Source: Dehalococcoidia bacterium (GTDB taxonomy: Bacteria; Chloroflexota; Dehalococcoidia; Lucifugimonadales; CAUZJF01). Taken from it: a stretch of 64,000 bases of DNA. The position numbers were made by a program, and so were the translations under genes. The notes under the pieces are model-generated. The model saw nothing but the letters and a program-made list of their open reading frames with translations, was not told where the DNA came from and ran no database searches. Positions within the stretch are counted from its first letter, which is position 1, and each line of letters opens with the position of its first letter. Shown here one piece after another: positions 1-64,000 of this stretch. Location of the stretch: assembly GCA_965247255.1 (NCBI GenBank), contig CBDFGS010000009.1, positions 416,964-480,963 of the forward strand, written 5' to 3'.

Positions 1-1138
1 CCGGGCTGTCCTTGACCTCAGGGTCGACGTCCATCAGCTCGAAGATGCGCGTTCCAGAGGCCATCGCCCGCTGGAACTGTCCGTATTCCTGGCTTAGCAT
101 GCGCACGGGCTCGAAGAAGCGTTGGATGTACAGCGCGAAGGCGACGAGGACCCCGACTTCGATGGACTTGTCCATTACGAGGCTACCGCCGAAGTAGACC
201 ACCAGCGCCAGCCCGAGGGCGGTCAGGATCTCGACGGAAGGGGCGAGCACAGCGGTGTACCGCATGGCCCCCATGTTGGCTTCGAGGTTATCGTAGTTGG
301 CCTCGCCGAAGCGCGCGATATTGGCCCGCTCGCGGTTGAGGCTCTGGACCACCCTGACGCCTGAGATGTTCTCCTGCAAACCTGCGTTCACCTCAGCGAT
401 GGTGGTGCGCGCCCGCAGGAACGCGGACTTGGCAAACTTCTGCCAGACCTTGAGCACGATCAACAGCAGAGGAATCACCGTAAGGGTGATCAGCGCGAGC
501 TGCACGTTCATCCAGAACATTATCGCTATGATGCCGAGGAGGCTCAGGACGTTCGCCGCGGTCTGAGTGACCATCGAGGTCAACTCCTGGAGCTGCTGGA
601 CATCGTTCTGAAGGCGGGACATCACCTTGCCGCTCTCGTTGCGGTCGAAGAACGACATGGAGAGGCGCTGGAGGTGACGAAAGAGGTCCATCCGCAGGGT
701 GAGCAAGACGCCCTGACCGACGAAGGCGAGCATCCGCATATGCAAGTAGTTGGTAGCGAACTGAAAGACCGCTACGCCGACGAAGACCAGCGCGACGAGA
801 TTGAGACCGCTCAAGTCGCCGGCGTCGATATAGTCGTCTATCACCACCTGAACGATTTTCGGCAACGCGACCACGGTGGCGGTGTAGGCCATCATGGCAG
901 CGAAGCTCAGCAGCATGCGCCGCCAATACGGGCGGATGTAGGCGAGGAGCCGCATGACGACCTGGTGGTCGTATACAGTGCCGCCGCCCTCGTCGTCGAT
1001 TCCGGCCATGCGGCCATACCATGCCCCTGGGCCGCCCTGGCCCTCACCTCTACCGCCACGCCCGGAGCCTCGGCCCCCCCACGAGCCCATGCCGCCGCCA
1101 TGCATCATTCCGCCGCCCATGCCTCCCTGTTCGAACAT
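1..1138 (-). CDS. ABC exporter, fused permease/ATPase subunit (N-terminal part only, runs off the window start)
   Basis: My own minus-strand translation from the ATG at 1138-1136. It is absent from the ORF track because it has no stop in the window. Sequence: MFEQGGMGGGMMHGGG...YIRPYWRRMLLSFAAMMAY...LQRLSMSFFDRNESGKVMSRLQNDV...RFGEANYDNLEANMGAMRY, a typical type-I ABC exporter TMD. The start overlaps the stop of the upstream ABC gene (TGATG). Confidence 0.8.
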   Translation of the reverse strand, partial: MFEQGGMGGGMMHGGGMGSWGGRGSGRGGRGEGQGGPGAWYGRMAGIDDEGGGTVYDHQVVMRLLAYIRPYWRRMLLSFAAMMAYTATVVALPKIVQVVIDDYIDAGDLSGLNLVALVFVGVAVFQFATNYLHMRMLAFVGQGVLLTLRMDLFRHLQRLSMSFFDRNESGKVMSRLQNDVQQLQELTSMVTQTAANVLSLLGIIAIMFWMNVQLALITLTVIPLLLIVLKVWQKFAKSAFLRARTTIAEVNAGLQENISGVRVVQSLNRERANIARFGEANYDNLEANMGAMRYTAVLAPSVEILTALGLALVVYFGGSLVMDKSIEVGVLVAFALYIQRFFEPVRMLSQEYGQFQRAMASGTRIFELMDVDPEVKDSP

Positions 1139-2913
1139 CAGGCGTCACCTCCGGTTATTGCAGTGGGATCAGCGAGCGCGGCCTGCTCCTCCTGGGGCCT
1201 TAGCTGAATGTCGTGGATACGCTTGTACACTCCGTCGCGCTCGATCAGATCGTCGTGCGCGCCGCGCTCCACGATCTCTCCCTTGTCCAGGACCAGGATC
1301 AGGTCCGCCGTTCTGACGGTCGAAAGACGGTGGGCGATGACGAACGTAGTGCGACCCTTGATCACTTCGGCCAGTGCCCGCTGTATCTGGTACTCGGTGC
1401 CGACGTCGACGCTCGAAGTCGAGTCGTCCAGGATTAGGACCGGTGGGTCGAGCAGCAACGTCCGCGCAATAGCCAGCCGCTGTCGTTGCCCGCCTGAGAG
1501 TGTGTAGCCTCGCTCGCCTACCCATGAGTCGTAACCCTTGGGCAGCTCGGAGATAAAGTCGTGCATCTGCGCTACGCGGGCGACGCGCTCCACATCCTCC
1601 GGCGAGGCGTTGTCCGCGCCGTAGGCGATGTTGTCACGGAAGGTGGCGCTGAACAGGAATACGTCCTGAAGTACGATACCCACGTTGCGGCGCAGCGACT
1701 CCAGGGTGACGTCCCTCACGTCGATATCGTCTATAAGCAAACGGCCGGCGGAGACGTCGTAGAAGCGCGGTATGAGATGGACGGTTGTGCTCTTGCCCGA
1801 TCCGGGGCCTCCGAGCAGGGCGATGGTCTGGCCCGGATGGACTTCGAAGTCGATGCCTTTCACCGCGTCCTCGTCCGCTCCATAGCTGAGGGAAACGTTC
1901 TCGAACTTGACGTGGCCCGCCACGCGCGGTAGTACGGTCGCCCCGGGCTTCTCGGTGACGGGAGACTCGGTGTCGAGAACGTCGAAGATGCGCTGCCCTG
2001 CCGACTGCGCGCGAGTGAAGGAGTTAATGAGCCAGCCGATGGACCCGATGGGCATTCGCAGCATGCCCATGTAGTAGATGAAGCCCACGAGTTCACCGAT
2101 GCTAAGCCTCTCGTTTACTACCTCACGGCCGCCGACCCAGAGAATCGCGGCGGTGGCAAGGGTCATTATCAGAGTCATCAGCGCGCCCTGGGACGCGAAG
2201 AGCACCATGGCTGAGTAGGTGAGCCGCGCAACTGACGAAGCCCGCCCCTCGAACTTGGTCTCCTCGTGCTGTCCGCCTCCGAACGCCTTCACCACACGGA
2301 TGCCTGTTATGTTCTCCTGAATCACCCTCGTCATCTGGCCGGTCTCCGCCTGGACCTTCATCCATGTCGGACGAAGGATCCGCGAGAGATATAGCGCGCG
2401 CCACATGAGCGGCGGTATGAACGCAAGGCAGACGAACCCCAAACGCCAGTTGGTGGCCAGGAGGATTGCCGATACGGACGCAAGGGTCACCCCGATCGTC
2501 AGGCCCCTCAGCAAGCCCATGCTCATGAACCGGCGCACGGCCTCGACGTCGGCGGTCGCCTTGGACATCAGGTCGCCCGTCTGCTCCTGGTCGTGGAAGC
2601 CGAAGCTCAGCATCTGGAGCTTGGCGAAGATATCGTTTCGCAGATCGAAAGCCCCTCGCTGCGACACAGCTTCGGAGAGGTACTGCTGCCCGTAGGCGAA
2701 GCCTCCCCGAAAGGCGCTGGTGAGCAGTATCAGGCCACCGATGATCAGCAGCTCAGTCCGGATTCCGCTGAGCACCGCCTGGTCGATTCCGCTGCGTAGT
2801 AGCTGAGGGACGATCATCGCCGCCAGCGTCGCCAGCGTGGAGGTCGTGATCGCCCCCAGCAGGTACCACTTATGGCGCCAGCTGTAACCCGTCAGACGGA
2901 CCAGTATCTTCAT
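1138..2913 (-). CDS. ABC exporter, fused permease/ATPase subunit (MsbA/multidrug type)
   Basis: 591-aa ORF with an N-terminal 6-TM-like domain. Motifs: Walker A GGPGSGKST, signature LSGGQRQRLAIAR, Walker B VLILDDSTS. Confidence 0.9.
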   Translation of the reverse strand: MKILVRLTGYSWRHKWYLLGAITTSTLATLAAMIVPQLLRSGIDQAVLSGIRTELLIIGGLILLTSAFRGGFAYGQQYLSEAVSQRGAFDLRNDIFAKLQMLSFGFHDQEQTGDLMSKATADVEAVRRFMSMGLLRGLTIGVTLASVSAILLATNWRLGFVCLAFIPPLMWRALYLSRILRPTWMKVQAETGQMTRVIQENITGIRVVKAFGGGQHEETKFEGRASSVARLTYSAMVLFASQGALMTLIMTLATAAILWVGGREVVNERLSIGELVGFIYYMGMLRMPIGSIGWLINSFTRAQSAGQRIFDVLDTESPVTEKPGATVLPRVAGHVKFENVSLSYGADEDAVKGIDFEVHPGQTIALLGGPGSGKSTTVHLIPRFYDVSAGRLLIDDIDVRDVTLESLRRNVGIVLQDVFLFSATFRDNIAYGADNASPEDVERVARVAQMHDFISELPKGYDSWVGERGYTLSGGQRQRLAIARTLLLDPPVLILDDSTSSVDVGTEYQIQRALAEVIKGRTTFVIAHRLSTVRTADLILVLDKGEIVERGAHDDLIERDGVYKRIHDIQLRPQEEQAALADPTAITGGDA

Positions 2914-2915
2914 GT

Positions 2916-3437
2916 TTAGCTCCCTGTGCCGGGGGTCCCGGAAGCGACTCCCTGCTCCTCGAATGGTGCTTCAGGCGCGCCCTCGCTGTCGCCTCTCTCG
3001 ATCGCGTCGGTGAGGACCTGCAGGGCGGGCACTACTATCTGAAGCTCCTCGTCGGTGAGCATCCCCCCAATGGCTTCGTTTCGCATGCGCCCGAGCTCGA
3101 AGAAGCGGTTGACTACCGCCTCACCGGCGGGCGTCAGCCGGCACGCCACTACGCGACGGTCCGAGGCGTCTTCGACACGGGACACCAGGTCATTCTTTAC
3201 CAGGCGGTCGATCATGCTGGTGGTGGACGACATCTCCCGGTCCAGGTATTCTGCAAGATCGCTCATTCGCCTTGGCCCGTGGCTCAGGTAGAAGAGCGTT
3301 CGGGCTTGAGGCATAGTCAGCCCGAGGTCGGCCCACTTCTCGCGCGACCTCGTCCGCCGCTGGGTCGAAAGGCGCTCCATCAGTGTGACGAAGCTTTCGG
3401 TGAGTTCCCTACTCGAGTTCGGCATCGATGACTCCAA
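2916..3437 (-). CDS. MarR family transcriptional regulator
   Basis: 173 aa with a winged-HTH pattern (LTMPQARTLFYLSHGPRRMSDLAEYL...DRLVKNDLVSRVEDASDRRVV). It lies 2 bp upstream of the ABC pair, so an operon is likely. Confidence 0.85.
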   Translation of the reverse strand: MESSMPNSSRELTESFVTLMERLSTQRRTRSREKWADLGLTMPQARTLFYLSHGPRRMSDLAEYLDREMSSTTSMIDRLVKNDLVSRVEDASDRRVVACRLTPAGEAVVNRFFELGRMRNEAIGGMLTDEELQIVVPALQVLTDAIERGDSEGAPEAPFEEQGVASGTPGTGS

Positions 3438-3475
3438 ATGTACTATAGACTAGAACTGTACCGGTTACACATAAT

Positions 3476-3504
3476 ATTCTAACGACTCGAAGTATTCCTG
3501 TCAA
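3476..3504 (-). promoter_or_regulatory. sigma70-type promoter for the marR-ABC-ABC operon
   Basis: The minus strand reads TTGACA (3504-3499), a 17-nt spacer, then TAGAAT (3481-3476). An AT-rich imperfect palindrome at 3440-3470 lies between the -10 and the ATG at 3437 and could be a MarR operator. Confidence 0.55.
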
Positions 3505-3830
3505 GAGCCTCTTGTCATCGACGCCGGTTCCGGCTTCACGGACTCATACCGGGGTGGACAATCATTGCGCCTGGGAGACGCGGACCCCACCCCGGACCCT
3601 TGGCAGGCTCAGGGTGACGTTGTCTGGCACCTACCATCGGTGCTATGCGATGGCGCTGGCCATCACCGCTAAGCTATCGATCCGGGCCGACGTCAACTTC
3701 CTCGCTGCGCTCGGAATGGCGTCGCGGGGACACCATCTTCGTCCCCGGTAGACCCTGAGGGGCGCCCCGGCGTCGAGTTGAGAAGGCACGTTTCAAGTAA
3801 CTGCGCCGATTTGCGCCAGTCCCGAGGGGA

Positions 3831-3921
3831 GGGCGGGTTTCAAACCCGCCCCTACGATTTCTCCCGTGCAGTTAATTCAGTCATGCACGGTCCGGCCCGT
3901 CGGACATACGGTGCTCAGGAC
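3831..3921. repeat. 91-nt structured REP-like element, copy 1
   Basis: Starts with the hairpin GGGCGGGTTTCAAACCCGCCC followed by CTACGATT, then two further hairpins. A near-identical copy lies at 18149-18239. Confidence 0.85.
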
Positions 3922-3952
3922 GAAGAACGGAGCGCCAGCGTGAGAGAGCCTA

Positions 3953-4480
3953 CTACTGAGCCGCTGGGAAGGCTTGTTCCGCATCGGGCGTTGTGGGCCG
4001 TTTTGCGCCTGCGCCAGGTTCGGCGTGAGCGCGCGTTTCGATTGCGTTCGACAGAATCTGCATGGCCGTCACGACCTTGCGGAGCTCATCGGTGGAGAGC
4101 AGTTCCGCAATCGCCTCTATTTTCAGGCTGCCGATGCGCCAGAAGCGATCGGCGACTTCGGCGCCAAGCTCTGTGAGCTCGCACGTCACCACGCGTTTGT
4201 CTTTAGGGTCTTCGAGCCGCCTCGCGAGCCCCTTCTTGACCAGCCGGTCGATCATCCCCGACACCGCCGCCATCCCCCGGTCCACGTGGGCTGAGATATC
4301 GGTGACTCGCTTTGGTCCCTCACTCAAGAAGAACAGGGTGCGGGCCTGCCGCATGGTCAGATCGAGATGGGACCACTCCAGGTCGCTGCGCGAGCGCACC
4401 TGTACGGGAACGTGCTCAATGAGCTCCGCGAGCCGCGTAACCAGCGCCTCTCTCGCCTCTTCCGAGGCCTTCTTCGCCAA
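3953..4480 (-). CDS. MarR family transcriptional regulator (paralog)
   Basis: 175 aa with the same wHTH pattern (LTMRQARTLFFLSEGPKRVTDISAHV...DRLVKKGLARRLEDPKDKRVV). A possible promoter on the minus strand is TTGACC (4539-4534), 18 nt, TAGGTT (4515-4510). Confidence 0.85.
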   Translation of the reverse strand: MAKKASEEAREALVTRLAELIEHVPVQVRSRSDLEWSHLDLTMRQARTLFFLSEGPKRVTDISAHVDRGMAAVSGMIDRLVKKGLARRLEDPKDKRVVTCELTELGAEVADRFWRIGSLKIEAIAELLSTDELRKVVTAMQILSNAIETRAHAEPGAGAKRPTTPDAEQAFPAAQ

Positions 4481-4663
4481 TGCGCATTCCTTGGGCCGGG
4501 ATTACGCCTAACCTAGCATAGCGATTCGACGCCGGTCAACGGAGCAGAGTCGGGCGGCCACGCGGGCCGCCCCTACGTCGCGGTATGCGGCGGCGTATCA
4601 CCTTCTCCTTTGCAGGGCCGCTCCCCTGTGAGCGCCCTCCCCGTTCGGCCAAGCAACAGCAGA

Positions 4664-4687
4664 GGGCGCGGCAAGCAACGCCCCTAC
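4664..4687. repeat. REP hairpin family GCGCGGCAAGCAGCGCCCCTAC
   Basis: GGGCGCGGCAAGCAACGCCCCTAC. The same motif occurs at 31326-31347 and twice within 46066-46140. Confidence 0.8.
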
Positions 4688-4714
4688 GGCGATCTGCGCG
4701 GCCTTAGGCCCCGC

Positions 4715-7165
4715 TCAAGTCAGGCCTACAGGGTCCACGTCGACCACCCAACCCTGCGGGAGCGGCACGCCCTCCAGCAGGACGCGAGGCTTCGGTCCTC
4801 GAAGGACGATCTGCCAGCGGTATCGCCCTCTCACACGCGCCGGATACGCCGGCGTGGGTCCCAGCACCTCGTTGTCGGCGTAGCCGCCCGCGTCTCGTCG
4901 CGCCTTCAGCTCTTCGCACAGGCGGCGCGCCTCGCGCTGGGAGAGGGCCCGGTTCGTGCCGGAGTACATCAAGCGTATAAGCCTGCTGTAGGGGGGGTTG
5001 CCCTGCTGGGCGCGGTAGGATATCTCCTCCCGGTAGAACCGCTGATAGTCCTGAGCCGCTGCCGCCCTGATCGCGTAGTTTCCCGGCTGGTAGGTCTGGA
5101 TGATGACGCGTCCCGCCGATGCGCCCCTACCCGCCCTCCCAGACACCTGACAAAGTAGCTGGAAGACGCGCTCGGCCGCCTGGAAGTGTGGCATATTCAG
5201 TCCGACGTCCGCGGAGACCACACCCACGAGGGTGACCGACGGAAGGTGCAGGCCTTTGGCGATCATCTGGGTGCCAACGATGATGCGCGCTTCGCCGGAT
5301 CTGGAGCTTTCGAGGAGCTGCTGATGCGCCGCGGCGCCCCGCGCAGAGTCACGGTCCCACCGCACGACGTTCACGCCGGGGTAGAGTCTCTGTGCCTCGC
5401 GAACGACGGCCTGGGTGCCGACGCCCCTGAACACCAGTCCGTGCGCGTGGCAGCGGGGACACTCTTGCGGCGGGGCGCGCCGCTCACCGCAATAGTGGCA
5501 CTGCATCCGGCCGGTGTCGGCGTGGTAGGCCATTGCTGTGTCGCACCGGCGGCACCGCAAGGCGAGCCCGCAGCCGCGGCACTGCAAGAGCGCGGACGAC
5601 CCACGGCGGTTCAGGAAAAGCATCGCCTGCCCGCCGCTGTCGAGACACTCGCGTAGCGCGTGCACCAGCTTACGACTGAATACCAGGCGGTTCCCGTCCC
5701 GGAGCTCTTGACGCATGTCGACGATGTCGACCGACGCCATTCGGGACCGGCGAGGACGCGGGTGCGTCGCGCCGTTCGATGGGACCACACGCTCCGGCAG
5801 CCGTAGCAGCCGCAGACTGCCGCTGAGCGCTTTGGTGTACGCCTCTACGTCGGGCGTAGCGCTACCGAGCACCACCACCGACCCGGTGAGCTCGCCCAGC
5901 CGCAGGGCCACGAACTTGTCGTGATACCTTGGAATGGAGTCGTGCTGCTTGTAGGTCCACTCGTGCTCCTCGTCGATTACGATCAGCCCGAGGTCGGGGA
6001 CGGGGGCGAAGATTGCGCTACGGGCGCCGATTACGACCCCTCGCTCTCCGTCTCTTATCTTCCACCATTGGTCGAACCGCTCCCCGGCAGACAGCCCGCT
6101 ATGGAGCACGGCCACGTCGCCGGGGAACCTGGCGGCGAACCGCTCGATGGTCTGCTGAGTAAGGGCGATCTCGGGGGCAAGGACGATAGCTCGCTTGCCA
6201 AGCCGCCTGCAGTGCGCCACCGCGTTCAGGTACACCTCGGTCTTGCCGCTGCCCGTAACGCCCTGGAGGAGGAACCTGGGGGGAGAGGCCCGGGCTCCAT
6301 CCAGCGCGGCCCGGACCTGGGCGGCGGCCCGACTCTGGGCATGCGTCAGGTCTACAGGGGCCGTGTCGGTGTAGGTATTCGTCGCAAGGGGGTCGCGGTC
6401 GACGAACTCTTCTGTCCTTTCTATAAGCCCCTTGGCGATAAGGGCGCTAACGGCTGAGGGCGAAGAATCCTTCCGCAGTACAGCCAGCGGCATGGGCGCC
6501 GGGTCTGAAAGCAGATGCTGGAGTATGGCCCCCTGGCGCGGCGCCTTTCGCGAGATCTCGTCCAGCTCGTCCTGGCCCAGGTCACGGGCCTGCGCGCTGA
6601 GCACGGCGCTCTCCCGGCGCTTTCGTCGCACGGGTGTCCCGGAGAGGACCAAGGAGCGAGTGGCAAGACCGTCGTGGAGCAGCTTCCGGAGCGCCCCACG
6701 AGCGGGCTCTCCCAGAGCGTCGAACAGACGGCCCTCCTCAACTCTCTTTCGGGCGCGGATGTGGCTGAGGACGCGACGTTGATATGGTGTGAGCCCCGGC
6801 GGCTCGGGCTCATTTCGGTCGGTAACAGGACTGATGTACGCCCTTAGCCTGACTCGCCCGCCCGGGGGCAGCATCAGCGCGGCCGCCTCGAACAGGCTGC
6901 ACATGTAATAGCGGCTGATCCACCGAGCCAGCCTAAGCTGGACATCCGTGAAAGGAGGAGATGTCTCGCGCACGCGGAGGATATCGCGCGTCTCGGGGAC
7001 CTGGGGGGATGAGGCCAGGGAGAAGACTAGCCCTTGAAGCCTGCGCTTCCCGAATGGGACGACCACCGAGTGTCCGGGGCTTACCTTAAGGGAGGAGGGG
7101 ACGGAATAGCTGAAGGTGCGGTCGATGCCGGCTGGGGCATCGACGGCGACTTCGGCGTATCTCAT
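4715..7165 (-). CDS. priA: primosomal protein N' (replication restart helicase PriA)
   Basis: 816 aa. Motifs: Walker A GVTGSGKTEVY, a DEEH box, and a Cys-rich zinc-binding insert (CRGCGLALRCRRCDTAMAYH...CHYCG...CPRCH). Confidence 0.9.
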   Translation of the reverse strand: MRYAEVAVDAPAGIDRTFSYSVPSSLKVSPGHSVVVPFGKRRLQGLVFSLASSPQVPETRDILRVRETSPPFTDVQLRLARWISRYYMCSLFEAAALMLPPGGRVRLRAYISPVTDRNEPEPPGLTPYQRRVLSHIRARKRVEEGRLFDALGEPARGALRKLLHDGLATRSLVLSGTPVRRKRRESAVLSAQARDLGQDELDEISRKAPRQGAILQHLLSDPAPMPLAVLRKDSSPSAVSALIAKGLIERTEEFVDRDPLATNTYTDTAPVDLTHAQSRAAAQVRAALDGARASPPRFLLQGVTGSGKTEVYLNAVAHCRRLGKRAIVLAPEIALTQQTIERFAARFPGDVAVLHSGLSAGERFDQWWKIRDGERGVVIGARSAIFAPVPDLGLIVIDEEHEWTYKQHDSIPRYHDKFVALRLGELTGSVVVLGSATPDVEAYTKALSGSLRLLRLPERVVPSNGATHPRPRRSRMASVDIVDMRQELRDGNRLVFSRKLVHALRECLDSGGQAMLFLNRRGSSALLQCRGCGLALRCRRCDTAMAYHADTGRMQCHYCGERRAPPQECPRCHAHGLVFRGVGTQAVVREAQRLYPGVNVVRWDRDSARGAAAHQQLLESSRSGEARIIVGTQMIAKGLHLPSVTLVGVVSADVGLNMPHFQAAERVFQLLCQVSGRAGRGASAGRVIIQTYQPGNYAIRAAAAQDYQRFYREEISYRAQQGNPPYSRLIRLMYSGTNRALSQREARRLCEELKARRDAGGYADNEVLGPTPAYPARVRGRYRWQIVLRGPKPRVLLEGVPLPQGWVVDVDPVGLT

Positions 7166-7185
7166 CAGGGGTGCGCCGGCCGGCG

Positions 7186-7530
7186 TCAGCCCCGGCGGCG
7201 CTCCTTGATGCGCGCGTGGCGGCCGGAGAGGCCGCGCAAGTAGTTGAGCCGGGCACGCCTTACTGCGCCCGCCCTCACCACCTCGACCGCCTCCACCGTG
7301 GACGAGTGCAACAGGAAGTTGCGCTCGACGCCAATATCATGAGTTACGCGGCGAACGGTGAATGAGGCGCCGGGGCCATTACCCCTCCTGCGGATTACGA
7401 CGCCCTCGAACAGCTGCGTGCGCTCGCGGTCGCCCTCCTTCACCCGAATGCTGACTCGAACGGTGTCGCCGGGGCGGAATTCTTCGATCTTCGGGTTAGG
7501 CTTGACCTCAACTAGCTGGTGGGCATCCAT
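7186..7530 (-). CDS. rplS: 50S ribosomal protein L19
   Basis: 114 aa: [33 protein letters not shown]...FTVRRV...[10 protein letters not shown]. Confidence 0.95.
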
Positions 7531-7912
7531 TGTTCAGTCTCGTTTCCAGGTTGGTTTTCGCACATCCATTCTATATCGCGGTGGCGGATCGCGCAAGAGT
7601 CGCGTTAGCTCCCGTGCTCCTCCGGCTCATCTCCACGCTCAGCCGGCCTCGACCGACTCTCGCGAGTCTGGTCAAGGAGCGCAATTACGTCCACATCCCC
7701 TACCCGTTTCCTTGTCCTTTCGCGGACGGGCCTAGCCCTGAGCAGAATGTCCTCCACTGGCCTCTTCGACTTTTGGCTGGACTGGTGCATCGCGTTTCTT
7801 CCCAGAGCTTGACGCTACGAGGGCTGGTGCTCAAGGCGTGGAAGTGGCGACAAACCGGCGCAGTATATCATAGGCAGACCAGGCGTCTGAAGAGCGCACG
7901 AAGGAGAACAGC

Positions 7913-8296
7913 ATGCCGATCGTCGATCACCACAAACTGCCCGAAACTCCCTGGAGACCCAACTACCGCAAGTGGGATATCACCGGTCCGGACGACGGTA
8001 CCACCAGCAGTGACCTGTCCTACAGCGTGGCCGGTCCTGGAACAGGTGCTCCGCTTCATTCGCACGAGGCCGACGAGCTCATCGTCCTTCTCGAGGGGGA
8101 GCTGGAGGTGCGGCTGGGTGGCGAAACGAGCAGGGTTGGGCCTGACCACACGCTGGTCATTCCGCCCAATGTTCCGCATGGCTTCACCGTAGTCGGCGAT
8201 GAGGACGCGCGTATGCTGGCGTTCTTCCCAGTGTCAGACCCTTTCGAGCGCACTACCTACCTGGAGGGCGGGCCTCCCGGGGCACACGCGGGCTAA
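7913..8296 (+). CDS. cupin domain protein
   Basis: 127 aa with cupin motifs GAPLHSHEADELIVLLEGELEV and VIPPNVPHGF. Confidence 0.7.
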   Translation: MPIVDHHKLPETPWRPNYRKWDITGPDDGTTSSDLSYSVAGPGTGAPLHSHEADELIVLLEGELEVRLGGETSRVGPDHTLVIPPNVPHGFTVVGDEDARMLAFFPVSDPFERTTYLEGGPPGAHAG

Positions 8297-8392
8297 TTGA
8301 GTCGCACCGCATGAGAGTGACAGGGACTCTTTGCACTAGTACCTGGTCGCCCCGCAATCGGCGTTGCGACAGGACCTCGGCGACCGAGCAAG

Positions 8393-8436
8393 AACCACCC
8401 TCACTTCAATCCTCTCCCATCAAGGGAGAGGAGGCG
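8393..8436. repeat. REP family CCACCCTCAC(C/T)TCA(G/A)TCCTCTCCC-N-GGGAGAGGAGG
   Basis: Hairpin CCTCTCCC...GGGAGAGG. Other copies lie at 18554-18595 and 42117-42168. Confidence 0.8.
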
Positions 8437-8492
8437 ATTGATACCAACTCCAGCTGCTCACTCGGCGTAGCGCTGGGAATCGCAAAGAAGTA

Positions 8493-9221
8493 CTAGGCCT
8501 GTCGCTGCAGCTCGTCGATGAATCGCGTGTCCTCGCCTGCCAGGTGCGCGCTTTCCAGCAGGTCGGGGCGACGCTCGACCGTGCGTCGCAGCGACTCCCG
8601 TCTTCGCCAGCGGGCGATCTCGGCGTGGTCGCCGGAGAGCAGCACGTCGGGGACGGCCCAGCCGCGGAACTCCGCCGGCCGCGTGTACTGCGGGTGCTGC
8701 AGCAGTCCGGTCGAAAAGGAGTCGTCTTGGGTCGATTCGATGGACCCGACGACTCCTGACAGCAGCCGCGATACGGCCTCTATCACGACCATTGCGGCGA
8801 GCTCTCCGCCGCCGAGGACGTAATCTCCGATGCTGATCTCGTCCGTGGCCAGGTGCTGGCGGACGCGCTCGTCGACACCCTCGTAGCGGCCGCAGACCAG
8901 CACCAGCTCCGTGTGGTGCGCCAGGCTCTCAACGATGGGCTGCGTAAGCGTCCGCCCCTGTGGGGACATCAGAATGACGGGCACAGACGCGTCTTGCCTG
9001 ATGGACTCGACAGCTTCGAACAGCGGCTCCGGCTTCATCAGCATGCCTGGGCCCCCGCCGAAGGGGTAGTCGTCGACCGTGCGATGGCGGTCGTGGGTAG
9101 AGTCGCGTATGTCCTTCAGCGATATCTCAATGAGCCCGCGCTCCTGGGCACGCTTGATGATGCCCTCGCCGAACGGGCTGGCGAACATGCCGGGGAACAG
9201 GGTTAAGACGTGGAACTGCAT
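8493..9221 (-). CDS. trmD: tRNA (guanine37-N1)-methyltransferase
   Basis: 242 aa: [10 protein letters not shown]...[12 protein letters not shown]...[11 protein letters not shown]...[11 protein letters not shown]. Confidence 0.9.
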
Positions 9222-9285
9222 TTCTTACTTCACCGTCCAAGGCAGAGGTTGTTCGGGCGGTCTGATGAACTTGGTGGGCTAGTCA

Positions 9286-9537
9286 TCACTTCCCACCTTT
9301 TCGTACCCCCGCCAAAGCGCCCAACAGGGCCACGAAGATCGCGAGCTTGAAGGCGGTAAGCCAAGACACAGAGTCTGCGATCAAGCCCTGCTCAACGGCC
9401 CCTGGGAAAAGATCTGGGATTGTCCAGGCCCAGAGGACCTTGATGAGTAACAGCGCAACTACGAGGAATCCGACGAACAGGGCAATCGCCCCGAAGCAGC
9501 CGAGTGTGCCGATTGCAACCCACCACCGTTTACGCAC
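9286..9537 (-). CDS. small hydrophobic membrane protein, unknown function
   Basis: 83 aa with 2-3 predicted TM helices. It has a GTG start with a GGAGG about 9 nt upstream on the minus strand. Confidence 0.55.
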   Translation of the reverse strand: MRKRWWVAIGTLGCFGAIALFVGFLVVALLLIKVLWAWTIPDLFPGAVEQGLIADSVSWLTAFKLAIFVALLGALAGVRKGGK

Positions 9538-9596
9538 TTAAGCGGCCCTCCTAAAACTCAGCTCAGCTTCAGTGCAGTGGCAAGGCTGTGAGGAAT

Positions 9597-9637
9597 CACC
9601 TCACCCCCGGCCCCTCTCCGCCAACGCGGAGAGGGGG
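9597..9637. repeat. REP family CCTCACCCCCGGCCCCTCTC-N-GAGAGGGG
   Basis: Hairpin CCCCTCTCCG-CCAACG-CGGAGAGGGG. A second copy lies at 33842-33882. Confidence 0.8.
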
Positions 9638-9691
9638 GCGGAACAGGAAAGGGGGAAGAACAGAGTGGGAAAGAATCTGCCCTTGACGAGG

Positions 9692-10198
9692 CTAACGGGG
9701 GTGCTCGACGCGCCAGCCCCTGATCATCTCCAGGGCGTGGGGGATAGCTGGAATCGCAACTTCGAGGCACTCTCTGACGCCGGTGGGGCTTCCCGGCAGG
9801 TTGACGATGAGGCAGCCGGAGCGCACACCGGCGATGGACCTGCTCAGCATCGCCATCGGAGTCTTCTGAAGTGTCTGCATGCGGGTGGCCTCGCTTATTC
9901 CCGGCACCTCGATGTCGATGACGGCCGCCGTGGCCTCCGGGGTCACGTCGCGCGGGCCAAGTCCAGTGCCTCCGGTGGTCAGCACAACGTCAACGTCGCC
10001 GCTGTCGCACCATGCGGCGAGCTTCTCCGAGACCAGTTCCTTCTCGTCCGCCACGATGTCTCGAAAGCGCTCTACGAACCCCTCCCTCTCCATCATCTGG
10101 CTAATCAGGTCGCCGCTGGTATCCTCGCGTTCCCCTTTGGACCCGGCGTCGCTCACGGTCAGGACCGCCAGGTGGAAACGGGGCTTTTGGTCGCTCAT
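9692..10198 (-). CDS. molybdenum cofactor biosynthesis protein, MogA/MoaB family
   Basis: 168 aa: AVLTVSDAGSKGEREDTSG...VVLTTGGTGLGPRDVTPEA...NLPGSP. Confidence 0.85.
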   Translation of the reverse strand: MSDQKPRFHLAVLTVSDAGSKGEREDTSGDLISQMMEREGFVERFRDIVADEKELVSEKLAAWCDSGDVDVVLTTGGTGLGPRDVTPEATAAVIDIEVPGISEATRMQTLQKTPMAMLSRSIAGVRSGCLIVNLPGSPTGVRECLEVAIPAIPHALEMIRGWRVEHPR

Positions 10199-10401
10199 GG
10201 CGAAAAACTGTACTTTTTCAGAAAAAGTCTTAAACGAGTACCAATTAGCCTTGCGTGCCCAGGGGACGCTTTGGGAGACTGCGGAGTACCTAGGCGCTTC
10301 TTCCTATCTCAAGGCTCAGCAGAGTGTAACACGCCTAGCGCGCCCCGGCCCCATTTGAGGGCCCCCTCGGTGGGAGTGGCCGAGGAGAGAGTGAGCCAGG
10401 C

Positions 10402-11322
10402 ATGAACGTGCACCATGTGCCGGTCATGGTAGACCAGGTACTGGACGCACTGATACCAGGCTCCCCGGGCGCTTATATTGATTGCACGGTGGGGGAAGGT
10501 GGACACGCTCAATCGATTCTCACAGCCGCGCCGCAGGAGTCGAGGCTCCTCGGTATCGACCTGGATGCTGACGCTCTGTCCACAGCCCGCGGGAGGCTTG
10601 AGCCGTTCGGCGACCGCGTCGCCCTCGTCCGTGGAAGCTTCGCCGAACTCGCTGAGTCCGCGGCACGGGCCGGTTTCGAGCCTGCCGACGGTGTGCTATT
10701 CGACCTAGGCCTATCATCAATGCAGCTACAGAACGCAGACAGAGGTTTCAGCTTCTCCAGGGCAGGCCGCCTGGATATGCGGTTCGACGCGAGGCAGTCG
10801 CTCACCGCGCTCCAGTTGGTCAACGGGCTGCCGGAAAGCGAACTCGCAGATACGATATACCGGTTCGGCGAGGAGCGCTTCTCGAGGCGGGTTGCCAGGG
10901 CGATCGTCAGAGCGCGGCGATTGGAGACGACGGTGCAACTGGCCTCCGTGGTCGCCGGGGCTGTGCGGGCGCGGCGCGGGGGAATCCACCCCGCGACCCG
11001 TGTGTTTCAGGCGCTGCGGATCGCCGTGAACGGCGAGCTTGACAACCTGCGTGCCGGCTTGGAGCAGGCCTTACGCGTCCTTCGGTCTGGTGGGCGATTG
11101 GCGGTCATCAGCTACCACTCGCTGGAGGACCGATTGGTCAAAGAGACCTTCAAGCGCGAGAGCTCCGCGTGCATCTGCCCGCCTGAAACGCCGGTCTGCA
11201 TCTGCGGCCACGAACCGACAGTGAGATTGGTCAACCGGAGGGTGATCAGGCCCTCTCAGGAGGAGCGGGTCGAAAACCCAAGGAGCAGGAGCGCCCGGCT
11301 GAGGGTAGCCGAACGACTATGA
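10402..11322 (+). CDS. rsmH: 16S rRNA (cytosine1402-N4)-methyltransferase
   Basis: 306 aa: HVPVMVDQVLDAL...DCTVGEGGHAQ...DLGLSSMQL...RGFSF...SYHSLEDR. Confidence 0.9.
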   Translation: MNVHHVPVMVDQVLDALIPGSPGAYIDCTVGEGGHAQSILTAAPQESRLLGIDLDADALSTARGRLEPFGDRVALVRGSFAELAESAARAGFEPADGVLFDLGLSSMQLQNADRGFSFSRAGRLDMRFDARQSLTALQLVNGLPESELADTIYRFGEERFSRRVARAIVRARRLETTVQLASVVAGAVRARRGGIHPATRVFQALRIAVNGELDNLRAGLEQALRVLRSGGRLAVISYHSLEDRLVKETFKRESSACICPPETPVCICGHEPTVRLVNRRVIRPSQEERVENPRSRSARLRVAERL

Positions 11323-12644
11323 GTCAGAAAGTCAGCACGATGAGCAACGGAGCCCCCGATATGCTTGAAGATAACCATTTGATCGCAGCCATCGACGTCG
11401 GCACCACAAAGGTGTGCACGATTCTTGGGCACCGGGCCGGAGCCAAGGGGATTCGAGTCCTGGCCCACAGCTCGGTGCCCTGCAACGGCCTGAGCAAAGG
11501 TAACGTCGCCGACGTTGCAGCCACGACCAAGGCGATCAGGCGCTCCGTTCACTTGGTGCAGAAACAGACCGGCCGCCGCGTGGAGTCCGCCTTCGTAGGA
11601 GTCACCGGCTCCCACATCGGCTTCCAAAACAGGCGCGACCAGCTTAGTTCAATAGGGAAAAACGGCGTGATAACCGCCGACGACCTTGCGCGAACGCCCG
11701 AACCTCTGGCCGAGTCTATCGCCGAGCCCGGACGCCAGCTTATACACGCGATAAGGATGAGCTACACCCTGGACGGCGAGTCCGGCATCCGGAACCCGCT
11801 TGGGATGCACAGCAGCTCTGTGGAGGCGGATACGCATCTGACCACAGGCGGCGCAGCCTTCGTCAAACGGCTGGTCCAGGCCGTCGAGGACGCCGGAATC
11901 AAGATAGCTAGCCTGGTGCTCGAGCCGCTGGCGAGCGCCGTTGCCGTGCTCACTCCTGAAGAGAAGGAGCGCGGGGCGGTGATCGTCGACATAGGCGGCG
12001 GCACCACCGACCTGGTCGCCTTCAAGAGTGGCCGGGTCTGCTTCTCGGCGGTGATCCCAGTCGCGGGGTTCCAGTTCACGAACGACATCGCTCTCACGTA
12101 TCACACGCCGTACGAGGCTGCGGAGAAGGTGAAGCTGGAGTACGCGAGCACCGACATGCAGATCTCCGGCCCCAACGAGCAGATCTCCCTACCAATCGTA
12201 GGGAGGGATGTGGAGCTTCAGATTCGACGGCTGGACGTATGCCAGCTTGCCCGCGAGAGAGGGCAGGAGCTGGCGCGTCTTGTCAAACTGAAGCTCGACG
12301 AGGCGGAGCTGGGGGAATACAGGGTCGTGCTTACCGGCGGGACATCCAATCTTCCGGGTCTCGCAGCGCTAATGCAGAGGACCCTGACCTCCATCGTGAG
12401 GCAGGGAGTGCCCGATGCGGAGGGCCGACTCCCGGAGGAGCTCAAGAGCTCTGCTTACGCCACAGGGGTAGGAATTCTTCAGTGGGCCGCGACGGAGTAT
12501 GTCCCCTCCCCTCTCGAGTTGGAGGCGGAGGCCATTGCGGCCTCAAATGAACAGGCCGAAGGATGGATGACACGTCTCTGGAGACAGTTCGGCACGAAGC
12601 TTGCGCCACTGGCGCTGATGGCAACCAAAAAGGGGAGGGTCTGA
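11319..12644 (+). CDS. ftsA: cell division protein FtsA
   Basis: 441 aa with an actin-like fold pattern (AIDVGTTKVCT...VDIGGGTTDL...LTGGTSNLPGL). There is an ATGA overlap with the rsmH stop. Confidence 0.9.
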   Translation: MSQKVSTMSNGAPDMLEDNHLIAAIDVGTTKVCTILGHRAGAKGIRVLAHSSVPCNGLSKGNVADVAATTKAIRRSVHLVQKQTGRRVESAFVGVTGSHIGFQNRRDQLSSIGKNGVITADDLARTPEPLAESIAEPGRQLIHAIRMSYTLDGESGIRNPLGMHSSSVEADTHLTTGGAAFVKRLVQAVEDAGIKIASLVLEPLASAVAVLTPEEKERGAVIVDIGGGTTDLVAFKSGRVCFSAVIPVAGFQFTNDIALTYHTPYEAAEKVKLEYASTDMQISGPNEQISLPIVGRDVELQIRRLDVCQLARERGQELARLVKLKLDEAELGEYRVVLTGGTSNLPGLAALMQRTLTSIVRQGVPDAEGRLPEELKSSAYATGVGILQWAATEYVPSPLELEAEAIAASNEQAEGWMTRLWRQFGTKLAPLALMATKKGRV

Positions 12645-13744
12645 TGGTAGTAAATCACCGGGAGCACAACACGACGGCAAACATAAAGGTGGTGGGCGTC
12701 GGCGGGGGAGGCTCCAATGCCGTCTCCAGAATGTTCAGAGAGAGGGTCTCCGGGATCGAATACATGGTGGTCAATACCGACACGCAGGCGCTGCTGATGT
12801 GCGACGTCCCCCTGAGGATCGGTATCGGCGACGAGCTGACCGGCGGCAAGGGAGTCGGCGGCAGTCCCGAGCTAGGCGCCAGGGCGGCCGAAGAGAGCCG
12901 CGAGGACCTCCACGAGGCGGTGCGCGACACCGATATGGTCTTCGTCGCCGCGGGCATGGGTGGCGGGACCGGCACCGGCGCCTCGCCTGTAATCGCCAGC
13001 GTCATCCGAGAAACGGGCGCCCTGACGGTCGGCGTGGTCACCACGCCGTTCGGCTTCGAGGGGATCCGGCGGATGAGGACCGCGGAGGAGGGGATCAGCC
13101 GGCTCAAAGAGAACGTCGACACCCTTCTCGTCATCCCCAACGAGCGTTTGCACACACTCTCCGAGGACGAGATCACGACGGAGAACGCCTTCAAGATGGC
13201 CGACGACGTGCTTCGGCTGGGCGTGCAGTCCATCGCCGAGCTGGTAACCGTCCCGGGCGAAATCAACCTGGACTTCGCCGACGTGCAGGCGGTGATGCGC
13301 AACGCCGGCCCCGCCTGGATGTCCATCGGCTGGGGCGTCGGCGACAACCGCGCCAAGGAGGCGGCGCAGCAGGCTATCTCCAATCCGCTGCTGGACGTCT
13401 CGATCGAGGGCGCCACCGGCGTGCTGTTCAACATCACCGGTGGGTCGGACCTGAAGCTCTCGGAGCTTCACGACGCGGCCGAGGTGATTCAGCGGGTAGT
13501 AGACCCGGACTGCAACATCATCTTCGGCATGGTCACGGACCAGAAGCTGGAGAACGAGATCAAGCTGACGGTCATCGCCACCGGGTTCCCGACCTCGGAG
13601 AACATCCGGGAGAAGAGCGACGACCTGAACGAGATGCTGCGAGAGGCGCTGGCCACCGGCGACTCCGAGCTGGACCTTCCCCCGTTCCTGCGCCGGATAT
13701 CGAAGTATCGCGGCAACGGCCGCAGCCAGGTAGCTGCCGGCTAG
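12644..13744 (+). CDS. ftsZ: cell division GTPase FtsZ
   Basis: GGGGSNAV, the tubulin signature GGGTGTGA, and a C-terminal DLPPFLRR peptide. I place the start at the ATG at 12644, which overlaps the ftsA stop (TGATG) and follows AAGGGGAGGG, rather than at the track start 12563. Confidence 0.93.
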   Translation: MVVNHREHNTTANIKVVGVGGGGSNAVSRMFRERVSGIEYMVVNTDTQALLMCDVPLRIGIGDELTGGKGVGGSPELGARAAEESREDLHEAVRDTDMVFVAAGMGGGTGTGASPVIASVIRETGALTVGVVTTPFGFEGIRRMRTAEEGISRLKENVDTLLVIPNERLHTLSEDEITTENAFKMADDVLRLGVQSIAELVTVPGEINLDFADVQAVMRNAGPAWMSIGWGVGDNRAKEAAQQAISNPLLDVSIEGATGVLFNITGGSDLKLSELHDAAEVIQRVVDPDCNIIFGMVTDQKLENEIKLTVIATGFPTSENIREKSDDLNEMLREALATGDSELDLPPFLRRISKYRGNGRSQVAAG

Positions 13745-13780
13745 CTACACACACCGCACTTCATTCCTCCTCCTCAGAAG

Positions 13781-13820
13781 AACGGGCCCCGAGAAATCGA
13801 GGCCCGTTTTTCTTTTCTGT
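13781..13820 (+). terminator. intrinsic terminator after ftsZ
   Basis: Stem AACGGGCC...GGCCCGTT followed by TTTTCTTTTCTG. Confidence 0.65.
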
Positions 13821-14115
13821 TCGAGTTTGAGTGGAGATGGCGGTGTCATTCCCGCTAGAATGACGCTGTTCTCATCCAGTAGCGTGACCGAGACAGACGG
13901 CCATGACGATTTCGGGAGGAGCGAGGAATCTACAGGGCCGTGTAGGGAAGCAAAAAGGAACTGTTCGGCTGCGGGCGCTCTTAGACCTTCGGCCCGAGGC
14001 GGGCCTCAGCCTCCGGGTGTTCTAGTCCCGTCGCCGAATAATCTGACTGAAGGTCGTAAGATGCCCGCTTCCGTAACTCGAACCCACAGCGCATTCTGCT
14101 GAGAGGAGATCCGGT

Positions 14116-14493
14116 GTGCTGCTGATTCTGCTTGTTGGAACGGGAGGGTTCGTGGGAGCAGTGATGCGCTACCTCATAGGAGGCTGGGCCGATGAGCTAC
14201 TTCGAGGCCCTTGGTTTCCTTACGGAACAATCGTCGTGAATCTGGTTGGCTGCCTGTTGATAGGCTTAATCGCGGGGCTGACAGAGACTCGCCAGATGTT
14301 CGGCCCCGAAGCCCGGGCCTTCATCCTGATCGGCCTACTCGGCGGGTTCACAACGTTCTCTGCCTTCGGCTATGAGACGATGACGCTCGCCCGCGAAGGA
14401 GAGCCAGTTGCAGCGATGGCCAATATCGCGGTGCAAGTCGGGGTTGGCCTGACCGCAGTATGGGCTGGCTATGGCCTTTCCCGCTTAGCATGA
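14116..14493 (+). CDS. crcB: fluoride ion channel CrcB/FluC
   Basis: 125 aa with 4 TM helices: GGFVGAVMRY...NLVGCLLIG...GGFTTFSAF. Confidence 0.9.
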   Translation: MLLILLVGTGGFVGAVMRYLIGGWADELLRGPWFPYGTIVVNLVGCLLIGLIAGLTETRQMFGPEARAFILIGLLGGFTTFSAFGYETMTLAREGEPVAAMANIAVQVGVGLTAVWAGYGLSRLA

Positions 14494-14736
14494 CCTGATG
14501 TGCAGCGTTGCCCGCATTCGAATGCCGTTCTCATCGTGACAGGCCGTGGGCGATGGGTCGCCTTAGTCACCGCGAGCTCTCTAGCGCCGAGATCGACGGC
14601 GCCGTCTCCACGATCCGTATCGATCCCTCGGGGCCGCCGCCAACCGCCTCTGTCGTTGTCAGGGAAGACGTCAGGATTTAGTGTTGAAGGATTACTGTCA
14701 CTAGCATCAGTCCTCAGAGCCTACTTTAGATAATGC

Positions 14737-14790
14737 TTGACAAACACTACATCTGGTGCTAAAGTCTACGGGCTCTACAACATCTTGCGG
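14737..14790 (+). promoter_or_regulatory. promoter with two NrdR-box-like palindromes upstream of nrdR
   Basis: TTGACA (14737-14742), 17 nt, TAAAGT (14760-14765). Box 1 is ACACTACATCTGGTGC (14744-14759) and box 2 is CTACAACATCTTGCGG (14775-14790), with centres 31 bp apart. Compared with the remembered NrdR-box consensus acaCwAtATaTwGtgt they match at 12/16 and 10/16 positions by my count. Confidence 0.5.
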
Positions 14791-14830
14791 CAGGAGAAGC
14801 CGTTGGGGGCCCCGCTCCACCGCCGCCCAC

Positions 14831-15385
14831 TTGCTCTGCCCATCCTGTAACCACGACGACTCCAGGGTCATCGATTCGCGGGACTCCGGCGACGGCATTC
14901 GCCGCCGCCGCGAGTGCACCAAGTGCGGCCGCCGGTTCACCACCTACGAGCGGATACAGACCAGGGTGCTGCTCGTGCGCAAGAGCGACGGGCGGCAGGA
15001 GGAGTTCGATAGGGACAAGCTCTGGAGCAGCGTTACCAAGGCCTGCGTGAAGCGGCCGCTGCCGACGGGGACCATCGAGAAGATCGTTCAGGAGATCGAG
15101 TCGGCGCTTTCCGACAGCGGACGCGCTGAGGTCCCTTCCAGGGCGATCGGCGAGATGGTGATCGAACGGTTAAAGAAGCTGGACGCGGTGGCGTATATTC
15201 GGTTCGCGAGCGTGTACCGCGACTTTCGGGACATCGAGAGATTCAAGGATGAGATCGAAGCGATTCTGGAGCCGGAGGCCGAGCCGGAAGAGTCCGGCAG
15301 CAGCCAGCTCTCGTTCCTCGAGGACGAAGAGGTGATGCCCGCGCCGCGCCGCCGCCGAGGGCGCCCGCGACGTCAGCCTGAGTAG
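14831..15385 (+). CDS. nrdR: transcriptional repressor NrdR
   Basis: Zinc ribbon CPSC...CTKCGRRFTTYER plus an ATP-cone. I start at the TTG at 14831 (giving MLCPSCNHDDSRV), because the track ORF beginning at 14756 adds a non-homologous N-terminal extension. Confidence 0.88.
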   Translation: MLCPSCNHDDSRVIDSRDSGDGIRRRRECTKCGRRFTTYERIQTRVLLVRKSDGRQEEFDRDKLWSSVTKACVKRPLPTGTIEKIVQEIESALSDSGRAEVPSRAIGEMVIERLKKLDAVAYIRFASVYRDFRDIERFKDEIEAILEPEAEPEESGSSQLSFLEDEEVMPAPRRRRGRPRRQPE

Positions 15386-15612
15386 GCAACTAGGGCTTCC
15401 AGAGCAACAGTAGACCACATGTTCTTCTCCATGGTACCGTTACGGAGACCCGCGCTAGCCGGAATGAGCAAGCCCGCTCAAGTCCTCATAGTGCTGATCG
15501 CAATGGCCTTCATCGTAATCGCCGTCGTTGGGGCCATTATCCAGGTCTTGGCCTGATAGAACGCCGACGAAGTCGCTTGGCATCGGAAAATACTGGATCC
15601 AGGAGTCGAGTC

Positions 15613-18051
15613 ATGAGTAAAGACGGTAACAACGGGACACACCGCAACGAAGGGGCCCGTGCCGTCAGGTCAGTAGATGTGGCCACCAACGGCCACGTCG
15701 AGCTGAGCGAGAACGCGCGTATCGTGCTGGAGAAGCGGTACCTGCGCAAGGACTCCGAGGGCAATATCGTGGAGGACCCCCAGGGGATGTTCCGGCGGGT
15801 GGCACACGCCATCGCTCAACCCGAGCTCGACCTAGGCAGTGACGCCGATGTGAGCGCCTGGGAAGAGAAATTCTATGACATCATGGCCCGCCTGGAGTTC
15901 GTGCCCAACTCCCCTACCCTAATGAACGCCGGCATACAGCAGCCCAGCGGCCAGGGTACCGGCACCCTCTCTGCCTGCTTCGTCATGGGCCTGGAAGACA
16001 AGATGGACGGCATCATGACCACGGCCAAGGAGATGGCCATGGTGCAGAAGTTCGGCGGGGGTACTGGCTTTGCGCTTTCGAACATCCGGCCTAAGGGCTC
16101 GCACATCAGCACGACGCACGGCAAGGCGTGCGGCCCCATCGCGGTCCTGCGTCACCTCTCGTCGGTGTCCAAGCTCGTCACCCAGGGCGGCAAGCGCGAC
16201 GGCGCCAACATGGCGGTTATGGACGTGCACCATCCGGACATCCTGGAGTTCATCGACTGCAAGCGCCAGGAGGGCGAGATCCACAACTTCAACATCTCCG
16301 TGGGCGCCACCCACGAGTTCATGGAGGCGGTGGCGGCGGGGTCCGACTACGCCCTTCGTGCCAAGGCGGACCCGGCGGACCTCGACTCTCCGGAAGTAGA
16401 GGTGGGCCGGCTCGATGCCAGGGAAGTCTTCGGCAAGATCATCGACGGCGCGTGGCGCAACGGGGAGCCGGGCATGGTGTTCCTGGACTGGGTCAACCAC
16501 AAGAACCCGACGCCGCACCTGGGACGCATGACCGCAACGAACCCGTGCGGCGAGCAGCCCCTCCTCCCCTTCGAGTCGTGCAACCTCGGCTCGATCAACC
16601 TAGACAAGTTCATCACGAAACGCGACGGCGCTCTAGAGGTGGACTACGACCACCTACGCGAGGTGGTCCGGACGACGACGCGTTTCCTGGACAACGTCAT
16701 CGACGCTAACTCGTACTCCGTTGACAAGATTGAGGATATGACGCGCGCGACCCGCAAGATCGGCCTGGGCGTGATGGGGTTCGCGGACATGCTCGCGCGG
16801 CTCCGCATCCCATACGACTCCGAGGAGGGACTCGAGCTGGGCCGAAAGATCATGCGCTTCGTGATGGAGGAGTCCGACGCTACGTCGGAGGAGCTGGCCG
16901 AGGAGCGGGGCACGTTCCCCGCCTTCGAGGGCAGCATCTACGACGCCGAGGGGCAGCCGAAGATGCGCAACGCGTGCCGGCTCACCGTGGCGCCGACCGG
17001 CACCATATCGATGATCGCGGGATGCTCCAGCGGCATAGAGCCCCTCTTCGCGCTCTGCTATCACAAACACAACATCCTCGGCGGCGAGAGCCTGCTGTAC
17101 GTCGACCGCGGCTTCGAAGAGGCCGCCCGAGACGGCGGCTTTCATAGCCCGGAGCTGATGCAGTACCTGGCCGACGGTGGGTCATTGCAGGAGCGCGACG
17201 ACGTTCCCGACTGGGCGAGACAGGTCTTCGTCACCTCCGCTGACATATCGCCCGAGATGCACGTCCGAATGCAGGCTGTATTTCAGGAGAGCGTCGACGC
17301 GGCCATATCGAAGACGATCAACTTCCCTAACAGCGCCACCGAGGACGACGTGCGGCGCGCCTACATGCTCGCGTGGGAGCTGGGTTGCAAGGGCATCACG
17401 GTGTACCGCGCCGGCAGCCGGGAGGCTGAGGTCCTCACCAAGGGGGCCGAGCGAGCTGCGGTCCAAGAGAGCCCCCCGGAGACCGAGCAGCCGCAAAGCC
17501 TCCTGATGGAGCGGGCGAGGCCGTCGGTGGTAACCGGCGTCACCGAGCGTATCAGGACGGCCCACGGCAACCTCTTCGTCACCATCAACTACGACGAGGA
17601 CGGCCGCCCATTCGAGGTGTTCGCGTCTCTTGGCAAGGCCGGCAGCACCGAGTCGGCCCACCTCGAGGCTATAACGCGCCTTGCCACAATGGCCCTGCGC
17701 GCCGGCGTAGACCCCAACCAGATCATTGAGCATCTGCGCGGCATAACCGACGAGCCGGTCTGGGACGGCGGCACGCTGGTCCGCTCCGCGCCCGATGCTG
17801 TAGCCCTCGTGCTGGCGCGCCATCTGGACGCGGGCGGCGACCGCCTGCCGGACGCCGACGCACACAGCGGAGGTTCTGCGGCCCAGCTGGGGCTGTTCCC
17901 ACCGCGCAGAGAGTCCATCGCTCCCATCGACTCCGGCAACGGGCATTCGGATGCGAGCGTCACGCGGTGCCCCGACTGCTCCATAGGAAAGCTCGTGCAC
18001 CAGGAAGGCTGCATGCGGTGCCCGGAGTGCGGCTATAACAAGTGCGAGTAG
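15613..18051 (+). CDS. nrdJ: adenosylcobalamin-dependent ribonucleotide reductase, class II
   Basis: 812 aa: EKRYLRKD...NSPTLMNAG...LSACFV...NPCGEQPL...CNLGSINL, and a C-terminal zinc-finger tail CPDC...CMRCPECG. The start is the ATG at 15613, 7 nt after AGGAG. Confidence 0.9.
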   Translation: MSKDGNNGTHRNEGARAVRSVDVATNGHVELSENARIVLEKRYLRKDSEGNIVEDPQGMFRRVAHAIAQPELDLGSDADVSAWEEKFYDIMARLEFVPNSPTLMNAGIQQPSGQGTGTLSACFVMGLEDKMDGIMTTAKEMAMVQKFGGGTGFALSNIRPKGSHISTTHGKACGPIAVLRHLSSVSKLVTQGGKRDGANMAVMDVHHPDILEFIDCKRQEGEIHNFNISVGATHEFMEAVAAGSDYALRAKADPADLDSPEVEVGRLDAREVFGKIIDGAWRNGEPGMVFLDWVNHKNPTPHLGRMTATNPCGEQPLLPFESCNLGSINLDKFITKRDGALEVDYDHLREVVRTTTRFLDNVIDANSYSVDKIEDMTRATRKIGLGVMGFADMLARLRIPYDSEEGLELGRKIMRFVMEESDATSEELAEERGTFPAFEGSIYDAEGQPKMRNACRLTVAPTGTISMIAGCSSGIEPLFALCYHKHNILGGESLLYVDRGFEEAARDGGFHSPELMQYLADGGSLQERDDVPDWARQVFVTSADISPEMHVRMQAVFQESVDAAISKTINFPNSATEDDVRRAYMLAWELGCKGITVYRAGSREAEVLTKGAERAAVQESPPETEQPQSLLMERARPSVVTGVTERIRTAHGNLFVTINYDEDGRPFEVFASLGKAGSTESAHLEAITRLATMALRAGVDPNQIIEHLRGITDEPVWDGGTLVRSAPDAVALVLARHLDAGGDRLPDADAHSGGSAAQLGLFPPRRESIAPIDSGNGHSDASVTRCPDCSIGKLVHQEGCMRCPECGYNKCE

Positions 18052-18148
18052 CTCTCCATAAGGCGGCTTGTCTCGAAGTTGCCGGGGCACGGGTCCTTCG
18101 ACTAGCTATCGAGTAACCGCGCCGATCTGCGTTCATGTCCCGAGCAGA

Positions 18149-18239
18149 GGGCGGGTTTCAAACCCGCCCCTACGATTCCTCCCGTGTAGTTACTTGACTG
18201 ATGCACGGTTCGGCCCGCCCGACGTACGGTGCTCAGGAC
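18149..18239. repeat. 91-nt structured REP-like element, copy 2
   Basis: Near-identical to 3831-3921. The differences fall largely in stems as G-U or compensatory-looking changes. Confidence 0.85.
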
Positions 18240-18278
18240 AGGCTTGTCGGACCAGGGGTCAACTGTTGGAGGCGAGGG

Positions 18279-18503
18279 ATGGAACAGGACGCACCCAGCA
18301 AGCTGTTTGAAAGGCGCCGCTACCTTCAAGACCGCCTGGACCGGCTACAGGAAGAGGCGCGTCTGATCTGGCGCAGCGTCGGCGTGTCCTATACGAACGG
18401 TGCGCAGCCGCCTCATCCGAACATCCTCAGCGACCAGCAGCTAGAGATACTCAACGACAATCAGCGCGAGCAGGAGCAACTGCGGAGCGAGATGCGGGTC
18501 TAG
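18279..18503 (+). CDS. small coiled-coil protein, unknown function
   Basis: 74 aa starting at an ATG that follows GGAGGCGAGGG. The upstream part of the track ORF (from 18201) runs through the REP element, so I trimmed it. Confidence 0.45.
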   Translation: MEQDAPSKLFERRRYLQDRLDRLQEEARLIWRSVGVSYTNGAQPPHPNILSDQQLEILNDNQREQEQLRSEMRV

Positions 18504-18553
18504 CACCTGGTGGCCTAGTTGAGCGCCAAATTACGACCTGGTTAGCGCGGACG

Positions 18554-18595
18554 GACCACCCTCACCTCAGTCCTCTCCCGTCAAGGGAGAGGAGG
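18554..18595. repeat. REP family CCACCCTCACCTCAGTCCTCTCCC...GGGAGAGGAGG
   Basis: Same family as 8393-8436 and 42117-42168. Confidence 0.8.
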
Positions 18596-18693
18596 CAAGT
18601 AACTTCCAGCCGGCGATCTCTGGATTCCCTTCGCGACGTCGACTTCGTATGACGTGCTAGCTGAGGTGGCCGAAGCGCGTCGTCCCATCACCC

Positions 18694-19488
18694 CTACGAG
18701 TAGTCCTTCAACACACGCACTGGCAGGAGTTCGCTTTTACCCTTAAGCTCCAAGGTCCTCTTTTCCAGGTCCGAGCTAATCCCGGTACCTTCGAAGGCGT
18801 CTTCGCTGATCAAGATCTCGCCGGGCCCCGCCGCGGAGGAGAGGCGAGCCGCCACGTTTGGAGCGTCGCCCAGGACGGTGATGTCCGTCGCGCCGTCTGC
18901 CGACCCCACCGTTCCGACGAACGCCACCCCGGAGTGGATACCCACGCCCAGCGGGACCCAGGGTCCGTCGGGCGCGTCGTGACCGGTCGAGCGGAGCAGC
19001 TTTTGCGCGCCGCGTATCGCCGCGTTCTCGTGGTCATGCCCTACGTAGAACGGAAGGTACATTCCGACGACCTGGTCCCCCGCAAGTCTATCGACCCACG
19101 CGCGGCTCCGGAGAAGCACCTTGCCGGCCACTCCAAAGAAGCGGCTTATCAACGCGCTGAACTCAGAAGGAGTCATGCCTTCTGCGAGGCTGGTGGAGCC
19201 TCGCACGTCGGCGAACAACATGGAGAGCTCGACCTCGGCGCCACCGATGAACTGCGTCGCTGTCACCTGACACGCGTGGCAGAACTCCGAGGTCAGCCGC
19301 GACGGCCCTCTGCCAACGACCCGCATCACCGGGGCGATTGGGCCGTCGAAGGGCGAGCTACAGAATTTGCAGCGGGCGACCGAGGGCACACGCCCAAGGA
19401 CGTACCGCATCTGACGCAAGGGCGGCTTCGGGCCTTCCCCGGTCAACAATCCCCGCCACCAGTTCTCCACCGCTGTCTTGTCAGCCAC
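18694..19488 (-). CDS. class III adenylate/guanylate cyclase with an N-terminal Cys4 zinc-ribbon-like segment
   Basis: 264 aa: CKFC...CHAC, then MLFADVRGSTSLAE...GDQVVGMY...GIHSGVAFVGTVG...LGDAPNVAARL. Confidence 0.85.
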   Translation of the reverse strand: MADKTAVENWWRGLLTGEGPKPPLRQMRYVLGRVPSVARCKFCSSPFDGPIAPVMRVVGRGPSRLTSEFCHACQVTATQFIGGAEVELSMLFADVRGSTSLAEGMTPSEFSALISRFFGVAGKVLLRSRAWVDRLAGDQVVGMYLPFYVGHDHENAAIRGAQKLLRSTGHDAPDGPWVPLGVGIHSGVAFVGTVGSADGATDITVLGDAPNVAARLSSAAGPGEILISEDAFEGTGISSDLEKRTLELKGKSELLPVRVLKDYS

Positions 19489-19640
19489 GCGTTACTCCTA
19501 TTCCGTGCGCGGCCTCACGATAGCTCAAGGTGCCGTCATCGTGCAATATGCTTGGAGGAGTACGCGAAGAACCAGGGCAGCCTCCTCAGGACGACACTGC
19601 GGCGGAGGGCCTGGGGCGGTGGGGTCGGTGTTTCCTGGCC

Positions 19641-19900
19641 GTGGCAGCGTGCCCGACCCAAGTTACTTCGTCAGCAGCCTCCTCAGCACGACAGTGTGGC
19701 TGCTTTGCGGTGGCACCTGCAAATGGGAACCCCACACCAGGTACTTCGTCGGCCGCCTCCTCGGCACGACATCGTAGGGGCTTGTGGCGGTGGGAGTGTG
19801 CGTTTCGTAGCCGTGGCAGGTGCCCGACCCAGGGTACTTTGTCAGCAGCCTCCTCAGCACGACAGTGTGGCTGCTTTGCAGTGGCACCTGTAATACGGTC
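19641..19900. repeat. cluster of REP units (TACTTCGTC...CCTCCTCAGCACGACAG family)
   Basis: Two long units (about 19641-19725 and 19813-19895) and a shorter middle variant. Related units lie at 44786-44908. Confidence 0.8.
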
Positions 19901-19957
19901 CCCACACCGCCACGACAGTGTTGCGGAGCGCCACCATGGGCTTCAAGGCGTTGCCCG

Positions 19958-22684
19958 CTAGCCGTCTTGGCTACGATGCCAGCTTTGTGGCTCACCGAAA
20001 GCCTCGTGAAGCCGATCACGGAGCGGCGCCCACTCTTCGCCGAGGAGCAGTGCGCCGTAGCGCCGGTGAAGCCCTTGCTCCCAGCACTTGGCGAAGATGA
20101 ATTCGCGGAAGAACATGTCGTCCTTCGGGAAGGACCGGCGCGCGCTCTGGAGCCGGACCGCGGCGGGACCGGGTGAGCGGGCGAGGAGGTAGCCGGCCCC
20201 CTGGCCCAGCAAGGTCGGCACAAGGTGGAAGTTCCTATACTGGTACGCCTCCGGGATTAGCCCCCACCGATCGAGCAGGTCCGCCGCCACCGTTAGGTCT
20301 TCCATGACACCGTTAACGAGCGCGTCGATCACTCCTTCGATCTGAGCTGCTTCAGAGGCGTCCAGCGTCCCAGCCCGGCGCCGCTCGTCCTCGAACACGT
20401 GGAGGAGCCTGGCCATCAGTATCAGGCCCTGTCCACGGTAGTAGCGAGGGAGTGGGTGGGTCGGCGAGTGGGAGGCGGCCTCGCTGTAGAGGTCCCAAGC
20501 GCTAGTAGGGTCGCACAGACAGAGATGGGCATCGCCTTCCTGGCAGAGGGACCGGACCAGGCCGCTGCCGAGTTCCCTTCTACTCAGCTTCGCCGCACCC
20601 TGGGCATACTTCAGCGCGTCATGCCACTCACCCAGCGAGAACGAGCAGTCCGCAGCGAGCCGCCGCAGGTACACGTCGGTACGGCCGCTCTCCTTCTGCA
20701 GCGCCTTCCGGACCCTCCGAAGAGCGGCGTCCCAGTCCCCTCGCTCCTGCGCCATCATGCTCTGGGTGACGTCGTCCACGACTGTGGCCACCTCAAAGGC
20801 CCAGCGCTCGACCTCGTCTGCCAGGGCGTCTAGAGCCTTCTCTTTGGCGCCATCGGATATGCGTTGCGCCGGCACGTCCAGCACCCAGGCGACAAGCTTC
20901 ACAGGGGCGTTGCTCGGCGAGATGCGGTTAATCGTCGTGGGGAAGACGTTCCGGATTCGGTCGAGCTCGTATTTCGAGACCAGCTTGCCGAGGGCGATAA
21001 CGACTCCGACCCCCGGCAGCTCCCCGATGAAGCTCTCTGCGCCGAACACGGCGGGGGCCTCGGGCCAGTGCGACCGCACAAAGGAGCGCCATTCCAGGTG
21101 CTCCATGGTCTCGACCAGCCAGCGGCCGAGCCGATCGGAGACCACCGGGTCGAACTCCTCCGGGTCCGGGCGATGCGACGACAACAAGAGGAACGGTAGT
21201 CTCAGGTCTCGCTGCAAGTGTTCGCTCTCGCGTATCTCTACGGCCTTTCGATTGAGCAGCTCCAGCAGCGCATCTTTGAACTGCTCACGCTTGAGAATCG
21301 TGGAGGTGGCGAGATTCGCAGACACGTTGGCGGAGTGGACGGCGGCGCGCTGTCGTTCGATAATCTCGCCCACGATACGACTGAAGACGGTCAATACGCG
21401 GGTCTCGACCTCCAGCCGAGGCGCTTCTAGCCGAGGCATCAGCATATAGAGGGATCCTATCGAGCTGCCGGACCCGGCCATGATCGGCAAGGCCATCGCG
21501 GAAAAGCCCCCGCGGCCCTTGTCATCTGCTGCCTTGTTCCGGAGATAACGCGTCTCCTGCTCAACCGATTTGATGACCATAGTCCACGGATATTCGACGG
21601 TGGGTACCACCAATGGTACAGCCACGGCGCTGGCGTAGCCGGAGAGCATCTCCGCACTCTTGGCTGGTTCCCACAAAGAGGGCTCCCACGGCTTGGAGGC
21701 TGAGCTCGCGAGCGCCCGTGCCCCTTCCGATTCCTGTGTCATCTCGATGACCTCGCACAGGGCGCCCGAATATGTGGCGTCCAGGAACTGAGTCACGAGC
21801 CATAGCTGAAGATCGTCAGCCGACCCCGCCTCCGGTTCGATGGCGATATCGAACCTGGACGACGATTGGGCCTGGTGAAACTCCTCGAATTCGATGAAGA
21901 CGATATCGAGAATCCTGCCGACGAATTCGAGCGTCTTATCGTCCGAGGAGACGGACGATGGCCTCATGGTCCCAATCAGTAGCTCGTAGAGTTCTCGATC
22001 TGTTGCGACCTGCAGCTCGACAAAGTGGCGGGCGGTCACCTCTCCCCTCGTGGGAAGCTGGTCCTTACCGAGAAACAGGACTTCGAGCGACGGCGCGATA
22101 ACTGAGCACGATGGCGACGGCCGTTCCAGGATGGTGCGGAACACGTACTCATGACTGACGGAGCGGGGCTTGCCCGACGCAGGTTCGCCGGCCTGACGGC
22201 CGTGTCGTTTTACGACTAGGAGGCAGTTAGCGTAGTGTTCCTGGTTGTGGAGGAGCGCCGAGAGGGCGCTACCGATAAGGCGCGGCGGAACGCGTCTGCG
22301 CAGCCGGTCCAGCGCGGTAACTATGAGCCGGTTCCAAACTCCGCCGTACCGCGGCTCGCCGCTTTTCGAGACGTCCTTCCCCCCCACGACGGCGTCTACG
22401 GCCTCGCGGAACTTCATGCCCCTGGAGCGCAGGAACAACACAGTCAGGGCGTCTGCGGTGGCGGGCAGGCTGAACAACTCTTCGTCGCCGATGCCACGGG
22501 TCCGCAATCGGCCGATAAGCCAACGGCGCCCCTGCTCTCCCGCCATCCGCAGCACCTCGCCGGTGGTGAAGGAGAGTTGGCCGGGGTGGTGACTGTCGAG
22601 CCAATCGAAGGCTTCCTCGCGGATCTGAGGCGCATGATCGAGGTCTGGGGGGACTCCCGGGTTGAAGAGGGCTGTTTTCTGCAT
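19958..22684 (-). CDS. large multidomain regulator-like protein (MerR-like HTH, GAF-like domain, degenerate cyclase-like segment, TPR-like C-terminus); function unknown
   Basis: 908-aa uninterrupted ORF. The N-terminus (TTGEVLRMAG...LTVLFLRSRGMKFREAVDAV) resembles a MerR HTH. The middle (GFSAMALPIMAGSGSSIGSLYMLMP...VFSRIVGEIIERQR) resembles GAF. The C-terminus is helical-repeat-like. Domain calls are by eye only. Confidence 0.5.
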   Translation of the reverse strand: MQKTALFNPGVPPDLDHAPQIREEAFDWLDSHHPGQLSFTTGEVLRMAGEQGRRWLIGRLRTRGIGDEELFSLPATADALTVLFLRSRGMKFREAVDAVVGGKDVSKSGEPRYGGVWNRLIVTALDRLRRRVPPRLIGSALSALLHNQEHYANCLLVVKRHGRQAGEPASGKPRSVSHEYVFRTILERPSPSCSVIAPSLEVLFLGKDQLPTRGEVTARHFVELQVATDRELYELLIGTMRPSSVSSDDKTLEFVGRILDIVFIEFEEFHQAQSSSRFDIAIEPEAGSADDLQLWLVTQFLDATYSGALCEVIEMTQESEGARALASSASKPWEPSLWEPAKSAEMLSGYASAVAVPLVVPTVEYPWTMVIKSVEQETRYLRNKAADDKGRGGFSAMALPIMAGSGSSIGSLYMLMPRLEAPRLEVETRVLTVFSRIVGEIIERQRAAVHSANVSANLATSTILKREQFKDALLELLNRKAVEIRESEHLQRDLRLPFLLLSSHRPDPEEFDPVVSDRLGRWLVETMEHLEWRSFVRSHWPEAPAVFGAESFIGELPGVGVVIALGKLVSKYELDRIRNVFPTTINRISPSNAPVKLVAWVLDVPAQRISDGAKEKALDALADEVERWAFEVATVVDDVTQSMMAQERGDWDAALRRVRKALQKESGRTDVYLRRLAADCSFSLGEWHDALKYAQGAAKLSRRELGSGLVRSLCQEGDAHLCLCDPTSAWDLYSEAASHSPTHPLPRYYRGQGLILMARLLHVFEDERRRAGTLDASEAAQIEGVIDALVNGVMEDLTVAADLLDRWGLIPEAYQYRNFHLVPTLLGQGAGYLLARSPGPAAVRLQSARRSFPKDDMFFREFIFAKCWEQGLHRRYGALLLGEEWAPLRDRLHEAFGEPQSWHRSQDG

Positions 22685-22902
22685 CGTTCTCTACGCCTCC
22701 GGTGGAATTTAGTAGAACACTCGTCTCTGTCGATTAACACGGCTGCTACGCCGTAGCAAAAGTGGTGATACTTCTCCGTCGCGTCTACTTGTGCGTCGCA
22801 CTCATGTAGCGCATTATAAGACAATCGTCAATGGTAGAGCCGGAAGAGCGGGTGTGGAAGATAGCAGGCCTCAGTTTATCGACTGGCCAGAGGTCAGCGG
22901 GT

Positions 22903-23172
22903 GATAGGGCAGGTTTAAAACCTGCCCCTACATCGCAGCTGCAACACCTCCATGGTTGCCGGAGATCGCCCGCGGGTTCAGGACTTACGAACAGCCGGAG
23001 GGCGAGATGCTAGGCGACGCTGTCGCGGTGGTAAGGGCGATAGGGCAGGTTTAAAACCTGACCCTACATCGCAGCTGCAACACTCCATAGTTGCCCGAGA
23101 TCGTGTCTGGGTTCAAGACTTCCGATTAATCGGAGGCCGAGATGCTAGGTGACGCTGTCGCTGCTGCCGGCG
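22903..23172. repeat. tandem duplication (period about 135-136 bp) containing a GGGCAGGTTTAAAACCTGCCC hairpin and the ribosome-binding site plus first codons of the downstream gene
   Basis: Copy 1 is 22903-23038 and copy 2 is 23039 to about 23172. GAGATGCTAGG(C/T)GACGCTGTCGC occurs at 23004 and 23139, and only the second ATG (23142) opens a long ORF. Confidence 0.85.
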
Positions 23173-23786
23173 TGGTGGTGATCGCACTCGCTGGGCTGGT
23201 CTTGTCGAACCTGGCGTACGACCTGGGGGTGCCAAGGTCGGTCTCCCGCTTTGTCGCACCCGGACTCGCGGGCGCAGCGTTCCTCGTCGCAGTGCTGTGG
23301 TTGGACCCCTGGACAGCCGTCACCGTATCGGCGGTGCTAACGGTGTTCGTTTTCACACTTCGAGTGGGATTTCGTAGGGGGCTGCGCGGCGTTGCCGGCA
23401 ACCTTCCAACCCAGGACTGGGCGGAGGTGACCTTCGCCGTAGCGGGCACGGCCAGTCTGGCAATCGGATGGGGCTTGCTGGGCGACAGGTGGCTCGCGTT
23501 CTTGCCCATCTCGTTCATGGCCTGGGGGGACAGCGCTGCCGGGCTCACCAGGGCCACGCTCTGGCGCAACGACGTCGCGAGCATATGGCCGTCCATCGTA
23601 ATGCTGGGCGTTTGCCTAGCCACGGCGCTGCTGTTTGAGCCGTACTGGACCGGCGCCCTTGGCGCTTTCGCAGCTACCGCGGCGGAGCGTCGCCGGCCGA
23701 TGGCCCTCCCTATTTGGGACGACAACCTTCACGTGGTTGCAATATCGCTGGCTGCCATGGGCGTCGTGGCCACAATCTGGGGCTGA
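23142..23786 (+). CDS. polytopic membrane protein, possibly dolichol/phytol-kinase-like (CTP-dependent cytidylyltransferase family)
   Basis: 214 aa with about 6 TM helices. The WGDSAAGL motif resembles the conserved GD..A..G loop of the CDS/dolichol kinase family. Weak call. Confidence 0.4.
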   Translation: MLGDAVAAAGVVVIALAGLVLSNLAYDLGVPRSVSRFVAPGLAGAAFLVAVLWLDPWTAVTVSAVLTVFVFTLRVGFRRGLRGVAGNLPTQDWAEVTFAVAGTASLAIGWGLLGDRWLAFLPISFMAWGDSAAGLTRATLWRNDVASIWPSIVMLGVCLATALLFEPYWTGALGAFAATAAERRRPMALPIWDDNLHVVAISLAAMGVVATIWG

Positions 23787-24033
23787 GTCGCCGGGCGGAC
23801 TACCTGGTCGGCCGTACCTCCAATCGCACACCAGCTGCCGGCCTACCACGCCGACTCGAAGCGCGTAGCAGATGCATCAAGTATAATGCTCATTAATGCT
23901 ACGGCGCAGTAAAAGCGATGACGTTTCTCCGCCGTACCCCCTTGTGCGTCGCATATACGTAGCGCATCATGTCGCCAGGATGTCTAGGGCAATGAACACA
24001 GAGGGGACACAGAAAGCCAAGGAGATGGCCGTG

Positions 24034-24351
24034 ATGACGCGGAGAGAGCGGCGGGCGCGCCGGCAGCGACGGTTCGTCACGGTCAGGGAGGCCCAACTGG
24101 CGGCGCGACTGGCGCGAATGGGCTACAAGGTCTCTAACGAGAGCGGGGCCCTGAGGGTGCCGAGCAAGATGCGGACCTGGTACCAGGGCAATCGCAAGAG
24201 CGCCCACCAGCCACCCCCCGGCCAAGCGTGGGAGAGATCAGGCCCCGCCTACGTAACCGCAGCCAACGGGACCGGACTCGCGGAGCCGATCGTGCTACAT
24301 CGATGGCGGAGGCTGACGGCAGAATCAACGACGAACGACACAACCGAATAA
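24034..24351 (+). CDS. small basic protein, unknown function
   Basis: 105 aa (MTRRERRARRQRRFVTVREAQLAARLARMGYKV...). AAGGAG lies 9 nt upstream and a strong terminator follows. The longer track ORF from 23896 lacks an RBS. Confidence 0.4.
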   Translation: MTRRERRARRQRRFVTVREAQLAARLARMGYKVSNESGALRVPSKMRTWYQGNRKSAHQPPPGQAWERSGPAYVTAANGTGLAEPIVLHRWRRLTAESTTNDTTE

Positions 24352-24383
24352 ACCGGCGGCGACCCGGCCAGAACAGGGTTAGG

Positions 24384-24420
24384 AAAGACCACAGCCAGCA
24401 GCTGTGGTCTTTGCTTTTCC
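24384..24420 (+). terminator. intrinsic terminator (copy 1 of the duplicated module)
   Basis: GACCACAGC-CAGCA-GCTGTGGTC followed by TTTGCTTTTCC. Confidence 0.75.
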
Positions 24421-24525
24421 GAAGCTCTGACACGTCAAGAGGAAAGGGGTGGCAGCCATGGAGTAGGCACACCGGGTGAAGGCGACGGCGCAGCAACTTG
24501 CCTGACCAAAAAGGAGGTGAACGCG

Positions 24526-24834
24526 ATGATGCAGCAGGACTACCGGATGATCGAGGTTGAGCGGAGCCTACCCCGAGCTTACGGAGCGCAGACCGGCATC
24601 CCTCCGGCAGCCAGGGATATCAATCAGCGCGTTCGGCAGACCGAAAGGTACTACGAGCAACCTTACGCCTCCCGTGGCCCCGCGGAGGATGGTTGGGAGC
24701 TCTCCCCACCCGCATCCTATCGCAGCAACGCCGGCGTGGACCGAGATACAGGGCTGGGTGAGGTAGCCGCGGTAGGGGGCCTCGATTTCATCCTGCAGGT
24801 GGCATCGGCCCTCTTCGGGGGCGGTGACGAGTGA
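24526..24834 (+). CDS. small protein carrying the MMQQDYRM N-terminal module, unknown function
   Basis: 102 aa. AAAGGAGG lies 8 nt upstream of ATGATG. The N-terminal 36 aa are paralogous to the start of the 1483-aa protein. The C-terminus is hydrophobic (GLGEVAAVGGLDFILQVASALFGGG). Confidence 0.6.
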   Translation: MMQQDYRMIEVERSLPRAYGAQTGIPPAARDINQRVRQTERYYEQPYASRGPAEDGWELSPPASYRSNAGVDRDTGLGEVAAVGGLDFILQVASALFGGGDE

Positions 24835-24978
24835 CCAGGCGTAGACGAGCGACAGGGCTCCGGGCTATCACGCCGGCCATGTCGCTCGCGGGCGGGAAGA
24901 GGGTGATGTCCATGCGGTAAAGGTGGCCGACATCGGGACGTTGAATATCCAGACCAAAGACTAAGGAGGCGAACAGCT

Positions 24979-25770
24979 ATGAACAATACGCAAACTCTAA
25001 CCGCAGGCGACAGGGCGCCAGTCGATGTCAAGGCACCGGTCGGCGGGACGGGTAAAAAGAATCTCCTTGATCCCTTCGGCGCGGCTCAGGGCAGGCCTAG
25101 CCTTCTCCCGCGCCGGAGAGAAGGGACAAGAGTGGAGATGACCCCCAGCGAGCTGGTCATGGTGCAGATGATGCCATGGAGCAACCTGGCGCTGGAAGGC
25201 GTTCAGTCGCGAACGGTCGAGAGTCCACCCTACGAGGTTGTCACGGCGGCGCTGGGCGCGGCAATCGTGGCGAACGAGGAAGCTGGAGCCGTCAAGCTGG
25301 AGCTGGTGGAGGAGAAGCACTTCTTCGGATGGTTCACGAGCACCATCCTCAGAGCTACTCCAACGGGCAAGCTTTTCCGGTGGCCTACCGGCAGCCTGGA
25401 GCACAGCCTGGGTGAGCACATCACCGTAAAGGCCAAAAGAGTATCCGACGTCGTCTACGACTGGATCGGTGAGGACAAGGCCTACGCTCAGCGGTACGTA
25501 ACGAACCGAGCGATGGGGCGCATGGTCGCCAGGAAGATGGTAGCTCGGAAGACGGTGCGCATCGAGAAGAGGGCGTTGGGGCTCTTCAGCTACACGTCGA
25601 AGTCGACGTACTACGTGCTTCCGAAGCGGAGCTACGCCCTCGCAGATTCGCCTTCGGCTCTCCCTGCGCATGCGTATCGGTACGTCGGCTTGCGCGGGGA
25701 TGATCAGCTAGAGGTCGAAATCCGAAGCGGCGTGAGCCGGCGGCAAGAGGCATCTGATTGCTACGACTAG
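24979..25770 (+). CDS. hypothetical protein
   Basis: 263 aa. TAAGGAGG lies 9 nt upstream within a third partial copy of the CAGACCAAA..AGGAGGCGAAC leader. No motif I recognise. Confidence 0.6.
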   Translation: MNNTQTLTAGDRAPVDVKAPVGGTGKKNLLDPFGAAQGRPSLLPRRREGTRVEMTPSELVMVQMMPWSNLALEGVQSRTVESPPYEVVTAALGAAIVANEEAGAVKLELVEEKHFFGWFTSTILRATPTGKLFRWPTGSLEHSLGEHITVKAKRVSDVVYDWIGEDKAYAQRYVTNRAMGRMVARKMVARKTVRIEKRALGLFSYTSKSTYYVLPKRSYALADSPSALPAHAYRYVGLRGDDQLEVEIRSGVSRRQEASDCYD

Positions 25771-25855
25771 CGAAGGTCAGGGATGGTCCGAAATGTCGTT
25801 CCGAACGAAGTGAAGAATCTGGGGCCGGGGGGCCGCACCCTACGGCACCGGGAGG

Positions 25856-25890
25856 AAAGACCACAGCCAACAGCTGTGGTTTTTGCTTTC
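25856..25890 (+). terminator. intrinsic terminator (copy 2 of the duplicated module)
   Basis: GACCACAGC-CAACA-GCTGTGGTT followed by TTTTGCTTTC. Confidence 0.75.
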
Positions 25891-25994
25891 CCACACCTCG
25901 GACACTTTAAGACGGAGGTGGCAGCTATGGAGTAGACGCACCGAATCAAGGTGGCGGTGAAGCAACTCGCCAGACCAAAAAGGAGGCGAACGCG

Positions 25995-28900
25995 ATGATG
26001 CAGCAGGACTACCGGATGAACGAGATCGGGCGGAGCCTACCCCGAGCCTATGAGAGGCAGACCGGCAAGCCTCGGGCTGCCAAGGATATCAATCAGCACG
26101 CCAACGACCCAAACTCGGCTATTAGTCCAGGGATTGCGGCATTCGCGACGGAATCGGATCAGCTGCCCGCCTGGGTTAGGTGGCTGACATTCGCGGTCCT
26201 TGGTGTCTTAATTGTGGGACTCTCAGTAACCGCCCAGGTGCGCAACGACTACATAGTCGCCTGGAGCCTTTCCCAAGGGATTATAGGAGAGGCGTCGACT
26301 CAGGGCCTGGGCAGCTTCCTGGCGAACTTCGCGACGGCGGGTGTCATCCTGGGCCTGGCGGTCGCCTCCCTGAGCATTCCCCCTGTAGCGCGCGCAGCGG
26401 GCTTCATGCTGCGTTCAGGACGGGTCGGAGTCAGCGGACTAGGCCTTGGAGCGTACGCCATCGCTCAGGCCATCGTCGCGCTGCTCGCACGCGTTCGGCT
26501 GGGCGTCGCCGCCGCAGTTCAGGCCATCGCGGCAGCGATGGCCCGTATCTGGCTCGTCGTCGAAGGAGTCGCTCGAGCCGTCGCGCCGGTGCTGGCCCGC
26601 GTTCGGTTGGGTGTCGCTGGGGTCATCGGCCACCTGTGGACTGGGACCGCGATCCTCCTCGGATATGTCGGTCTGGCTATTCGGGGCGTAGTCCGCGGGG
26701 TCGGCCTGGTGGTGTACTACTCGCTGGGCGGCCTCGTTATCGCGCTCTACTACTTGGTGGATGCCGTGCTTCGCTATGTGTGGCCAGTGGTGTCTAGCGC
26801 CGCGGTCCGCCTCTGGCTGGGCATCACCGTCACCGTGGGCGCCGTCTCCGCAATCATGGGTTACGGATGGCAGCGAGTCTCGGCGGCGTTGCACCAACTG
26901 CTGTTAGGGATCACGGTCATCGCCGGGGCTGTCGGCAGCGCTGTTGGCGGGACGTGGGCGATCATCGCGGTCGCGGCTGTTAATGCCAGCGCGCGGGCAA
27001 GCACAGCGGTGCGATACGTTTGGGCGCTCGTCTCCACGACTACCGCTTTGTTGGCAAGCGTCGCCGCGGCCTATTTGACTCGGCGCGGAGGTGAACTCAG
27101 CCGCAATCTGCGGTTGAGCAGTACCACCGTCGCTCGGGGCGGCCACCATGTGAGGGGTTACTCATGGTCTCGCACCGCGGCAGTGGCGGTCTTCCTGTGG
27201 CTAGGCGTCACGACTATCGCGCAGGCCGTTGGCCACCTGCTCGTGTACGCGGCGCATCGCGCTGTGGCCTTGACGGTCTTCCTCTGGCTGGGCGTCGCCA
27301 CTATCGGTCTGGGCTTTGGCGCGGTGCTCGGACACGGGTGGCACGCCGCCGGCGCACTCGCATCCTACGTGGGGCGCGCCATCTCCACCACCGCGCGGGC
27401 CGTTAACGCGGTGTTCCTGCCGGTGCGGCGGACTGTCGCGGCAATCCTACGCTACTTCGGGCGCGGTATCGCCATGATAGCTCGGGCCATTGGTGTGGTA
27501 CTCAGGGCCGCGTCGCAGAGTGGAGCTGCAGGCCTAGGCTACCTGGACCGCGGCGTGGCCGTCACAGGTCGGGCCGGCGGCACGGTGTTCTTGGCTGTGC
27601 TGCGGGCTGTGGCAGCGGTCCTGGGGTACTTCGGGCGTGGCATCGCCATCATGGCGCGGGCCGCTGGCGTGGCACTCGGCTACGTGCTGGGGATCGTGGC
27701 AGTGGTCGCGGGGTACTTTGGGCGCGGCATCGCCATGATGGCCCGGGCCGCAGGCGTGGTGCTCGCCTCGGTGCTGGGGGTCGTGGCAACGGCCGCGGGG
27801 TACTTTGGGCGCGGCATCGCCATGATGGCCAGGGCCGCAGGCGTGGTGCTCGCCTCGGTGCTGGGGGTCGTGGCAACGGTCGCGGGGTACTTTGGGCGAG
27901 GCATCGCCGTCATCGCTAGAGCTGTCGGCGCCATCCTGGGATACGCGTCGGGGTATGGCTCGTCCGTCCTGCGGCACCTGGCACTTGGAATGGCTACGCT
28001 CGGCCATCACTCTTACGTTGCTGGCGGCGTGGCGAAGAGGCAGCTTACCATCTTGCTGCGGTTGGTCTGGCTGGGCGTCTCGACCGCCGCGAGACTCTTG
28101 TGGCTCGGCGTCGCAACCTTTGCCAGCCGGGTGAGACCGCTCCTCTACTACTTGTTCATGGGCCTCTTCGCGTTCTTCGCGATAGCCGGGTGGGCGCTGT
28201 GGGCGGGGGTTTTACGGCCCCTGTGGCTGGGGGTCTCCGCGACCGCCGGTTTCCTTTGGCTGGGGGTGGCCACTATTGCGGGCCGGATATGGTTAGGAGC
28301 GTCCAAGTCCGCGTACTTCGCATGGCTGGGAATCACGACGACGGTGCTCGCTTTCGGCTGGGTGGTGTCGCGCGGCGCGACGGCCGCCGCACGCGGGCTC
28401 TGGAGAAGCGCGGCCTTTGCAGCGGGAACCTTGGGGACCGGCATATCTGCGACGCCGGACGCTGTCGGAATGGCGCTTTGGGTGGTCAAGCACCGGAAAG
28501 GGGTGTCTACATTGTCTGAATTCAACCTGACACGGGAACGAGCACTCTCCGTAATCGCGACGCTATGGGTGTTCGGTATCGGCGGTCTGATAGCTGTGGC
28601 GCTGCTGTGGCCCGGACCGCCGGAGCCGACCGTGGTCGTCGATCACTGGGTCACCGGCCACCTGTACTTCGGCGCAAATCTGCCGGATATAGCTGAGCGG
28701 TACAACGCGGCCGGCCACAGGACCGAGGCCGGCAAGCGCATCGTGGTCCAGATCCACAATGCCCCGTCATCCGAGGGAGCGCGGGCTCTGCTCGGCAGGG
28801 TTACCGGCGGGGGGCCGGCCATGGTAAACGCGGGGGCCGGGCTGCAAGAGCTGCCGGACCCCACCATCGTCACGCCTTCAGGCGCCCACTGGCTGGTAAG

Positions 28901-30446
28901 CGTCAATCACGGCGCGGGCCGCAAGGTCGTTGACCCAGACAACGCTCGGAGCCTCGCACTGGCCTACATTGGGATAATAACCTTCCGCGACATCGCGGAG
29001 TGCCTGGGCTGGCCGCAGAAGGAGATCGGCTACGCGGACATCATCGCACTGCGAAACGACCCGAGAGGGTGGAAGAGCTACTCGTGCGCCAAGCCTTCGT
29101 GGGGGACGAGGCCTCTGGTCGCCTTCACCGATCCCAGGACTTCGAGCACCGGCCGGAGCGTGCTGATCGCGCTGTACTCGATCGCCGCCGGCAAACTCCC
29201 GGGGCAGCTCACGCTGGATGACATAAAGGACCCGGCCGTCGTGAGCTACGTCGAGGGGTTCCAGCAACTCATAGACCACTACTTCATCGGCACGACCGTC
29301 ATGAACACGAAGATCTACAAGGGGGCGCGCTTCGGGCAGTTCTTCATCATGCCGGAGGACAACCTGATCCACCTCTACGAAGGCACGGCGCGGGCTAGGT
29401 TCGGGACGAAGACGCACTCGGCCCCGCCCATCAAGGACCCGATGGTCATGATCTATCCGAAAGAGGGCTCGATGGCGCGGACCAACTGCGCCTGCATCGT
29501 GGATGCCGCGTGGGTGACAGCCGAGCACGTCGAGGCCGCCGAGAAGTGGACCGACTTCCTGCTCGAAGACGAGCAACAGCGACTATTGATGGCGGCCGGC
29601 TTCAGGCCGACCGCGGGTCTCACCGTCCATGACCCGAGCAGCAAGATCACGCCACGGTTCGGACTGAACCCGGCGACACCGGCCAAGCCCCTCAACCCCG
29701 CGATGATCGCTCCTGAGGTCGCAGCCGCCATCGATGCGTCGTGGGAGGAGGTGAAGAGGCCGGGGATCATGACGTTTGTCCTCGACACGTCCGGCTCGAT
29801 GGTCGGCACCAAACTGAGGCAGGCCAAGGAGGGGCTGAACCTCGCCCTGGACAGCATGGCCAGCAACAACCAGGTTGGCTTCCTCTCATTCGGCAACACC
29901 GTCCACACCCAGTCCAGCATCCCTGTTGCCCCGCTGGCGGATGTGGGCCCGGCAATCGTGGAGGCCGTCGAGGTAATCCGGGCCCGCGGGGAGACCGCGC
30001 TCTACGACGCAGTGAAAAGGGGCATCGAGATGACGGACGCAGCCGAAGGAGACCCCGACGCCATCCGTGGCGTGGTGGTCCTCACCGACGGCCTGGCGAA
30101 CCGCGGGGCGACGCGGCTGGACGACCTCATCAAGATGTTCGATGGAGAGGCCCCCATCCGCGAGTTCGGAGGCTTCGAAGGCGATTCAGTCGCCGTTCGT
30201 AACGATGGCAGAAGCGTTCCGTTGGAAGTCACCGTGGATGGGAAGATAGTCGACAACGAGCAGTTCCGGGGCGACGGGCTGGCCATCCATACCGAGCACC
30301 GCATCCAGGTGTTCTTCATCGGCATTGGTGAGGACCTGAAGCTGACCGTTGGCCGGCTGCTCGCCGAAGCGACCTTCGCGGAGTTTCAGGGGGTAACCGA
30401 AGAGGATCTGGCCAGCTTGCTCCAGGAACTCAGCGGGTATTTCTAG
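25995..30446 (+). CDS. giant membrane protein: MMQQDYRM N-terminal module, an approximately 800-aa repetitive hydrophobic region, a periplasmic-binding-protein-like domain and a C-terminal vWA domain
   Basis: 1483-aa uninterrupted ORF with AAAAAGGAGG upstream. The hydrophobic Ala/Gly/Val/Leu/Arg-rich repeats span roughly 26150-28620. The SBP-like segment (FTDPRTSSTGRSVLIALYS...IMPEDNLIHLYEG...YPKEGSMARTNCACIVDAAW) spans roughly 28620-29740. The vWA domain with MIDAS motif DTSGSM and VVLTDGLAN spans roughly 29760-30443. Confidence 0.85.
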   Translation: MMQQDYRMNEIGRSLPRAYERQTGKPRAAKDINQHANDPNSAISPGIAAFATESDQLPAWVRWLTFAVLGVLIVGLSVTAQVRNDYIVAWSLSQGIIGEASTQGLGSFLANFATAGVILGLAVASLSIPPVARAAGFMLRSGRVGVSGLGLGAYAIAQAIVALLARVRLGVAAAVQAIAAAMARIWLVVEGVARAVAPVLARVRLGVAGVIGHLWTGTAILLGYVGLAIRGVVRGVGLVVYYSLGGLVIALYYLVDAVLRYVWPVVSSAAVRLWLGITVTVGAVSAIMGYGWQRVSAALHQLLLGITVIAGAVGSAVGGTWAIIAVAAVNASARASTAVRYVWALVSTTTALLASVAAAYLTRRGGELSRNLRLSSTTVARGGHHVRGYSWSRTAAVAVFLWLGVTTIAQAVGHLLVYAAHRAVALTVFLWLGVATIGLGFGAVLGHGWHAAGALASYVGRAISTTARAVNAVFLPVRRTVAAILRYFGRGIAMIARAIGVVLRAASQSGAAGLGYLDRGVAVTGRAGGTVFLAVLRAVAAVLGYFGRGIAIMARAAGVALGYVLGIVAVVAGYFGRGIAMMARAAGVVLASVLGVVATAAGYFGRGIAMMARAAGVVLASVLGVVATVAGYFGRGIAVIARAVGAILGYASGYGSSVLRHLALGMATLGHHSYVAGGVAKRQLTILLRLVWLGVSTAARLLWLGVATFASRVRPLLYYLFMGLFAFFAIAGWALWAGVLRPLWLGVSATAGFLWLGVATIAGRIWLGASKSAYFAWLGITTTVLAFGWVVSRGATAAARGLWRSAAFAAGTLGTGISATPDAVGMALWVVKHRKGVSTLSEFNLTRERALSVIATLWVFGIGGLIAVALLWPGPPEPTVVVDHWVTGHLYFGANLPDIAERYNAAGHRTEAGKRIVVQIHNAPSSEGARALLGRVTGGGPAMVNAGAGLQELPDPTIVTPSGAHWLVSVNHGAGRKVVDPDNARSLALAYIGIITFRDIAECLGWPQKEIGYADIIALRNDPRGWKSYSCAKPSWGTRPLVAFTDPRTSSTGRSVLIALYSIAAGKLPGQLTLDDIKDPAVVSYVEGFQQLIDHYFIGTTVMNTKIYKGARFGQFFIMPEDNLIHLYEGTARARFGTKTHSAPPIKDPMVMIYPKEGSMARTNCACIVDAAWVTAEHVEAAEKWTDFLLEDEQQRLLMAAGFRPTAGLTVHDPSSKITPRFGLNPATPAKPLNPAMIAPEVAAAIDASWEEVKRPGIMTFVLDTSGSMVGTKLRQAKEGLNLALDSMASNNQVGFLSFGNTVHTQSSIPVAPLADVGPAIVEAVEVIRARGETALYDAVKRGIEMTDAAEGDPDAIRGVVVLTDGLANRGATRLDDLIKMFDGEAPIREFGGFEGDSVAVRNDGRSVPLEVTVDGKIVDNEQFRGDGLAIHTEHRIQVFFIGIGEDLKLTVGRLLAEATFAEFQGVTEEDLASLLQELSGYF
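27449..27970 (+). repeat. six tandem 87-bp (29-aa) in-frame repeats inside the giant CDS
   Basis: Unit starts at 27449, 27536, 27623, 27710, 27797 and 27884. Units 27710-27796 and 27797-27883 differ at only 2 positions by my count. The peptide unit is GYFGRGIAMMARAAGVVLASVLGVVATAA. Confidence 0.9.
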
Positions 30447-30580
30447 ATAGAAACGGGAGAGTACTTCGCGTCTAGGGAGTCCAGACCAGGTGATCGTTGA
30501 CGCACCCGGTAGAAAGTGACCTTATACCCTTGAGGCGATGAAGAAGATCTCTAGAATGCGAACCAGGTAGGAGTTTAGCC

Positions 30581-31261
30581 ATGACAACTCGTGCTGCACT
30601 ACTGCATCCCCTCGGCGTGACGCTCTTTGTCGGCAGCTTGCTCGCGATCGCGGCGTTGAAACTACTACCGGGGCTGGAGCGCTGGGCGGCCCAGGCTCCC
30701 TGGGTCTTGGTACTCGGGTTCATAGCATACGTTGCGTCTGTGATTGCCGTGCGTATACTGCCACCGGAGGTACGCCGCGATCTTTCCGCGCCGGAGCTCC
30801 GCAAGCTCGACTCGATTCGACGGGCTATGGAAACGAAACTCAAGCAACGAGAAGCCGCGGATGGCGGCTCATCGGAGCTCACCGGCGTCGTCCTGGAGGC
30901 GATCGTGCACCTGGACGTCCAGGTCACACCGGCGCTCCAGCAACTCCTGGCGCGGCAAAAGAACCTCAGCGAGCTGCTGGCCAAATACGACCGGGGGGAG
31001 CTGCCGCTGCCTGAGCCGGCGGTCCTGGAGCGTCTTCGGCGTATTAGCTCGCGTCAACGCACGGCCATCGAAGAATGCGTGCAGCAGGCCTCCAACGCCG
31101 CCGGAACTCTCGAGGCGCTCCTCCAGGAGAGCGACGACGAGGTCATAGCATCCGAAGCCCGAGCCTGGGCCGACGATCTGCTTACGTTGTACGACTCGGT
31201 GGGTGACGTGTTGCGGGGTGAGGAAGGGCAAGGCGTGCTCGAAGACAATATGAGTAGGTGA
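30581..31261 (+). CDS. membrane-anchored coiled-coil protein (2 N-terminal TM helices), possibly XpaC/TelA-like
   Basis: 226 aa with TAGGAG upstream. Two TM helices are followed by a long helical domain (LRKLDSIRRAMETKLKQREA...LQQLLARQKNLSELLAKYD...). The family assignment is tentative. Confidence 0.6.
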   Translation: MTTRAALLHPLGVTLFVGSLLAIAALKLLPGLERWAAQAPWVLVLGFIAYVASVIAVRILPPEVRRDLSAPELRKLDSIRRAMETKLKQREAADGGSSELTGVVLEAIVHLDVQVTPALQQLLARQKNLSELLAKYDRGELPLPEPAVLERLRRISSRQRTAIEECVQQASNAAGTLEALLQESDDEVIASEARAWADDLLTLYDSVGDVLRGEEGQGVLEDNMSR

Positions 31262-31269
31262 GCTAATCT

Positions 31270-31304
31270 GGGCGGGGCAAGAGTCCATGTCTCTTGTCCC
31301 GCCC
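31270..31304 (+). terminator. GC-rich hairpin after the vWA operon (no clear U-tract)
   Basis: GGGCGGGGCAAGAG-TCCATGT-CTCTTGTCCCGCCC. Confidence 0.4.
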
Positions 31305-31325
31305 GCGGGCATGCGAGCTTCAGGT

Positions 31326-31347
31326 GGGCGCGGCAAGCAGCGCCCCC
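31326..31347. repeat. REP hairpin family GCGCGGCAAGCAGCGCC
   Basis: GGGCGCGGCAAGCAGCGCCCCC. Confidence 0.75.
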
Positions 31348-31421
31348 ACTGGTTGTTTTTCGTGGGCAACGCACCCCGTCTTAACCTCGTCTTTCCTCGA
31401 TGCGGTAGGTATAATCGAAGC

Positions 31422-32432
31422 ATGAGCAAGAGCGAGAGGCCCCTGGTCGCCATCACCATGGGCGACCCTGCCGGGGTAGGGGCTGAGGTCACGGTAAAGG
31501 CGCTTGACGACGCCGGCGTGTACGAGAGATGCCGCCCGTTCGTCGTCGGCAACATCGACGCGATACGGGACGCCCAGCGCTTCGTTGGGAACGGCGGCGC
31601 TGCTCAAGGCGTCCGCTCGCTAGAGCATATAGCCGGGCATGCCGGCACCGTCGAGGTGTTCGACCCGGGCAACCTCGACTACGGCGACATAACCCTTGGG
31701 CGTTTATCGGCTGCGGCCGGCAAGGCCTCCGTCGAGTGGATCATCCAGGCGGGCGAGATGGCGACCAGCGGAGGCGTCCAGGCGATCGTGACCGCGCCTA
31801 TTAACAAGGAGGCGTGCAGTCTGGCGGGCTACCAGGACATCGGCCACATGGAGCTGCTCCAGCGGCAGACCGGCGCGAAGGAAGTCGCCACGATGCTCAT
31901 CGCCGAGGGTCTCCGCGTCGTGCACCTGACCACCCACAAGTCAATGCGCGTCGCCTGCGACTTCGTGACCAAAGCCAACGTGCTCTCTGCGATATTGCTC
32001 ACATCGAGGTATTTTCAGCAGTGGGGTTTCGAGGCGCCTCGCATAGGAGTCGCCGCGCTGAACCCGCATGCCAGCGATGGGGGGCTCATCGGGGACGAGG
32101 AGGAGCGGGAGATCGCACCGGCTATAGCCGAGGCGCGCGCCCAGGACGTCGAGGCGATCGGACCAGTGCCTGCCGATACGATATTCAACCAGGCGATCGA
32201 CGGTATGTACGACGCCGTGCTGGCCATGTACCACGACCAGGGGCACATACCCATCAAGGTGCACAACTGGGCCAAGAGTATTACGCTCAATATGGGGCTG
32301 CCCTTCATCCGTACCTCGGTCGACCACGGTACCGCCTTCGACATCGCCGGCAAGGGCATAGCCGATCACGAGAGCATGGTGGAGGCGATCCGAGTGGCCG
32401 TGGACCTGGTCAGCGAAGGCAAGCTGCGATAA
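31422..32432 (+). CDS. pdxA: 4-hydroxythreonine-4-phosphate dehydrogenase family (PdxA/PdxA2)
   Basis: 336 aa: ITMGDPAGVGAEV...VTAPINKEA...LNPHASDGG...DHGTAFDIAGKG. I start at the ATG at 31422, because the track ORF from 31287 runs through a REP hairpin. Confidence 0.85.
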   Translation: MSKSERPLVAITMGDPAGVGAEVTVKALDDAGVYERCRPFVVGNIDAIRDAQRFVGNGGAAQGVRSLEHIAGHAGTVEVFDPGNLDYGDITLGRLSAAAGKASVEWIIQAGEMATSGGVQAIVTAPINKEACSLAGYQDIGHMELLQRQTGAKEVATMLIAEGLRVVHLTTHKSMRVACDFVTKANVLSAILLTSRYFQQWGFEAPRIGVAALNPHASDGGLIGDEEEREIAPAIAEARAQDVEAIGPVPADTIFNQAIDGMYDAVLAMYHDQGHIPIKVHNWAKSITLNMGLPFIRTSVDHGTAFDIAGKGIADHESMVEAIRVAVDLVSEGKLR

Positions 32433-33238
32433 TGCGGACCTCATTCATCGGCGGCGGCGTGATGGCCGAGGCGATCCTCGGAGGCGTCCTGGATGCGGAG
32501 ATCGCGTCGCCCTCCGACGTAACGGTCGGCGAGCCCGTCGAGGCGCGGCGTGCTCACCTTGCTCGCAAGTACGGCGTGGAGGCGGTGTCCGACAATCTGG
32601 CTGCTCTAAGCGGCGCAGGGATCGTCGTGCTCGCGGTCAAGCCTCAGAACCTCGACGAGGTCATGCGCACATTAAAGGGGAACCTGGAACCGGCCCAGGT
32701 GGCCATCTCGATCGTCGCCGGCGCCAAGCTGAAAACGCTGACCGAGGGGCTGGGCCATCCGATGGTTGTCAGGGTGATGCCCAACACCCCCGCCCAGATA
32801 CGGGCTGGGATGACAGTGTGGACCGCATCACCGGAGGTCTCGGAGGATAAGCTAGCCGCGACGGGAGAGATCCTCCGCACCCTGGGCGCGGAGGTATTCG
32901 TCTCGGACGAGAAGCTGATGGACATGGCCACCGCCCTCAGCGCCAGCGGCCCCGCGTACGTCTTCCTGTTCATCGAGGCGCTGATCGACTCAGGCGTCTA
33001 CATGGGGATGCCACGCGACATGGCAAGAGAGTTAGTGCTCGAGACGGTAATCGGTAGTGCCAGGTTCGCGAAGGAGTCCGGCGGGCATCCCGGCGAGCTG
33101 AAGGACATGGTGTCGTCGCCGGGCGGGGGCACGGTCGAAGCGCTCAAGGTCTTCGAGCAGCGCGCCTTCCACGGCGCGGTTATAGATGCGGTGTACGCCG
33201 CTTACAAGAAGTACCAGGCGCTGGGGAGACAGGGTTGA
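32432..33238 (+). CDS. proC: pyrroline-5-carboxylate reductase
   Basis: 268 aa: FIGGGVMAEAIL...LAVKPQ...VRVMPNTPA...SASGPAYVF...SPGGGT. TAATG overlap with pdxA. The first 206 aa of the 474-aa track ORF are an out-of-frame shadow of pdxA. Confidence 0.9.
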   Translation: MRTSFIGGGVMAEAILGGVLDAEIASPSDVTVGEPVEARRAHLARKYGVEAVSDNLAALSGAGIVVLAVKPQNLDEVMRTLKGNLEPAQVAISIVAGAKLKTLTEGLGHPMVVRVMPNTPAQIRAGMTVWTASPEVSEDKLAATGEILRTLGAEVFVSDEKLMDMATALSASGPAYVFLFIEALIDSGVYMGMPRDMARELVLETVIGSARFAKESGGHPGELKDMVSSPGGGTVEALKVFEQRAFHGAVIDAVYAAYKKYQALGRQG

Positions 33239-33489
33239 CTGGCTTCCTCATTCTTTTTGTCAACTTGCTGTTCCAGGCACTTTGGCTGGCCATCCTTGGT
33301 CGTGTGCTGATGTCTTGGATCTCGCCCGGTCGCGAGAACCCCCTGACCCTGTTACTGTTTCAGATCACCGAGCCGATACTTGGTCCTTTGCGCCGGGTCA
33401 TACCGCCAATGGGCACGTTCGACTTGAGTCCCATGGTCGCTCTGTTCGGGATTCAATTCATTCGAGAGATTCTGGTCAAATCCCTTTAG
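33235..33489 (+). CDS. YggT family membrane protein
   Basis: 84 aa: ILGRVLMSWISP...NPLTLLLFQITEPILGPLRRVIPPMG.FDLSPMV. Confidence 0.85.
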   Translation: MTGFLILFVNLLFQALWLAILGRVLMSWISPGRENPLTLLLFQITEPILGPLRRVIPPMGTFDLSPMVALFGIQFIREILVKSL

Positions 33490-33730
33490 CGCCAAGTCTG
33501 TCGGCGACATCCCGGACCCGAAGACCCTTTATCTCCACTACCTTATCCCTGCTGCGCTGGCCGCGCACTATCTCGATGCTGCCTTTGGGCACGCCGAGCC
33601 GGTCGGCCAGCAACCCGATCGCCGCCTTGTTGGCCTTGCCGCGTTCCGGCGGAGCCGTCACGTGCACCCTGAGCCGTAGACCGTCGATTAGATCGATCGT
33701 GTTGCTGCCGGCCCTTGGGTGGACTCTCAT
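33476..33730 (-). CDS. DUF167 (YggU) family protein
   Basis: 84 aa: RVHVTAPPERGKANKAAIGLLADRLGVPKGSIEIVRGQRSRDKVVEI. Confidence 0.8.
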   Translation of the reverse strand: MRVHPRAGSNTIDLIDGLRLRVHVTAPPERGKANKAAIGLLADRLGVPKGSIEIVRGQRSRDKVVEIKGLRVRDVADRLGAKGI

Positions 33731-33841
33731 CTCGATGCGGGCGACTTTGGCGCTAATTCTCCAGACCTCCTGGCTGGGATAATGGCGGGCGCAGCTATCA
33801 ACGTGAGCTACCGCGTGCCGTTTTCTGGCACCTGGAAGAAT

Positions 33842-33882
33842 ACCTCACCCCCGGCCCCTCTCGGCATTTGCGGAGAGGGGGG
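33842..33882. repeat. REP family CCTCACCCCCGGCCCCTCTC-N-GAGAGGGG
   Basis: Same family as 9597-9637. Confidence 0.8.
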
Positions 33883-33910
33883 AGGGATGGTGAAAACACT
33901 AGGGGCACTC

Positions 33911-35533
33911 CTACTCCGGGAGGCCCGCCCCAACGCGATACCAGAGTGTTTCGTTCTGGGACGCCGGGTGCGAGTACAGCGAATTCAGGTTTTGCAGCGT
34001 CACGAAGCTAAAGAGTAGCGCTATTGCCGCGACGACCGCGAGGGCCGGCACTCGTCCTCTCATCGAGTGCAAGATACCGCTGAGCGCGATGCCTGCCGCC
34101 GCGAACACAGCCGGTGTGGCCACGATCAGGCGAGCGAACACGCCCGCGTCCGCGGTCAGGCCCGCGGCCACGATGGCGGTGGCGGCCAAGACCAAAAGGA
34201 ACGCGTAGTTGCGCTCTCTCCATCGCCACAGGGCTATCAGCAAGCCGATCACGGCCAGCGACGCGGTCACAGGGTCCAGAAGTCGGGTGCTCCCCCCGTC
34301 ATCGTCGGGGTCGCGGGTGCTCAACAGAAGCGTCCCTACCCTGCTCCGGACACGGCCCATCACGTAGCGCGACTCCTCCATGACGCCGCCGAGCTCCCGG
34401 TACTCGGGTGTGCTGGACACCGCTATTGCGCGCACCTCATCGGCTACGCGGCCGGGGTTCGCCGCCAAGAATCCGAGATAAGGCAACGCCACCACCGCCG
34501 CCGCGGCGAAGAACAGCGCGGCACGACGGACAACAGGGCCAAGCGGCTGATCGCCGGCGAGGAGCTCCCGGGCCCACAGGACCGCGACCGCGGCAACGAA
34601 GATTAGATACGCGTTGTGGTAGTACACGCCCGATCCGAGTGCCGCACCCGCCAGCACCAGTAGCCGTCTCCGGCGACGGTTATCCACACCCTCTTCGAGC
34701 GCCTCGAAGAGGGCGTAAGCCGCGACCATCTCCACCAGGGGCAGCCAAACGACGGGCAACGCCAGCCTGCTGTAGCTGAGGTGCCAGACACTCAGTGCCA
34801 GCAACAGACTGGCCGCAACGGCGGTCCGGAAGCCGAACAGGCTTCGACAGAGCAGGAACATGATGCCGACAGTCACGAGGCCGGCGAATGCGGACAGCAA
34901 TCGCATCTCTTGAGCGCCGTCGCCCAGCGCCGCGGTCCAACCGGCCAGAATGTAGATAACGCCCGGCGGCTGGCCGCTGGTCAGCTCCGTCCAGAAACCG
35001 ATGGAGGACTGCTGCTCCAAGACCGCCGCGGCCGCCTGGCGGGCGACCACCTCCGCCTGAATGAAGGCCGGCGGAACGTCGCCGAGCCTGAAGAACCGAA
35101 CGAAGACCGCGGCGGAAAAGGCGAGGATTACGCCCGCACGGGCGAGAGCGAGGTCACGGTCGGCGTATGGGGCCAAGTGTGAGTCAAGGGACGGCGTCTC
35201 AGCCCGGGGCGCGGCCTCGTCCGTCGCTGAGTGCACCGCGACGCGATGCGCCCGCGTCGGCACAAGGGGCGCCCAGCACTGCGCGCAGTACAGCAGTGAC
35301 GGAGCGTTACGCGTGCCGCAAGAGATGCAGTGGCCGGCCGGAGTTCTTGCGGCTTCCAACGTATGGGCGGCGCTCGAAGCCCCGGCGGGCCCGTTCGGCC
35401 CTTCCCGCGTTTCGGGGGTCGCGGTCGTCGCTACCCTGGTCCGCGCCGGTGGGGCCAGGGGCGCCCAGCAGCTGCGGCAGTATAGAAGCTCGCTCGGATT
35501 GGACGCGTCGCACGAGGCGCAGATACGGGACAT
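33911..35533 (-). CDS. GT39/ArnT-like polytopic glycosyltransferase with two N-terminal zinc-ribbon motifs
   Basis: 540 aa. The N-terminus has CASC...CRSC and CISC...CAQC. About 11 TM helices follow with a PMT_2/ArnT-like pattern (RLLSAFAGLVTVGIMFLLCRSLFGFRTAVAASLLLALS). Confidence 0.55.
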   Translation of the reverse strand: MSRICASCDASNPSELLYCRSCWAPLAPPARTRVATTATPETREGPNGPAGASSAAHTLEAARTPAGHCISCGTRNAPSLLYCAQCWAPLVPTRAHRVAVHSATDEAAPRAETPSLDSHLAPYADRDLALARAGVILAFSAAVFVRFFRLGDVPPAFIQAEVVARQAAAAVLEQQSSIGFWTELTSGQPPGVIYILAGWTAALGDGAQEMRLLSAFAGLVTVGIMFLLCRSLFGFRTAVAASLLLALSVWHLSYSRLALPVVWLPLVEMVAAYALFEALEEGVDNRRRRRLLVLAGAALGSGVYYHNAYLIFVAAVAVLWARELLAGDQPLGPVVRRAALFFAAAAVVALPYLGFLAANPGRVADEVRAIAVSSTPEYRELGGVMEESRYVMGRVRSRVGTLLLSTRDPDDDGGSTRLLDPVTASLAVIGLLIALWRWRERNYAFLLVLAATAIVAAGLTADAGVFARLIVATPAVFAAAGIALSGILHSMRGRVPALAVVAAIALLFSFVTLQNLNSLYSHPASQNETLWYRVGAGLPE

Positions 35534-36315
35534 CAGACCTGTAGCGTTACCTCTCCGGCGACTACCGTGACGGTAGTGCCGTCAGGCCTGGCGAGGACGA
35601 GGCTACCCTGGTCGTCGACGCTTTCCGCGCGGCCCTCCAATAGCCTGTCGCGCCACTGAACCTTGACGTCGCGCCCAAGCGTGTCTATTCGCTCCGCCCA
35701 CTGCTCGGTCAGGTTCTCCCCTGCCCTGACGGCGGAGTACAGGTCGTCGAGGTGAATCAATACCCTGAGGAGCACCTCGGTCCTGTCCACATCGCGGCCC
35801 AACTCGCGAGATAGGCTTGTAGCCGGCGGCGCTATCTCGGCTAACCTAGAACGGTCGAGGTTTACGTTCACGCCGATGCCGACTACGGCGAAGCGCGGCT
35901 CGCCAGCCACGATGGCGCTCTCGATCAGGATACCGGCAACCTTGCGCCCGCGGATCCTCACGTCGTTGGGCCACTTGATGGTGGCCTCCAGGCCGGTGAC
36001 CTCCGCTGCCACCTTACACACCGCGAGGGTCGCGGCCATGTTAACCGAGGGAAGCTGGCCGACGCTGGGTCTGAGCACAACGGAGAACAGGACGTCTTGT
36101 CCCTCAGAGGACGACCAGGGGCGGGCGAAGCGACCGCGGCCCGCGGTCTGCTGCTCCGCCAGCACCACCGTGCCCTCCACGGCGTCATTTTCCGCAAGCC
36201 GCCGGGCTTCGTCCATGGTGGAGGCGAGCTGGTCGAAGTGAAGCAGCCGCGCCCCGACCAGGCGGCCGGCGAGCCTGCGTCTCAGCTCAGCTACGTCGAG
36301 GTGTTGTTTTGGCAA
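35533..36315 (-). CDS. birA: biotin--[acetyl-CoA-carboxylase] ligase
   Basis: QQTAGRGRFARPW and IKWPNDV motifs. I start at the TTG at 36315 (MPKQHLDVAELRRRL). The upstream 115 codons of the 375-aa track ORF are an out-of-frame shadow of the neighbouring gene. Confidence 0.85.
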   Translation of the reverse strand: MPKQHLDVAELRRRLAGRLVGARLLHFDQLASTMDEARRLAENDAVEGTVVLAEQQTAGRGRFARPWSSSEGQDVLFSVVLRPSVGQLPSVNMAATLAVCKVAAEVTGLEATIKWPNDVRIRGRKVAGILIESAIVAGEPRFAVVGIGVNVNLDRSRLAEIAPPATSLSRELGRDVDRTEVLLRVLIHLDDLYSAVRAGENLTEQWAERIDTLGRDVKVQWRDRLLEGRAESVDDQGSLVLARPDGTTVTVVAGEVTLQV

Positions 36316-36742
36316 GCAGTATGGGTACTTCCACTCCGTCAGCAGCCTGACACCGGGCAATGATCTCGCTGGTAGAGATGCCTTTCGTATAGCGCAATGT
36401 GCGAAAGATTCCCTTCTCGACAGGGACCTTGTAGTATTGCGTTTGCTGCGCTTGGGAGTAGTCGTCGCCGTGCACCACGAGGTGGATGTCATACTTCTCG
36501 ATCCAGGAGGGGTCGAACCTCCAGGGGGCGTTGGGAATGACCTCGTCCACGTAGCGGCACCCGGCCACGGACGCAACACGTTCTTCCATTGTGAGGATGG
36601 GTCTCGGCTTGCAGGCCTCGACGACATCATCGGCGCAGACGCCCACCAGAAGGTAGTCACCCAGGGCGCGGGCCTGTCTCAGGAACTCTACGTGTCCATA
36701 GTGGAACAGGTCTGCGACCATGTCTGTGTACACTCGAATCAC
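36287..36742 (-). CDS. cytidylyltransferase, TagD/CCT/ECT family (CDP-alcohol synthesis)
   Basis: 151 aa: VADLFHYGHVEFLRQA (HxGH motif)...LLVGVCADD...CRYVDEVIPNAPW...VVHGDDY...GISTSEII. Confidence 0.85.
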   Translation of the reverse strand: MIRVYTDMVADLFHYGHVEFLRQARALGDYLLVGVCADDVVEACKPRPILTMEERVASVAGCRYVDEVIPNAPWRFDPSWIEKYDIHLVVHGDDYSQAQQTQYYKVPVEKGIFRTLRYTKGISTSEIIARCQAADGVEVPILLAKTTPRRS

Positions 36743-36813
36743 GGTTGCACCTCCTTTGATCCGTCAGCCACACGCCCCTGGACCGCTCACCGGAGCCCGG
36801 TTCCACGGCGAGC

Positions 36814-37722
36814 TTATGCTGAGGACAGCGTCATAAGGCGTCCGGAGGGTGACGAAGGGTCCGGCCTATAAACATACGTACCACCTGGAGTCATGGTCTC
36901 CTGGTAGAGTACTTCCTCATGGCTGTCGTGCCTGATGACCAGCGCGTACCATTCTTCACCGGGCAGATAGAACCTTGCGTAGCCCCGCCCGTTGGTCCTG
37001 AAGAGGCCCAGCCCGGCAATCACGACCTCCGCGCCGGAAACCGGCTTGTCCTCATGGTCGAGGACGCTGAGCCTGCAAGCGCGCCATCGAAGGATGTGCC
37101 TCGAGAGGAGCTGCCTCAGCCTCCCTGCATTGCCGGGAAGGGGAGACTCCGGAATCATCTCCATGATGTCTTTCTCATACCCCGTTTTCTTTGGGGTCAT
37201 CCAGTCCTCCCCGTACTTGAAACGCAGGTATTCCTCGGGTGGATTTGGCACAAAGAACTTCTCGCCGATGAAGTCGATCTCCCTCAGTTGATCGAACAGT
37301 CTCACAGGGGTCCGGACCCCGGGGAACTGGTATATGTTATCGTCGATGATCCGACAGGCGATCCAGTCCGTCCTTATCGAAGACTTCACCATTGCCAGGG
37401 CCATATAGTGCGCACTTTGTTCCGCCTTGACGAAGTAGCCGTTATCCCTGAAGGCATGGGCAACAGGGCCTATCGACTTCTCGGTAAGCCCGTGCATACC
37501 GAGCACCGAGCCAAGGTCCAGGTCGTCGTCCCACGGAATGAAGGCGTTGTCCCTGACTGCGCCGAGACATGTGCCCTGCCGAAGAAAGAACACGACTCCC
37601 AGCCGGTCCATGATCTGCTTACATTCTTTCAGCATGCGTTCAGCGGTAGCTACATCCAACGGCCGCTGGATCGCATACGATCGTTCCAGGGCTGCCTCGT
37701 CGGCTCCTTCGCTCGATAACAT
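36814..37722 (-). CDS. LicD family phosphotransferase with a C-terminal beta-sandwich-like extension
   Basis: 302 aa: FFLRQGTCLGAVRDNAFIPWDDDLDLG. The C-terminal ~90 aa resemble a carboxypeptidase-regulatory-like domain (VLDHEDKPVSGAEVVIAG...TNGRGYARFYLPGEEWYALVI). Confidence 0.8.
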   Translation of the reverse strand: MLSSEGADEAALERSYAIQRPLDVATAERMLKECKQIMDRLGVVFFLRQGTCLGAVRDNAFIPWDDDLDLGSVLGMHGLTEKSIGPVAHAFRDNGYFVKAEQSAHYMALAMVKSSIRTDWIACRIIDDNIYQFPGVRTPVRLFDQLREIDFIGEKFFVPNPPEEYLRFKYGEDWMTPKKTGYEKDIMEMIPESPLPGNAGRLRQLLSRHILRWRACRLSVLDHEDKPVSGAEVVIAGLGLFRTNGRGYARFYLPGEEWYALVIRHDSHEEVLYQETMTPGGTYVYRPDPSSPSGRLMTLSSA

Positions 37723-37831
37723 GTCTTCTCCCCAGTATTATCTCTCTCACGATGGCGGGCCGATGTTACGGGCCCTTGTCCAGAGGTGTCAACTGCGTAC
37801 ACCTGTGGGCGCACCTCGAGGCTGTTAGACA

Positions 37832-38953
37832 GTGGAATACGACCTGGTACTGAAGGGCGGCACCGTCGTCGATCCCTCGCAGGGGCTGCACGACGTGCGC
37901 GACGTGGCCCTGTCCCAGGGCGTGGTGGCGGCTGTGGAGCCGGACATCGCCGACGGCCGGGAGGTGTTCGACGCGCGGGGCCTGATCGTGACCCCGGGCC
38001 TGATCGACCTGCACGTGCACGTGTTCTGGGGCGCCTCCCAGTACGGGATCGACCCAGACCCGGTCCACGTCGCCCACGGAGCGACGACCGTGCTGGACGT
38101 CGGCTCGTCGGGGGCGCGCACGTTCCCGGCCTTCCGACGGTACGTGATCGAGCGCTCGCAGACCCGTGTGTTCGCGCTGCTTAACATCTCGAGCCTTGGG
38201 ATGGTCACGGGCTACGGCGCGCTAGAGGACCCGCGTTGGGCGAATGTGGAAGAGGCCGCAGAGGCGGGGCGCAGGAACCGCGACGTGGTGCTTGGTGTCA
38301 AGGCGAGGATCCCTCCGCAGGACGAGGAGCCGTACATCGAGATCGTGCGGCGTGGGATAGAGGCAGCGGAGGCTTTCGGCGGGTTCTTCATGCTGCACAC
38401 CGGGGGGCCGAGCGTGCCCTTCGACCGGTTGGCAGAGATGCTGCGTCCTGGCGACGTGGCGACACACGCGTTCCGTGGAGGCTCGTTCATTCTGGACGAG
38501 TCCGGCCGCGTCCACGAGTCCGTATGGGAGGCGCGGAGGCGTGGCGTCGTCTTCGACGTCGGCCACGGCGGGGGCAGCTTCTCGTTCGACACTGCTCGCA
38601 AAGCCCTTGATCAGGGCTTCAGGCCCGGCAGCATCAGCAGCGACCTGCACATCGGCAACGTCGAGGGCCCCGTATACGATCTGGTGACGACGCTATCGAA
38701 GTTCCTCCACCTGGGCCTTTCGCTCGACGAGGTGATCAAGCTGAGCACACACGCGCCGGCAACGGTGATGGGAGTCGCAGAGAAGCTTGGGACGCTCAAG
38801 GTAGGCGCTCATGGCGATGCGACGGTGCTAAGGCTCGACGCGGGCCGGTTCACTTTGACCGACGCGCCCCGGGAGTCGGTCGAGGCGCGCCAACGGCTGA
38901 GCCACGTGGCGACGGTGCGCGCGGGGCGGGTGTACCGGCCGTGGTTGGGGTGA
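37832..38953 (+). CDS. amidohydrolase-superfamily metallohydrolase (dihydroorotase/deacetylase-like)
   Basis: 373 aa: LVLKGGTVVDP...VTPGLIDLHVHVF...VKARI...HTGG...DVGHGGGSF...SSDLH. Confidence 0.8.
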   Translation: MEYDLVLKGGTVVDPSQGLHDVRDVALSQGVVAAVEPDIADGREVFDARGLIVTPGLIDLHVHVFWGASQYGIDPDPVHVAHGATTVLDVGSSGARTFPAFRRYVIERSQTRVFALLNISSLGMVTGYGALEDPRWANVEEAAEAGRRNRDVVLGVKARIPPQDEEPYIEIVRRGIEAAEAFGGFFMLHTGGPSVPFDRLAEMLRPGDVATHAFRGGSFILDESGRVHESVWEARRRGVVFDVGHGGGSFSFDTARKALDQGFRPGSISSDLHIGNVEGPVYDLVTTLSKFLHLGLSLDEVIKLSTHAPATVMGVAEKLGTLKVGAHGDATVLRLDAGRFTLTDAPRESVEARQRLSHVATVRAGRVYRPWLG

Positions 38954-39042
38954 GGCGGGAAAGGACGGGCAGCAACCGCATGGGCTAGTCTGTAGCGGAC
39001 AGGGAACGGCGTTTGCTGGGATTCTAGTAGGAACGAGAGCAG

Positions 39043-39411
39043 ATGGCGGAACCATACCTATCTCGCCTGGCGCAGATCATCGATGAGCTGGGGCCGTTGA
39101 AAGGCAGCGGCGCGACACTCGAGGCCAAGCATTTCTTCAGTGGAGCGGCGCTCTACGCCAACGGAAACATCTTCGCCACGCTGAGTCCGGCAGGCTTCGC
39201 GGTCAAGCTTCCTTTGGAGACCAGAAAGAGCTTGATCGAGGAGGGCAAAGGCACGGAGTTCAGGTTCTTCGCCAACGGTCCGATCAAGCGAGAGTACGTT
39301 GCTCTCTCAGAGTCGACGGTTGCCGATGAGGAATCGATTCGAGAGCTAATCGCATTGAGTATCGACTATACCCTTGGCACGCAGGACTCGAAGGGTGGGA
39401 CCGAGAAGTGA
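39043..39411 (+). CDS. TfoX N-terminal domain family protein
   Basis: 122 aa: AKHFFSGAALYANGNIFATLSPAGFAVKL. Confidence 0.65.
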   Translation: MAEPYLSRLAQIIDELGPLKGSGATLEAKHFFSGAALYANGNIFATLSPAGFAVKLPLETRKSLIEEGKGTEFRFFANGPIKREYVALSESTVADEESIRELIALSIDYTLGTQDSKGGTEK

Positions 39412-39444
39412 GACTGGCGCCTTTGTGAGTCAACAGTGCGCTCC

Positions 39445-40875
39445 CTACGCACCGTTCGAAGACGGCTTGATGTTCTGGTTAACCCGGAAGAAGTTGGTGG
39501 GGTCGTACCGGTCCTTCAGGTCCACCAGCCGGGCGTACTTCTCCGGACCATAAGCTGCCCTAGCCCGGTCCTCGCCCTCGTCGCCCAGGAAGTTGACGTA
39601 GACCCCCATAGAGTGGGGCTCCAGGGCCTCCGAAAAGTCCCGAGCCCAATTAACGTGAGGCGCGGGGTCTCCGTCCTCCCACGAAGCGTTGCAGTTGACG
39701 GCGTACGCGGCCTTGCGGTGACTGTAGGCGGTGGCGTTCTCGTCGACGTCGGCGACAGCGCCACCTAGCTGGAAAATCGGGACGATCGTGTGGGGCGACG
39801 TTATGGCGTTGCAGTGCTCGACGATGACATCGATGGCGCCGTCGGATAGCTCCGGGAGGTCCTCGGACTTCCAGTAGTATTTGCGACCCGGGGGCTGGAC
39901 CGCATCCAGCATCGACTGGTGCGCGTTGAACGGCTTCGGCATCACCACGTCCGCAAGCGGATCGCCGAACCGGCGGAGGTCATCGAGCAGCCGCTCGCCC
40001 TCGTCTATCGGTCCCTGGTAGCAAACGAAGAAAGCGGCGATAGGCTTGCCGTGAAGCTCCGGCGGAAGGAACGGGACCGGCGGCGCCCACCGCAGGGCGA
40101 AGATTGTGCAGAGCTCGGGTGGCGCGTTGGCCACCCAGTCGCGATGGTATCTAAGGAGCCGCGCCGCGTCCGCCATCGGGTGTACGACCGCCCCCGCAAG
40201 CACGGTCGGACCCACCGGATGGACATTGTAATTGAATGACGTTACAACGCCGAAGTTGCCACCGCCGCCCCGGATGCCCCAGAAAAGGTCCGCGTTCTCC
40301 TCCTCGCTGGCGGTGACCAGTTCGCCGTCGGCAGTTACGACGTCGGCCGAGACGAGGTTGTCGCAGGTCAGGCCGAGCTTGGGTGAGAGCCAGCCGAAGC
40401 CTCCGCCCAGCGTAAGTCCCGCGACGCCGGTGGTGGTTACGATTCCGGCGGGGACGGCCAACCCAAAGGCCTGGGTCTCGTGGTCCAAGTCACCCAGCGT
40501 CGCGCCCGGCTGGACGCGGGCGGTGCGTACGACGCGGTCGACGTGGACCCCCTTCATACCAGACAAGTCGATGACGATTCCGCCGTCGCATAGTGCTGTG
40601 CCGGCCACGCTGTGGCCTCCACCTTTGACCGCCACCAACAGCTCGCGCTCTCTGGCGAAACGTATGGCCGCCATGACGTCCGCGACGCCGCTACATTGGG
40701 CGATAAGTCCGGGACGCTTATCTATCATCCCGTTCCAGATGGTGCGCGCGGCGTCGTAACCCTCGTCGCCCTGTCGCAGGAGCGGTCCTCTGAGGCCTGA
40801 CCGAAGACCATCTATTGACGCCTCGGTTAGGACGTTGCCCTCCGTGTCGACGACGGCCTGCCGTGTTCTAGTCAT
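39445..40875 (-). CDS. FAD-binding oxidoreductase, BBE/vanillyl-alcohol-oxidase-like
   Basis: 476 aa: VAVKGGGHSVAG...GGGFGWLS...GGGGNFGVVT, and a C-terminal BBE-like YVNFLGDEG...RLVDLKDRYDPTNFFRVNQNI. Confidence 0.85.
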   Translation of the reverse strand: MTRTRQAVVDTEGNVLTEASIDGLRSGLRGPLLRQGDEGYDAARTIWNGMIDKRPGLIAQCSGVADVMAAIRFARERELLVAVKGGGHSVAGTALCDGGIVIDLSGMKGVHVDRVVRTARVQPGATLGDLDHETQAFGLAVPAGIVTTTGVAGLTLGGGFGWLSPKLGLTCDNLVSADVVTADGELVTASEEENADLFWGIRGGGGNFGVVTSFNYNVHPVGPTVLAGAVVHPMADAARLLRYHRDWVANAPPELCTIFALRWAPPVPFLPPELHGKPIAAFFVCYQGPIDEGERLLDDLRRFGDPLADVVMPKPFNAHQSMLDAVQPPGRKYYWKSEDLPELSDGAIDVIVEHCNAITSPHTIVPIFQLGGAVADVDENATAYSHRKAAYAVNCNASWEDGDPAPHVNWARDFSEALEPHSMGVYVNFLGDEGEDRARAAYGPEKYARLVDLKDRYDPTNFFRVNQNIKPSSNGA

Positions 40876-41111
40876 TAACTACCTTCCATATGTACAGAAT
40901 GACCAACTCAACGTCCGCGAGGATGATACCAGGGGCTAGTTAGTTAAATTGCGCTCACTGAGGACGACTTTGACCTCGTGGCTGCTTGCTGACTCATTTC
41001 GTAAAACGAACCAGTATCTCGCCCGTCAGCGAGTCATTAAGACACTAGATATTGGCCTGCAGAGGGCTCGGCGCGATCGATGGATGGCACACGGCCGCAT
41101 CGCCCGACACG

Positions 41112-42116
41112 CTAATTTGTCGCCAGGACGTCCTTCAGCTCTCCCCGGCGGAAGGCGAGCGCGTCGTCGATCATGCGGAAGATGTCGTACTGGGGGCTGA
41201 AGCCGATGAGGGTGCGCGCTTTGGTGAGGTCGTATTCGTAAAACGTGGGCGTACCCGCGACTCGCACGTCGACGTATGGGATGTCGAGCGCTTTCGACAG
41301 GTATGGCGCCACCTCGTCGGTGGTGAAGGCGCTGGGACCCCCGAGCTGGAAGGTCTCGCCCATCGCCTCGGGCTTATCCAGGGCGCAGACGCACCCGTGC
41401 ACGATGTCGCGGACGTCGCCCATGTGCTTCTTGTAGGGTCTGCCGTTCCCGTCGCGTAGTAGTACTATCGCCTCCTCGCCCTTCCACAGGGCTTTCAGCT
41501 CGGGTTTTCCCAGCTGTTTGCTCAGGTAGAAGAGGCCGTAGTCGACGATCTCGCCCGCGCCGGCGGTGTTGCAGAAGCGGAGCACCGTGGAAGGGACCCA
41601 GCCGGATCGATTGTAGGCGATGCACATCTCCTCGCCCATCGATTTGGAGAGGCCGTACCAGCCCCGCGGGCGCCTGGGCATTTCGTCCTCGCGTATAGGC
41701 TCAGCCATCCCGCCGGGGGCGTACTTCTCGTAGACCGAGTCGGTACCGGCGAACAGCACGTGTCGAACTGAGTGTGTATTTTTTGCGGCTTCGAGAACGT
41801 TGAAGGTCCCACGGACGGTCGTCTCGAAGTAGTCCTCGGTGTCGAACGGCCCGCCTCCCTGAAAGGCGGCGCCCAGGTGGTAGACCGCTTCCACACCCTC
41901 GACGGCGTTCTGCACGTCCGCAGGGTCGGTGAGCGTACCGTAAGTTAGCTCTACGTCGAGGCCATCCAGCTTCTCGACGCGCGGGTCCTTCTCCCAGACG
42001 AGACCGCGCACCTCGTGCCCTTCCTTGACGAGAGCGGCCGCGAGATTAGCGCCTATCCTGCCGGTTACGCCGGTTACCAGTACTCGCATGGGACCTCCTT
42101 GGGTGCTGACGGGCAA
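41112..42116 (-). CDS. NAD-dependent epimerase/dehydratase (extended SDR)
   Basis: 334 aa with Rossmann motif VTGVTGRIGANL and catalytic YGLSK. Confidence 0.85.
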   Translation of the reverse strand: MPVSTQGGPMRVLVTGVTGRIGANLAAALVKEGHEVRGLVWEKDPRVEKLDGLDVELTYGTLTDPADVQNAVEGVEAVYHLGAAFQGGGPFDTEDYFETTVRGTFNVLEAAKNTHSVRHVLFAGTDSVYEKYAPGGMAEPIREDEMPRRPRGWYGLSKSMGEEMCIAYNRSGWVPSTVLRFCNTAGAGEIVDYGLFYLSKQLGKPELKALWKGEEAIVLLRDGNGRPYKKHMGDVRDIVHGCVCALDKPEAMGETFQLGGPSAFTTDEVAPYLSKALDIPYVDVRVAGTPTFYEYDLTKARTLIGFSPQYDIFRMIDDALAFRRGELKDVLATN

Positions 42117-42168
42117 GAACCACCCTCACCTCAGTCCTCTCCCGTCAAGGGGTTAAGGGAGAGGAGGT
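42117..42168. repeat. REP family CCACCCTCACCTCAGTCCTCTCCC...GGGAGAGGAGG
   Basis: Same family as 8393 and 18554, with a short insertion in the loop. Confidence 0.8.
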
Positions 42169-42225
42169 ATCTATTTCCGGGGCCGCGTGCTCTGAATTCG
42201 CGGTGCTGACTTACCCCATGGAGAA

Positions 42226-43485
42226 TTACGTGCCGCCCGCCTCTTCGGTCACGCGACGGTAGGCGCGCTCGAACTCTTCGGTCCCGTCGTCTTCCCAGCG
42301 CTCGACGTTAATTCCGCGGATCGCGCCCTCCTCCCGCCCGGTAATGCGCTTGATGTCCGGGGACGCGGTGGTATGGATATCGTGTCCGCCGGGCAGATGG
42401 ACGATCGCGACCATCCTGGGCGGCTTGTAAGGCTTCCGGCTCGCAGCTCGCGCCAGGGCCTCCTCGTCCACCTCGAAGCCCAGACCCGGCCCCTCAGGCA
42501 CCGGAGAGAACCCCTCGATCACGGGTATCCTCTCGGTGGTGATGTCCTCGTCGTACTGGTCCTCGCAGACCACGGAGTGGGCCGTGCACGTGGGCAGCAC
42601 CGCGGCCATGTGCAGCGTGAGCGCCTTGTTCAGGGTGGCGCCTGTCTGCTGGAGCAGGCACTGGATGTTGGCGAGTCCGTAGGCGTGCCCGAGGGCCAGC
42701 GTCGTGCCGATGCCCCCGCCGATCATATAGATGTCCGCCATGCCGTGCAGCATCTCCTGCGCTCCACCCAGCGATGGCGCGCCGCCGTGGACGATGGGAA
42801 GCTGCGTGCGCCCTCGCAAGTTGCGCCAGCCATCGACGTCGCTCTGGTCCAGCGGGTCCTCGATGTATCCGACGATAGGGTGCTCACGCTCAAGCTCCGC
42901 GACGATGGGCAGCACAGTCCCAAGGGTCCGGCCCCTGCGCCCGGTAAAGTCCCAGTGCAGCTTGAATCCCTCAGGCGCGACCTCAGCCGCGGCGCTGCTT
43001 TGCTCGAACACGTCCCAATAGGAAGCGGTGTGCATCTTGAAGACGGTGTAGCCCTGCGCCACGGCCCGCTCGATCTCGACCCGGAACACCTCAGGAGGGC
43101 ACGGCCTCGTCCACGCCGCCACGGACACGCCGTCGCGCCGCTTCTGGCCCATCAGCTTGTAGGCGGGGACCTCCAGGTGCTTCCCCATCACGTCGTAAAG
43201 GGCCATCCCGAGCGCCATGTGAAAGTCGTTGCCGATGAAGTCGAATGGGTCGCGGCCGGCGACCTGTTCGAGCTCGCTGTGTGGAGGCGGGGTGCTAACT
43301 CCTTCGTAATCGCCGTACCCGACGAGGCCGTTGTCGGTATGGACCTTTATCACCACGCGCTCGTCGATGCCCCCCATTCGGACGCGCCCGTTACGCTGGG
43401 CGTCGTAGCGTTTGGCGACGGGCACGACGATGGGGATTACCTCGACGTCAGTGACCTTCATGCGAGCATCCTCCTTGAACGCCAC
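42226..43485 (-). CDS. enolase-superfamily enzyme (mandelate racemase/muconate lactonizing family)
   Basis: 419 aa: IKVHTDNGLVGYGD...FKMH...LHWDFTGR...YIEDP...IVHGG. Confidence 0.75.
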   Translation of the reverse strand: MAFKEDARMKVTDVEVIPIVVPVAKRYDAQRNGRVRMGGIDERVVIKVHTDNGLVGYGDYEGVSTPPPHSELEQVAGRDPFDFIGNDFHMALGMALYDVMGKHLEVPAYKLMGQKRRDGVSVAAWTRPCPPEVFRVEIERAVAQGYTVFKMHTASYWDVFEQSSAAAEVAPEGFKLHWDFTGRRGRTLGTVLPIVAELEREHPIVGYIEDPLDQSDVDGWRNLRGRTQLPIVHGGAPSLGGAQEMLHGMADIYMIGGGIGTTLALGHAYGLANIQCLLQQTGATLNKALTLHMAAVLPTCTAHSVVCEDQYDEDITTERIPVIEGFSPVPEGPGLGFEVDEEALARAASRKPYKPPRMVAIVHLPGGHDIHTTASPDIKRITGREEGAIRGINVERWEDDGTEEFERAYRRVTEEAGGT

Positions 43486-43518
43486 AGCCCTTGTGACAGC
43501 GGCGCAGGCAATCGTTGG

Positions 43519-44568
43519 CTATCGATAGATATCTTTGAGGGCGCGTACTTCCTCGAGTCGGCGCTCGGCGATTTTGTCGGCGGCGACGTTCGTGGGTACC
43601 TCGTCCCGGTGGGACTCGGCGATAACGCGCTCGGTGGTGTCGTAGATGCGCTCGGTCACCTGGCGGGCACGCTCGGGGCGATAGACGCCGTCCACCTCGT
43701 GAGCGACATTGATTATGCCGCCGGCGTTGATCACGTAGTCCGGCGCATATAAAATGCCACGCCCCTGGAGGCGTTCGCCGTCGGCGCGCTCGTCCAGGAG
43801 TTGGTTGTTGGCGCCCCCGGCGACGATGGAGCACTTGAGCCTGGGGATGGTCTCGCTGTTAAGGACTCCGCCCAGCGCGCAAGGAGAGAAGACGTCGCAC
43901 TCGGCATCGTAGATTGCGTCGGGGTCCACGACGGTCGCGCCGAGTCCCCGCGCCCTCTCCCGAGCGTTATCGTCGGTGTCCGTCGCGATGAGGCGGGCGC
44001 CATCCTCAAGCAGGTGCTCGGCGGTGTGGGAGCCGACGTTTCCAAAGCCCTGAATGGCGACGACGCGGCCCTCGAGGCTGTCGACGCCCCAGACGGCCTT
44101 GGCGCACGCTTTCATTCCCAGGTAGACGCCCAGCCCGGTCAGGACTGAGGTATCGCCGCTGCCGCCCATAGACAGGGGCAGTCCCACGACGTGCTCGGTC
44201 TCCTGTGCTATGGGTTCGAGGTCCTCGGGGGTCATCCCGACGTCCTCGGTGGTGACGTAGCGGCCGCCGAGGGTGTCCACGAAACGCCCGAATGCCCTGA
44301 GTAGCGCCTCGCTTTTCTCGGTGCGGGGGTCGGCCATTATCAGGGCCTTTCCGCCCCCGAGGGGCAGGCCCGCAACGGCCGATTTGTACGTCATCGCACG
44401 GGCTAACCTGAGCACGTCCAACAGGCCGTCGTCTTCAGTGGCGTGCGGCCAGACTCGGACACCGCCGCACGCGGGTCCGAGGGTGGTGTCGTGGATGGCG
44501 ATGAACGCCTTCAAGCCTACCGATGGCTCGTGGCAGACCACGAGCTGCTCGTGGCCGTGGCGCTCCAT
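43519..44568 (-). CDS. Leu/Phe/Val dehydrogenase family
   Basis: 349 aa: HEQLVVCHE...GPACGGVR...GLPLGGGKALI...AIQGFGNVG. Confidence 0.85.
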   Translation of the reverse strand: MERHGHEQLVVCHEPSVGLKAFIAIHDTTLGPACGGVRVWPHATEDDGLLDVLRLARAMTYKSAVAGLPLGGGKALIMADPRTEKSEALLRAFGRFVDTLGGRYVTTEDVGMTPEDLEPIAQETEHVVGLPLSMGGSGDTSVLTGLGVYLGMKACAKAVWGVDSLEGRVVAIQGFGNVGSHTAEHLLEDGARLIATDTDDNARERARGLGATVVDPDAIYDAECDVFSPCALGGVLNSETIPRLKCSIVAGGANNQLLDERADGERLQGRGILYAPDYVINAGGIINVAHEVDGVYRPERARQVTERIYDTTERVIAESHRDEVPTNVAADKIAERRLEEVRALKDIYR

Positions 44569-44785
44569 GTACGAGAGGGTCTCCGTGCTCCGCTCCTATC
44601 GAGGGTCGCTCAGGAGTAGCGGGGTTGCCTGCACGCCCCACTCCAGATACTCCGTCGTTTCCGGCACGAACGGGGTCTCCGCAGCGTCAGGGGAGTGCGG
44701 GGCCAGCTTATCACAAGGGCGAGGCGGTGCCAGGGGGGTCACAGATTGATGAGGTGGGCCGTCACGCGAGTGCCGTAGAACGCGG

Positions 44786-44908
44786 TCCCGCCCCCAGATA
44801 CTTCGTCGCGGAACTCCTCAGAATGACAGGCTAAGAGTACGCCGGTGCCCAGGAGGCGCATCCGATCCCAGATTCTTCGTCGCTCAGCCGCTCCTCAGAG
44901 TGACACGC
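44786..44908. repeat. two REP units of the TTCGTCGC...CTCCTCAGAATGACA family
   Basis: GATACTTCGTCGCGGAACTCCTCAGAATGACAGG and GATTCTTCGTCGCTCAGCCGCTCCTCAGAGTGACACG. Confidence 0.75.
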
Positions 44909-44955
44909 CAACGGTAAGGCGGGATCTCAACGCCCATGTGAAAGGGACGAGGCAA

Positions 44956-45897
44956 TTAGTAGCCCTTCTGCTTGTCGATGACGCTGAGCATGGGCTCTCC
45001 GGCGAGTATTCGGCGGAGATTCTCGCAGAATAGGTCGACCAGGCGGTCCATGCGATTGGGGGACCCGCCGGCGGTGTGCGGGGTCACGATCACGTTTGGC
45101 ATACTCCAGAGAGGGTGATCCTCGGGCAGCGGTTCCTGAGGCGTGACGTCCAGACCGGCTCCGCCGATGAGTCCCTGCTCGAGCGCTTCCATGAGCGCGT
45201 CCTCGTCCACAATCTTGCCTCGCGTCACGTTTATCAGCAGGGCGTCCCGGCGCATCTGTCGGAATGCGGTGCGATCGAACATACCTCTCGTCTCCGCGGT
45301 CAGGGGCGCGCAGATCGCGACGACGTCGGACTGCTGCAAGAGAGGGTGGAATTGCTCCATCGGCCAGCAGGCCTCGACCGAGTCCGGCACCTCCACCTGC
45401 TCTGGGTCCACGGCTACGACGCGCATGCCGAAACCGTGAGCGCGCTGCGCCAGGTCGCGTCCGGTGCCTCCCAGCCCAACGATGCCTATGGTCCGGTCAA
45501 TCAGCTCCCACGAGGCGTTCCGTATGGGCATGCGCTGGTCCCAGGTCTGCGTTCTGATAGCCGTGGCTATGCCCCGTGTGAGCCCCAATAGCAATGCCAT
45601 CGCGTGCTCCGCCAGGTGGACGCCCACCATACCTTTGGCGCTGGTGAGGATGACGTCGCTGTCCACGAACTCGGGGTACAGCCAGTCCACCCCGGCACCG
45701 GACGTCTGCACCCAGCGCAGGTTCGACGCGCGCTCGAGTAGATCACGGCCTACGTTACCGAGCACCACGTCAACCTCGGGCATCCCTTCAAGGGCTTCCC
45801 CGGGTGAATCGAACCGGAGCAGCTCTACTCGGTCAGACGTGGACCTGATCTGCTCCAAGTGCTGCGGCTCGAGATCCAGGTTCAACAGGACGTTCAT
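44956..45897 (-). CDS. D-isomer-specific 2-hydroxyacid dehydrogenase
   Basis: 313 aa from the ATG at 45897 (MNVLLNLDLEPQ...): GIVGLGGTGRDLA...INVTRG...VTPHTAG. The upstream 74 codons of the track ORF run through REP hairpins. Confidence 0.85.
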   Translation of the reverse strand: MNVLLNLDLEPQHLEQIRSTSDRVELLRFDSPGEALEGMPEVDVVLGNVGRDLLERASNLRWVQTSGAGVDWLYPEFVDSDVILTSAKGMVGVHLAEHAMALLLGLTRGIATAIRTQTWDQRMPIRNASWELIDRTIGIVGLGGTGRDLAQRAHGFGMRVVAVDPEQVEVPDSVEACWPMEQFHPLLQQSDVVAICAPLTAETRGMFDRTAFRQMRRDALLINVTRGKIVDEDALMEALEQGLIGGAGLDVTPQEPLPEDHPLWSMPNVIVTPHTAGGSPNRMDRLVDLFCENLRRILAGEPMLSVIDKQKGY

Positions 45898-46065
45898 CGT
45901 GCGCGTTCTCCTCTGTGCTAGGGCGCTTCGTGGGCAACGCGGGATATTATGCCACCCTTGGTGATGCGAGGTGGCGTCGCGTTCGGCGGCGCTCTTAGAG
46001 CTGATGAAACGCCGTGAGCGCTGCTTCTGGTCCGACAAGCTCACCACGAACAGGCTCGACGGGCT

Positions 46066-46140
46066 GGGCGCGGCAAGCAGCGCCCCTACGACGTTTGGGC
46101 ATCGGCGCAGGCGCGGCAAGCGGCGCCCCTACGACGTTTG
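46066..46140. repeat. two tandem REP hairpins GCGCGGCAAGC(A/G)GCGCCCCTACGACGTTTG
   Basis: The copies start at 46066 and 46109. Confidence 0.8.
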
Positions 46141-46271
46141 TCAGGTGACGATTGGACATAGGGACACAAGAGTGGTGACCGCGAACGGACATGATCGCGC
46201 CTTGGTAGCCCAGAAGTTATAATCAGCCCGCCCCGACCGGTATAGCGACAGTGTCTTATGGAGGTCGACGT

Positions 46272-47180
46272 ATGGAACAGAGCATCATGGTGGGCACGAA
46301 AGAGGGACTGCACCTGCTTGGGGGCGACGACGGCCCGAATCTCCTCGCGGACCACGAAGTGACGGCGCTGGCCCGGTCCGGCTCGGGGTGGATGGCCATC
46401 GTCGACGGCGCCGAGGCCTGGCGGTCGGACGACGGCGGTGAATGGAGTGAAGTCGCGGAGCTCGATGGGTTCAGGGCGAACTGTATCTTACCAACGGATT
46501 CTTCCGGCGCGTTCATAGGAACGTCGGAGGCGCACCTGTTCGAGCTGAGAGGCGGCGGTTTTCTTCAGATGGAGTCCTTCGATCAGGCGCCTGATCGAGA
46601 GACGTGGTTTACGCCCTGGGGCGGTCCTCCGGACGTGCGCTCTCTATCGGCGTCGCCGTCAGGGGGTGTTTACGCGAACGTGCATGTAGGCGGCGTGCTG
46701 CGCTCGCCCGATGGTGGCGCCAGCTGGCTGCCCACACTCGACATCGACGCGGACGTGCATCAGGTCCTCTTCGACCAGGGCAGCGGCCTGTTGCTGGCGG
46801 CCTCAGCCCGAGGGCTTGGGGTGAGCGAGGATACCGGTGAGTCGTGGAGGTTCGATACCGAGGGGCTCCACGGGAAGTACCTTCGTGCAGTTGCGGTGGC
46901 GGGCGACGTGCTCTTGCTCACGGCCTCGACGGGCCACGCGTCGAGCCAGGCGGCGGTGTACCGGCGACCGGTGGCCAGCGATGGGGCTTTCCAGCGGTGT
47001 ACGGAAGGGCTGCCCGAATGGTTCCCCAGCAACATCGACACCTACTGCCTGGCGACATCCGGCCCCGTCGTAGCGTTCGGCACGTCGCAGGGCTCGGTCT
47101 TCATATCCAAGGACGCGGGCGTGAGCTGGAGTCAGGCGGCGGACGGCCTGCCGGCCATCAGGTGCGTGGCACTACCATAG
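46272..47180 (+). CDS. BNR/Asp-box repeat beta-propeller protein
   Basis: 302 aa with repeated SxDxGxSW boxes (RSDDGGEWS, RSPDGGASWL, VSEDTGESWR, ISKDAGVSWS). The start at 46272 lies 7 nt after GGAGG. Confidence 0.7.
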   Translation: MEQSIMVGTKEGLHLLGGDDGPNLLADHEVTALARSGSGWMAIVDGAEAWRSDDGGEWSEVAELDGFRANCILPTDSSGAFIGTSEAHLFELRGGGFLQMESFDQAPDRETWFTPWGGPPDVRSLSASPSGGVYANVHVGGVLRSPDGGASWLPTLDIDADVHQVLFDQGSGLLLAASARGLGVSEDTGESWRFDTEGLHGKYLRAVAVAGDVLLLTASTGHASSQAAVYRRPVASDGAFQRCTEGLPEWFPSNIDTYCLATSGPVVAFGTSQGSVFISKDAGVSWSQAADGLPAIRCVALP

Positions 47181-47249
47181 TTCGCGCTGAATCGAGACGG
47201 CACGCTGGATGTGTGCGCCAAGGGACGCCTCGGAGGTGAGTTCAGTCAG

Positions 47250-48431
47250 ATGACCCCGGAATCGCAACCCAGACGCAACCGGCTCATACTCGTCGTCGGT
47301 AGCGTCGTGGTCGTGGCGGCCCTCCTATATATGGCCCGCGGCGCGTTATTCCCCTTTATCGTAGCGGGCGTTTTGGGCTATGCACTTGCGCCGGTGGTGA
47401 AGGGGCTGGAGCGGCTCATGCCCTGGCGGGAGCGCTGGCCGAGCGCCAGCCGGGTGGCCGCCGTCCTGCTTATCTACCTCCTTGCTATCGCGGTGATCGT
47501 AGGGGCGCTGGCGCTCATCATTCCGCCGGCTTTCGGCGAGGCGCGCGACTTCGTTGACGAGGTGCCGAAGCTCTACACACAGGCGCGCACGACCATCGAG
47601 GGCTGGAATGAAGAGTACACGGAGCGCGTGCCGGAGGACTTGAGGGCGGAGATCGAAGAACGAGTTGGGAACGTGGGCTCGGTCCTAATCAGCGCCGCGC
47701 GGACCGTGCTCGCCAGGACAGTGAGCGGCGTCTCGAATACTCTGACGCTGGTGATCAGCCTGGCGATCGTGCCGATCTTCCTGTTCTATGTTCTCAAGGA
47801 CCAGGAGGTCGCGCTCAGAACCTTCTACTCGATGTTGCCCGAGCCGGCGCGCGGACACGCCCGGAACGTCTTGGGCATAGTGAACCAGACGCTGGGCGCG
47901 TACATCAGGGGGCAGCTTATCCTCTCGGTCGCGGTGGGCGTTCTCGTATTCGCCGGCCTCACGGTGTTGGGGATCAGGTTCGCCGTGCTGCTCGCGCTGG
48001 TGGCGGGCGCGACGGAGCTGATCCCGGTCATCGGCCCGATACTCGGCGCCGTGCCGGGGGTCCTGGTAGCCCTGGCGACCTCGCCAGGAGACCTGCTGTG
48101 GGTGCTGCTGCTGTATCTACTCGTCCAGCAGATAGAGAACGTGTTCCTGGTGCCGCGGGTCCAGGGAAAGGCGGTGAATATTCACCCCGCGTTCATCCTA
48201 GTAGTCCTCGTCGTGGGCAGCGAGACGGGCGGGCTGTGGGGTATGGTGGTAGCCGTGCCTCTGGCTGGCGTTGCCAAGGACGTGTTCCGCTACTTCTACA
48301 ACGAGTGGAGCGAGCCCGTGCTGGTGGCCAAGGCTGAGGGAGGGGCCATTGAGGAGACGGGCGAAACGGAGGAGATCGAAGCTAGTCCCGAGGCTGGCGC
48401 GGCTCCTGCTCCGGCTGGGGAGTCAGACTAG
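47250..48431 (+). CDS. AI-2E (PerM/UPF0118) family transporter
   Basis: 393 aa, polytopic: ELIPVIGPILGAVPGVL...VQQIENVFLVPRVQGKAVNIHP. Confidence 0.85.
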   Translation: MTPESQPRRNRLILVVGSVVVVAALLYMARGALFPFIVAGVLGYALAPVVKGLERLMPWRERWPSASRVAAVLLIYLLAIAVIVGALALIIPPAFGEARDFVDEVPKLYTQARTTIEGWNEEYTERVPEDLRAEIEERVGNVGSVLISAARTVLARTVSGVSNTLTLVISLAIVPIFLFYVLKDQEVALRTFYSMLPEPARGHARNVLGIVNQTLGAYIRGQLILSVAVGVLVFAGLTVLGIRFAVLLALVAGATELIPVIGPILGAVPGVLVALATSPGDLLWVLLLYLLVQQIENVFLVPRVQGKAVNIHPAFILVVLVVGSETGGLWGMVVAVPLAGVAKDVFRYFYNEWSEPVLVAKAEGGAIEETGETEEIEASPEAGAAPAPAGESD

Positions 48432-48802
48432 GCACGTGACGGGTGGAACCCTAGAAATCTGTGGTCGCTGTGCCTTGGCTTTGGGAGAGAGGGTGTGGTT
48501 GGAGAAGTAAACGCCTGGCATTACGTTTGATGGTACCCCTGACGAGTGGCAAAGGGAAGTGATAGTGTGGTCAGGATGCGTTAATAGATCCCCTCGACCA
48601 CTCCTAGTGACCAAATAAACGGGGTGCTTCTATGGCACCCGTCGCCGAAGTCAGAAGGGACAGCGGACAAGGGTCGCTTTCCATCCATTGGGTGCCGTCT
48701 TCAGCTTGGCCGGACCCTGGAGACCACCTTGGTTAGCTGTTCACAGTTTGCAGCCGACCCTGGTAGTTTCGCTTGGCTTGGGGTTAGACGGAGGGCCGAA
48801 GG

Positions 48803-48838
48803 CAGAGCTAACGCGCGTCGTTCGGGACACCGAGCGCC
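48803..48838 (+). other. partial tRNA-Pro-like fragment (D-arm to anticodon-arm)
   Basis: AACGCGCGTCGTTCGGGACACCGAG compared with TAGCGCGCGTCGTTCGGGACGACGAG in the intact tRNA 60 nt downstream. Confidence 0.6.
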
Positions 48839-48872
48839 ACATTATGGCATAAGAGATTTTGTTGATTTTCGT

Positions 48873-48948
48873 CGGGGTGTGGCGCAGTCGGTAGCGCGCG
48901 TCGTTCGGGACGACGAGGTCGCTGGTTCGAGTCCAGTCACCCCGACCA
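48873..48948 (+). tRNA. tRNA-Pro (anticodon CGG)
   Basis: Manual cloverleaf: acceptor CGGGGTG/CACCCCG, D-arm GCGC-AGTCGGTA-GCGC, anticodon arm CGTCG-TTCGGGA-CGACG, T-arm GCTGG-TTCGAGT-CCAGT, discriminator A, encoded CCA. Confidence 0.9.
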
Positions 48949-49143
48949 GGAAACCTAGAAGAGGTCTTCGTAGCGTACGGAGGCCTCTTTCATGTCACCT
49001 GGTGGCGGTCCAAGCGAACCCGTTCCTTGCCTTCATTGGCGTTCGTCCGAACTAGGAAGTTATCACTCAATAACTGTTGGGATGCCCGCGTGATAGCATT
49101 TGCAGGCCAGCGCCCACGACAGGTACACCTTAGGAGGTCCCCG

Positions 49144-50407
49144 ATGGCCCGCTCACCTCACCCAAAGCTCGAAGGAGCGCCGCATTTCGACTTCGAGAGG
49201 CGACATATGATGATCGAGGGGTCCTACTCTGTTATTCCGACAAAGCCCATTGAGGTCGGCAACGAACGCCAGTTGTCATCTGCCAGGGCTCCGAGCGGCC
49301 GCACCCTCGGAAGCGATACTCTTCGACGGATTGACGCAAGATCCCGCACCTGGGTCACGTTTGAGGTCGCCGCAACTGGCCACGACGCTTCGGACCATAG
49401 CGAAGCACGGGAAAGAAGTCTTCTATACTGGCGAGCTTGCCCAGCGCATGGTGACGGCGAACCGGCATGCCGGTGGCCTCTTCCATGCGGACGACCTAGC
49501 GGATTACGATGCCGTTTGGCGCGAGCCCGTCGATATCGGCTATCGGGGATTTCAGATATATACCACGCCGCCCAACTCGGCCGGATTCCAGATCTTGAAC
49601 ACGCTGAAGCTGCTGGATGGTTCCGACGAACTGGCATTTCAGGAGCCGCGTAGCCTGCACCTCACGATCGAGGCCGTCAAGCTCGCCACCGCCGACCGGA
49701 TCGCATATGCAGGTGACCCTGACTTCGTGGAGATTCCCTTGGAGAGGCTCCTGTCCCAGGAGTATGCGGCGCGACAGAGGAAACGAGTCCGCGAGGACAG
49801 CTCGACCGCCTTATCTAGCAGCGAATCAAGGTTACCTTGGGATAAGGCGAGCACGACGCACTTTGCAGTCGCCGACCGTGACTGCAATGTAGTAACGATA
49901 ACCCAGACGCTGGGCAACGGATTTGGTTCGGGAGTGGTTATAGGTGACACGGGAGTCTTCCTCAACAACATGTGCAAGTGGTTCTCGCTCGACGAAGGAA
50001 GCCCGAACCTAATCGGACCGGCAAAGAGGGTAGACTTCGTTCTGGCGCCGACACAGACGCTCAAGGATGGCAGAATTCACCTCAGTATCGGCACGCCAGG
50101 CAGCGGTGGAATCCTCCAGACCACACCGCAGGTGCTGATGCATCTGTTGGAATACGGGCTGAACGTTCAGGAGTCCATCGAGGCCCCTCGATTCACCTGC
50201 GATCAGCGACTCAGCGTCGGTCTGGAAAACCGGTTCCCGCGAGAAGTGTTGCGACAGCTTGCGCTGCGCGGCCACCAGGTGAGGCTTGTCGACCCCTGGT
50301 CGAGAGGTGGCTTTGGGGGCTTTCAGGGGATCAGGGTAGACCACGGCGAGGGGGTCTTTCAGGGTGGCGCTGATCCCAGGCGCGACGGCCTTGCCGCTGG
50401 ATGGTGA
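49144..50407 (+). pseudogene. ggt: gamma-glutamyltransferase with an internal deletion and frameshift
   Basis: AGGAGG plus the ATG at 49144 opens a GGT-like N-terminus (FDFERRHMMIEGS.SVIPTKP). From about 49300 a different frame carries the C-terminal two-thirds (QLATTLRTIAKHGKEVFYTGELA...TTPPNSAGF...ASTTHFAVADRDCN...GTPGSGGI...PRRDGLAAGW). About 125 aa, including the GGNAVDAAVA region, are missing. Confidence 0.65.
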
Positions 50408-50436
50408 GCAAGACGCTGAATCTCCTCAGCCCCCCG

Positions 50437-50585
50437 GGGGAGTCCACAGATCCTTCCGGTTCCCTGACCGGATTCACTATTCGGCGTCGTCGCCACTAGG
50501 CGCCTCTGAAAGGCACGCCCACTTCTCGACCGCTATCCCGAGCTCTTTCACCAGCGGCGCACCGGACCGACATTGACATCGATGT
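50437..50585 (-). repeat. small-ORF repeat unit, degenerate copy G
   Basis: The minus strand reads ...DVNVGP...LSEAPSGDDAE* followed by TGAATCCGGTCAGGGAACC and GGACTCCCC. Frames are broken. Confidence 0.6.
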
Positions 50586-50751
50586 AACAACGATCCTAGA
50601 CTGCTCAGGCCCACTGGACTCTTAGGTAGGCAGGCCGTTAGGGCCGCCGCAACGGTCTAGCGCACTCCACCGAGGAAAGACATCGCCAGAACCCCAATCG
50701 CTTAACATGTAGCCAGGTTACTTCGTCTGCGGAAATCCTGAGAGGACCAAC

Positions 50752-51304
50752 ATGGCACGATTGCCCTACGCTTCCAGAGAAGACCTGCCGCGGCACAAGC
50801 AAAGCGTATATGATCGCATCGCCGAAACACGGGCCGGCGCCGAGTCGGGGCAGGGAATGCCGCACTCCTTTCAGGCCCTATTGAACAGTCCGGACGCCCC
50901 AGAGGTTTGTCGCCGCTCTCGGCGAGTATCTCCGATTCAAGTCGCCGCTCGACCCGATGGTACGCGAGACCGCAATTCTGGCCGTGGCTCACGAACTGGA
51001 AAGCCAGTACGAGTGGGCCCACCACGAGCCCATAGCCCGGAGAGTTGGCGTCCGGGACGAGGTCATCGAGTCGATTAGAAGCGGTATGGCACCGATGGGA
51101 CTGCCGGCGAAGGAGGGTGTGTTCGCGCAAGCCTCTAAGGAGCTGGCGGGGAAGGGCACGATGACGGAGCGCACGTTCCAGGCGATCCTGCACCTGCTCG
51201 GCCCTCAGCAGACCGTGGACCTAGTCGTGCTGATCGGTTACTACTCGATGCTTGCCGGCGCTCTTAGTGCACTCGACGTCGAGCTGGAGCCCGAGCTAGA
51301 GTGA
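50752..51304 (+). pseudogene. carboxymuconolactone decarboxylase (AhpD-like) family gene split by a frameshift
   Basis: Frame 1 reads MARLPYASREDLPRHKQSVYDRIAETRAG...FQALLNSPDAPE. The homologous continuation FVAALGEYLRFKSPLDPMVRETAILAVAHELESQYEWAHH... is in the +1 frame from about 50905. Confidence 0.7.
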
Positions 51305-51360
51305 AAGTGGGCCCGGCCGGCCTGGCAAGTGGTCAGCTCTGCAGTCTGAGTTCGGACGAC

Positions 51361-52227
51361 CTAAGCCCCGTTGGGTCGAGGTCGCCCCAGGAGATTCAAG
51401 AGCTTATCGCTGGCCGTACGCAGTGCGTCGTCAGCTACGGGCACGCGGTTGTACAGGTTGAAGCGTGTGTACGCCCAGCGGGCCGCGTACTGCGACTGAA
51501 AAAGGTAGCGCGTGCGGTCCGAGGTGTTCGGCGCACCTCGATGCCAGCACTTCGGGTCTTGCAGGTAGATGTCGCCTGCCTTGCAGAATACTGAGACGGG
51601 TCCCTTCCCGTCGAACTCTGGGTTGTCCTGATCGTTGGGCGTCCGACCCGAGTAATGGCTGCCCGGGACGTATTGCGTCGGACCGTGCTCTATCGACTCA
51701 GTGTCGCTCAACGCCATTTGCACCGTAAGCCAATAAACAGGCATCCGGACCCTGGGGTCGTGCCGTTTGATGTCGTCCGGGAGCGGGAAGTACGCTTCCC
51801 CCCCATCGCAGTGCCACCTGTCGATTGACAGTCCCGGCAAGTTCCGAATGACGTTTTGCCCGCAAAACTTGCTGTCTTTGCCCACTACGGCTTCGGCCAG
51901 ACTGAAGATTGGCTCGCGCACAAGCATGTCACGGAAAATCTGGTCGAGTTCAATGCTGTTTCTGAGTATGAAGGGAAGCTCTTCGCTTGAGGTCTTGTGG
52001 TCCTTCACCTGCACGTATCTCGTGTCTCCCAGGTTCGGATTGAACCGCGCTTGCAACTCGGGATCGTCGAGGAGTTGGTCCGTCTTGTCGCGAAGCGCCG
52101 AGATCTCCCCCGGAGTAAGCACGCCTGGTATATAGACGTACCCATCGCGGAAGAACTGCTCCGCGATCTCCTGGTTCTTCTGAAGGCTAAACGGTTCTCC
52201 GGCTAATATCGGAGTATCGGCCATCAT
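51361..52227 (-). CDS. phytanoyl-CoA dioxygenase (PhyH) family Fe(II)/2-oxoglutarate oxygenase
   Basis: 288 aa: FFRDGYVYIPGVL...RWHCDG...GPTQYVPGSH...GDIYLQDPKCWHRG. Confidence 0.8.
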   Translation of the reverse strand: MMADTPILAGEPFSLQKNQEIAEQFFRDGYVYIPGVLTPGEISALRDKTDQLLDDPELQARFNPNLGDTRYVQVKDHKTSSEELPFILRNSIELDQIFRDMLVREPIFSLAEAVVGKDSKFCGQNVIRNLPGLSIDRWHCDGGEAYFPLPDDIKRHDPRVRMPVYWLTVQMALSDTESIEHGPTQYVPGSHYSGRTPNDQDNPEFDGKGPVSVFCKAGDIYLQDPKCWHRGAPNTSDRTRYLFQSQYAARWAYTRFNLYNRVPVADDALRTASDKLLNLLGRPRPNGA

Positions 52228-52358
52228 CGTCCTCCCTGTTCGTGTCGTTAGTATACCTTCGCGACAACGGGCTACGGATATCAGTTCGAGTCGTCAAAGA
52301 CCGGCGCAATACGGACGTTCCCAGGACGTGGCAAGGTACCGCACTGCAACCGGTGCTG

Positions 52359-52531
52359 AGTCCCCAAACTGGGGAGTCCCCAAGCTAACGCCGGTTCCCC
52401 GACCGGGTTCACTTCTGCGCATCGTCCCTACCAGGCGACTCCACAGTCACACTAGGATCGGCAGCATCCAAGGCCTTGCGGCTACTGACTCTATGAGGGC
52501 GGCGAAGTCCTCGTCGCAGAGCTGAATATCC
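52359..52531 (-). repeat. small-ORF repeat unit, 5'-truncated and frameshifted copy A
   Basis: The minus strand reads ...EDIQLCDEDFAALIESVAA and then (frameshift) KALDAADPSVTVESPGRDDAQK*, followed by TGAACCCGGTCGGGGAACC and two GGGGACTC motifs. It abuts the stop codon of the NHL gene. Confidence 0.65.
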
Positions 52532-53830
52532 TCACGGGCCTACTGACGCCGAGACCTTGTGTACGACGTTGTTCTTCTTGTCGGCCAGGAAGATCTCGCC
52601 CAGATCGTTGACTGCGATGGAAACGAGTTCGCCCACCACTCCGGTATGGACCTGGATCTTGCCGGTTTCATAGCTTGTCTCGCTCTCGCCGGCCACGACC
52701 GTGGTAATAGTGCCAGAAGCTGAGTCTACCTTGCGAACGCGGATGCCGCCTTCAGCGATGAAGATGTTGCCGTCTCGGTCCAGGCTAATCGCGGACGGCG
52801 TGTGCAGCATCGCTTGATTCGCTGGGCCTCCGTCGCCAGCGTAGCCGGCTCCGGTCGCCGCGGCCTTGGATATCGGACCCCAATCCCCACTCATATATGC
52901 AGCGGTCGTTCGTTCGTAGTGCTTTCCAATGCCGGCGACGGTGGTAATGGTGCCGGTGGCCCCGTCCACTTTACGGACGCGGTGGTTGTCGCTATCGGCA
53001 ATGTAGATGGTGCGCTGGCCATCCAGTGCAATGCCCACCGGTTCGGCCAGCTCGGCCTCTGTAGCGGGACCGCCGTCCCCCTTCAATCCACGTTGTCCTG
53101 TTCCGGCTACGGTAACGATTACTCCCGTAGCAGCGTCGACCCGGCGGATGCGGTTATCAGTCGCAATGTACAGGCTCCCTTCGCGGTCTACAGCGACGTA
53201 GTCCGGCGACTTGATAAGGGCCTGTGTTGCAGGCCCACCATCGCCGAAGATATTCTTCCGTGGGTCGCCTATACCTCCGCCTGCCACGGTCGTGATGATG
53301 CCCGTGGTTGCGTCGACCATACGAATCCGGCCGCTGCCGTTCTCCACGATAAACACGTTCCCAAAACCGTCTACTCCTATACTCTTGGGGTCTGCAAGGG
53401 AGGCGTCTGTCGCAGGAGCACCATCGCCATCCGATCGATTCCTTCCCGTACCGGCGAACGTCGTAATGATACCGTTGGTCGCTTCGACCTTGCGTACGCG
53501 ATTGTCCGTGGAGATAAGCAGGTTACCCTTGTCGTCCAGGGCTACGCCGTTGGGCGCAAAGAAGCCCGACTCGGTCGCCGGGCCTCCGTCCCCCTCGAAC
53601 GTAGAGGAGCCGGACCCAGCGTAAGTGGCGATCTCTCTCAGGGCATTCGCAGTATCCGCCCTTGCCGCCAATCGGCCAGCCGGCTCCTGAGCGGGCGGTC
53701 CGACTCCCACAGGATCATCAGCTGCGCCACACGCCGCGACCACCGGGAGCGCCATAAGCAAGGCGAGGAAGGCTAGTAGCGGCCCCGTCCAAGTATCCGG
53801 TAAGAGATGGTAAGCGGCTCTATGGGCCAT
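52532..53830 (-). CDS. NHL-repeat beta-propeller lipoprotein
   Basis: 432 aa with a lipobox-like LPVVAAC. There are at least six repeats of GDGGPAT.A.L..P..IA.D..GN.(Y/F)IAD..N.R(I/V)RKVD..TG.ITTVAG. Confidence 0.8.
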   Translation of the reverse strand: MAHRAAYHLLPDTWTGPLLAFLALLMALPVVAACGAADDPVGVGPPAQEPAGRLAARADTANALREIATYAGSGSSTFEGDGGPATESGFFAPNGVALDDKGNLLISTDNRVRKVEATNGIITTFAGTGRNRSDGDGAPATDASLADPKSIGVDGFGNVFIVENGSGRIRMVDATTGIITTVAGGGIGDPRKNIFGDGGPATQALIKSPDYVAVDREGSLYIATDNRIRRVDAATGVIVTVAGTGQRGLKGDGGPATEAELAEPVGIALDGQRTIYIADSDNHRVRKVDGATGTITTVAGIGKHYERTTAAYMSGDWGPISKAAATGAGYAGDGGPANQAMLHTPSAISLDRDGNIFIAEGGIRVRKVDSASGTITTVVAGESETSYETGKIQVHTGVVGELVSIAVNDLGEIFLADKKNNVVHKVSASVGP

Positions 53831-54017
53831 TCCGGTGCGTCCTCGCGCGAATCACGGAGCTGAGACTAGGACTAGAGTCCCCAAACCCGCGCAGGTTCCC
53901 TAGTCGCTTGAGTCCCCCTCCCCCACGCGACTCCCTGACCGGGTTCACTTTCTGAGGCCCTTCCCCCTTGGTATCGCCGTCCTTCTCCACATGGACTCGT
54001 CTCGCCCTCGGCCTTAC

Positions 54018-55721
54018 CCCGAATCCACCGAAGGACGTCCTTGGGGACAGCCCTTGAAGAAGCCAGCGGGTGCTCCTCTGAATCTGGGATAATGGTTTTG
54101 GAACAGAAACCCGCCCGGAAACAAGGAGCACCCAATAGATGCTGCCACAGAACAAACCCGACCGTATCCGCATCCTCTTTGACGACCATCGCCTGGTGGC
54201 CAATGCCGGCCTGCTCCTGCCGGCCACCCTAGCCCGGCACCTGGGCCTGCGGGAACTCGTCGACCATCACCTTGACCTCGGCGGAGCGCCGGGACGGGCG
54301 AACACTGGGGACAAGATGCTGACGCTGGTCGCTTCCGCGCTGGCAGGCGGCGACTGCATCGACGACGCCGATGCGCTGCGCGCTGGTGGGACGGTTGGTG
54401 TTCTAGGCTGCGTGGTCAAGGCGCCATCCACCCTGGGGACCTTCCTGCGCAGCTTCCGGTGGGGGCATGTCCGTCAACTCGACCGCGTGAGCCGCCAGTT
54501 GTTGGCCCGGGCCTGGGCCGCTGGGGCCGGACCCGGCGACTCGCCCCTGACCATCGACCTGGACTCGACCATCTGCGAGACCTATGGACTGGCCAAGGAG
54601 GGAGCGCGCCACCACGGCTATACCGGCGCCCGCGGCTATCACCCGCTGCTGGCCATTGCCGCCGGCACCGGCGAGGTGCTGATGTCCCGGCTGCGCGAGG
54701 GCCGGGCCAACACCGCCCGTGGCGCCGCCCACTTCCTGCGTGAGACGGTGGGGCGGGTGCGCTACGGCGGGGCCAGGGGACAACTCACGGTGCGGGCCGA
54801 CAGCGGCTTCTACGCCCACACTGTCGTTGCCGCCTGCCGGGAAATGGATGTCCGCTTCTCTATCACCATCCGCCAGCGCGCCAGGCTGCGGGATCTGATC
54901 GAGGCGATACCAGAGGAGGACTGGACTCCCATTCCCTACTGGATGGACGGCGCCGCCGATGTCGCCGAGACGACTTACACCCCGTTCCAGACCAAGCCGG
55001 ACGCCGCGCCGGTGCGGCTCATTGTCCGGCGGGTGAAGCCGACGCCCGGTTCCCAGCTCGCCCTCTTCGCCAGATACAGCTATCACGCCTTCATCACCGA
55101 CCGCGATGGGGAGACGCTGGAACTGGAGGCCGATCATCGCCGCCACGCCGAGGTCGAGAACGCCATACGCGACCTCAAGTACGGCGTCGGGCTGAACCAC
55201 ATGCCGTCGGCGCGCTTCGCCGCCAACGGCGCCTGGCTGGCGGTCCAGGTGATGGCGCATAACCTGGCCCGCTGGACGGCGCGGATTGGTCTGGGCGAGC
55301 GGACCGTGATCACCAAGACCCTCAGGCGGCGGGTCTTCGCTCTGGTGGGACGGATCACCCGCTCGGCGCGCCGCCTCACTTTGCATCTCCCCCGGCGCTG
55401 GCCTTGGGAAACCCAGTTCACTCGCGCCTTGGCCCGGCTGCAAGCCATTCCGTTCCCGGCCTGACGGCCAGCCTGCAACTGACCCAACGTCCCCGCAATC
55501 TCGCGCCACCCCGGTCGCGAGAGTCCCCTGCTGCGTATCCTCTCGCCTTCCCGCGCATCGCAACTCCCGCATAGGGCCTTAGGGGCCCTGTGCGGCCACT
55601 GAAGACCGCCCGCCGGCCTCCCATCTACCCCAAGACCCCAGGCCATCTCCCCTGTAGCTCCCTCACCCACCCCCTTCCGCTGCCCTCACGCCGTCCATCG
55701 GTGTCCTTCGGTGGATTCGGG
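54018..55721 (+). mobile_element. IS1380-family insertion sequence (1704 bp)
   Basis: Perfect 19-bp terminal inverted repeats: CCCGAATCCACCGAAGGAC at 54018-54036 and its reverse complement at 55703-55721. They are flanked by a 5-bp direct repeat CTTAC (54013-54017 and 55722-55726). A single DDE transposase ORF lies inside. Confidence 0.88.
54139..55464 (+). CDS. IS1380 family DDE transposase
   Basis: 441 aa: LVANAGLLLPATLARHLGL...GGDCIDDADALR...IDLDSTICETYG...GYHPLLA...VRADSGFY...HAEVENAIRDLKYGVGLNHMPS. Confidence 0.88.
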   Translation: MLPQNKPDRIRILFDDHRLVANAGLLLPATLARHLGLRELVDHHLDLGGAPGRANTGDKMLTLVASALAGGDCIDDADALRAGGTVGVLGCVVKAPSTLGTFLRSFRWGHVRQLDRVSRQLLARAWAAGAGPGDSPLTIDLDSTICETYGLAKEGARHHGYTGARGYHPLLAIAAGTGEVLMSRLREGRANTARGAAHFLRETVGRVRYGGARGQLTVRADSGFYAHTVVAACREMDVRFSITIRQRARLRDLIEAIPEEDWTPIPYWMDGAADVAETTYTPFQTKPDAAPVRLIVRRVKPTPGSQLALFARYSYHAFITDRDGETLELEADHRRHAEVENAIRDLKYGVGLNHMPSARFAANGAWLAVQVMAHNLARWTARIGLGERTVITKTLRRRVFALVGRITRSARRLTLHLPRRWPWETQFTRALARLQAIPFPA

Positions 55722-55825
55722 CTTACGCCTTGCTGGACCGAATGCACTAGCGCGTCGAAGTCCTCGTTGCTCAGGCGGTTGATGGGCGAATCCCAAATCG
55801 AATAAGCCACGCTGACGTCCTGTAA

Positions 55826-56037
55826 GGAGTCCCCTCTACATCCCAGGTTCCCTGACCGGGTTCACTTCGGGGCATCCTCCCCGTCAGGCGCTCCCTCGAC
55901 GGTGACCTTAGGCTCACCAGCCTCGAGCTCCGCACGCCGTGCACCCACACTCTCGACCAGGGTTTTCGATTTCCGCATCGAAAGCCGGCCTAACGAACGT
56001 GTCTCTATGGGTGGGCCACATTAATGCGGAGTCCCCA
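55826..56037 (-). repeat. small-ORF repeat unit copy C (degenerate; residual 38-aa ORF at 55862-55978)
   Basis: The minus strand reads INVAHP(frameshift)IETRSLGRLSMRKSKTLVESVGARRAELEAGEPKVTVEGAPDGEDAPK*, followed by TGAACCCGGTCAGGGAACC and GGGGACTCC. Confidence 0.65.
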
Positions 56038-56140
56038 ATCCCGCCTGACTCCCCTGACCGGGTTCACCTTTCGAGCATCGTCCCCGTCATTCGACCACGA
56101 TATCAGGAGCATCGTTAGGATAGCTACCGCCGCGAGCCCT

Positions 56141-56317
56141 TCAATCATCTTCGTCAGGCTCCTCCACCGTGACCTTGCGCTCGCCGGCCTCAAGGGCCGC
56201 ACGCACGCCTTGGGCTACGGCCTCCACGAGTGACGCGAAGTCCTCGTCACGAAGCTGGTTGATGCGCGGAGTCTCTATGTGTGGTTTGACGTTCACTGTA
56301 CTCTCATTAGGCCACAT
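56141..56317 (-). CDS. small-ORF repeat unit copy D (58 aa from the ATG, 51 aa from the GTG)
   Basis: (MWPNEST)VNVKPHIETPRINQLRDEDFASLVEAVAQGVRAALEAGERKVTVEEPDEDD*. The 3' motif GTGAACCCGGTCAGGGG is at 56077-56061 and GGGGACTCC at 56046-56038. Confidence 0.45.
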   Translation of the reverse strand: MWPNESTVNVKPHIETPRINQLRDEDFASLVEAVAQGVRAALEAGERKVTVEEPDEDD

Positions 56318-56319
56318 GC

Positions 56320-56478
56320 CTATAGAGCGCCCGATAGCTCATAGCTACGTACGCGCGCGTTACCATTCCCGCTTTCATCATTAGCAAGGTCGCGCAGACG
56401 CTTGGTCACCCACTCTTCCGACATTTCAGCGTCGGATGTGAGCTCAGCTAGGGCGTGATCCCTATCGAAGCCGGTCAT
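56320..56478 (-). CDS. 52-aa ORF resembling the C-terminal part of a phage small terminase subunit (tentative)
   Basis: MTGFDRDHALAELTSDAEMSEEWVTKRLRDLANDESGNGNARVRSYELSGAL. The ...ARVR..E/K.L... segment aligns with ARVRALKILARYQ in the 61559-61870 ORF, where it is fused in frame to the copy-D-like part. Confidence 0.3.
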   Translation of the reverse strand: MTGFDRDHALAELTSDAEMSEEWVTKRLRDLANDESGNGNARVRSYELSGAL

Positions 56479-56648
56479 CCATAGTTCCTAACAGGCAGTT
56501 CAGTTAGTCAATACTGTTCGCGTTGTCGCGCTGCGTCTTGCTACCGCTAATGACCACCACCGCGGGCGAAATAGGAGCTCGGCTACGACTCAGCGCTGGC
56601 CACCATAGTCCAGTCGACCGTACCCGATGTTGCGCAGGGAGGCCTCGC

Positions 56649-58556
56649 CTACCAGTAGATCGGTCCCTCCTCTGACACGAATCGCTGAGTCTTGCGCCAG
56701 CGCGTGCTGTTCTCCCGGTAGTGGTCTCGCTGGTAGAACGGGGAAAACCGTCCCGGAGGATCGATGTTGACCACGTCGTTCCCTTTGACCGAGAGAATGT
56801 AGCGTCGCTTCTCTATGTCGACGTTTTTCACCTGCTCACCGATGGGAAACGTGAGCTGCACTTTCTGTGCCGGCACGACAGGCCCCACGGCAACGTAGCG
56901 CCCCTCCACCGCAGTATCGCGGGGCTCTCCGTCCACGGAGCAGGCGGCGTCCTTGGGGTCCACCCACTCGGGAAGGCGTATCTTCAGCTTGCAGGGCTGC
57001 TTGACGTGGACGTCCACCCGTCCCTCGTAGGGGATGTGGCTGTGCACGTCGGCCCAGGAGGAGGGACGGTTGAGGAGCAGGTTCACGCTGAGCTCGCCAT
57101 CGCGGTGAGTGAGCATGTGCTCCCAGACGTAGTAAAGGGCACGTGTGGCGTTCCCCGTGCAGCAGTGCATTATGCCGCTGCCCTGTCCAACGTAGAAATC
57201 GTTGGCCGCCGGCCACCCGGCAAACGAGCCAATATTCCTCTCCGGCACGCGCTCAGTTGTCTCGAACGACTCATCGATCTGCGATTGCCGGACCCGTCGC
57301 CTGGGGAAGACCTGTCCACCCATATGCATGCGATAGATCCAGTCGCCGCGGCGGAGCTGATTTTCGGCGAACTGGTTGCGAATCCATCGGTCTGCGTCGT
57401 CCCAGTAGTCTCCAAGACCGGCGTGACTGAGTTTGAGGGCCAGGCCGATCATACCTGCGACCTCGCACGTCTCGGAGCCCTCGAATTCGGTGTTGTCGAT
57501 GTTCTCGGGGAAGTAGCCGACGGTGAGTTCCCCCTTGTTCTTCGCCCAGTCGAAGGACCGGCGCACGAACTGCGCTATCTCGTCGTCTCCCGCGGCCAGA
57601 GCGTAATCGAGCATGCCCAGCAGCGGGACCATATGGTGTTGGAAATGGGTGAAAGACTTCCCGGGGGTCGGCCCCGGATCAAATGGGAAAGTGTCTCCCA
57701 TGTCTGAGCGCTCGCTCCTGTTCTCTCCGGCATGATTGGGCAGGAATTCACCGTTGGGCCCGTAGTAGACCCCGTGGTGGGCGATATATCGGGCCAGCTT
57801 CCCTGCCAGTTGTCCCGCCGGCTCGTAGCCTGAAGCACGGTAGAAGTGCGACAACCCCTGTGCAGTCCACCCAGCCAGGCTCGACCAGATGCCAATCGGC
57901 ATTTCGGCGAGGCGTGGGCGGGGACCGTCGGGGACAAAGGCGCCTTGTGGAAAGTAGGCGTAGTCGCCCTTATCGATCGCCAGACTGCTGAGCGCTTGCA
58001 CCACTCTCTCGATCTCTGAGCGCCAGGGCCCCTCTGGGTCCCTTAGCATATACAGAGTCATCGCTGAAACGGTCCTGCCGACGAACAAGGGGACGGCGTA
58101 ATGGCTCGCCTCGGGGGCCGGCGCTGACCAATCAGGCTTCTTGGCCCAGGGAAACGCGGGCCAGTAGACCAGGCCGTCTGGTCCGATCATGCGAAGCGCC
58201 GCAGACATCCAGACGGGGTCCACGTGGTCGTTCTGCTGGCTGCCGCTGGCAAGGCGCATGAGCGGGAGCGCCTCCATGAACTTCGTCTGGCAGATGTCCG
58301 CGGGCCCGTGGTTCATCACCGGTGGATTGGCGCTCAAGTCGACTTTGAAGTAGAGCAAGTGGTCTTTATCGGGGTCGGTAGGCCCGGTCAAACCGTTCAC
58401 TGCAAGCGCGCAGCGCTCCTGGATATCGAGCGTGTCCGGGACCATGGCGTCATAGCGCTGGAAGCTGTACTCTGGCACCTCGAACTCTGGGATCTCCTGC
58501 CGAATATGGCTGATCGCCTGGCCTCGTTCCGGTCTTCCTTCAAGTTGACCTTTCAT
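56649..58556 (-). CDS. DUF1680/GH127-like (alpha/alpha)6-barrel protein (tentative)
   Basis: 635 aa. ETCEVAGMIGLALKLSHAGLGDYWDDADRWIRNQ and HCCTGNATRALY resemble the conserved Glu and Cys-Cys motifs of beta-L-arabinofuranosidase-like proteins. By eye only. Confidence 0.5.
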   Translation of the reverse strand: MKGQLEGRPERGQAISHIRQEIPEFEVPEYSFQRYDAMVPDTLDIQERCALAVNGLTGPTDPDKDHLLYFKVDLSANPPVMNHGPADICQTKFMEALPLMRLASGSQQNDHVDPVWMSAALRMIGPDGLVYWPAFPWAKKPDWSAPAPEASHYAVPLFVGRTVSAMTLYMLRDPEGPWRSEIERVVQALSSLAIDKGDYAYFPQGAFVPDGPRPRLAEMPIGIWSSLAGWTAQGLSHFYRASGYEPAGQLAGKLARYIAHHGVYYGPNGEFLPNHAGENRSERSDMGDTFPFDPGPTPGKSFTHFQHHMVPLLGMLDYALAAGDDEIAQFVRRSFDWAKNKGELTVGYFPENIDNTEFEGSETCEVAGMIGLALKLSHAGLGDYWDDADRWIRNQFAENQLRRGDWIYRMHMGGQVFPRRRVRQSQIDESFETTERVPERNIGSFAGWPAANDFYVGQGSGIMHCCTGNATRALYYVWEHMLTHRDGELSVNLLLNRPSSWADVHSHIPYEGRVDVHVKQPCKLKIRLPEWVDPKDAACSVDGEPRDTAVEGRYVAVGPVVPAQKVQLTFPIGEQVKNVDIEKRRYILSVKGNDVVNIDPPGRFSPFYQRDHYRENSTRWRKTQRFVSEEGPIYW

Positions 58557-58839
58557 GAGTTAGCCTCCTCTTTCTTTCGACGCTGGTTATCCTCCGGGCA
58601 GGGACCTTCTAGGGAGGCGTGTGCACAGGAAACTGCTCACGTTCTTCATCGGAGAGGAGTTGCGTAACCTCGAACCCCTGGGCCAGCTCCAGTACGCGTT
58701 TAGCCGCACCTCCCGATTCCTTGCCTACTGTGAAGTCCACGTACCTCCGCTGCACATAGGTATCGATAGCCGGGAACCGTCTGGCGACGTACGAAGATCA
58801 GCCCGAGCGCGGTTGGGGCGGAGCGGTGGCGGTCGCCCC

Positions 58840-59640
58840 TCAGTTCAAGTGGGAGCCGCCGCTGACGTTGAGCGCCTGGCCGGTGATGTTCCGGGCGCGG
58901 TCGGACGCGAGAAAAGCGACCGCGTGGCCGATGTCTTCGGGGGTCTGCTCCCTGCCCAGGGGGATGCTCTCTTTCGCCGTCCGGTCGAATATCTCTCGCT
59001 CGGTCAGGCCTTCGGGGGCATCCCGTAGCATCCGCCTGCGGCTGGCTACACGCTCCCACATCGGTGTCCACAGGAGACCGGGACAGATCGCGTTGACGTT
59101 GATGCTGAACGGAGCAAGGTCCAGGGCGAGCGTCTGCGTCAGGTTGATGACGCCGGCCTTCGACGCCGAGTAGATCTGGCTTGTCGGCGAGCCTAGCCGG
59201 CCCGCCACCGACGCTATGTTCACGATCTTGCCGTAGCGCCGCTGCTTCATGTGGGGGGACACGGCGTTGGCCACCCTGGCGACACCTTTGAGGTTGACGG
59301 AGAAGACCAGGTCCCAGTCCTCCTCGTTCAGAGCTTCGCGCTGTTCCCAGCCCGGCGCGCCGACGACACCGGCGTTGTTGACCAGGATGTCGATGCGTCC
59401 CAGGCGCTCCAAGACGTCGGCGACCATCTTGTCCACGGACGCCTGCTCCGTTACGTCGAGGGAGGTCGCGATGGCGCCGCGTTCCATCTCCTCGATCTCA
59501 GACGCCACGCCCTCAGCGTCCTCCGAGTTGATGTCCGCGACCGCGAGGTCTGCGCCATTCTGGGCGAGGACCATCGCGATGGCCCGTCCTATGCCGCGGC
59601 CTCCGCCTGTTACCAGCGCTACCTTGCCGCTCACGTCCAT
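58840..59640 (-). CDS. SDR family oxidoreductase
   Basis: 266 aa: TGGGRGIGRA, NNAGV, YSASKAG. Confidence 0.9.
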   Translation of the reverse strand: MDVSGKVALVTGGGRGIGRAIAMVLAQNGADLAVADINSEDAEGVASEIEEMERGAIATSLDVTEQASVDKMVADVLERLGRIDILVNNAGVVGAPGWEQREALNEEDWDLVFSVNLKGVARVANAVSPHMKQRRYGKIVNIASVAGRLGSPTSQIYSASKAGVINLTQTLALDLAPFSINVNAICPGLLWTPMWERVASRRRMLRDAPEGLTEREIFDRTAKESIPLGREQTPEDIGHAVAFLASDRARNITGQALNVSGGSHLN

Positions 59641-60139
59641 CCGACAGCGTCCTCCGTGCGTCCGGAAATTGGGGCGCCTATTATATCACGGGCGGCCTCT
59701 GTGGAGACGTGCGAGGAGCCGGCCTAGACCGTGGTAATCGTCTCGGCGAGCGCGAACACGCAGGAGCTGCCAGGACGGCCCATGGCGCGGCGCCAGATGT
59801 CCCTTCGTGCAAGGCTCACCCCCGGTCGCTTTGCCGTCGATGGTAATGCTTGCGCCGTCGGTGAAGAAGATCAGTAAGTAGTTCACCGCTTGGCCATCAA
59901 AGACCGGATCGGGGCCCCTCCAGAATTAAAGGCGCCTGCACCAGGGACCAGGTGGCTATCGCCGTCCCGCGCTCAGTCGTAATGCGCCACCAAGCCGAGC
60001 GGGCCGTCATACACCCCCACCGGGCTCCGTTTCCGTACCTGAAGGCCCAAAACGGCGCCACGAACATCCGTGCGACTTCGCAGCGCATGTTAGCAAAATG
60101 TTTGCAAGATCACTGTCGCCGGATAGATGAAGAAACGGG

Positions 60140-60955
60140 CTAGTACTGGGTCTGCTGGCCCATGGGGGCAAAGGTGTGCGGAGTTACCGTGAGGAGACCG
60201 GCGTCCACCGGCAGCACCACGCCAGTAACCCAGCGGGCCTCGTTGCTGGCCAGATAAAGGGCCGCATATCCGACATCCCAGGCGGTACCATCGGTGGCCA
60301 GGGGTGCTGCATTCTTGCGGCGCTCCCGCCCGGCCGCGTCCAGCCGAGGGGCCACGATGGGGGTGTAGATCAGGCCGGGGGCGATGCAGTTGACCCGGAT
60401 GTTTTCCCTGGCGTGGTCGGCCGCCATGGAGATGGTGAGGCCGATGATCCCGGCCTTGGACGACGTGTAGGCGCTACTGCCGGCGGCCCTCAGCCCAGCG
60501 ATGGAAGATATGTTGACGATGGCACCGCCTCCCCCTTCGATCATCTTGGGAATAGCGGCGCGGCTGGCCAGCATCATGCTTTTCAGGTTAACGGCCATTA
60601 CCCGGTCCCAGTCCTCTTCGGCTACCTCCAGCACCGACCCCCGCATCGCTATCCCCACGTTGTTGTCCAGGATGTCCAGGCGACCGTACCGCTCTACCGC
60701 GGCTTGCACCATGCGGACGCAGTCGCCGGCCTTGGTAACGTCGGCCTGGAAGACAGAGGCTTCACCCTTCGCCTCCTCGATCATGGCTAGGGTTTCCTTA
60801 GCCCGCTCCTTCACCATGTCCACCAACAACACGTTGGCCCCTTCCCGGGCAAACAACACCGCGGTGGCTTTTCCGATGCCGATACCCGCGCCGCTGGACC
60901 CCGCGCCGGTGACGATTGCCACCTTCCCTTCCAGTCTGGGACGTCGTTCCGGCAT
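60140..60955 (-). CDS. SDR family oxidoreductase
   Basis: 271 aa from the ATG at 60955: VTGAGSSGAGIGIGKA, NNVGI, YTSSKAG. Confidence 0.9.
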   Translation of the reverse strand: MPERRPRLEGKVAIVTGAGSSGAGIGIGKATAVLFAREGANVLLVDMVKERAKETLAMIEEAKGEASVFQADVTKAGDCVRMVQAAVERYGRLDILDNNVGIAMRGSVLEVAEEDWDRVMAVNLKSMMLASRAAIPKMIEGGGGAIVNISSIAGLRAAGSSAYTSSKAGIIGLTISMAADHARENIRVNCIAPGLIYTPIVAPRLDAAGRERRKNAAPLATDGTAWDVGYAALYLASNEARWVTGVVLPVDAGLLTVTPHTFAPMGQQTQY

Positions 60956-61143
60956 CGGAATGCACCTCACATTATCTCCAAGTTCTGGGACGCCAGGAGG
61001 ACCACGACCTAGAACTCTATCTTCGCCACCTACTAGATGTCCAATGCTCTCGGGTGAGATTGACATCGTATCAAGTGGTAGATACGCTGGCTCAGTTTTC
61101 CGCGGCGAGAAACAGCGGATATCTTTTGCGGAGGAGGAGCAAG

Positions 61144-61440
61144 ATGGCTAGAGACGCAGTGGCGGTAGCGCCTGATCACTACTCGGTGGTGGAAGATAAC
61201 GACCGCGTCAGAATTCTGGAGTTTCGCGGCGGTCCCGGCACCGTGACCGAGATGCATTCGCATCCCACGATGGTCGTCGTGGCCCTGACCAACGCCAAAG
61301 TCCGCTCCACTCTGCCCGATGGCCAGAGCAGAGAGATGGAGCTGAATTCCGGTACGGTGATGTATCAGGACGCTAAGGACCATGCGACGGAGGTCCTGGG
61401 GAGCTCCGAGACCCGTGTCATACTGATAGAGTTGAAGTAA
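61144..61440 (+). CDS. small cupin-like protein
   Basis: 98 aa, preceded by GGAGGAGGAG: EFRGGPGTVTEMHSHPTMVVVAL...VILIELK. Confidence 0.6.
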   Translation: MARDAVAVAPDHYSVVEDNDRVRILEFRGGPGTVTEMHSHPTMVVVALTNAKVRSTLPDGQSREMELNSGTVMYQDAKDHATEVLGSSETRVILIELK

Positions 61441-61477
61441 GTGCGTATCATCGTGTGGATGTTGCCATCGCGGGACT

Positions 61478-61870
61478 CCAGACCGGGTTCGCGGCTGAGC
61501 GGCTCCCCCTACGCCGCTGCATCCTCGTCTTCCCCAGTGCTCGCGTCGTTTGGGTGCTTCAGCGCCGCGGTGGCGCGCCATCCGCGGTAACCGTAGGCTC
61601 CCTCTCCGCCAATGACTTACGCCTTGCCTCGAAGCTCTCCACAAAGGCGTCGAAATCCTCATTGGAAAGCTTGTTGATGCGGGAATTTTCGATGGAGTGC
61701 GACACGTTGATGTGCTGCCTGTCGACCAGCATGTCTTGGTATCTGGCGAGAATCTTGAGGGCCCTCACTCTAGCTGAAAATGGGCAAGCCGCTTGATCCA
61801 GCGACCCTGACGCGTAACTTCGAGAAGCTGGCCCGACATGCACGTCAGGTTTCACGATCTCCGCCACCAC
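61478..61870 (-). CDS. small-ORF repeat family member F (103-aa ORF at 61559-61870 plus the 3' motif)
   Basis: ...ARVRALKILARYQDMLVDRQHINVSHSIENSRINKLSNEDFDAFVESFEARRKSLAEREPTVTADGAPPRR*. A degenerate 3' motif GCGAACCCGGTCTGG lies at 61492-61478. Confidence 0.45.
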
Positions 61871-61995
61871 CCCGCATAACCCGGCCTTTGGGGGCAGTAT
61901 AGCCGAGGGGGCAAGGGAGAGGGGCTTAGGCGGGGCTGGTAGTAGCTAGGGCTACGTGGCTAGCAGGTGGATAGCGAGGATGCTATTAGGGCGGA

Positions 61996-62353
61996 ATGAC
62001 CGTCGACGCCGAAGGCTACGTGTGGTCGGCCCATGCCGGCGGCTCGTCGTTATACCGCTACACGCCCCAGGGCTCGGTCGACAGGGTGATACGCTTCCCT
62101 GCCAAGCTGGTCTCCAGCGTCGCCTTCGGTGGGAACGGACCTGAGGGACATCTACGTTACGACCATCGGCGGCGACGACCGGGAGGAGCACGGCCCGGGC
62201 GCGGACGCGCTGTTCAGGCTGCGGCCCGGCATAAAGGGCGCGCAGATTCCTCTCGTGCGTCGGGCTATGAGGCAAAGCGGCGACGTCTACCCCGACGGCG
62301 TGCCGCCGGTCAGCAGTCCCCCGTCGACTGTAATGCACTGGCCGTTGACGTAG
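61996..62353 (+). pseudogene. SMP-30/gluconolactonase/LRE-like gene remnant (C-terminal ~90 aa only, frameshifted)
   Basis: DAEGYVWSAHAGGSSLYRYTPQGSVDRVIRFPAKLVSSVAFGG, then a 1-nt shift near 62134, then (T)DLRDIYVTTIGGD...ALFRLRPGIKG. The N-terminal ~200 aa expected for this family are absent. Confidence 0.6.
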
Positions 62354-63072
62354 TCGCCGAGGTCTGAGCAAAGGAACAGCACGGCGCCGGCGATGTCGTT
62401 GGGCACCCCTCCCCTGCGGGACGGAATCCAGTTGCGCTTGGCCTCCTCCGCATAGCCTGGGCCGGCCCGCAGGTGCTCGCGCTCCGCGGGCAGAAGGCGA
62501 CTGTCGATGTAACCGGGGGCCACGCAGTTGGAGGTTATGCCACTCCCGGCCATGTCCAGGGCCATGCTCTGTGCCATACGCACCAACCCAATCTTGCACA
62601 CGCCGTACACCATATCGTCCGGCCAGGCCCGAAAGGCGTGCACGCTGCTGATACTTACGATCCGACCTCCCCCTCCCTGCCTGACCATCTCCCGGGCGGC
62701 CCGCTGGCTGCACAGGAAGTAGCCCTTGAGGGCGTTACCCACCACGAAGTCCCAGTCCTCCTCCGAGATGTCCAGGAAGGACCCATCGCGGCTGGCCACG
62801 GCGTTGTTGACCAGTATGTCGATCCTGCCGTGCTCGGTCACAAACTCGTCAACCATCCGGCCGACCTGCCGGCTATCGGAGATATCGGCGAGATGCCAGC
62901 TAGCCTTCCGTCCCTCGTCGCGCACCATACCCATCGTGTCCTCGGCGGCCTGGTCCCGCTCGATGTCGTTCATTCCTATGTCCGCGCCCTCCCGGGCCAG
63001 GAGTACCGCGATACCCCTTCCGATTCCGCGTCTGGAGCCGGTAATCAGCGCCTTCTTGCCTTCCAAAAGCAT
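62287..63072 (-). CDS. SDR family oxidoreductase
   Basis: 261 aa: TGSRRGIGRG, NNAV, YGVCKIG. Confidence 0.9.
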   Translation of the reverse strand: MLLEGKKALITGSRRGIGRGIAVLLAREGADIGMNDIERDQAAEDTMGMVRDEGRKASWHLADISDSRQVGRMVDEFVTEHGRIDILVNNAVASRDGSFLDISEEDWDFVVGNALKGYFLCSQRAAREMVRQGGGGRIVSISSVHAFRAWPDDMVYGVCKIGLVRMAQSMALDMAGSGITSNCVAPGYIDSRLLPAEREHLRAGPGYAEEAKRNWIPSRRGGVPNDIAGAVLFLCSDLGDYVNGQCITVDGGLLTGGTPSG

Positions 63073-63208
63073 CGTCCCCTCCTTAATAAGATTTCGGATG
63101 CGGTTGTTCGCCTCGCGGCGCTCGCACCTGATTTAATGTAGAAGTCGGTGTTGGCTCAGGCCGAGTGTTGGCAACCAGCAAAAGTGGGACACTTTGCGAC
63201 CCGAGAGA

Positions 63209-63478
63209 TCAGGTGTTGGACGGAGGTCCGGTGAGCTCTCTGAGGGCCCTGTTGTAGCGTCTTCGCCGTTCGATCATTTGAGCCTGCACCTCCTTTCTGC
63301 GTTGTAGGATCTTCTCTTCGGAGGTGTACTTGCGCCGGGTAGCCGATCTGACTCGTCGGACAAAGGATCTGGTCTGCTCGGTCCGCTCCTCGGCGGCCTC
63401 TGGCTTGCCTACTGTTGATTGGGTCACACCTGCTCCTTTCTCGGGTAACTCTACCCTCAGTCCAGGAGCTCCCACCAC
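63209..63478 (-). CDS. hypothetical basic protein
   Basis: 89-aa ORF. The RRKYTSEEKI segment faintly recalls IS3 OrfA proteins, but the similarity does not extend further. Confidence 0.25.
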   Translation of the reverse strand: MVGAPGLRVELPEKGAGVTQSTVGKPEAAEERTEQTRSFVRRVRSATRRKYTSEEKILQRRKEVQAQMIERRRRYNRALRELTGPPSNT

Positions 63479-63704
63479 CCTCCCACTCTCGGGTTCTTTA
63501 GCCCTCAGATGTGTCCCATTCTCGCTGACGGTCTAAAGACGACCATATCGCCTACCTCCAGCGGCCCATCCTGGAGGCGCAGGAGGCGCTCCGCCGACGG
63601 AGGGAGAGGGCGGGACACTGATTCCGGCCTACCTACACTACTCAGTTGTCCATAGCGCCGTAGTCGGCTAAGATAAACGTCCCCGCATCAGGAGGTCACG
63701 GCAC

Positions 63705-64000
63705 GTGGCAATTTTCTTATATATCTCAATCTCAGAAGAGGACAGGATCTCGATTTTCGAGTTGAACGCTGAAACTGGCCAGCTAGGCCATCAGGGCGAT
63801 GTAGCACTCCCTAATCCATACCCACTTGCAGTGGACCCTGAGAGAAAAGTCTTATATGCCGGAAGCCCCAAATCTAAAGAGGTCTCCAGTTTCCGCATAG
63901 ACCGGAGTACGGGAGGACTCTCGCTAATTGGGACGGCGGCGCTCGAGAGCTCTCCCTGCTATCTGGCCACCGATAGAAGGGGCAATTTCCTGCTCTCCGC
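63705..64000 (+). CDS. lactonase family (7-bladed beta-propeller, 6-phosphogluconolactonase-like) protein, 5' part
   Basis: GTG at 63705, 9 nt after AGGAGG: VAIFLYISISEEDRISIFELNAETGQL...PYPLAVDPERKVLYAG...VSSFRIDRSTGGLSLIG...PCYLATDRRGNFLLSA. It runs off the window end. Confidence 0.65.
   Translation, partial: MAIFLYISISEEDRISIFELNAETGQLGHQGDVALPNPYPLAVDPERKVLYAGSPKSKEVSSFRIDRSTGGLSLIGTAALESSPCYLATDRRGNFLLS

Follow-up and report, generated by a model that had tools for sequence, protein, structure and literature searches.

What system does a 1483-residue bacterial protein serve when it joins some 800 residues of hydrophobic repeats to a solute-binding-protein-like (SBP-like) domain and a VWA domain? 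The question is raised by a 64,000-nt stretch of a Dehalococcoidia bacterium genome (hereafter the window), where a sequence-only reading had proposed that five same-strand genes, set between housekeeping blocks, form an uncharacterised membrane-associated module. The protein domains and the gene neighbourhoods of relatives bear out such a module, and the region is a real version, rearranged locally, of a cluster that occurs in many Dehalococcoidia-type bacteria and is so far unstudied. The five genes did not prove to be a conserved unit: the exact set was found nowhere else, and the basic and giant genes alone are broadly co-conserved (16 loci).

Gene content and limits of the cluster

All five open reading frames are present (23896-24351 and four others listed in Table 1), with coding-like GC by codon position (for the 263-aa frame 0.61/0.47/0.75, against 0.76/0.48/0.61 for the opposite-strand ORF). 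The first likely starts at GTG 24028 or ATG 24031, preceded by AAGGAG, which gives a basic protein of 105-106 aa beginning with the arginine-rich motif MTRRERRARRQRRF; GC3 is 0.79 from this start versus 0.62 in the stretch of the longer ORF ahead of it. Homologues with 32-64% identity occur in 16 loci (tblastn/phmmer), and a family search gave just a sub-threshold match to RcnB. Behind the basic gene lies an invariant non-coding element, GGCGGCGACCCGGCCAGAACAGGGTTAG, with one match in the window against 0 expected by chance. It occupies the same place in 15 of the 16 loci, as it does in 8 out of 12 contigs from metagenomes, is predicted by RNAalifold to form a 5-bp hairpin (GACCC/GGGUU) and has no match in Rfam.

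Table 1. Features of the cluster and its upstream neighbours (window coordinates)
Feature	Position	Strand	Remarks
908-aa protein	19958-22684	-	C-terminal TPR repeats (weak Pfam matches); divergently transcribed
214-aa protein	23142-23786	+	polytopic membrane protein, accessory neighbourhood member; homologues in related loci
Small basic protein, ~105 aa	24031-24351	+	conserved head gene
28-nt element	24355-24382	+	starts 4 nt past the basic gene stop
Direct repeat, copy 1	24381-24631	+	terminator, 5' UTR, ribosome-binding site, codons 1-36 of the 102-aa gene
Hairpin T1	24384-24420	+	terminator-like; 12-bp stem, U-rich tail UUUGCUUUU
102-aa protein	24526-24834	+	A.DI(N/D) N-terminal motif; degenerate Gly/Ala-rich hydrophobic tail
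263-aa protein	24979-25770	+	predicted soluble alpha/beta protein; distant likeness to GPP34/GOLPH3
Direct repeat, copy 2	25853-26100	+	T2, 5' UTR, ribosome-binding site, first 36 giant-gene codons
Giant protein, 1483 aa	25995-30446	+	leader, repeats, TM anchor, SBP-like, VWA
Repeat region, ~800 aa	26136-28538	+	29-aa period
TM anchor	28539-28619	+	aa 849-875; last hydrophobic segment before the soluble domains
SBP-like ectodomain	28620-29714	+	invariant motif TDP.TSSTGRS
VWA domain	29766-30446	+	MIDAS DTSGS at 29784-29798, conserved T and D
226-aa protein	30581-31261	+	N-terminal TM hairpin, cytoplasmic helical domain
Hairpin after 226-aa gene	31269-31305	+	15-bp, GC-rich; -31.5 kcal/mol, z -4.3; no U tail

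Folding confirmed the three strong hairpins of the region, which a simple terminator scan had missed because its T-run rule is strict. T1 (24384-24412) has a free energy of -26.8 kcal/mol (z -5.4), and in its equivalent in relatives 7 pairs have changed on both sides with the pairing preserved; T2 (25856-25884, or 25856-25892 with its U-rich tail) has -25.0 (z -5.1). These hairpins suggest a division into transcription units; a promoter search found none in the duplicated leader described below and one promoter-like match before the 226-aa gene.

The cluster reaches further upstream than first drawn, to 23142 and probably to 19958. Housekeeping genes do lie on both sides, farther out (mraW-ftsA-ftsZ-nrdR-nrd upstream, pdxA-proC-yggT downstream), but the upstream 908-aa and 214-aa genes belong to the conserved neighbourhood. 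The 908-aa protein is the most constant neighbour of all, with homologues of 57-71% identity that are likewise placed divergently in 16 loci; Pfam gives weak TPR matches alone, and a PDB sequence search returned none. The 214-aa protein has invariant motifs (GD...AWGD...G..R, WPS, AER and DDN) and no match in Pfam, NCBIfam or PDB. In L033 and L034 its homologues (E 1e-65 to 1e-86) come immediately after the GPP34-like gene; in L013 one lies between the basic and giant genes.

The giant protein

The giant ORF runs uninterrupted for 4.45 kb, and its GC3 is coding-like. It encodes, in order, a copied peptide (aa 1-36), cationic hydrophobic repeats (aa about 48-848), the TM anchor, the SBP-like domain (aa about 876-1240) and the VWA domain (aa about 1258-1483). 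The repetitive nature of the N-terminal region, noted earlier, was confirmed as a 29-aa period over aa 48-880. A, V, G and L make up 58% of the repeat region, R+K number 63 against 12 D+E, and the youngest units (87 nt each) stand in 3.6-6 tandem copies at 27363-27971. The AlphaFold model consists of long helices alone, at low confidence (pLDDT 57.6). The region may be a multi-pass membrane domain; its arginine-stripe periodicity follows in part from the 29-residue repetition itself. The concern that the ORF is an assembly artefact can be set aside, because comparable cationic hydrophobic extensions of 446-951 aa recur in frame in at least 12 loci from independent assemblies. They are also found in the database proteins P0002, P0007, P0011, P0026, P0032 and P0055.

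The TM anchor is preceded by a conserved juxtamembrane motif, HRKGV..S.FNLTRER, and is flanked by basic residues before it and the acidic PPEPTV after it. Short family members begin with a K/R-led signal anchor, and related ectodomains are fused N-terminally to a Ser/Thr kinase, a LuxR-type HTH, SPFH/Band-7 or hydrophobic repeats. These anchors and N-side fusions place the N-terminus inside and the C-terminus outside, and the exchangeable N-side domains would fit a sensor with swappable cytoplasmic outputs.

Both C-terminal domains stand as originally read, the VWA domain with its MIDAS motif intact, and weakness of the match applies to the SBP-like domain alone. SBP_bac_6/8 matches, with E-values of 9e-5 and 5e-3, fall narrowly short of the Pfam cut-offs, and a sequence search of PDB found nothing; precomputed annotation records SBP Pfam families for many homologues. 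VWA_2 is matched at aa 1260-1366 with E 8e-10. The MIDAS pattern DTSGS...T...D is invariant in 21 homologues, over which mean column identity is 69%, and a C-terminal motif, EFQGV.E.DLA..L.E.SGYF, is conserved. The C-terminal 633 aa belong to a large and well-conserved TM-SBP-VWA family, with 377 matches among the scored candidates at 52-79% identity.

A duplicated leader and the accessory proteins

The 102-aa and giant genes each start inside a copy of a direct repeat of ~250 nt (81-88% identity) that includes a terminator hairpin, a 5' UTR of ~110 nt, the ribosome-binding site AAGGAGG and some 36 codons. The shared leader peptide spans 34-36 residues, and 26 of the first 34 are identical between the two proteins, exactly the consensus given earlier. 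Between the two copies, ribosome-binding site and codons 1-8 hardly differ; copy 2 lacks the 28-nt element. The idea of paralogous leaders as a conserved design had to be given up, as the arrangement is absent from all relatives. It is instead a lineage-specific duplication that replaced the ancestral N-terminus of the giant protein. That the copy on the giant gene is derived shows in the boundaries of the duplication and in the N-terminus found in L002 and L005, which is a different one; the giant protein of the closest relative has a zinc-ribbon N-terminus where that of the window has the copied leader.

The three products for which no family had been recognised each turn out to have one. 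The 102-aa protein resembles small glycine-zipper proteins with an A.DI(N/D) motif. L002 (127 aa) and L004 (98 aa) each have a protein in the corresponding position that shares this motif and shows its glycine zippers more clearly; tblastn gave no overall-similarity matches. For the 263-aa protein, a word-indexed search returned the self-match alone and full HMMER yielded 126 matches at E<=1e-3, with members of about 220-260 aa. Six of 36 relatives match PF05719, all sub-threshold (best E 2.8e-6), which suggests a distant similarity to GPP34. The AlphaFold model (pLDDT 81, pTM 0.74) found no fold or sequence match in PDB, a GOLPH3-like fold included. The nearest homologues lie in the related neighbourhood, next to 214-aa homologues. 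The 226-aa protein alone is short in a family whose members normally measure 365-394 aa, with ~170 more C-terminal residues. Its relatives (41-59% identity) lie directly 3' of the giant gene in L002, L005, L006, L015, L022 and L027, and its TM hairpin shows a weak similarity to the one in the TelA partner introduced below (phmmer E 2e-14 to 7e-6; hhalign P 7e-4).

The neighbourhood in relatives

The related neighbourhood recurs in about 34 loci, mostly from MAGs of Dehalococcoidia/Chloroflexota, and the window cluster is one variant of it; a few Acidimicrobiia also carry the module. Its core consists of the TPR protein of 908 aa, encoded divergently, the small basic protein (each gene in 16 of 34 loci) and the TM-SBP-VWA protein. 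Beside the core stands one of two mutually exclusive cassettes, TelA with a 2-TM helical partner or PspA with a 226-aa relative, which co-occur in 0 of 34 loci. TelA (18 loci; PF05816, E 9e-35) and its partner (20 loci) are both next to the SBP-VWA gene. PspA/IM30 (PF04012, E 2e-22) adjoins that gene in the 3 loci nearest in organisation to the window and in metagenome contig L042; both assignments reach the Pfam threshold. Six of the 34 loci have a member of the 226/416-aa family, two have the 263-aa type and two the 102-aa type.

The window cluster is of the PspA cassette type, but PspA is absent, the 263-aa protein occupies its slot and the 226-aa protein is short by its C-terminal portion. 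The link to TelA suspected earlier holds for the relatives, where TelA adjoins the SBP-VWA gene, and not for the window, which contains neither TelA nor PspA. Given these absences, the copy in the window may function in another way or be in decay. Insertion sequences and frameshifts in many related loci indicate that some of those copies are degenerating.

Possible functions of the cluster

Since the function of every member is predicted, the role of the cluster is argued from its gene associations with TelA and PspA, two proteins themselves only partly understood in mechanism. This association points to membrane sensing and maintenance, the likeliest reading, to which we give an even chance. 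Alternatively, the SBP-VWA protein could sense an extracellular ligand with a transcriptional output, relayed by the 226/416-aa membrane protein, the basic protein and its RNA element, or both, with TelA and PspA as regulated targets rather than physical partners. The kinase and LuxR HTH fusions on the cytoplasmic side, the invariant element and terminator behind the basic gene (suggestive of regulated read-through) and the additional domain of the 416-aa relatives, whose end reads like a sigma-region-4/LuxR-type helix-turn-helix, are in keeping with this. Pfam, however, finds no significant HTH on the 416-aa proteins (best HTH_31, E 0.085, in the wrong region), the window protein lacks that domain entirely, and 800 residues of hydrophobic repeats are hard to account for as an output; signalling of this kind is unlikely. 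Surface adhesion or envelope anchoring, with the VWA/MIDAS domain binding a ligand of the cell wall, the S-layer or a partner cell and the repeats serving as a very large membrane anchor, is quite unlikely. It would agree with the outward-facing ectodomain, with the adhesion/matrix proteins and BatA/BatB membrane proteins among the closest solved VWA relatives and with a sortase-target VWA protein as the best partial NCBIfam match, but it leaves unexplained the tight, repeated linkage to cytoplasmic TelA and PspA and the kinase/HTH fusions, and one TM helix is anchor enough in most members.

That the window copy is a partly degraded remnant with little present function has only a small chance. 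The missing PspA and TelA, the uniquely short 226-aa protein and the rearrangement implied by the new giant N-terminus speak for decay, yet all ORFs are intact and coding-like, a neutral 4.45-kb frame would soon gain stops, and translation-initiation signals are nearly identical in both leader copies. TelA and vWA proteins are known from comparative genomics to occur in Ter-dependent stress/conflict clusters, and this precedent, with the frequent IS elements at related loci, could hint at an anti-phage or toxin-related system. Such a conflict role is highly improbable: no PADLOC model matches any of six proteins, TerD and TerC are absent from the cluster, Pfam and NCBIfam reveal no nuclease, NTPase or toxin domain, and synteny across the whole class amid cell-division and biosynthetic genes is unlike a mobile defence island.

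Proposed model of a membrane sensing and maintenance system

In the membrane sensing and maintenance reading, the giant protein is anchored with its N-terminus inside and displays its SBP-like and metal-dependent VWA domains on the outward side of the cytoplasmic membrane, as a unit that may sense a ligand or contact. On the inner side, in the subfamily of the giant protein, the arginine-studded hydrophobic helical repeats would lie in or on the membrane as a platform for peripheral membrane-stabilising proteins. The partners in relatives would be TelA and its 2-TM helper, or PspA/IM30 and the 226-aa relative; the genes may also be induced by stress. In the window genome, the GPP34-like protein fills the PspA slot beside a 226-aa partner without its C-terminal domain. 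Through the 250-nt duplication the giant gene received the terminator and leader of the small upstream gene along with its first 36 codons, which displaced the ancestral cytoplasmic N-terminus of the giant protein and left the same translation-initiation region on both units. The cluster would represent a conserved module for membrane sensing and upkeep in Dehalococcoidia-type Chloroflexota, here rearranged locally.

Gene content and genomic setting

All five plus-strand open reading frames that the sequence-only reading had placed between 23896 and 31304 were recovered by an ORF scan, and folding found the three strong hairpins it had claimed after the basic, 263-aa and 226-aa genes. For the 263-aa gene, codon-position GC preferred the coding frame to a long antisense ORF. 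The cluster is flanked by a cell-division/nucleotide block and a pdxA-side block and thus lies within the usual division-cluster region.

Coordinates of the cluster, its setting and the features mentioned in related loci (L numbers denote loci in other assemblies; all other coordinates refer to the window)
Feature	Coordinates	Strand	Remarks
Cell-division/nucleotide block	10402-18051		mraW, ftsA, ftsZ, nrdR, class II-like ribonucleotide reductase
Adenylate/guanylate cyclase-domain protein	18694-19488	-	after the 908-aa gene, same strand
908-aa TPR protein	19958-22684	-	
214-aa polytopic membrane protein	23142-23786	+	
Basic protein gene	ORF 23896-24351	+	likely start GTG 24028 or ATG 24031, right after AAGGAG; product begins MTRRERRARRQRRF
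Invariant 28-nt non-coding element	24355-24382	+	GGCGGCGACCCGGCCA.AACAGGGTTAG; 4 nt after basic gene stop, just before T1
Direct repeat, 250 nt	24381-24631 and 25853-26100		81-88% identity
Terminator next to 28-nt element	24384-24420	+	
T1 hairpin	24384-24412		after basic gene; -26.8 kcal/mol, U-rich tail
102-aa protein gene	24526-24834	+	
263-aa protein gene	24979-25770	+	
T2 hairpin	25856-25884		after 263-aa gene; -25.0 kcal/mol, U-rich tail
Giant gene, 1483 aa	25995-30446	+	
226-aa protein gene	30581-31261	+	
Hairpin after 226-aa gene	31269-31305		-31.5 kcal/mol, without U tail
Block on the other side	31287-35533		pdxA, proC, yggT, PMT-family glycosyltransferase with zinc ribbons
28-nt element in relatives	L001 7561-7588; L005 6459-6486; L009 7297-7324, 7712-7739; L018 1506-1533; L033 7827-7854; others		
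Long relatives of 226-aa protein	L002 10847-12031; L005 12305-13400		also in L006, L015, L022
Insert in L034	4842-7515		between basic and GPP34-like genes

The TM-SBP-VWA protein and its repeat domain

A word-indexed search with the whole 1483-aa (giant) protein found only itself and one relative, as the repetitive N-terminal region swamped the candidates. The C-terminal 633 aa alone worked as a query and returned more than 100 proteins with 52-79% identity over 95-100% of its length. Members of this strongly conserved family are ~615-640 aa long, combine one TM helix with an SBP-like and a VWA domain, and are annotated only generically ('VWA domain-containing protein', 'extracellular solute-binding protein', 'Ca-activated chloride channel family protein'). 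Similarity across the unit of ~630 aa is full-length and collinear, with a mean column identity of 69% in an alignment of 21 members, and by this measure the C-terminal unit of the giant is a member of the TM-SBP-VWA family. The VWA domain seen earlier was confirmed by Pfam. Its intact MIDAS (DxSxS...T...D; query D414, S416, S418, T514, D515) and the TDP.TSSTGR motif of the SBP part (T195-R204) are invariant or nearly so in the homologues. The SBP-like assignment stands only near the Pfam cut-offs, the giant scoring under the gathering thresholds (SBP_bac_6, 22.5 bits vs 24.6; SBP_bac_8, 17 vs 27); its homologues carry precomputed SBP Pfam matches, and the SBP-domain profile matched no PDB sequence.

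Plain family members start with a K/R-led signal anchor, while in others a Ser/Thr kinase, LuxR-type HTH, SPFH/Band-7 domain or hydrophobic repeats precede the TM helix. The signal-anchor starts of the short members and the exchangeable, cytoplasmic-type N-terminal fusions suggest a cytoplasmic N-terminus and an SBP-VWA unit that faces outwards, and the charge distribution around residues 849-875 is a further pointer to orientation. The family comparison thus argues for an N-in/C-out giant, in which SBP-VWA would be an ectodomain that the family combines with one or another module on the inner side.

The hydrophobic, repetitive character claimed for the N-terminal region was borne out: residues 48-880 are 58% A/V/G/L with a 29-residue period, and carry 63 R+K vs 12 D+E. 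The youngest 29-residue copies form an 87-nt tandem array. The arginine-studded unit is 29 residues long, or 11 residues in some relatives; in the extension of the database protein P0055 the 11-residue unit reads LRYLWLGVSTV. An assembly artefact such as repeat collapse, which the sequence-only reading had named as a danger to the giant ORF, was checked and ruled out, since similar in-frame extensions of 446-951 aa recur in 12 or more loci from separate assemblies, as well as in several database proteins, and the GC pattern is coding-like. The AlphaFold model of residues 1-909 contains long helices only and is of low confidence (pLDDT 57.6). Helical-wheel analysis placed basic residues on one face in several segments, significantly in some, a pattern confounded by the 29-residue repeat period. 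As near-identical 29-residue units cannot each cross the membrane twice, in-plane or re-entrant helices are the favoured model, but the repeats may instead form a multi-pass arrangement. The repeat domain is novel.

Related loci and exchangeable cassettes

The comparison covered 34 related loci, from contigs with close homologues and from a one-genome-per-species scan; the scan yielded 28 loci, nearly all in MAGs of Dehalococcoidia/Chloroflexota, plus three Acidimicrobiia and one labelled deltaproteobacterium. The basic protein and the divergent 908-aa TPR protein each recur in 16 loci. TelA is present in 18 and its 2-TM helical partner in 20, whereas PspA occurs in three loci and one metagenome contig, and members of the 226/416-aa family (the 226-aa protein and longer relatives) lie directly downstream of the giant gene in six. 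Homologues of the 214-aa membrane protein were found in 3-4 loci, and those of the 263-aa protein and small A.DI(N/D)/glycine-zipper proteins in two each. The TelA cassette and the PspA/416 cassette were never found together in any of the 34 loci. The comparison shows cassette exchange, linkage and the logic behind the predicted topology.

The closest relative of the window is L002, with an ectodomain 79% identical and the order basic, small, PspA, giant, 416; by organisation, the window belongs to the PspA/416 type. Neither tblastn nor phmmer found TelA (PF05816) anywhere in the 64 kb of the window, and there was no match to PspA/IM30 (PF04012), which is present in L002, L005, L015 and L042. 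The earlier suspicion of a TelA link holds for 18 related loci and fails for the window itself. A comparative paper on Ter systems reportedly linked TelA with vWA proteins; a literature search for the two together found nothing specific.

IS/transposase insertions lie in or beside the cluster in L001, L003, L004 and L005, including the basic gene of L005 and the interior of the giant gene of L004, and frameshifts split the giant genes of these contigs, which are low-coverage long-read assemblies. Either the neighbourhood is apparently easily disrupted or the assemblies are rich in errors. The insert in L034 encodes a ThiF/E1-like protein (PF00899), a 90-aa beta-grasp-sized ORF and other small ORFs, which could be a ubiquitin-like conjugation set.

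Accessory proteins

Three of the five products had been left without a recognised family. This did not hold for the 263-aa protein, an apparent orphan in a word-indexed search, for which an exhaustive HMMER search gave 126 relatives. Six of 36 aligned relatives match GPP34 (PF05719) collinearly (e.g. residues 42-199 onto profile 22-173) and below threshold (17.8-25.7 bits vs 29.1); the window protein itself does not match PF05719. Its AlphaFold model is confident (pLDDT 81). Against the PDB, the best Foldseek match had E 0.22, TM scores did not exceed 0.17 and no GOLPH3/Vps74 was among the matches listed; a profile search of PDB sequences with the family found no match. The two nearest homologues lie within the same neighbourhood, each followed by a 214-aa homologue, indicating that the 263-aa protein is a recurrent accessory component and no stray gene.

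The 214-aa polytopic membrane protein, encoded upstream of the five genes, also belongs to the neighbourhood, and its homologues lie directly 3' of the GPP34-like gene in L033 and L034. Its invariant motifs (GD, AWGD..G..R, WPS, AER, DDN) suggest an enzyme or transporter. No family was found for it; a CTP-dependent lipid kinase (dolichol/phytol kinase-like), considered from the GD...G motifs, was rejected for want of Pfam support at E<=1. No other neighbour is as constant as the 908-aa TPR protein (57-71% identity), in which the TPRs are the only domain that could be recognised. PDB sequences searched with the 908-aa and 214-aa profiles gave no match. A cyclase-domain gene accompanies the 908-aa gene in the window and is also nearby in L033.

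Long relatives of the 226-aa protein (365-394 aa) end in a segment, ...LHERYELGDPTLHIRTRHSIAESTFHRYRRDAVSAVADHL, which reads like a sigma-region-4/LuxR-type helix-turn-helix and is missing from the window protein. Pfam gave no significant match for this end in the long relatives, which would be membrane-tethered regulators if it is an HTH. In hhalign comparisons, the 226-aa family showed no relation to the TelA or PspA families, and only the TM hairpin aligned with the TelA-partner family.

A copied leader and a conserved RNA element

The N-terminal peptide that the 102-aa and giant proteins were said to share is real (26 of the first 34 residues identical) and sits inside the direct repeat, together with the terminator hairpin, the ribosome-binding site and a 5' UTR stretch of ~110 nt. 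The UTR and coding part of the two copies are similarly diverged, except for the near-invariant ribosome-binding site and first 8 codons. The MMQQDYRM start was not found on the giant of any relative examined: in L002 a zinc-ribbon-like start precedes ~250 residues before homology resumes near window residue 50, and L005 has yet another N-terminus. Because relatives start differently and the A.DI(N/D) motif is a feature of the small-protein family, the copy on the giant is derived. Judged from these comparisons, a terminator-UTR-36-codon segment has been duplicated and now heads the giant gene. The 'shared-leader arrangement' noted earlier is lineage-specific and absent from relatives, and so no conserved way of regulating the system. 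No sigma-70-like promoter turned up when the two copies were scanned.

In 15 of 16 loci, and in 8 of 12 metagenome contigs, the basic gene is followed by the 28-nt element, which is conserved far better than the basic protein itself; 1-nt indels just upstream exclude in-frame coding. It contains an invariant predicted 5-bp hairpin (GACCC/GGGUU), followed by a terminator whose stem covaries and then by the ribosome-binding site of the next gene. With Rfam 15, only a tRNA reached gathering score in the window, and nothing meaningful appeared at E<=10 in 23800-26100, which spans the leader and the element. The basic protein carries an arginine-rich N-terminal motif that we take to resemble lambdoid N-type RNA-binding motifs. 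Together, motif and element suggest protein-dependent control of terminator read-through, and the two are candidates for a protein-RNA switch that would work by antitermination or attenuation.

Discussion

By association and architecture the locus resembles TelA/XpaC pairs, such as yaaN/xpaC of B. subtilis, and Psp systems; judged by gene content it is a member of neither, as TelA, PspA and any match to the XpaC model are all missing. In 18-20 related loci, TelA (PF05816, E 9e-35) follows a TM-hairpin/helical cytoplasmic protein, the arrangement of xpaC-telA pairs, and the 226-aa protein of the window shares this architecture and a weakly similar TM hairpin. Nevertheless, the 2-TM partner matches no Pfam model at E<=1, including that of XpaC; the window 226-aa protein and the TelA partner in L004 (310 aa) likewise match no relevant family at this cut-off. 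To our knowledge, Firmicute xpaC-telA pairs are not linked to a TM-SBP-VWA protein. In Psp/IM30/LiaH (ESCRT-III-like) systems the likeness lies in PspA (PF04012, E 2e-22), encoded directly upstream of the giant gene in four loci that share the window's 226/416-aa downstream gene, whereas the window has no PspA, PspB/C, LiaF/Toastrack or other described Psp partner. One report ties xpaC-telA of Enterococcus faecium to daptomycin resistance (PMC6811118). In a large comparative survey of the partners of Psp proteins, vWA and TelA are both unmentioned (PMC11237479).

Like BatA/BatB and TerY-type proteins, the giant is membrane-anchored and has a VWA domain with MIDAS, and BatB and an aerotolerance-related protein were among the best PDB sequence matches to its VWA (E about 5e-6). 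In contrast, the MoxR ATPase, DUF58 and TPR partners of the Bat operon are missing from the cluster, and the VWA shares its polypeptide with an SBP-like domain and, in this subfamily, with ~800 aa of hydrophobic repeats. GPP34/GOLPH3 proteins bind PI4P as peripheral membrane proteins of the eukaryotic Golgi, and many bacterial homologues are uncharacterised; the 263-aa family shares their size (~220-260 aa) and the collinear matches, but not, in the window protein, a Pfam or PDB fold match. We rate the locus as a membrane-stress neighbourhood of the TelA/PspA type, centred on a TM-SBP-VWA protein that has not been described before and whose repeat domain is novel.

We consider it an even call that the module serves membrane sensing and maintenance, with an outward sensor coupled to stabilising proteins through an inner platform. 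The outward SBP-VWA part would act as the sensor, and the cationic hydrophobic repeats on the inner side would couple it to peripheral membrane-stabilising proteins, which in relatives would be TelA or PspA and in the window perhaps the GPP34-like protein. The small 2-TM helical partners would go with these stabilising proteins. Physical coupling of sensor to partners, and any stress induction, we infer. A bolder joint proposal is improbable, namely that the repeats form a novel type of in-plane inner-leaflet scaffold and that the basic protein and 28-nt hairpin are an N/boxB-like antitermination switch on a Chloroflexota chromosome. If true, the scaffold would link the SBP-VWA sensor with ESCRT-III-like PspA, TelA or a GPP34-like lipid-binder, as a transmembrane 'damage sensor plus repair platform', and binding of the basic protein to the hairpin before the terminator would control read-through into the module.

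Among the rivals, a transcriptional signalling module is the least unlikely, though still not probable. Receptor kinases (e.g. of the PknB-PASTA type) and membrane-tethered one-component regulators, both with extracytoplasmic sensors, have a parallel in family members that put the same SBP-VWA ectodomain behind a Ser/Thr kinase or LuxR HTH and one TM helix; the cytoplasmic side of the giant, however, is a repeat array with no enzymatic or DNA-binding domain. That the putative ectodomain belongs to a surface adhesin is quite improbable, and that the cluster is a decaying remnant slightly more so. In favour of decay, the 226-aa protein lacks the ~170 C-terminal residues found in all other complete family members; against it, GC by codon position is coding-like in all five ORFs. 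A conflict or defence system is unlikely, the least probable reading of all, as PADLOC-DB models match none of the six proteins (0 families) and a defence island would not be expected in a syntenic stretch of chromosome that carries genes for cell division and biosynthesis.

Dehalococcoidia and related Chloroflexota are abundant and mostly uncultured. Their envelopes are unusual, and next to nothing has been described of how they maintain their membranes. What was a single odd locus is now a defined, recurrent module, with a fixed core (the basic protein and its RNA element, the TM-SBP-VWA protein and the 908-aa TPR protein) and two interchangeable cassettes, built on TelA or on PspA, each with its partner. 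That one cassette can stand in for the other is evidence, from comparison, for equivalent roles of TelA and PspA and for both working with an outward-facing sensor, a link that bears on the function of TelA. Two concrete objects also come out of the module, an 800-residue cationic hydrophobic repeat domain and the pairing of an arginine-rich protein with an invariant RNA element of 28 nt.

What the first reader, a model, noticed from the sequence alone, without database searches (positions are those of the whole stretch)
24381..26110. A roughly 260-bp module (terminator + 5' leader + RBS + first 36 codons) is duplicated in front of two different genes
The segments at about 24381-24640 and about 25853-26110 align base for base through four parts: the terminator hairpin (GACCACAGCC..CAGCTGTGGT), a leader of about 105 nt (GGTGGCAGC(C/T)ATGGAGTAG...GCAACT(T/C)GCC(T/A)GACCAAAAAGGAGG(T/C)GAACGCGATGATGCAGCAGGACTACCGGATGA), the RBS, and the first 36 codons. 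By my count 26 of those 36 residues are identical. After that the two proteins diverge completely (102 aa versus 1483 aa). A third, shorter copy of the translation-initiation region (CAGACCAAAGACTAAGGAGGCGAACAGCTATG) precedes the 263-aa gene at 24948-24981. Conservation of the untranslated leader suggests a shared regulatory RNA or operator. The conserved N-terminal peptide suggests a shared partner-binding, targeting or processing signal.
Basis: seen in the sequence. Interest (0 to 1): 0.62.

Follow-up and report, generated by a model that had tools for sequence, protein, structure and literature searches.

The report
Duplicated gene-header module with two-codon mini-ORF
The repeat is real: it is two of three local copies of a conserved "gene header" (terminator-like hairpin, strong ribosome-binding site with a two-codon mini-ORF, second ribosome-binding site) found in several uncultured Dehalococcoidia, and one copy was pasted, with 36 codons of its gene, onto a giant membrane-protein gene.

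Summary
Window 24381-24633 and 25853-26102 are about 83% identical, with 26 of 36 shared residues. They are the only two copies in the genome.

The pair is not isolated. A third, older copy of the whole leader, with its own hairpin, precedes the 263-aa gene.

Each copy has the same parts:
- a hairpin
- an extended Shine-Dalgarno sequence (SD1)
- 6 nt
- a two-codon ORF (ATG GAG TAG twice, ATG CGG TAA once)
- an unstructured, U-poor spacer of 58-59 nt
- a second SD and the gene start

The same module follows a conserved Arg-rich small gene and an almost invariant 29-mer in 12-14 Dehalococcoidia genomes, often in 2-3 copies.

- The hairpin shows compensatory changes.
- In the ten aligned mini-ORF leaders the mini-ORF keeps its start and stop while its sense codon varies.
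- The leader has no conserved fold and no Rfam match.

The 36-aa peptide is confined to this genome. Its conservation is what the DNA identity alone predicts.

A homologue of the 102-aa protein in another order continues across the repeat boundary. Copy A is therefore the source, and copy B is a derived fusion onto the 1483-aa vWA gene.

The proposed function is inferred, not shown: a cistron header that loads ribosomes and stabilises or boosts the downstream mRNA.

The parts
23896..24351 (+). Arg-rich small protein gene. The listed ORF is 151 aa. The conserved part starts at Met44/Met47 (24025/24034) with MTRRERRARRQRRF. It is the conserved upstream neighbour of the module.
   Evidence: Orthologues found in 11 of 401 genomes of the order, always next to the 29-mer. 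No Pfam, NCBIfam or PHROG family.
24355..24383 (+). Nearly invariant 29-mer GGCGGCGACCCGGCCAGAACAGGGTTAGG, starting 4 nt after the stop codon.
   Evidence: 0-3 mismatches in 11 of 401 genomes of the order (8 families) and in one genome of another order. The control pattern gave 0 hits. No stable fold of its own (z = +0.7).
24384..24420 (+). Hairpin A: stem AAAGACCACAGC / GCTGTGGTCTTT, loop CAGCA, U-rich tail. Terminator-like.
   Evidence: -26.8 kcal/mol, z = -5.4. Across 13 copies 96.8% of cells are paired and 7 of 12 pairs show compensatory changes; slid controls give 31-65%.
24441..24466 (+). Leader A: SD1 (GGAAAGGGGTG), 6 nt, then the two-codon mini-ORF ATG GAG TAG (24458-24466).
   Evidence: Complementary to the 16S 3' end ..GAUCACCUCCUUUCU.
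24467..24525 (+). Leader A: unstructured U-poor 59-nt spacer ending in SD2 (AAAGGAGGTGA, 24510-24520).
24526..24834 (+). P0001, 102 aa. Codons 1-36 (24526-24633) belong to the repeat. Residues 27-92 are homologous to the N-terminus of a 388-aa membrane protein that follows the same module in genome G652. P0001 is a truncated relative of that protein.
   Evidence: E = 4e-5, alignment crosses the repeat boundary; coding-like codon usage; no close relatives.
24846..24888 (+). Hairpin C (GAGCGACAG.. / ..CATGTCGCTC, large loop), 12 nt after the P0001 stop. Weaker evidence than for hairpins A and B.
   Evidence: -31.5 kcal/mol, z = -1.8.
24894..24981 (+). Leader C: SD1 (GGGAAGAGGGTG), 6 nt, mini-ORF ATG CGG TAA (24912-24920), 58-nt spacer, SD2 (24963-24969), start of P0003.
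24979..25770 (+). P0003, 263 aa. A distant member of a family of about 230-aa proteins, some of which match GPP34 (PF05719).
   Evidence: 126 homologues in a full HMMER search. GPP34 matched by 6 of 28 members, best E = 1.4e-5. The word-seeded search had found none.
25856..25892 (+). Hairpin B: stem AAAGACCACAGC / GCTGTGGTTTTT, loop CAACA, U-rich tail.
   Evidence: -25 kcal/mol, z = -5.1. The single stem change keeps a G-U pair.
25914..25994 (+). Leader B: SD1 GGAGGTG, 6 nt, mini-ORF ATG GAG TAG (25927-25935), 59-nt spacer, SD2 AAGGAGG (25980-25986).
25995..30446 (+). P0002, 1483 aa: multi-pass membrane protein with repeats, an SBP-like region and a vWA domain. Codons 1-36 (25995-26102) are the copied segment. 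The N-terminal tail is about 30 aa longer than in orthologues.

Best explanation
The two 253-bp segments are paralogous copies of a conserved intergenic 'cistron header'.

The header consists of:
- a terminator-like hairpin
- 15-30 nt of linker
- a very strong Shine-Dalgarno sequence (SD1)
- 6 nt
- a two-codon mini-ORF (start, one sense codon of variable identity, stop)
- an unstructured, U-poor spacer of 58-73 nt
- a second strong SD and the start of the gene

This genome has three headers in a row, in front of P0001, P0003 and the 1483-aa vWA membrane protein. The same header sits at the same syntenic place in 12-14 Dehalococcoidia genomes: after an Arg-rich small gene and an almost invariant 29-mer. 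It is often present in two or three copies there too.

The A/B pair arose when the header of the first gene, together with that gene's first 36 codons, was copied onto the large gene. The mechanism was either segmental duplication or gene conversion between pre-existing headers. The large gene thereby received a new translation start and a foreign, hydrophilic 36-residue N-terminal extension.

Since then selection has kept the hairpin stem, the mini-ORF and the SD2/start region in both copies. It has not kept the peptide.

Inferred, not shown: the hairpin ends or attenuates the upstream transcript and caps RNA ends. Ribosomes that load at SD1 and translate the mini-ORF protect the downstream mRNA from 5' decay and/or raise initiation at SD2. 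Each cistron of this envelope-associated gene array is thus expressed as its own unit.
For: Repeat and copy number:
- The repeat is real and has only two copies in the genome.
- Independent unitigs confirm the arrangement.
- A third full leader is present, with its own hairpin.

Conservation across genomes:
- The 29-mer anchor was found in 11 of 401 genomes of the order, plus G401/G402 in a family-level search and G652 in another order.
- All these loci show the hairpin and leader downstream.
- Hairpin covariation: 96.8% of cells paired, 7 of 12 pairs compensatory, 0 of 500 shuffles as good.

Mini-ORF and leader:
- Mini-ORFs seen: G000 ATG GAG TAG (twice) and ATG CGG TAA; G001 GTG AAG TAG; G065 ATG CAG TAA; G120 ATG GCA TAG and ATG ACG TAG; G254 ATG CAA TAA; G402 and G652 ATG CGA TAG; G128 ATG TAG.
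- The sense codon varies while start and stop change only to other starts and stops.
- Where the stop is missing, the same SD1 and start open a real ORF (G002, G044, G128, G132).
- SD1 is complementary to the 16S 3' end over 7-13 nt.
- There is no consensus structure in the leader.

Selection since the copy event:
- A/B divergence is patchy. I count 2 differences in 81 positions of stem, mini-ORF, the 6-nt gap and SD2 to codon 8 (the per-segment table sums to 3), against 34 in 153 positions of linker, spacer and codons 9-36. Fisher p = 2e-5 for the 2/81 table.

Direction of the copy event:
- P0001 residues 27-92 align with the first gene after the module in G652, across the boundary (E = 4e-5). 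P0002 does not align.
- The N-tail of P0002 is about 30 aa longer than in 4 orthologues.

Precedents and plausibility:
- The two-codon minigene of the EHEC LEE1 leader is needed for optimal ler expression (PMC3262186).
- The axe-txe mg2 mini-ORF acts in cis and positively, possibly by stabilising the mRNA (PMC8708949).
- Ribosomes at a strong SD block RNase J1 on B. subtilis hbs mRNA (PMC5737220, abstract).
- This genome encodes RNase J (588.8 bits against a cut-off of 400).
Against: - No transcript, 5'-end or ribosome data exist for this organism. Only DNA-type runs of one sample hold the sequence. Translation of the mini-ORF, termination at the hairpin and any effect on the downstream gene are therefore all inferred.
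- The leaders are homologous, so retention of start and stop is not a set of independent events.
- The SD-N6-start-NNN-stop pattern is not enriched genome-wide (6 occurrences, 3 of them here).
- Five or six leaders lack the two-codon ORF: G002, G013, G044, G054, G132 and the first leader of G128.
- The direction A to B rests on one pairwise alignment with one distant homologue.
- Duplication and gene conversion cannot be told apart.
- The simple terminator scan did not call the hairpins, because part of the U-tract lies within the stem.
Confidence: 0.6

Rival explanations
1. Processive antitermination unit (may coexist with the main reading). The Arg-rich small protein encoded just upstream is a lambda-N-like RNA-binding antiterminator. 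The invariant 29-mer is its nut-like site. The hairpins in front of each cistron (A, C, B) are real terminators that the modified polymerase reads through. The repeat then duplicates a regulated terminator together with its leader.
For: - The conserved N-terminus TTRRERRAERQRQY (G652) matches 10 of 14 positions, in order, of the lambda N arginine-rich motif TRRRERRAEKQAQW. 0 of 5000 shuffles score as high. For the G000 protein P is about 0.015. The peptide sequence is as printed in PMC4053799 and others.
- The gene order promoter, ARM gene, 29-mer, terminator-like hairpin, effector genes is kept in all 12-14 genomes.
- The 29-mer is conserved in sequence while the hairpin is conserved only in structure.
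- In this genome only header A has the intact 29-mer, yet two more hairpins follow. That fits a processive mechanism.
Against: - BLASTP finds no alignment to the N peptide, and no Pfam or PHROG antiterminator family matches.
- The 29-mer has no boxB-like stable hairpin (z = +0.7).
- The ARM match was chosen after the fact from memory.
- Arg-rich motifs are low in complexity.
- The 29-mer could equally be a DNA operator.
Confidence: 0.2
2. Neutral relic: a one-off segmental duplication with no function of its own. P0001 is a dead chimeric ORF, and the similarity is simply not yet erased.
For: - This 36-codon duplication is private to this genome.
- The peptide shows relaxed constraint: dN/dS about 0.5, and identity is not above the random expectation (P = 0.15).
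- P0001 is a truncated relative of a 388-aa protein.
Against: - Divergence is strongly non-uniform. The hairpin stem, the mini-ORF and SD2 to codon 8 are nearly unchanged in both copies, while the spacer and codons 9-36 differ by 19-27% (Fisher p = 2e-5).
- Copy B supplies the only start of a conserved 1483-aa gene.
- The same module is conserved across families.
Confidence: 0.1
3. Shared N-terminal peptide signal: the 36 residues are a targeting, processing or partner-binding tag common to both proteins.
For: 26 of 36 residues are identical, and the first 8 codons are identical at the DNA level.
Against: - No relative of the peptide exists anywhere else.
- Orthologues of the large protein lack it.
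- The sequence is hydrophilic and charged, without a hydrophobic core.
- 10 of 13 changed codons are non-synonymous.
- Identity equals the neutral expectation.
- The identical first 8 codons form one block with SD2 and the start codon. That fits selection on translation initiation rather than on the peptide.
Confidence: 0.04
4. Structured cis-regulatory RNA (riboswitch, thermometer or sRNA) shared by the two genes.
For: The untranslated leader is conserved between the copies and in other genera.
Against: - No Rfam match at E <= 1.
- Leader folds are no more stable than shuffles (z = +1.3, -0.6, +1.6).
- RNAalifold predicts 0 pairs on 10 leaders.
- The spacer is 6-14% U and purine-rich.
Confidence: 0.03
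5. Recombination site of a gene-cassette system (integron-attC-like): the 29-mer and hairpin are sites at which cassettes are inserted, which would explain repeated modules between unrelated small genes.
For: - The module recurs between unrelated genes in G044, G120, G065, G002 and G000.
- The 29-mer contains GTTAGG, which resembles the GTTRRRY core as I recall it.
- IS elements have landed in this locus in G001, G002 and probably G065.
Against: - I did not notice an integrase gene beside the loci, but neighbouring ORFs were not screened for one.
- I saw no inverse core site paired with GTTAGG (by eye, not searched).
- The array lies at one fixed chromosomal locus next to the same two genes.
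- Copy B lacks an intact 29-mer.
- The leader part, with its SDs and mini-ORF, has no place in such a model.
Confidence: 0.03

Closest known systems
Two-codon leader minigenes: EHEC LEE1 (ler) leader AUG AAA UAG; axe-txe mg2
   Same: A strong SD, a start, one sense codon and a stop, placed in the 5' leader some tens of nt ahead of the real start. In both published cases translation of the mini-ORF acts in cis and is needed for full expression of the next gene, possibly through mRNA stability (PMC3262186, PMC8708949).
   Different: Here the element is only inferred from comparative sequence. It is coupled to a hairpin directly upstream, is repeated before successive cistrons, is conserved across families and two orders of an uncultured class, and shows no fixed reading-frame relation to the main ORF (spacer 58-73 nt, all three phases).
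5' mRNA stabilisers that work through ribosome binding: B. thuringiensis cryIIIA STAB-SD and B. subtilis aprE leader (both from my own knowledge); hbs mRNA (PMC5737220)
   Same: An SD with extended complementarity to the 16S 3' end, placed well upstream of the start codon, and for aprE combined with a 5' stem-loop. A bound ribosome blocks RNase J1. This genome has an RNase J.
   Different: As I recall, STAB-SD is not followed by a start codon. Here SD1 is followed by a start codon at 5-7 nt in almost all leaders, with a complete two-codon ORF in most. The position of the transcript's 5' end is unknown.
Intrinsic (Rho-independent) terminators and intercistronic hairpins of operons
   Same: A GC-rich stem of 9-12 bp, a loop of 4-7 nt, a U-rich 3' side and an A-tract 5' side. 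The structure is conserved through compensatory changes.
   Different: The U-tract is short and partly inside the stem, so a simple scan misses it. Termination activity is untested. An invariant 29-mer directly precedes the first hairpin.
Phage lambda N / nut processive antitermination
   Same: A small basic protein whose N-terminal Arg-rich motif resembles the N ARM. It is encoded upstream of a conserved RNA or DNA site and a series of terminator-like hairpins.
   Different: No family-level homology and no boxB-like hairpin in the 29-mer. The locus is chromosomal, in Dehalococcoidia, and next to envelope-related genes.
Chimeric genes made by 5'-end duplication (promoter or leader capture)
   Same: A copy of expression signals plus the first codons of one gene is fused in frame to another gene, giving a new N-terminus.
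   Different: The donor is a reusable conserved header that already stands before several genes of the same array. Non-allelic gene conversion between headers is therefore as likely as de novo duplication.

Membership tests
Two-codon leader minigene | SD at proper spacing, a start codon, exactly one sense codon and a stop, within a 5' leader | tested here: met
   24441-24466, 24894-24920 and 25914-25935. The same holds in G001, G065, G120 (twice), G254, G402 and G652.
Two-codon leader minigene | Start and stop are kept while the sense codon is free to change | tested here: met
   Alignment A4 plus G652. Sense codons: GAG, CGG, AAG, CAG, GCA, ACG, CAA, CGA. Stops: TAG or TAA. Starts: ATG or GTG. 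The leaders are homologous, so these are not independent events.
Two-codon leader minigene | The mini-ORF is translated and affects the downstream gene in cis | not testable with these tools
   No RNA or ribosome data exist for this organism.
Intrinsic terminator | Stable GC-rich hairpin kept by compensatory changes | tested here: met
   z = -5.4 and -5.1. 96.8% of cells paired and 7 of 12 pairs compensatory.
Intrinsic terminator | Run of U directly after the stem | tested here: inconclusive
   Copy A has ..GGTCTTTGCTTTTCC and copy B has ..GGTTTTTGCTTTCCC. Both are U-rich but interrupted, and the consensus scan does not call them.
Structured cis-regulatory RNA (Rfam family or riboswitch) | Match to a curated covariance model | tested here: not met
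   No relevant match at E <= 1 in 20000-32000.
Structured cis-regulatory RNA (Rfam family or riboswitch) | Conserved secondary structure with covariation in the leader | tested here: not met
   0 consensus pairs on 10 leaders. Folds are no better than shuffles.
N-terminal signal or targeting peptide | Conserved in orthologues, or shared by other proteins | tested here: not met
   The MMQQDYRM pattern scans of the genome and metagenome collections found no relative that carries it.
N-terminal signal or targeting peptide | Purifying selection on the peptide | tested here: not met
   dN/dS about 0.5. Identity 26/36 against a random expectation of 23.8 +/- 1.7.
Lambda-N-type antitermination | Arg-rich RNA-binding motif in a small protein | tested here: inconclusive
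   10 of 14 positions match in order, 0 of 5000 shuffles. No BLASTP, Pfam or PHROG support.
Lambda-N-type antitermination | boxB-type hairpin in the nut site | tested here: not met
   The 29-mer folds no better than shuffles.
STAB-SD / ribosome-mediated 5' stabiliser | Extended anti-SD complementarity far upstream of the gene start; a 5'-3' exoribonuclease present | tested here: met
   SD1 has 7-13 nt of complementarity to the 16S 3' end and lies 70-90 nt before the gene start. RNase J scores 588.8 bits.
STAB-SD / ribosome-mediated 5' stabiliser | Longer mRNA half-life that depends on the SD | not testable with these tools
   Needs experiments.

The most novel reading that the evidence does not exclude
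The locus is a chromosomal, lambda-N-like processive antitermination system. An Arg-rich small protein (TRRERRAERQRQY motif) binds the almost invariant 29-mer in the nascent transcript. It thereby lets RNA polymerase read through the terminator hairpins that precede every cistron of an envelope-stress-like gene array. Each cistron is then translated from a header carrying a two-codon mini-ORF. The duplicated module would be one regulated terminator-plus-leader unit of that system.
Probability: 0.15. Interest if true: 0.8.

Novelty: new variant of a known kind. Interest (0 to 1): 0.5.

Why it matters
Two-codon minigenes in leaders have been shown to matter in only a few cases, namely the LEE1 leader and axe-txe (lambda bar minigenes are a third case I know of from memory). 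Their generality is unclear.

Here comparative data from 12-14 uncultured Dehalococcoidia genomes show such a mini-ORF kept across families. Its sense codon varies freely. It is coupled to a covarying hairpin and repeated before successive genes. That makes a natural test set for how minimal ORFs and strong SDs control mRNA fate in a phylum with no genetics.

The case also documents how a conserved 1483-aa membrane protein acquired a new start and a foreign N-terminal tail by copying a neighbouring gene's header.

The invariant 29-mer and the N-like Arg-rich protein next to it are a separate lead that can be tested directly.

Tried and rejected
- **Dispersed repeat or MITE.** Rejected: the hairpin and leader motifs occur only at this locus in the genome.
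- **Assembly artefact.** Rejected: independent unitigs span the junctions.
- **Rfam family or structured leader.** Rejected.
- **The small TM protein of G001/G002 as source of the 36 codons.** My by-eye resemblance (AYEKQ against AYERQ) was not supported. tblastn of P0001 and of the P0002 N-terminus against all the related loci then in hand gave only E > 0.2, and G000 has no copy of that gene. The real homologue turned up later in G652.
- **P0003 as an orphan.** The word-seeded search found nothing, but the full HMMER search found 126 homologues.
- **Promoter between hairpin and SD1.** Only weak -35-like hexamers and no -10 (and reading). Not supported.
- **Genome-wide use of SD + two-codon ORFs.** Not seen: 6 cases, about the chance level.
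- **Fixed frame or distance rule between mini-ORF and main ORF.** None: spacers of 58-73 nt in all three phases.
- **RNA-seq evidence.** No RNA runs hold the sequence.
- **Lambda N homology by BLASTP or PHROGs.** Nothing.
- **boxB-like fold in the 29-mer.** Nothing.
- **Metagenome and genome scans for closer relatives of P0002.** They gave only 40-64% relatives, and none had the peptide.

Full report
**1.

Copy A is 24381-24633 and copy B is 25853-26102. They align end to end with one 3-nt indel. Identical positions by segment:

| Segment | Identical / total |
|---|---|
| Hairpin | 33/35 |
| Post-hairpin | 19/28 |
| Leader | 65/78 |
| First 36 codons | 90/108 |

- Similarity ends sharply after codon 36.
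- A search of the whole 4.3-Mb assembly finds just these two copies.
- Unitigs from three runs of the same sample cover 23800-24548, 24356-25311, 24572-26017 and 25102-26600 without a single difference. The arrangement is not an assembly artefact.

**2. Context**

The nearest named relative is a Dehalococcoidia MAG. The genes on the + strand, in order, are:

- an Arg-rich small gene (ORF 23896-24351)
- P0001, 102 aa
- P0003, 263 aa
- P0002, 1483 aa, a multi-pass membrane protein with internal repeats, an SBP-like region and a vWA domain

A 908-aa TPR protein is encoded divergently upstream. In relatives the large gene is usually preceded by PspA- or TelA-family genes.

**3. There are three headers, not two**

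The region in front of P0003 (24894-24981) is a diverged copy of the entire leader, not only of the RBS. A hairpin lies just upstream of it at 24846-24888 (z = -1.8, so weaker). Each of the three units reads:

- hairpin
- linker
- extended SD (SD1)
- 6 nt
- a two-codon ORF: A is ATG GAG TAG at 24458-24466, C is ATG CGG TAA at 24912-24920, B is ATG GAG TAG at 25927-25935
- a spacer of 58-59 nt with only 7-14% T
- SD2 and the gene start

**4. The header is conserved far beyond this genome**

Directly after the stop of the Arg-rich gene lies the 29-mer GGCGGCGACCCGGCCAnAACAGGGTTAGG.

- With up to 3 mismatches it was found in 11 of 401 genomes of the order (8 families), with 0 control hits.
- It was also found in two more genomes in a family-level search and in one genome of another order.
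- G118 has it with a 1-nt insertion.
- The Arg-rich protein was found in 11 of 401 genomes, 10 of them the same genomes.

Downstream of the 29-mer most of these loci show a hairpin and an SD1 leader, though G065, G132 and G401 lack a clear hairpin.

The hairpin stem differs between genomes (GACCACAGC, GGCGACGG and GGCGATGG types). In an alignment of 13 copies:

- 96.8% of cells pair
- 7 of 12 pairs show changes on both sides
- no shuffle of 500 does as well
- slid registers give 31-65% pairing

**5. The mini-ORF**

| Genome | Mini-ORF |
|---|---|
| G000 | ATG GAG TAG (twice), ATG CGG TAA |
| G001 | GTG AAG TAG |
| G065 | ATG CAG TAA |
| G120 | ATG GCA TAG, ATG ACG TAG |
| G254 | ATG CAA TAA |
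| G402, G652 | ATG CGA TAG |
| G128 (second leader) | ATG TAG |

- The sense codon differs at all three positions.
- The start changes only to GTG, and the stop only between TAG and TAA.
- In G002, G044, G128 (first leader) and G132 the same SD1 and start open a longer, real ORF. SD1 therefore behaves as a true initiation site.
- G054 has lost the start.
- SD1 is complementary to the 16S 3' end (..GAUCACCUCCUUUCU) over 7-13 nt.
- The pattern is not a genome-wide habit: 6 occurrences, 3 of them here.

The leader has no structure. Single-sequence folds are no better than shuffles, RNAalifold predicts no pair on 10 leaders and Rfam gives nothing. Spacers are 58-73 nt, in all three phases relative to the main ORF.

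**6. The peptide is not a conserved signal**

- Neither P0001 nor the first 140 residues of P0002 has any relative among 5.8 billion proteins.
- Back-translated MMQQDYRM patterns found no relative in the genome or metagenome collections.
- Orthologues of the large protein (G001, G002, G054, a metagenome contig) have unrelated N-tails that are about 30 aa shorter.
- Differences fall 2, 9 and 7 on codon positions 1, 2 and 3.
- dN/dS is about 0.5.
- 18 random substitutions would leave 23.8 +/- 1.7 identical residues, against 26 observed (P = 0.15).

**7. Direction of the event**

In G652 the gene behind the same module is a 388-aa membrane protein that starts MWDLPTADEINQRVREIERGHE.

- P0001 residues 27-92 align with its residues 5-59 (E = 4e-5).
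- The alignment runs across the repeat boundary: P0001 has DINQRVRQTER, while P0002 breaks off as DINQHANDPN.
- P0002 does not align.

Copy A is therefore in its original context, and P0001 is a truncated relative of that protein. Copy B is the derived fusion.

Degenerate 29-mers plus hairpins also precede the large gene in G002, G044 and G254. A header probably already stood there. Gene conversion from header A into header B, running on to codon 36, is thus as likely as a fresh duplication.

**8. Both copies are under selection on the signals**

A/B differences by segment:

| Segment | Differences / positions |
|---|---|
| Hairpin stem | 1/24 (keeps a G-U pair) |
| Mini-ORF | 0/9 |
| SD2 to codon 8 | 1/42 |
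| Linker | 7/28 |
| Spacer | 11/41 |
| Codons 9-36 | 16/85 alignment columns (18 of 84 nt in the ungapped count) |

Fisher p is 2e-5 for signal positions against the rest.

**9. How it most likely works (inferred)**

- The hairpin is terminator-like: a GC-rich stem flanked by an A-tract and a U-tract. It would end or attenuate the upstream transcript and protect RNA ends.
- SD1 and the mini-ORF would keep a ribosome on the 5' part of the downstream RNA.

Published two-codon minigenes act this way:

- The LEE1 minigene (AUG AAA UAG) is needed for optimal ler expression (PMC3262186).
- axe-txe mg2 acts in cis and positively, perhaps through mRNA stability (PMC8708949).
- Ribosomes at a strong SD block RNase J1 on hbs mRNA (PMC5737220).

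G000 encodes RNase J. From my own knowledge, cryIIIA STAB-SD and the aprE leader are further parallels.

**10. A side lead**

The Arg-rich protein begins (M)TRRERRAERQRQY. This matches the lambda N arginine-rich motif TRRRERRAEKQAQW at 10 of 14 positions, in order. No shuffle of 5000 scores as high for G652, and P is about 0.015 for G000. Together with the invariant 29-mer and a series of terminator-like hairpins, this suggests N-like processive antitermination. BLASTP, Pfam and PHROGs give no support, and the 29-mer has no boxB-like fold. I rate this reading at about 0.15-0.2.

**11. Limits**

- There are no expression data.
- The leaders are homologous, so counts of retained starts and stops are not independent.
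- The direction rests on one distant homologue.
- The genus has a single genome.

Noticed in passing
window 24355-24383: The 29-mer GGCGGCGACCCGGCCAGAACAGGGTTAGG, directly after the stop of the Arg-rich gene, is kept with 0-3 mismatches across at least 9 families and 2 orders, while the flanking proteins are only 46-65% identical. In the source metagenome, depth over it rises to 40-90x against about 3x for the flanks, so many relatives in the sample share it. It has no stable fold, and its function is unknown.
   Followed up: partly
window 24037-24075 (residues 48-60 of ORF 23896-24351): The N-terminal motif TRRERRA(E/R)RQR(Q/R)(Y/F) of the conserved small protein resembles the lambda N arginine-rich RNA-binding motif (10 of 14 positions for the G652 orthologue, 0 of 5000 shuffles).
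   Followed up: partly
window 25792-25824: AATGTCGTTCCGAACGAAGTGAAGAATCTGGGG, between the P0003 stop and hairpin B, is a fragment of a REP-like element. It has 4 copies in this genome (one with an inverted partner). Summed depth in the source metagenome is about 800x, with variable flanks. It sits at the 5' junction of copy B.
   Followed up: partly
window 22899-23161: A tandem duplication of about 135 bp (D13 at 96%, D9 at 81%) copies a hairpin, the RBS and the first codons of the 214-aa gene at 23142. This is a second case of 5'-end duplication in the same locus.
   Followed up: no
window 22744-22817 and 23897-23970: A 74-nt repeat (74% identical) contains TTGTGCGTCGCA..N..CAT(T/C)AT. It is promoter-like and is also present before the Arg-rich gene in G002 and G652. 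It implies that the 151-aa ORF is over-extended at its 5' end.
   Followed up: partly
window 24979-25770: P0003 looked like an orphan in the word-seeded search. A full HMMER search finds 126 homologues, and 6 of 28 aligned members match GPP34 (PF05719). It is a bacterial GOLPH3-like protein of unknown role.
   Followed up: partly
L023 (G001), L022 (G002), L042 (G065): Insertion sequences have landed in this locus in two of the related genomes, and probably in a third. In G001 the insertion is inside the Arg-rich gene. In G002 two IS lie after the second hairpin, one of which looks IS110-like by eye. In G065 the two nearly identical modules bracket what appears to be an IS (not confirmed).
   Followed up: no
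L045 (G128), second leader: One leader has SD1 followed by ATG TAG, a start-stop with no sense codon, in the same position as the two-codon ORFs.
   Followed up: no
window 27363-27971: Six in-frame 87-bp tandem units (61-75% identical to the reference copy) lie inside the 1483-aa gene. Orthologues have similar but differently numbered repeats.
   Followed up: no
window 50438-56067: A motif of 40-65 nt (GGAGTCCCC..CC(C/T)GACCGG(A/G)TTCAC) recurs five times within 6 kb (families D4 and D6). Not examined.
   Followed up: no

Follow-up and report, generated by a model that had tools for sequence, protein, structure and literature searches.

The 64-kb window analysed here, meaning the whole stretch of 64,000 nucleotides, raises the question of what the small reading frames are that recur on its minus strand from 50.4 to 61.9 kb, and why their DNA is most alike where the frames stop. 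The initial annotation had counted six copies in this single orientation, and that count holds: a DNA profile of the units, trained on the same six places that it recovers, matched the 64 kb at those places alone (D, C, B in two parts, A, G and F), and the remaining 50 kb contains none. The number rises to seven if D is composite, as D carries ~57 extra nt ahead of its motif that may be a seventh mini-fragment. Copies D, C and B directly adjoin one another, head to tail, and B is interrupted by an insertion sequence (IS), both as first described (Table 1). The motif gave chance matches only in 185,579 reference genomes, JGI metagenomes and IMG/VR, and the whole reading of the locus rests on one genome.

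Terminase small-subunit fragments in an accessory stretch

Sequence comparison identifies the units as relics of the 3′ end of a phage-type terminase small-subunit gene (terS), SPP1/SF6 G1P-like. A profile of the window peptides run against 1.84 billion proteins matched P0123 (E = 3.8e-13) and P0124 (E = 8.8e-12), and at E below 1e-10 its matches were limited to these two proteins and the window's own ORFs. P0123 in turn matches Pfam Terminase_2 (35 bits, cut-off 26.1), PHROG 51 terminase small subunit (E = 6e-18) and genes annotated as terS in 150 phage records of GenBank, ES18 among them. Alignment of the units with the TerS family by hhalign gave a probability of 97.8%, and the family profile also finds the small terminases of Pam5 and SF6, both of solved structure. 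Within SPP1/SF6-type TerS (Terminase_2, PHROG 51; PDB 3zqp, 21di), the region to which the unit peptides align comprises the oligomerisation core and the C-terminal tail, but every copy lacks the N-terminal helix-turn-helix DNA-binding domain and is damaged in frame, leaving gene fragments rather than terminases. What had been taken for an undescribed small-ORF element is thus the C-terminal portion of a phage TerS; the peptides match TerS rather than a toxin–antitoxin antitoxin, and the motif is not the terminal repeat of a MITE or IS.

The 5′ cut points differ among copies and form nested truncations at TerS residues ~60, 120, 135 and 150, and each copy carries only one to three frame-breaking lesions. 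Frameshifts, a stop codon or the IS damage all of them. Copies D and F, previously considered intact, are both 5′-truncated gene fragments, with F frameshifted upstream and D separated from a 52-aa ORF by a stop codon plus a 2-nt shift.

Table 1. Features of the array and its surroundings, in window coordinates
Feature	Coordinates	Strand	Description
tRNA-Pro(CGG)	48873..48948	+	Border between core genome (1-48 kb) and accessory stretch
Copy G	50438..50650	-	Most degenerate stub; box 1 50462-50477 (1 mismatch), box 2 with 1-nt deletion; convergent with 3′ end of truncated GGT gene
PhyH-family dioxygenase gene	51361..52227	-	Intact; between copies A and G; Pfam PhyH, E = 5e-20
Copy A	52358..52531	-	Frameshifted terS stub from TerS residue ~135, starting immediately 3′ of the NHL stop codon; box 1 52397-52412 (1 mismatch), box 2 52374-52381, second box 2 52358-52365
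NHL-repeat beta-propeller gene	52532..53830	-	Intact; between copies B and A; Pfam TEN_NHL, E = 2e-36
Copy B, 3′ part	53875..54017	-	Frameshifted; box 1 53933-53948, box 2 53910-53917, second box 2 53875-53882
IS splitting copy B	54018..55721	+	19-nt terminal inverted repeats (CCCGAATCCACCGAAGGAC), 5-bp target duplication (GTAAG); DDE transposase 54139-55464, Pfam DDE_Tnp_1_4, E = 1.7e-59
Copy B, 5′ part (QDVSVAYSIWDSPINRLSNEDFDALVHSV)	55722..55825	-	TerS residues 120-148; tblastn 48% identity
Copy C	55826..56026	-	terS stub from TerS residue ~120; 1-nt frameshift at INVAHP/IET; box 1 55850-55865, box 2 55826-55834
D2	56028..56140	-	~57 extra nt and mini-stub (..DIVVE / DGDDARK); box 1 56052-56067, 15-nt spacer, box 2 56028-56036
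Copy D1, 58-aa ORF	56141..56317	-	TerS residues ~114-165 (profile alignment and tblastn; P0123 and P0124 map to 56320-56147 by tblastn); own stop codon, no box directly after
52-aa ORF upstream of D	56320..56478	-	TerS residues ~64-107, oligomerisation core (EWVTKRLRDLA..ARVR); P0123 E = 4e-6 (BLASTP), also alignment and tblastn
GH127-like and two SDR genes	56649..61066	-	Between copies F and D; Pfam; GH127-like 56649-58556, SDR 58840-59640 and 60140-61066
Copy F	61464..61870	-	terS stub, TerS residues ~93-164 in frame, more upstream in another frame; P0123 45% identity over 73 aa, E = 4e-19 (BLASTP), tblastn 61777-61577; degenerate site 61481-61490

All stubs sit in the accessory stretch that begins at tRNA-Pro. 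Core genes (PriA, TrmD, RsmH, FtsA, FtsZ, NrdR, RNR and ProC) lie in 1-48 kb, while 49-64 kb is slightly lower in GC and contains the IS and two damaged genes, GGT (truncated) and CMD (frameshifted); this stretch is decaying. The NHL-propeller gene lies between copies B and A, where it had been placed. Neither an integrase, terL or portal gene nor any other phage gene was found in the 64-kb window.

The copies are 50-65% identical to one another, with pS ~0.65 and pN ~0.43, synonymous sites near saturation, and differences at the three codon positions of 0.43/0.40/0.63, the third being highest. The saturated synonymous sites and the third-position excess indicate that most of the divergence arose while the genes were functional, and together with the few lesions per copy they point to different source elements rather than to duplication on the spot. 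We infer that the copies stem from several related, already diverged phage-like elements (prophages or terS-carrying satellites), which would have entered the locus in one orientation and later been mostly deleted. The pilS silent cassettes of Neisseria, which are 5′-truncated and carry a conserved 3′ DNA repeat (Sma/Cla), resemble this arrangement in their head-to-tail, same-orientation, 5′-truncated copies and DNA-conserved 3′ flank; however, no expressed full-length locus is seen here, and metabolic genes lie among the copies, which are frameshifted.

Two boxes at the terS stop codon

The shared motif consists of box 1, GTGAACCCGGTCAGGG, and box 2, GGGGACTCC. Mean pairwise identity is 0.95 in each box, against 0.35 in the spacer between them and 0.30-0.34 in the flanks, in keeping with the early impression that the motif is better conserved than the reading frame. 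Allowing up to one mismatch, GTGAACCCGGTCAGGG occurs five times in the window, all on the minus strand, where 0.09 occurrences are expected by chance. The spacer is exactly 15 unconstrained nt in D, C, B and A, with a 1-nt deletion in G, so that box 2 (GGGGACTC), first reported 12-40 nt downstream, stands at a fixed distance from box 1 in these four copies; in A a single further GGGGACTC begins 16 nt after the first, and in B 35 nt after it. The motif does coincide with the terS stop codon, as had been proposed, but it is not invariant: in copy F, which lacks box 2, only GAACCCGGTC (GCGAACCCGGTCTGGA) is left, 19 nt downstream of the stop codon. The terS stop codon overlaps a GTG that has a Shine-Dalgarno-like GGGGAGGA 9 nt upstream, and similarity among the copies ends ~40-56 nt after the stop, soon past box 2.

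When the overlapping GTG frame is followed through the boxes, 4/60 pair comparisons differ at third codon positions, vs 63% in the terS part (Fisher p = 8e-18). These near-invariant third positions indicate that the constraint on the two boxes acts on the nucleotide sequence and not on the protein.

Packaging site, attachment site or other origin

The most probable reading of the boxes is a pac-type packaging-recognition site read by the TerS of the source elements, and we give a probability of roughly 40% to the full reading, in which the relics come from diverged phage-like elements and the boxes are their cis-acting pac-type site. Such a site would be asymmetric, ~16 bp long and located at terS, like that of P22, and would have additional contact boxes, like that of SPP1; the sequence after it would be the variable accessory part of each element. 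The P22 pac is a 22-bp asymmetric sequence within terS, and that of SPP1 has several contact points (PMC9611059). The resemblance to these headful phages extends to DNA-level conservation of the site and its short boxes and to the TerS family itself, but the putative site falls on the terS stop codon, not within the gene or upstream of it, and it is present in multiple chromosomal copies with no phage. The missing phage genes count against this reading, as does the lack of genes after the sites of C and B. In addition, the GTGA overlap and Shine-Dalgarno-like sequence suggest that a gene, perhaps terL, followed terS in the source elements; with such a gene, the 3′ limit shared by five copies would need a site-specific break, which favours recombination over pac.

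The main rival, itself rather doubtful, takes the boxes for a piece of an att site, either its core or the part bound by the recombinase, with the attP of the element family at the terS stop codon. Repeated integration into a regenerated site, followed by illegitimate deletions, would produce a row of junctions between P arm (the terS stub) and core, and the intervening genes would be cargo or captured host DNA, comparable to integrative-element accretion and CIME-type remnants. This would account for the boxes being the sole recurrent direct repeats of the accessory stretch, for the orientation common to all copies, for 5′ limits that vary although five copies share one 3′ limit, and for the identical 16-mer in stubs of diverged sources, expected if different elements match one target; the minimal ~200-bp unit (C) also has the size of a lambda-type attP. 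In accretion, too, direct repeats in one orientation bracket unrelated gene modules, IS and pseudogenes are present, and the accessory region adjoins a tRNA gene, but the repeat here is not tRNA-derived, has no integrase and is tied to the terS 3′ end. The absence of an integrase from the window argues against scars of this kind, as does the unconserved 15-nt spacer, which fits poorly both to the overlap of a tyrosine recombinase, where identity is required, and to the inner half-sites of a serine integrase. Conservation also stops at box 2, past which a P′ arm is expected, and no junction with a non-terS left flank (attL type) was seen. To our knowledge, an attP at a terS/terL junction has no precedent.

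A plainer account, that the boxes are nothing but the start of terL (M-N-P-V-R-E-x4-W-G-L) and its ribosome-binding region, is improbable. Protein or translation-initiation constraint in the source phage would explain the conservation, the shared 3′ limit being coincidental, and the stop/start overlap, the Shine-Dalgarno-like sequence, a spacer of exactly 5 codons and the position of terL after or overlapping terS in 11 related viral contigs all agree with it. However, the synonymous positions of the boxes are almost invariant, similarity is lost at the same place in five copies, and copy C has a stop codon in this frame within the spacer.

Just as improbable is the co-option of a TerS C-terminal domain as a small protein, amplified in tandem locally and then decayed; such a protein might, for example, interfere with phage packaging, and the boxes would then act as a signal for regulation or translation coupling. 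D1, C and B do start at or near a conserved internal TerS Met with ATG or GTG, and the peptides follow the pattern (I/V)NV..IE..RIN.L..EDF..LVE.V, but all copies are now broken, they do not share a 5′ limit (TerS residue ~60 in F and D, ~135 in A), and A, G and F lie outside the tandem. Full-length TerS aside, no homologue of the short protein occurs among 5.8 billion or 1.84 billion proteins, and the boxes come with no promoter or terminator signal.

More doubtful again are phage-derived cassettes of gene(s), terS stub and boxes, moved in trans, integron-like, by a recombinase or terminase encoded elsewhere. Sites bracket the co-oriented NHL gene, PhyH gene and GH127/SDR group individually, stub A directly follows the NHL stop codon, and 200-bp "empty" units lie in tandem, much as integron arrays (attC) contain co-oriented genes with a recombination-site-like repeat after each, along with short "empty" units and IS. 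The window nevertheless lacks an IntI-type integrase, complementary R′′/R′ core sites and a hairpin (the G-rich boxes do not pair, and folds are not significant), the repeat includes a pseudogene fragment, which sets it apart from attC, and no second genome with another cassette order was found. Among the nucleic-acid-level roles first suggested, a recombination or packaging site still leads and the boxes are constrained as DNA, whereas a structured RNA element at the transcript 3′ end (sRNA, stability element or recoding/SECIS-like UGA signal) is disfavoured as very improbable: a UGA does lie within the motif and copies A, G and C can fold a small hairpin (CCGGU-loop-ACCGG), but this is missing in D and B, Rfam gives no match, the folds (z-scores of -0.6 to +1.3) are no more stable than shuffled sequence, and the frame past the UGA is unconserved, with a TAG directly ahead of the TGA in G.

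A packaging site has a further parallel in terS-carrying satellites (SaPI/PICI-like and P4-like islands), where terS without terL is followed by variable accessory genes, although the window has stubs only and none of the satellite hallmark genes. The TerS relative P0128 sits in a small island together with an integrase of P4 type, an AlpA-type HTH and an AAA_25 gene; the island has no terL, and hence terS-carrying satellite-like islands exist in this clade. On the favoured reading, relics of related prophages or satellites would have piled up beside tRNA-Pro. More speculatively, with a cognate helper phage, if any, headful packaging could still begin at the boxes and run to lower coordinates, through the genes lying after the sites.

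Relation of the repeat units to terminase small subunit genes

The repeat family described in the initial annotation is real. The 16-nt box 1 (GTGAACCCGGTCAGGG) occurs five times in the window at no more than one mismatch, exactly in three copies and with a single mismatch in two, always on the minus strand and against a chance expectation of 0.09. A DNA profile made from units A, B, C, D, F and G matches six places only; the training copies match it by construction, so that its informative part is the absence of any further copy in the 64 kb. Copy B does carry an insertion sequence (IS), as had been proposed, and this element is apparently intact. The copies are confined to 11.5 kb of a single strand, which argues against box 1 being the terminal repeat of a MITE or IS family, and the inverted repeats and target duplication in the window belong only to the separate IS; this origin is rejected.

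Features of the window: coordinates of the repeat units, the IS and the accessory genes around them
Feature	Coordinates	Strand	Remarks
tRNA-Pro anticodon-arm fragment	48807-48838		identical part 48812-48828
tRNA-Pro	48873-48948
Gamma-glutamyltranspeptidase (GGT) gene	49250-50407	plus
Unit G	50649-50403	minus	DNA profile
Carboxymuconolactone-decarboxylase (CMD)-family gene	50752-51304	plus	frames 50752-51078, 50957-51304
Unit A	52588-52342	minus	DNA profile
Unit B, split	55831-55722 + 54027-53878	minus	DNA profile
IS splitting copy B	54018-55721		DDE_Tnp_1_4 transposase of 441 aa, 19-nt inverted repeats, 5-bp target duplication GTAAG
Unit C	56026-55823	minus	DNA profile
Unit D	56333-56013	minus	DNA profile
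SDR gene	58840-59640	minus
SDR gene	60140-61066	minus
Unit F	61743-61474	minus	DNA profile
SDR gene	62287-63072	minus
89-aa ORF	63209-63478	minus
Gene start	63700-64000	plus	runs off the window

The 58-aa peptide has no word-sharing relative except itself among 5.8 billion proteins, Pfam gives no match for it or for the 52-aa ORF, and the 103-aa ORF obtains only sub-threshold, unrelated Pfam matches with E up to 10. Alignment A1 was made from those parts of F, D, C, B and A that are in frame, and its profile was run on 1.84 billion representative proteins; the matches below 1e-10 were, besides the window's own ORFs, two proteins only: P0123 (178 aa, E = 3.8e-13) and P0124 (190 aa, E = 8.8e-12). 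Judged by its sequence, P0123 is a terminase small subunit (TerS), since it scores 35 bits against Pfam Terminase_2 (cut-off 26.1) and E = 6e-18 against PHROG 51 (terminase small subunit), and in tblastn it matches annotated terS in 150 GenBank phage records, Salmonella phage ES18 among them. The TerS family profile also matches small terminases of known structure, those of Pam5 (21di) and SF6 (3zqp). Copy F aligns with P0123 at 45% identity over 73 residues (BLASTP, E = 4e-19), the 52-aa ORF just upstream of D resembles TerS residues 64-107 (E = 4e-6), and the units, compared with the TerS family by hhalign, reach a probability of 97.8% (E = 8e-13). On this profile and alignment evidence, the units are terS stubs homologous to the Terminase_2 / SPP1-SF6 G1P-like TerS. 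What had been taken for an undescribed small-ORF element thus appears to consist of 3′ fragments of a phage gene with a conserved cis site. Pfam shows no antitoxin family match for the peptides, and the RHH/antitoxin reading of the RIN.L..EDF signature is superseded by the TerS homology. The N-terminal part of P0124 is Pro/Ser/Thr/Ala-rich, shows no similarity to the helix-turn-helix domain and could be a frameshifted reading of the helix-turn-helix region; if so, a decaying terS of the same rare type would also lie on the chromosome of a relative (1.05-Mb contig).

Every copy is a 3′ fragment of terS, as seen by tblastn of P0123 and P0124 on the window and in their joint alignment A2. The 5′ limit lies near TerS residue 60 in F and in the pair formed by the 52-aa ORF and D, near residue 120 in C and B, and near residue 135 in A, with a possible mini-fragment inside D that starts near residue 150. 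In the same searches only residues ~64 onwards were found, with the N-terminal helix-turn-helix domain in no copy. Nor does any copy hold an uninterrupted frame of about 140-190 aa, each being broken by a frameshift, a stop codon, the IS or truncation. In C the frame shifts by 1 nt, B combines frameshifts with the IS, and A, whose start lies directly behind the NHL stop codon, is frameshifted; D has a stop codon and a 2-nt shift relative to its upstream part as well as ~57 extra nt ahead of the boxes, and F has an upstream frameshift. D and F, previously regarded as intact, are therefore fragments as well; the damage reported for A and C is confirmed as frameshifts in both, and D and F are not spared. 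The stubs are non-functional as genes, and the copies are relics that lack the defining features of the TerS family, namely an intact frame, the DNA-binding domain and a partner large subunit gene (terL).

The pairwise nucleotide identity of the coding part is only 0.5-0.65 among copies, with pS about 0.65 (near saturation), pN about 0.43 and differences of 0.43, 0.40 and 0.63 at the three codon positions, and each copy has only one to three frame-breaking lesions. The near-saturated pS, the codon pattern and the few lesions indicate that the divergence was mostly gained under protein-level selection in separate functional terS genes, and that it did not arise after local duplication of dead fragments. 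Substitution patterns thus trace the copies to diverged sources, and the locus would have taken up DNA from at least six related, diverged elements, each in the same orientation.

The two-box site at the terS stop codon

With the copies anchored on the motif, mean pairwise identity is 0.95 for box 1 and 0.95 for the second motif, box 2 (GGGGACTCC), whereas the spacer between them shows an identity of 0.35, against 0.30-0.34 in the flanks. The gap, put at 12-40 nt in the initial annotation, is fixed at exactly 15 nt. In both A and B there is one additional GGGGACTC, which starts 16 nt (A) or 35 nt (B) after the first; copy F has GAACCCGGTC alone, box 2 being absent. Similarity between copies extends as far as box 2, in A and B as far as their second box 2, and the copies have in common one orientation and one 3′ limit.

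The terS stop overlaps a GTG codon (AAG-TGA / GTG-AAC), with a Shine-Dalgarno-like GGGGAGGA 9 nt upstream of the overlap. The GTG frame over boxes and spacer reads M-N-P-V-R-E-x4-(W/G)-G-L, the 15-nt spacer amounting to five codons, and it continues for about 13 codons only after the stop. Among 60 pair comparisons at third codon positions of the boxes there are 4 differences, versus 63% differing in terS (Fisher p = 8e-18), and ordinary coding constraint does not account for the conservation of the motif. The boxes are constrained as DNA, in keeping with the earlier observation that the motif is better conserved than the reading frame and with the constraint at the nucleic-acid level proposed from it. 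The gene after terS follows or overlaps its stop codon in 11 viral contigs with relatives of this TerS, and several of these next genes have GKS-type Walker A motifs, as terL would have. The motif therefore sits at the passage of the packaging operon from terS to the next gene.

A structured RNA, which had been among the options considered for the motif, was rejected: Rfam at gathering thresholds finds only tRNA-Pro in the window, and the folds of the six 3′ regions are non-significant (z -0.6 to +1.3). Selenocysteine insertion or read-through at the UGA was also discarded, as the downstream frames are unconserved and G has a TAG directly before the TGA. A scan of the boxes for a promoter (ECF-type or sigma-70) or a terminator was negative, with no conserved -10 at a workable spacing.

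Genomic setting and searches elsewhere

Core genes (PriA, TrmD, RsmH, FtsA, FtsZ, NrdR, ribonucleotide reductase, ProC and others) occupy 1-48 kb. Besides all stubs and the IS, the stretch at 49-64 kb, which has a slightly lower GC, contains a GGT gene truncated at its N-terminus, a CMD-family gene with a frameshift and a set of intact metabolic genes (NHL propeller, PhyH dioxygenase, GH127-like, three SDRs), most of them on the strand of the stubs. The GGT gene, between tRNA-Pro and stub G, is considered truncated because its match is limited to profile positions 141-512 of 512. Two overlapping frames make up the CMD-family gene, which is probably a frameshifted pseudogene. The three paralogous SDR genes have DNA repeats in common (families D6, D7 and D12) and are a local paralogue cluster in the accessory stretch. 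A basic 89-aa ORF (…RRKYTSEEKILQRRKEV…) has no Pfam match, and the gene start at the end of the window looks lactonase or beta-propeller-like by eye. The intact tRNA-Pro is preceded, at a distance of about 35 nt, by a fragment of its anticodon arm (17 nt identical, about 26/32 nt similar), which may record an old rearrangement or integration at the tRNA.

Pfam scans of the main ORFs in the window show the IS transposase only, with no integrase, recombinase, terL or other phage gene, and none of 765 ORFs taken from 26 related viral contigs has a tblastn match in the window. Related viral contigs have terL directly downstream; no terL-like sequence is present in the window. Outside it, searches for the motif in 185,579 reference genomes and in the JGI metagenomes and IMG/VR returned chance matches only, as was confirmed by reading three outside loci with candidate matches (L003, L057, L058). 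No stubs were found beside homologues of the neighbouring GH127-like gene, and the nearest homologues of a neighbouring gene occur in Dehalococcoidia-type and other environmental genomes. As the motif was not found in these collections beyond chance and only two proteins of this TerS C-terminal type occur in the 1.84 billion besides the window ORFs, the evidence comes from a single genome.

Candidate roles of the boxes

The boxes may have been a cis-acting site of the source elements, and among the candidates we place a pac-type packaging site, putatively recognized by TerS, slightly above an attachment site. SPP1 and SF6, whose TerS belongs to the same family, are headful packagers. The conserved DNA at terS is asymmetric and in a single orientation, with boxes 95% identical pairwise, which is a pac-type feature; the pac of P22 lies within terS as an asymmetric stretch of 22 bp, and that of SPP1 comprises several contact points (PMC9611059). 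P0128, a relative of this TerS clade, is encoded in a small island (L090) together with a P4-type integrase, an AlpA-type HTH protein and AAA_25 and without terL, making plausible sources of satellite-like elements in which terS is followed by the site and then by variable genes; in these, conservation would naturally stop after the site. Just upstream of terS in this island (1866-2262) are three copies of a 44-nt repeat with a hairpin-like TGTCCGCTTT..AAAGCGGACA.

Were the boxes instead an attachment site, the stubs would be P-arm scars of serial integration, a reading that fits the common 3′ limit and the finding that, in the 49-64 kb stretch, no direct repeats recur other than the boxes, which are near-exact repeats at module junctions. 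However, the window has no integrase or recombinase, the 15-nt spacer is unconserved, nothing is conserved beyond box 2, and the repeat is not tRNA-derived. There are no tRNA-Pro 3′ repeats in 49-64 kb, and a tRNA-derived attachment site was rejected on these grounds. Precedents for an attP at the position of a terS stop are not known to us.

A cassette-like system, a local small-gene family, plain conservation of the 5′ end of terL and an RNA element are weaker rivals. It is unlikely that the boxes are a still-active handle of a phage-derived cassette system, in which genes carrying co-oriented terS-end sites would be mobilized by a helper phage terminase, with directional headful packaging from each site, or by a trans-acting recombinase, so that adjacent chromosomal genes would move at high frequency. 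Integron attC sites have hairpin-forming complementary R″/R′ and L″/L′ cores, whereas here the boxes are non-complementary and the folds are no more stable than those of shuffles; integron arrays have IntI and attI upstream, and no IntI integrase occurs in the window. The apparent CCTAACGA...TCGTTAGG pair in D and C lies inside the diverged coding part and is lacking in the other copies, and attC was rejected.

Mobile-element remnant arrays beside tRNA genes are well known, and the finding consists mostly of known things, packaging-gene pseudogene stubs in a decaying accessory region. What is unusual is the combination of at least five independent, diverged stubs that have the same two-box site, one orientation and one 3′ limit, with intact metabolic genes between them. 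To our knowledge, neither an invariant two-box site at the terS stop in at least five independent stubs nor the association of such a site with interspersed intact host-type genes has been described. A pac signal would make the locus a natural case of chromosomal genes marked for directional packaging by phage; with an att site, attachment would occur at the terS/terL junction and integration would split the packaging operon. Either way, the locus would extend, in a testable manner, the picture of how accessory regions in a little-studied lineage are shaped by phage-like elements.
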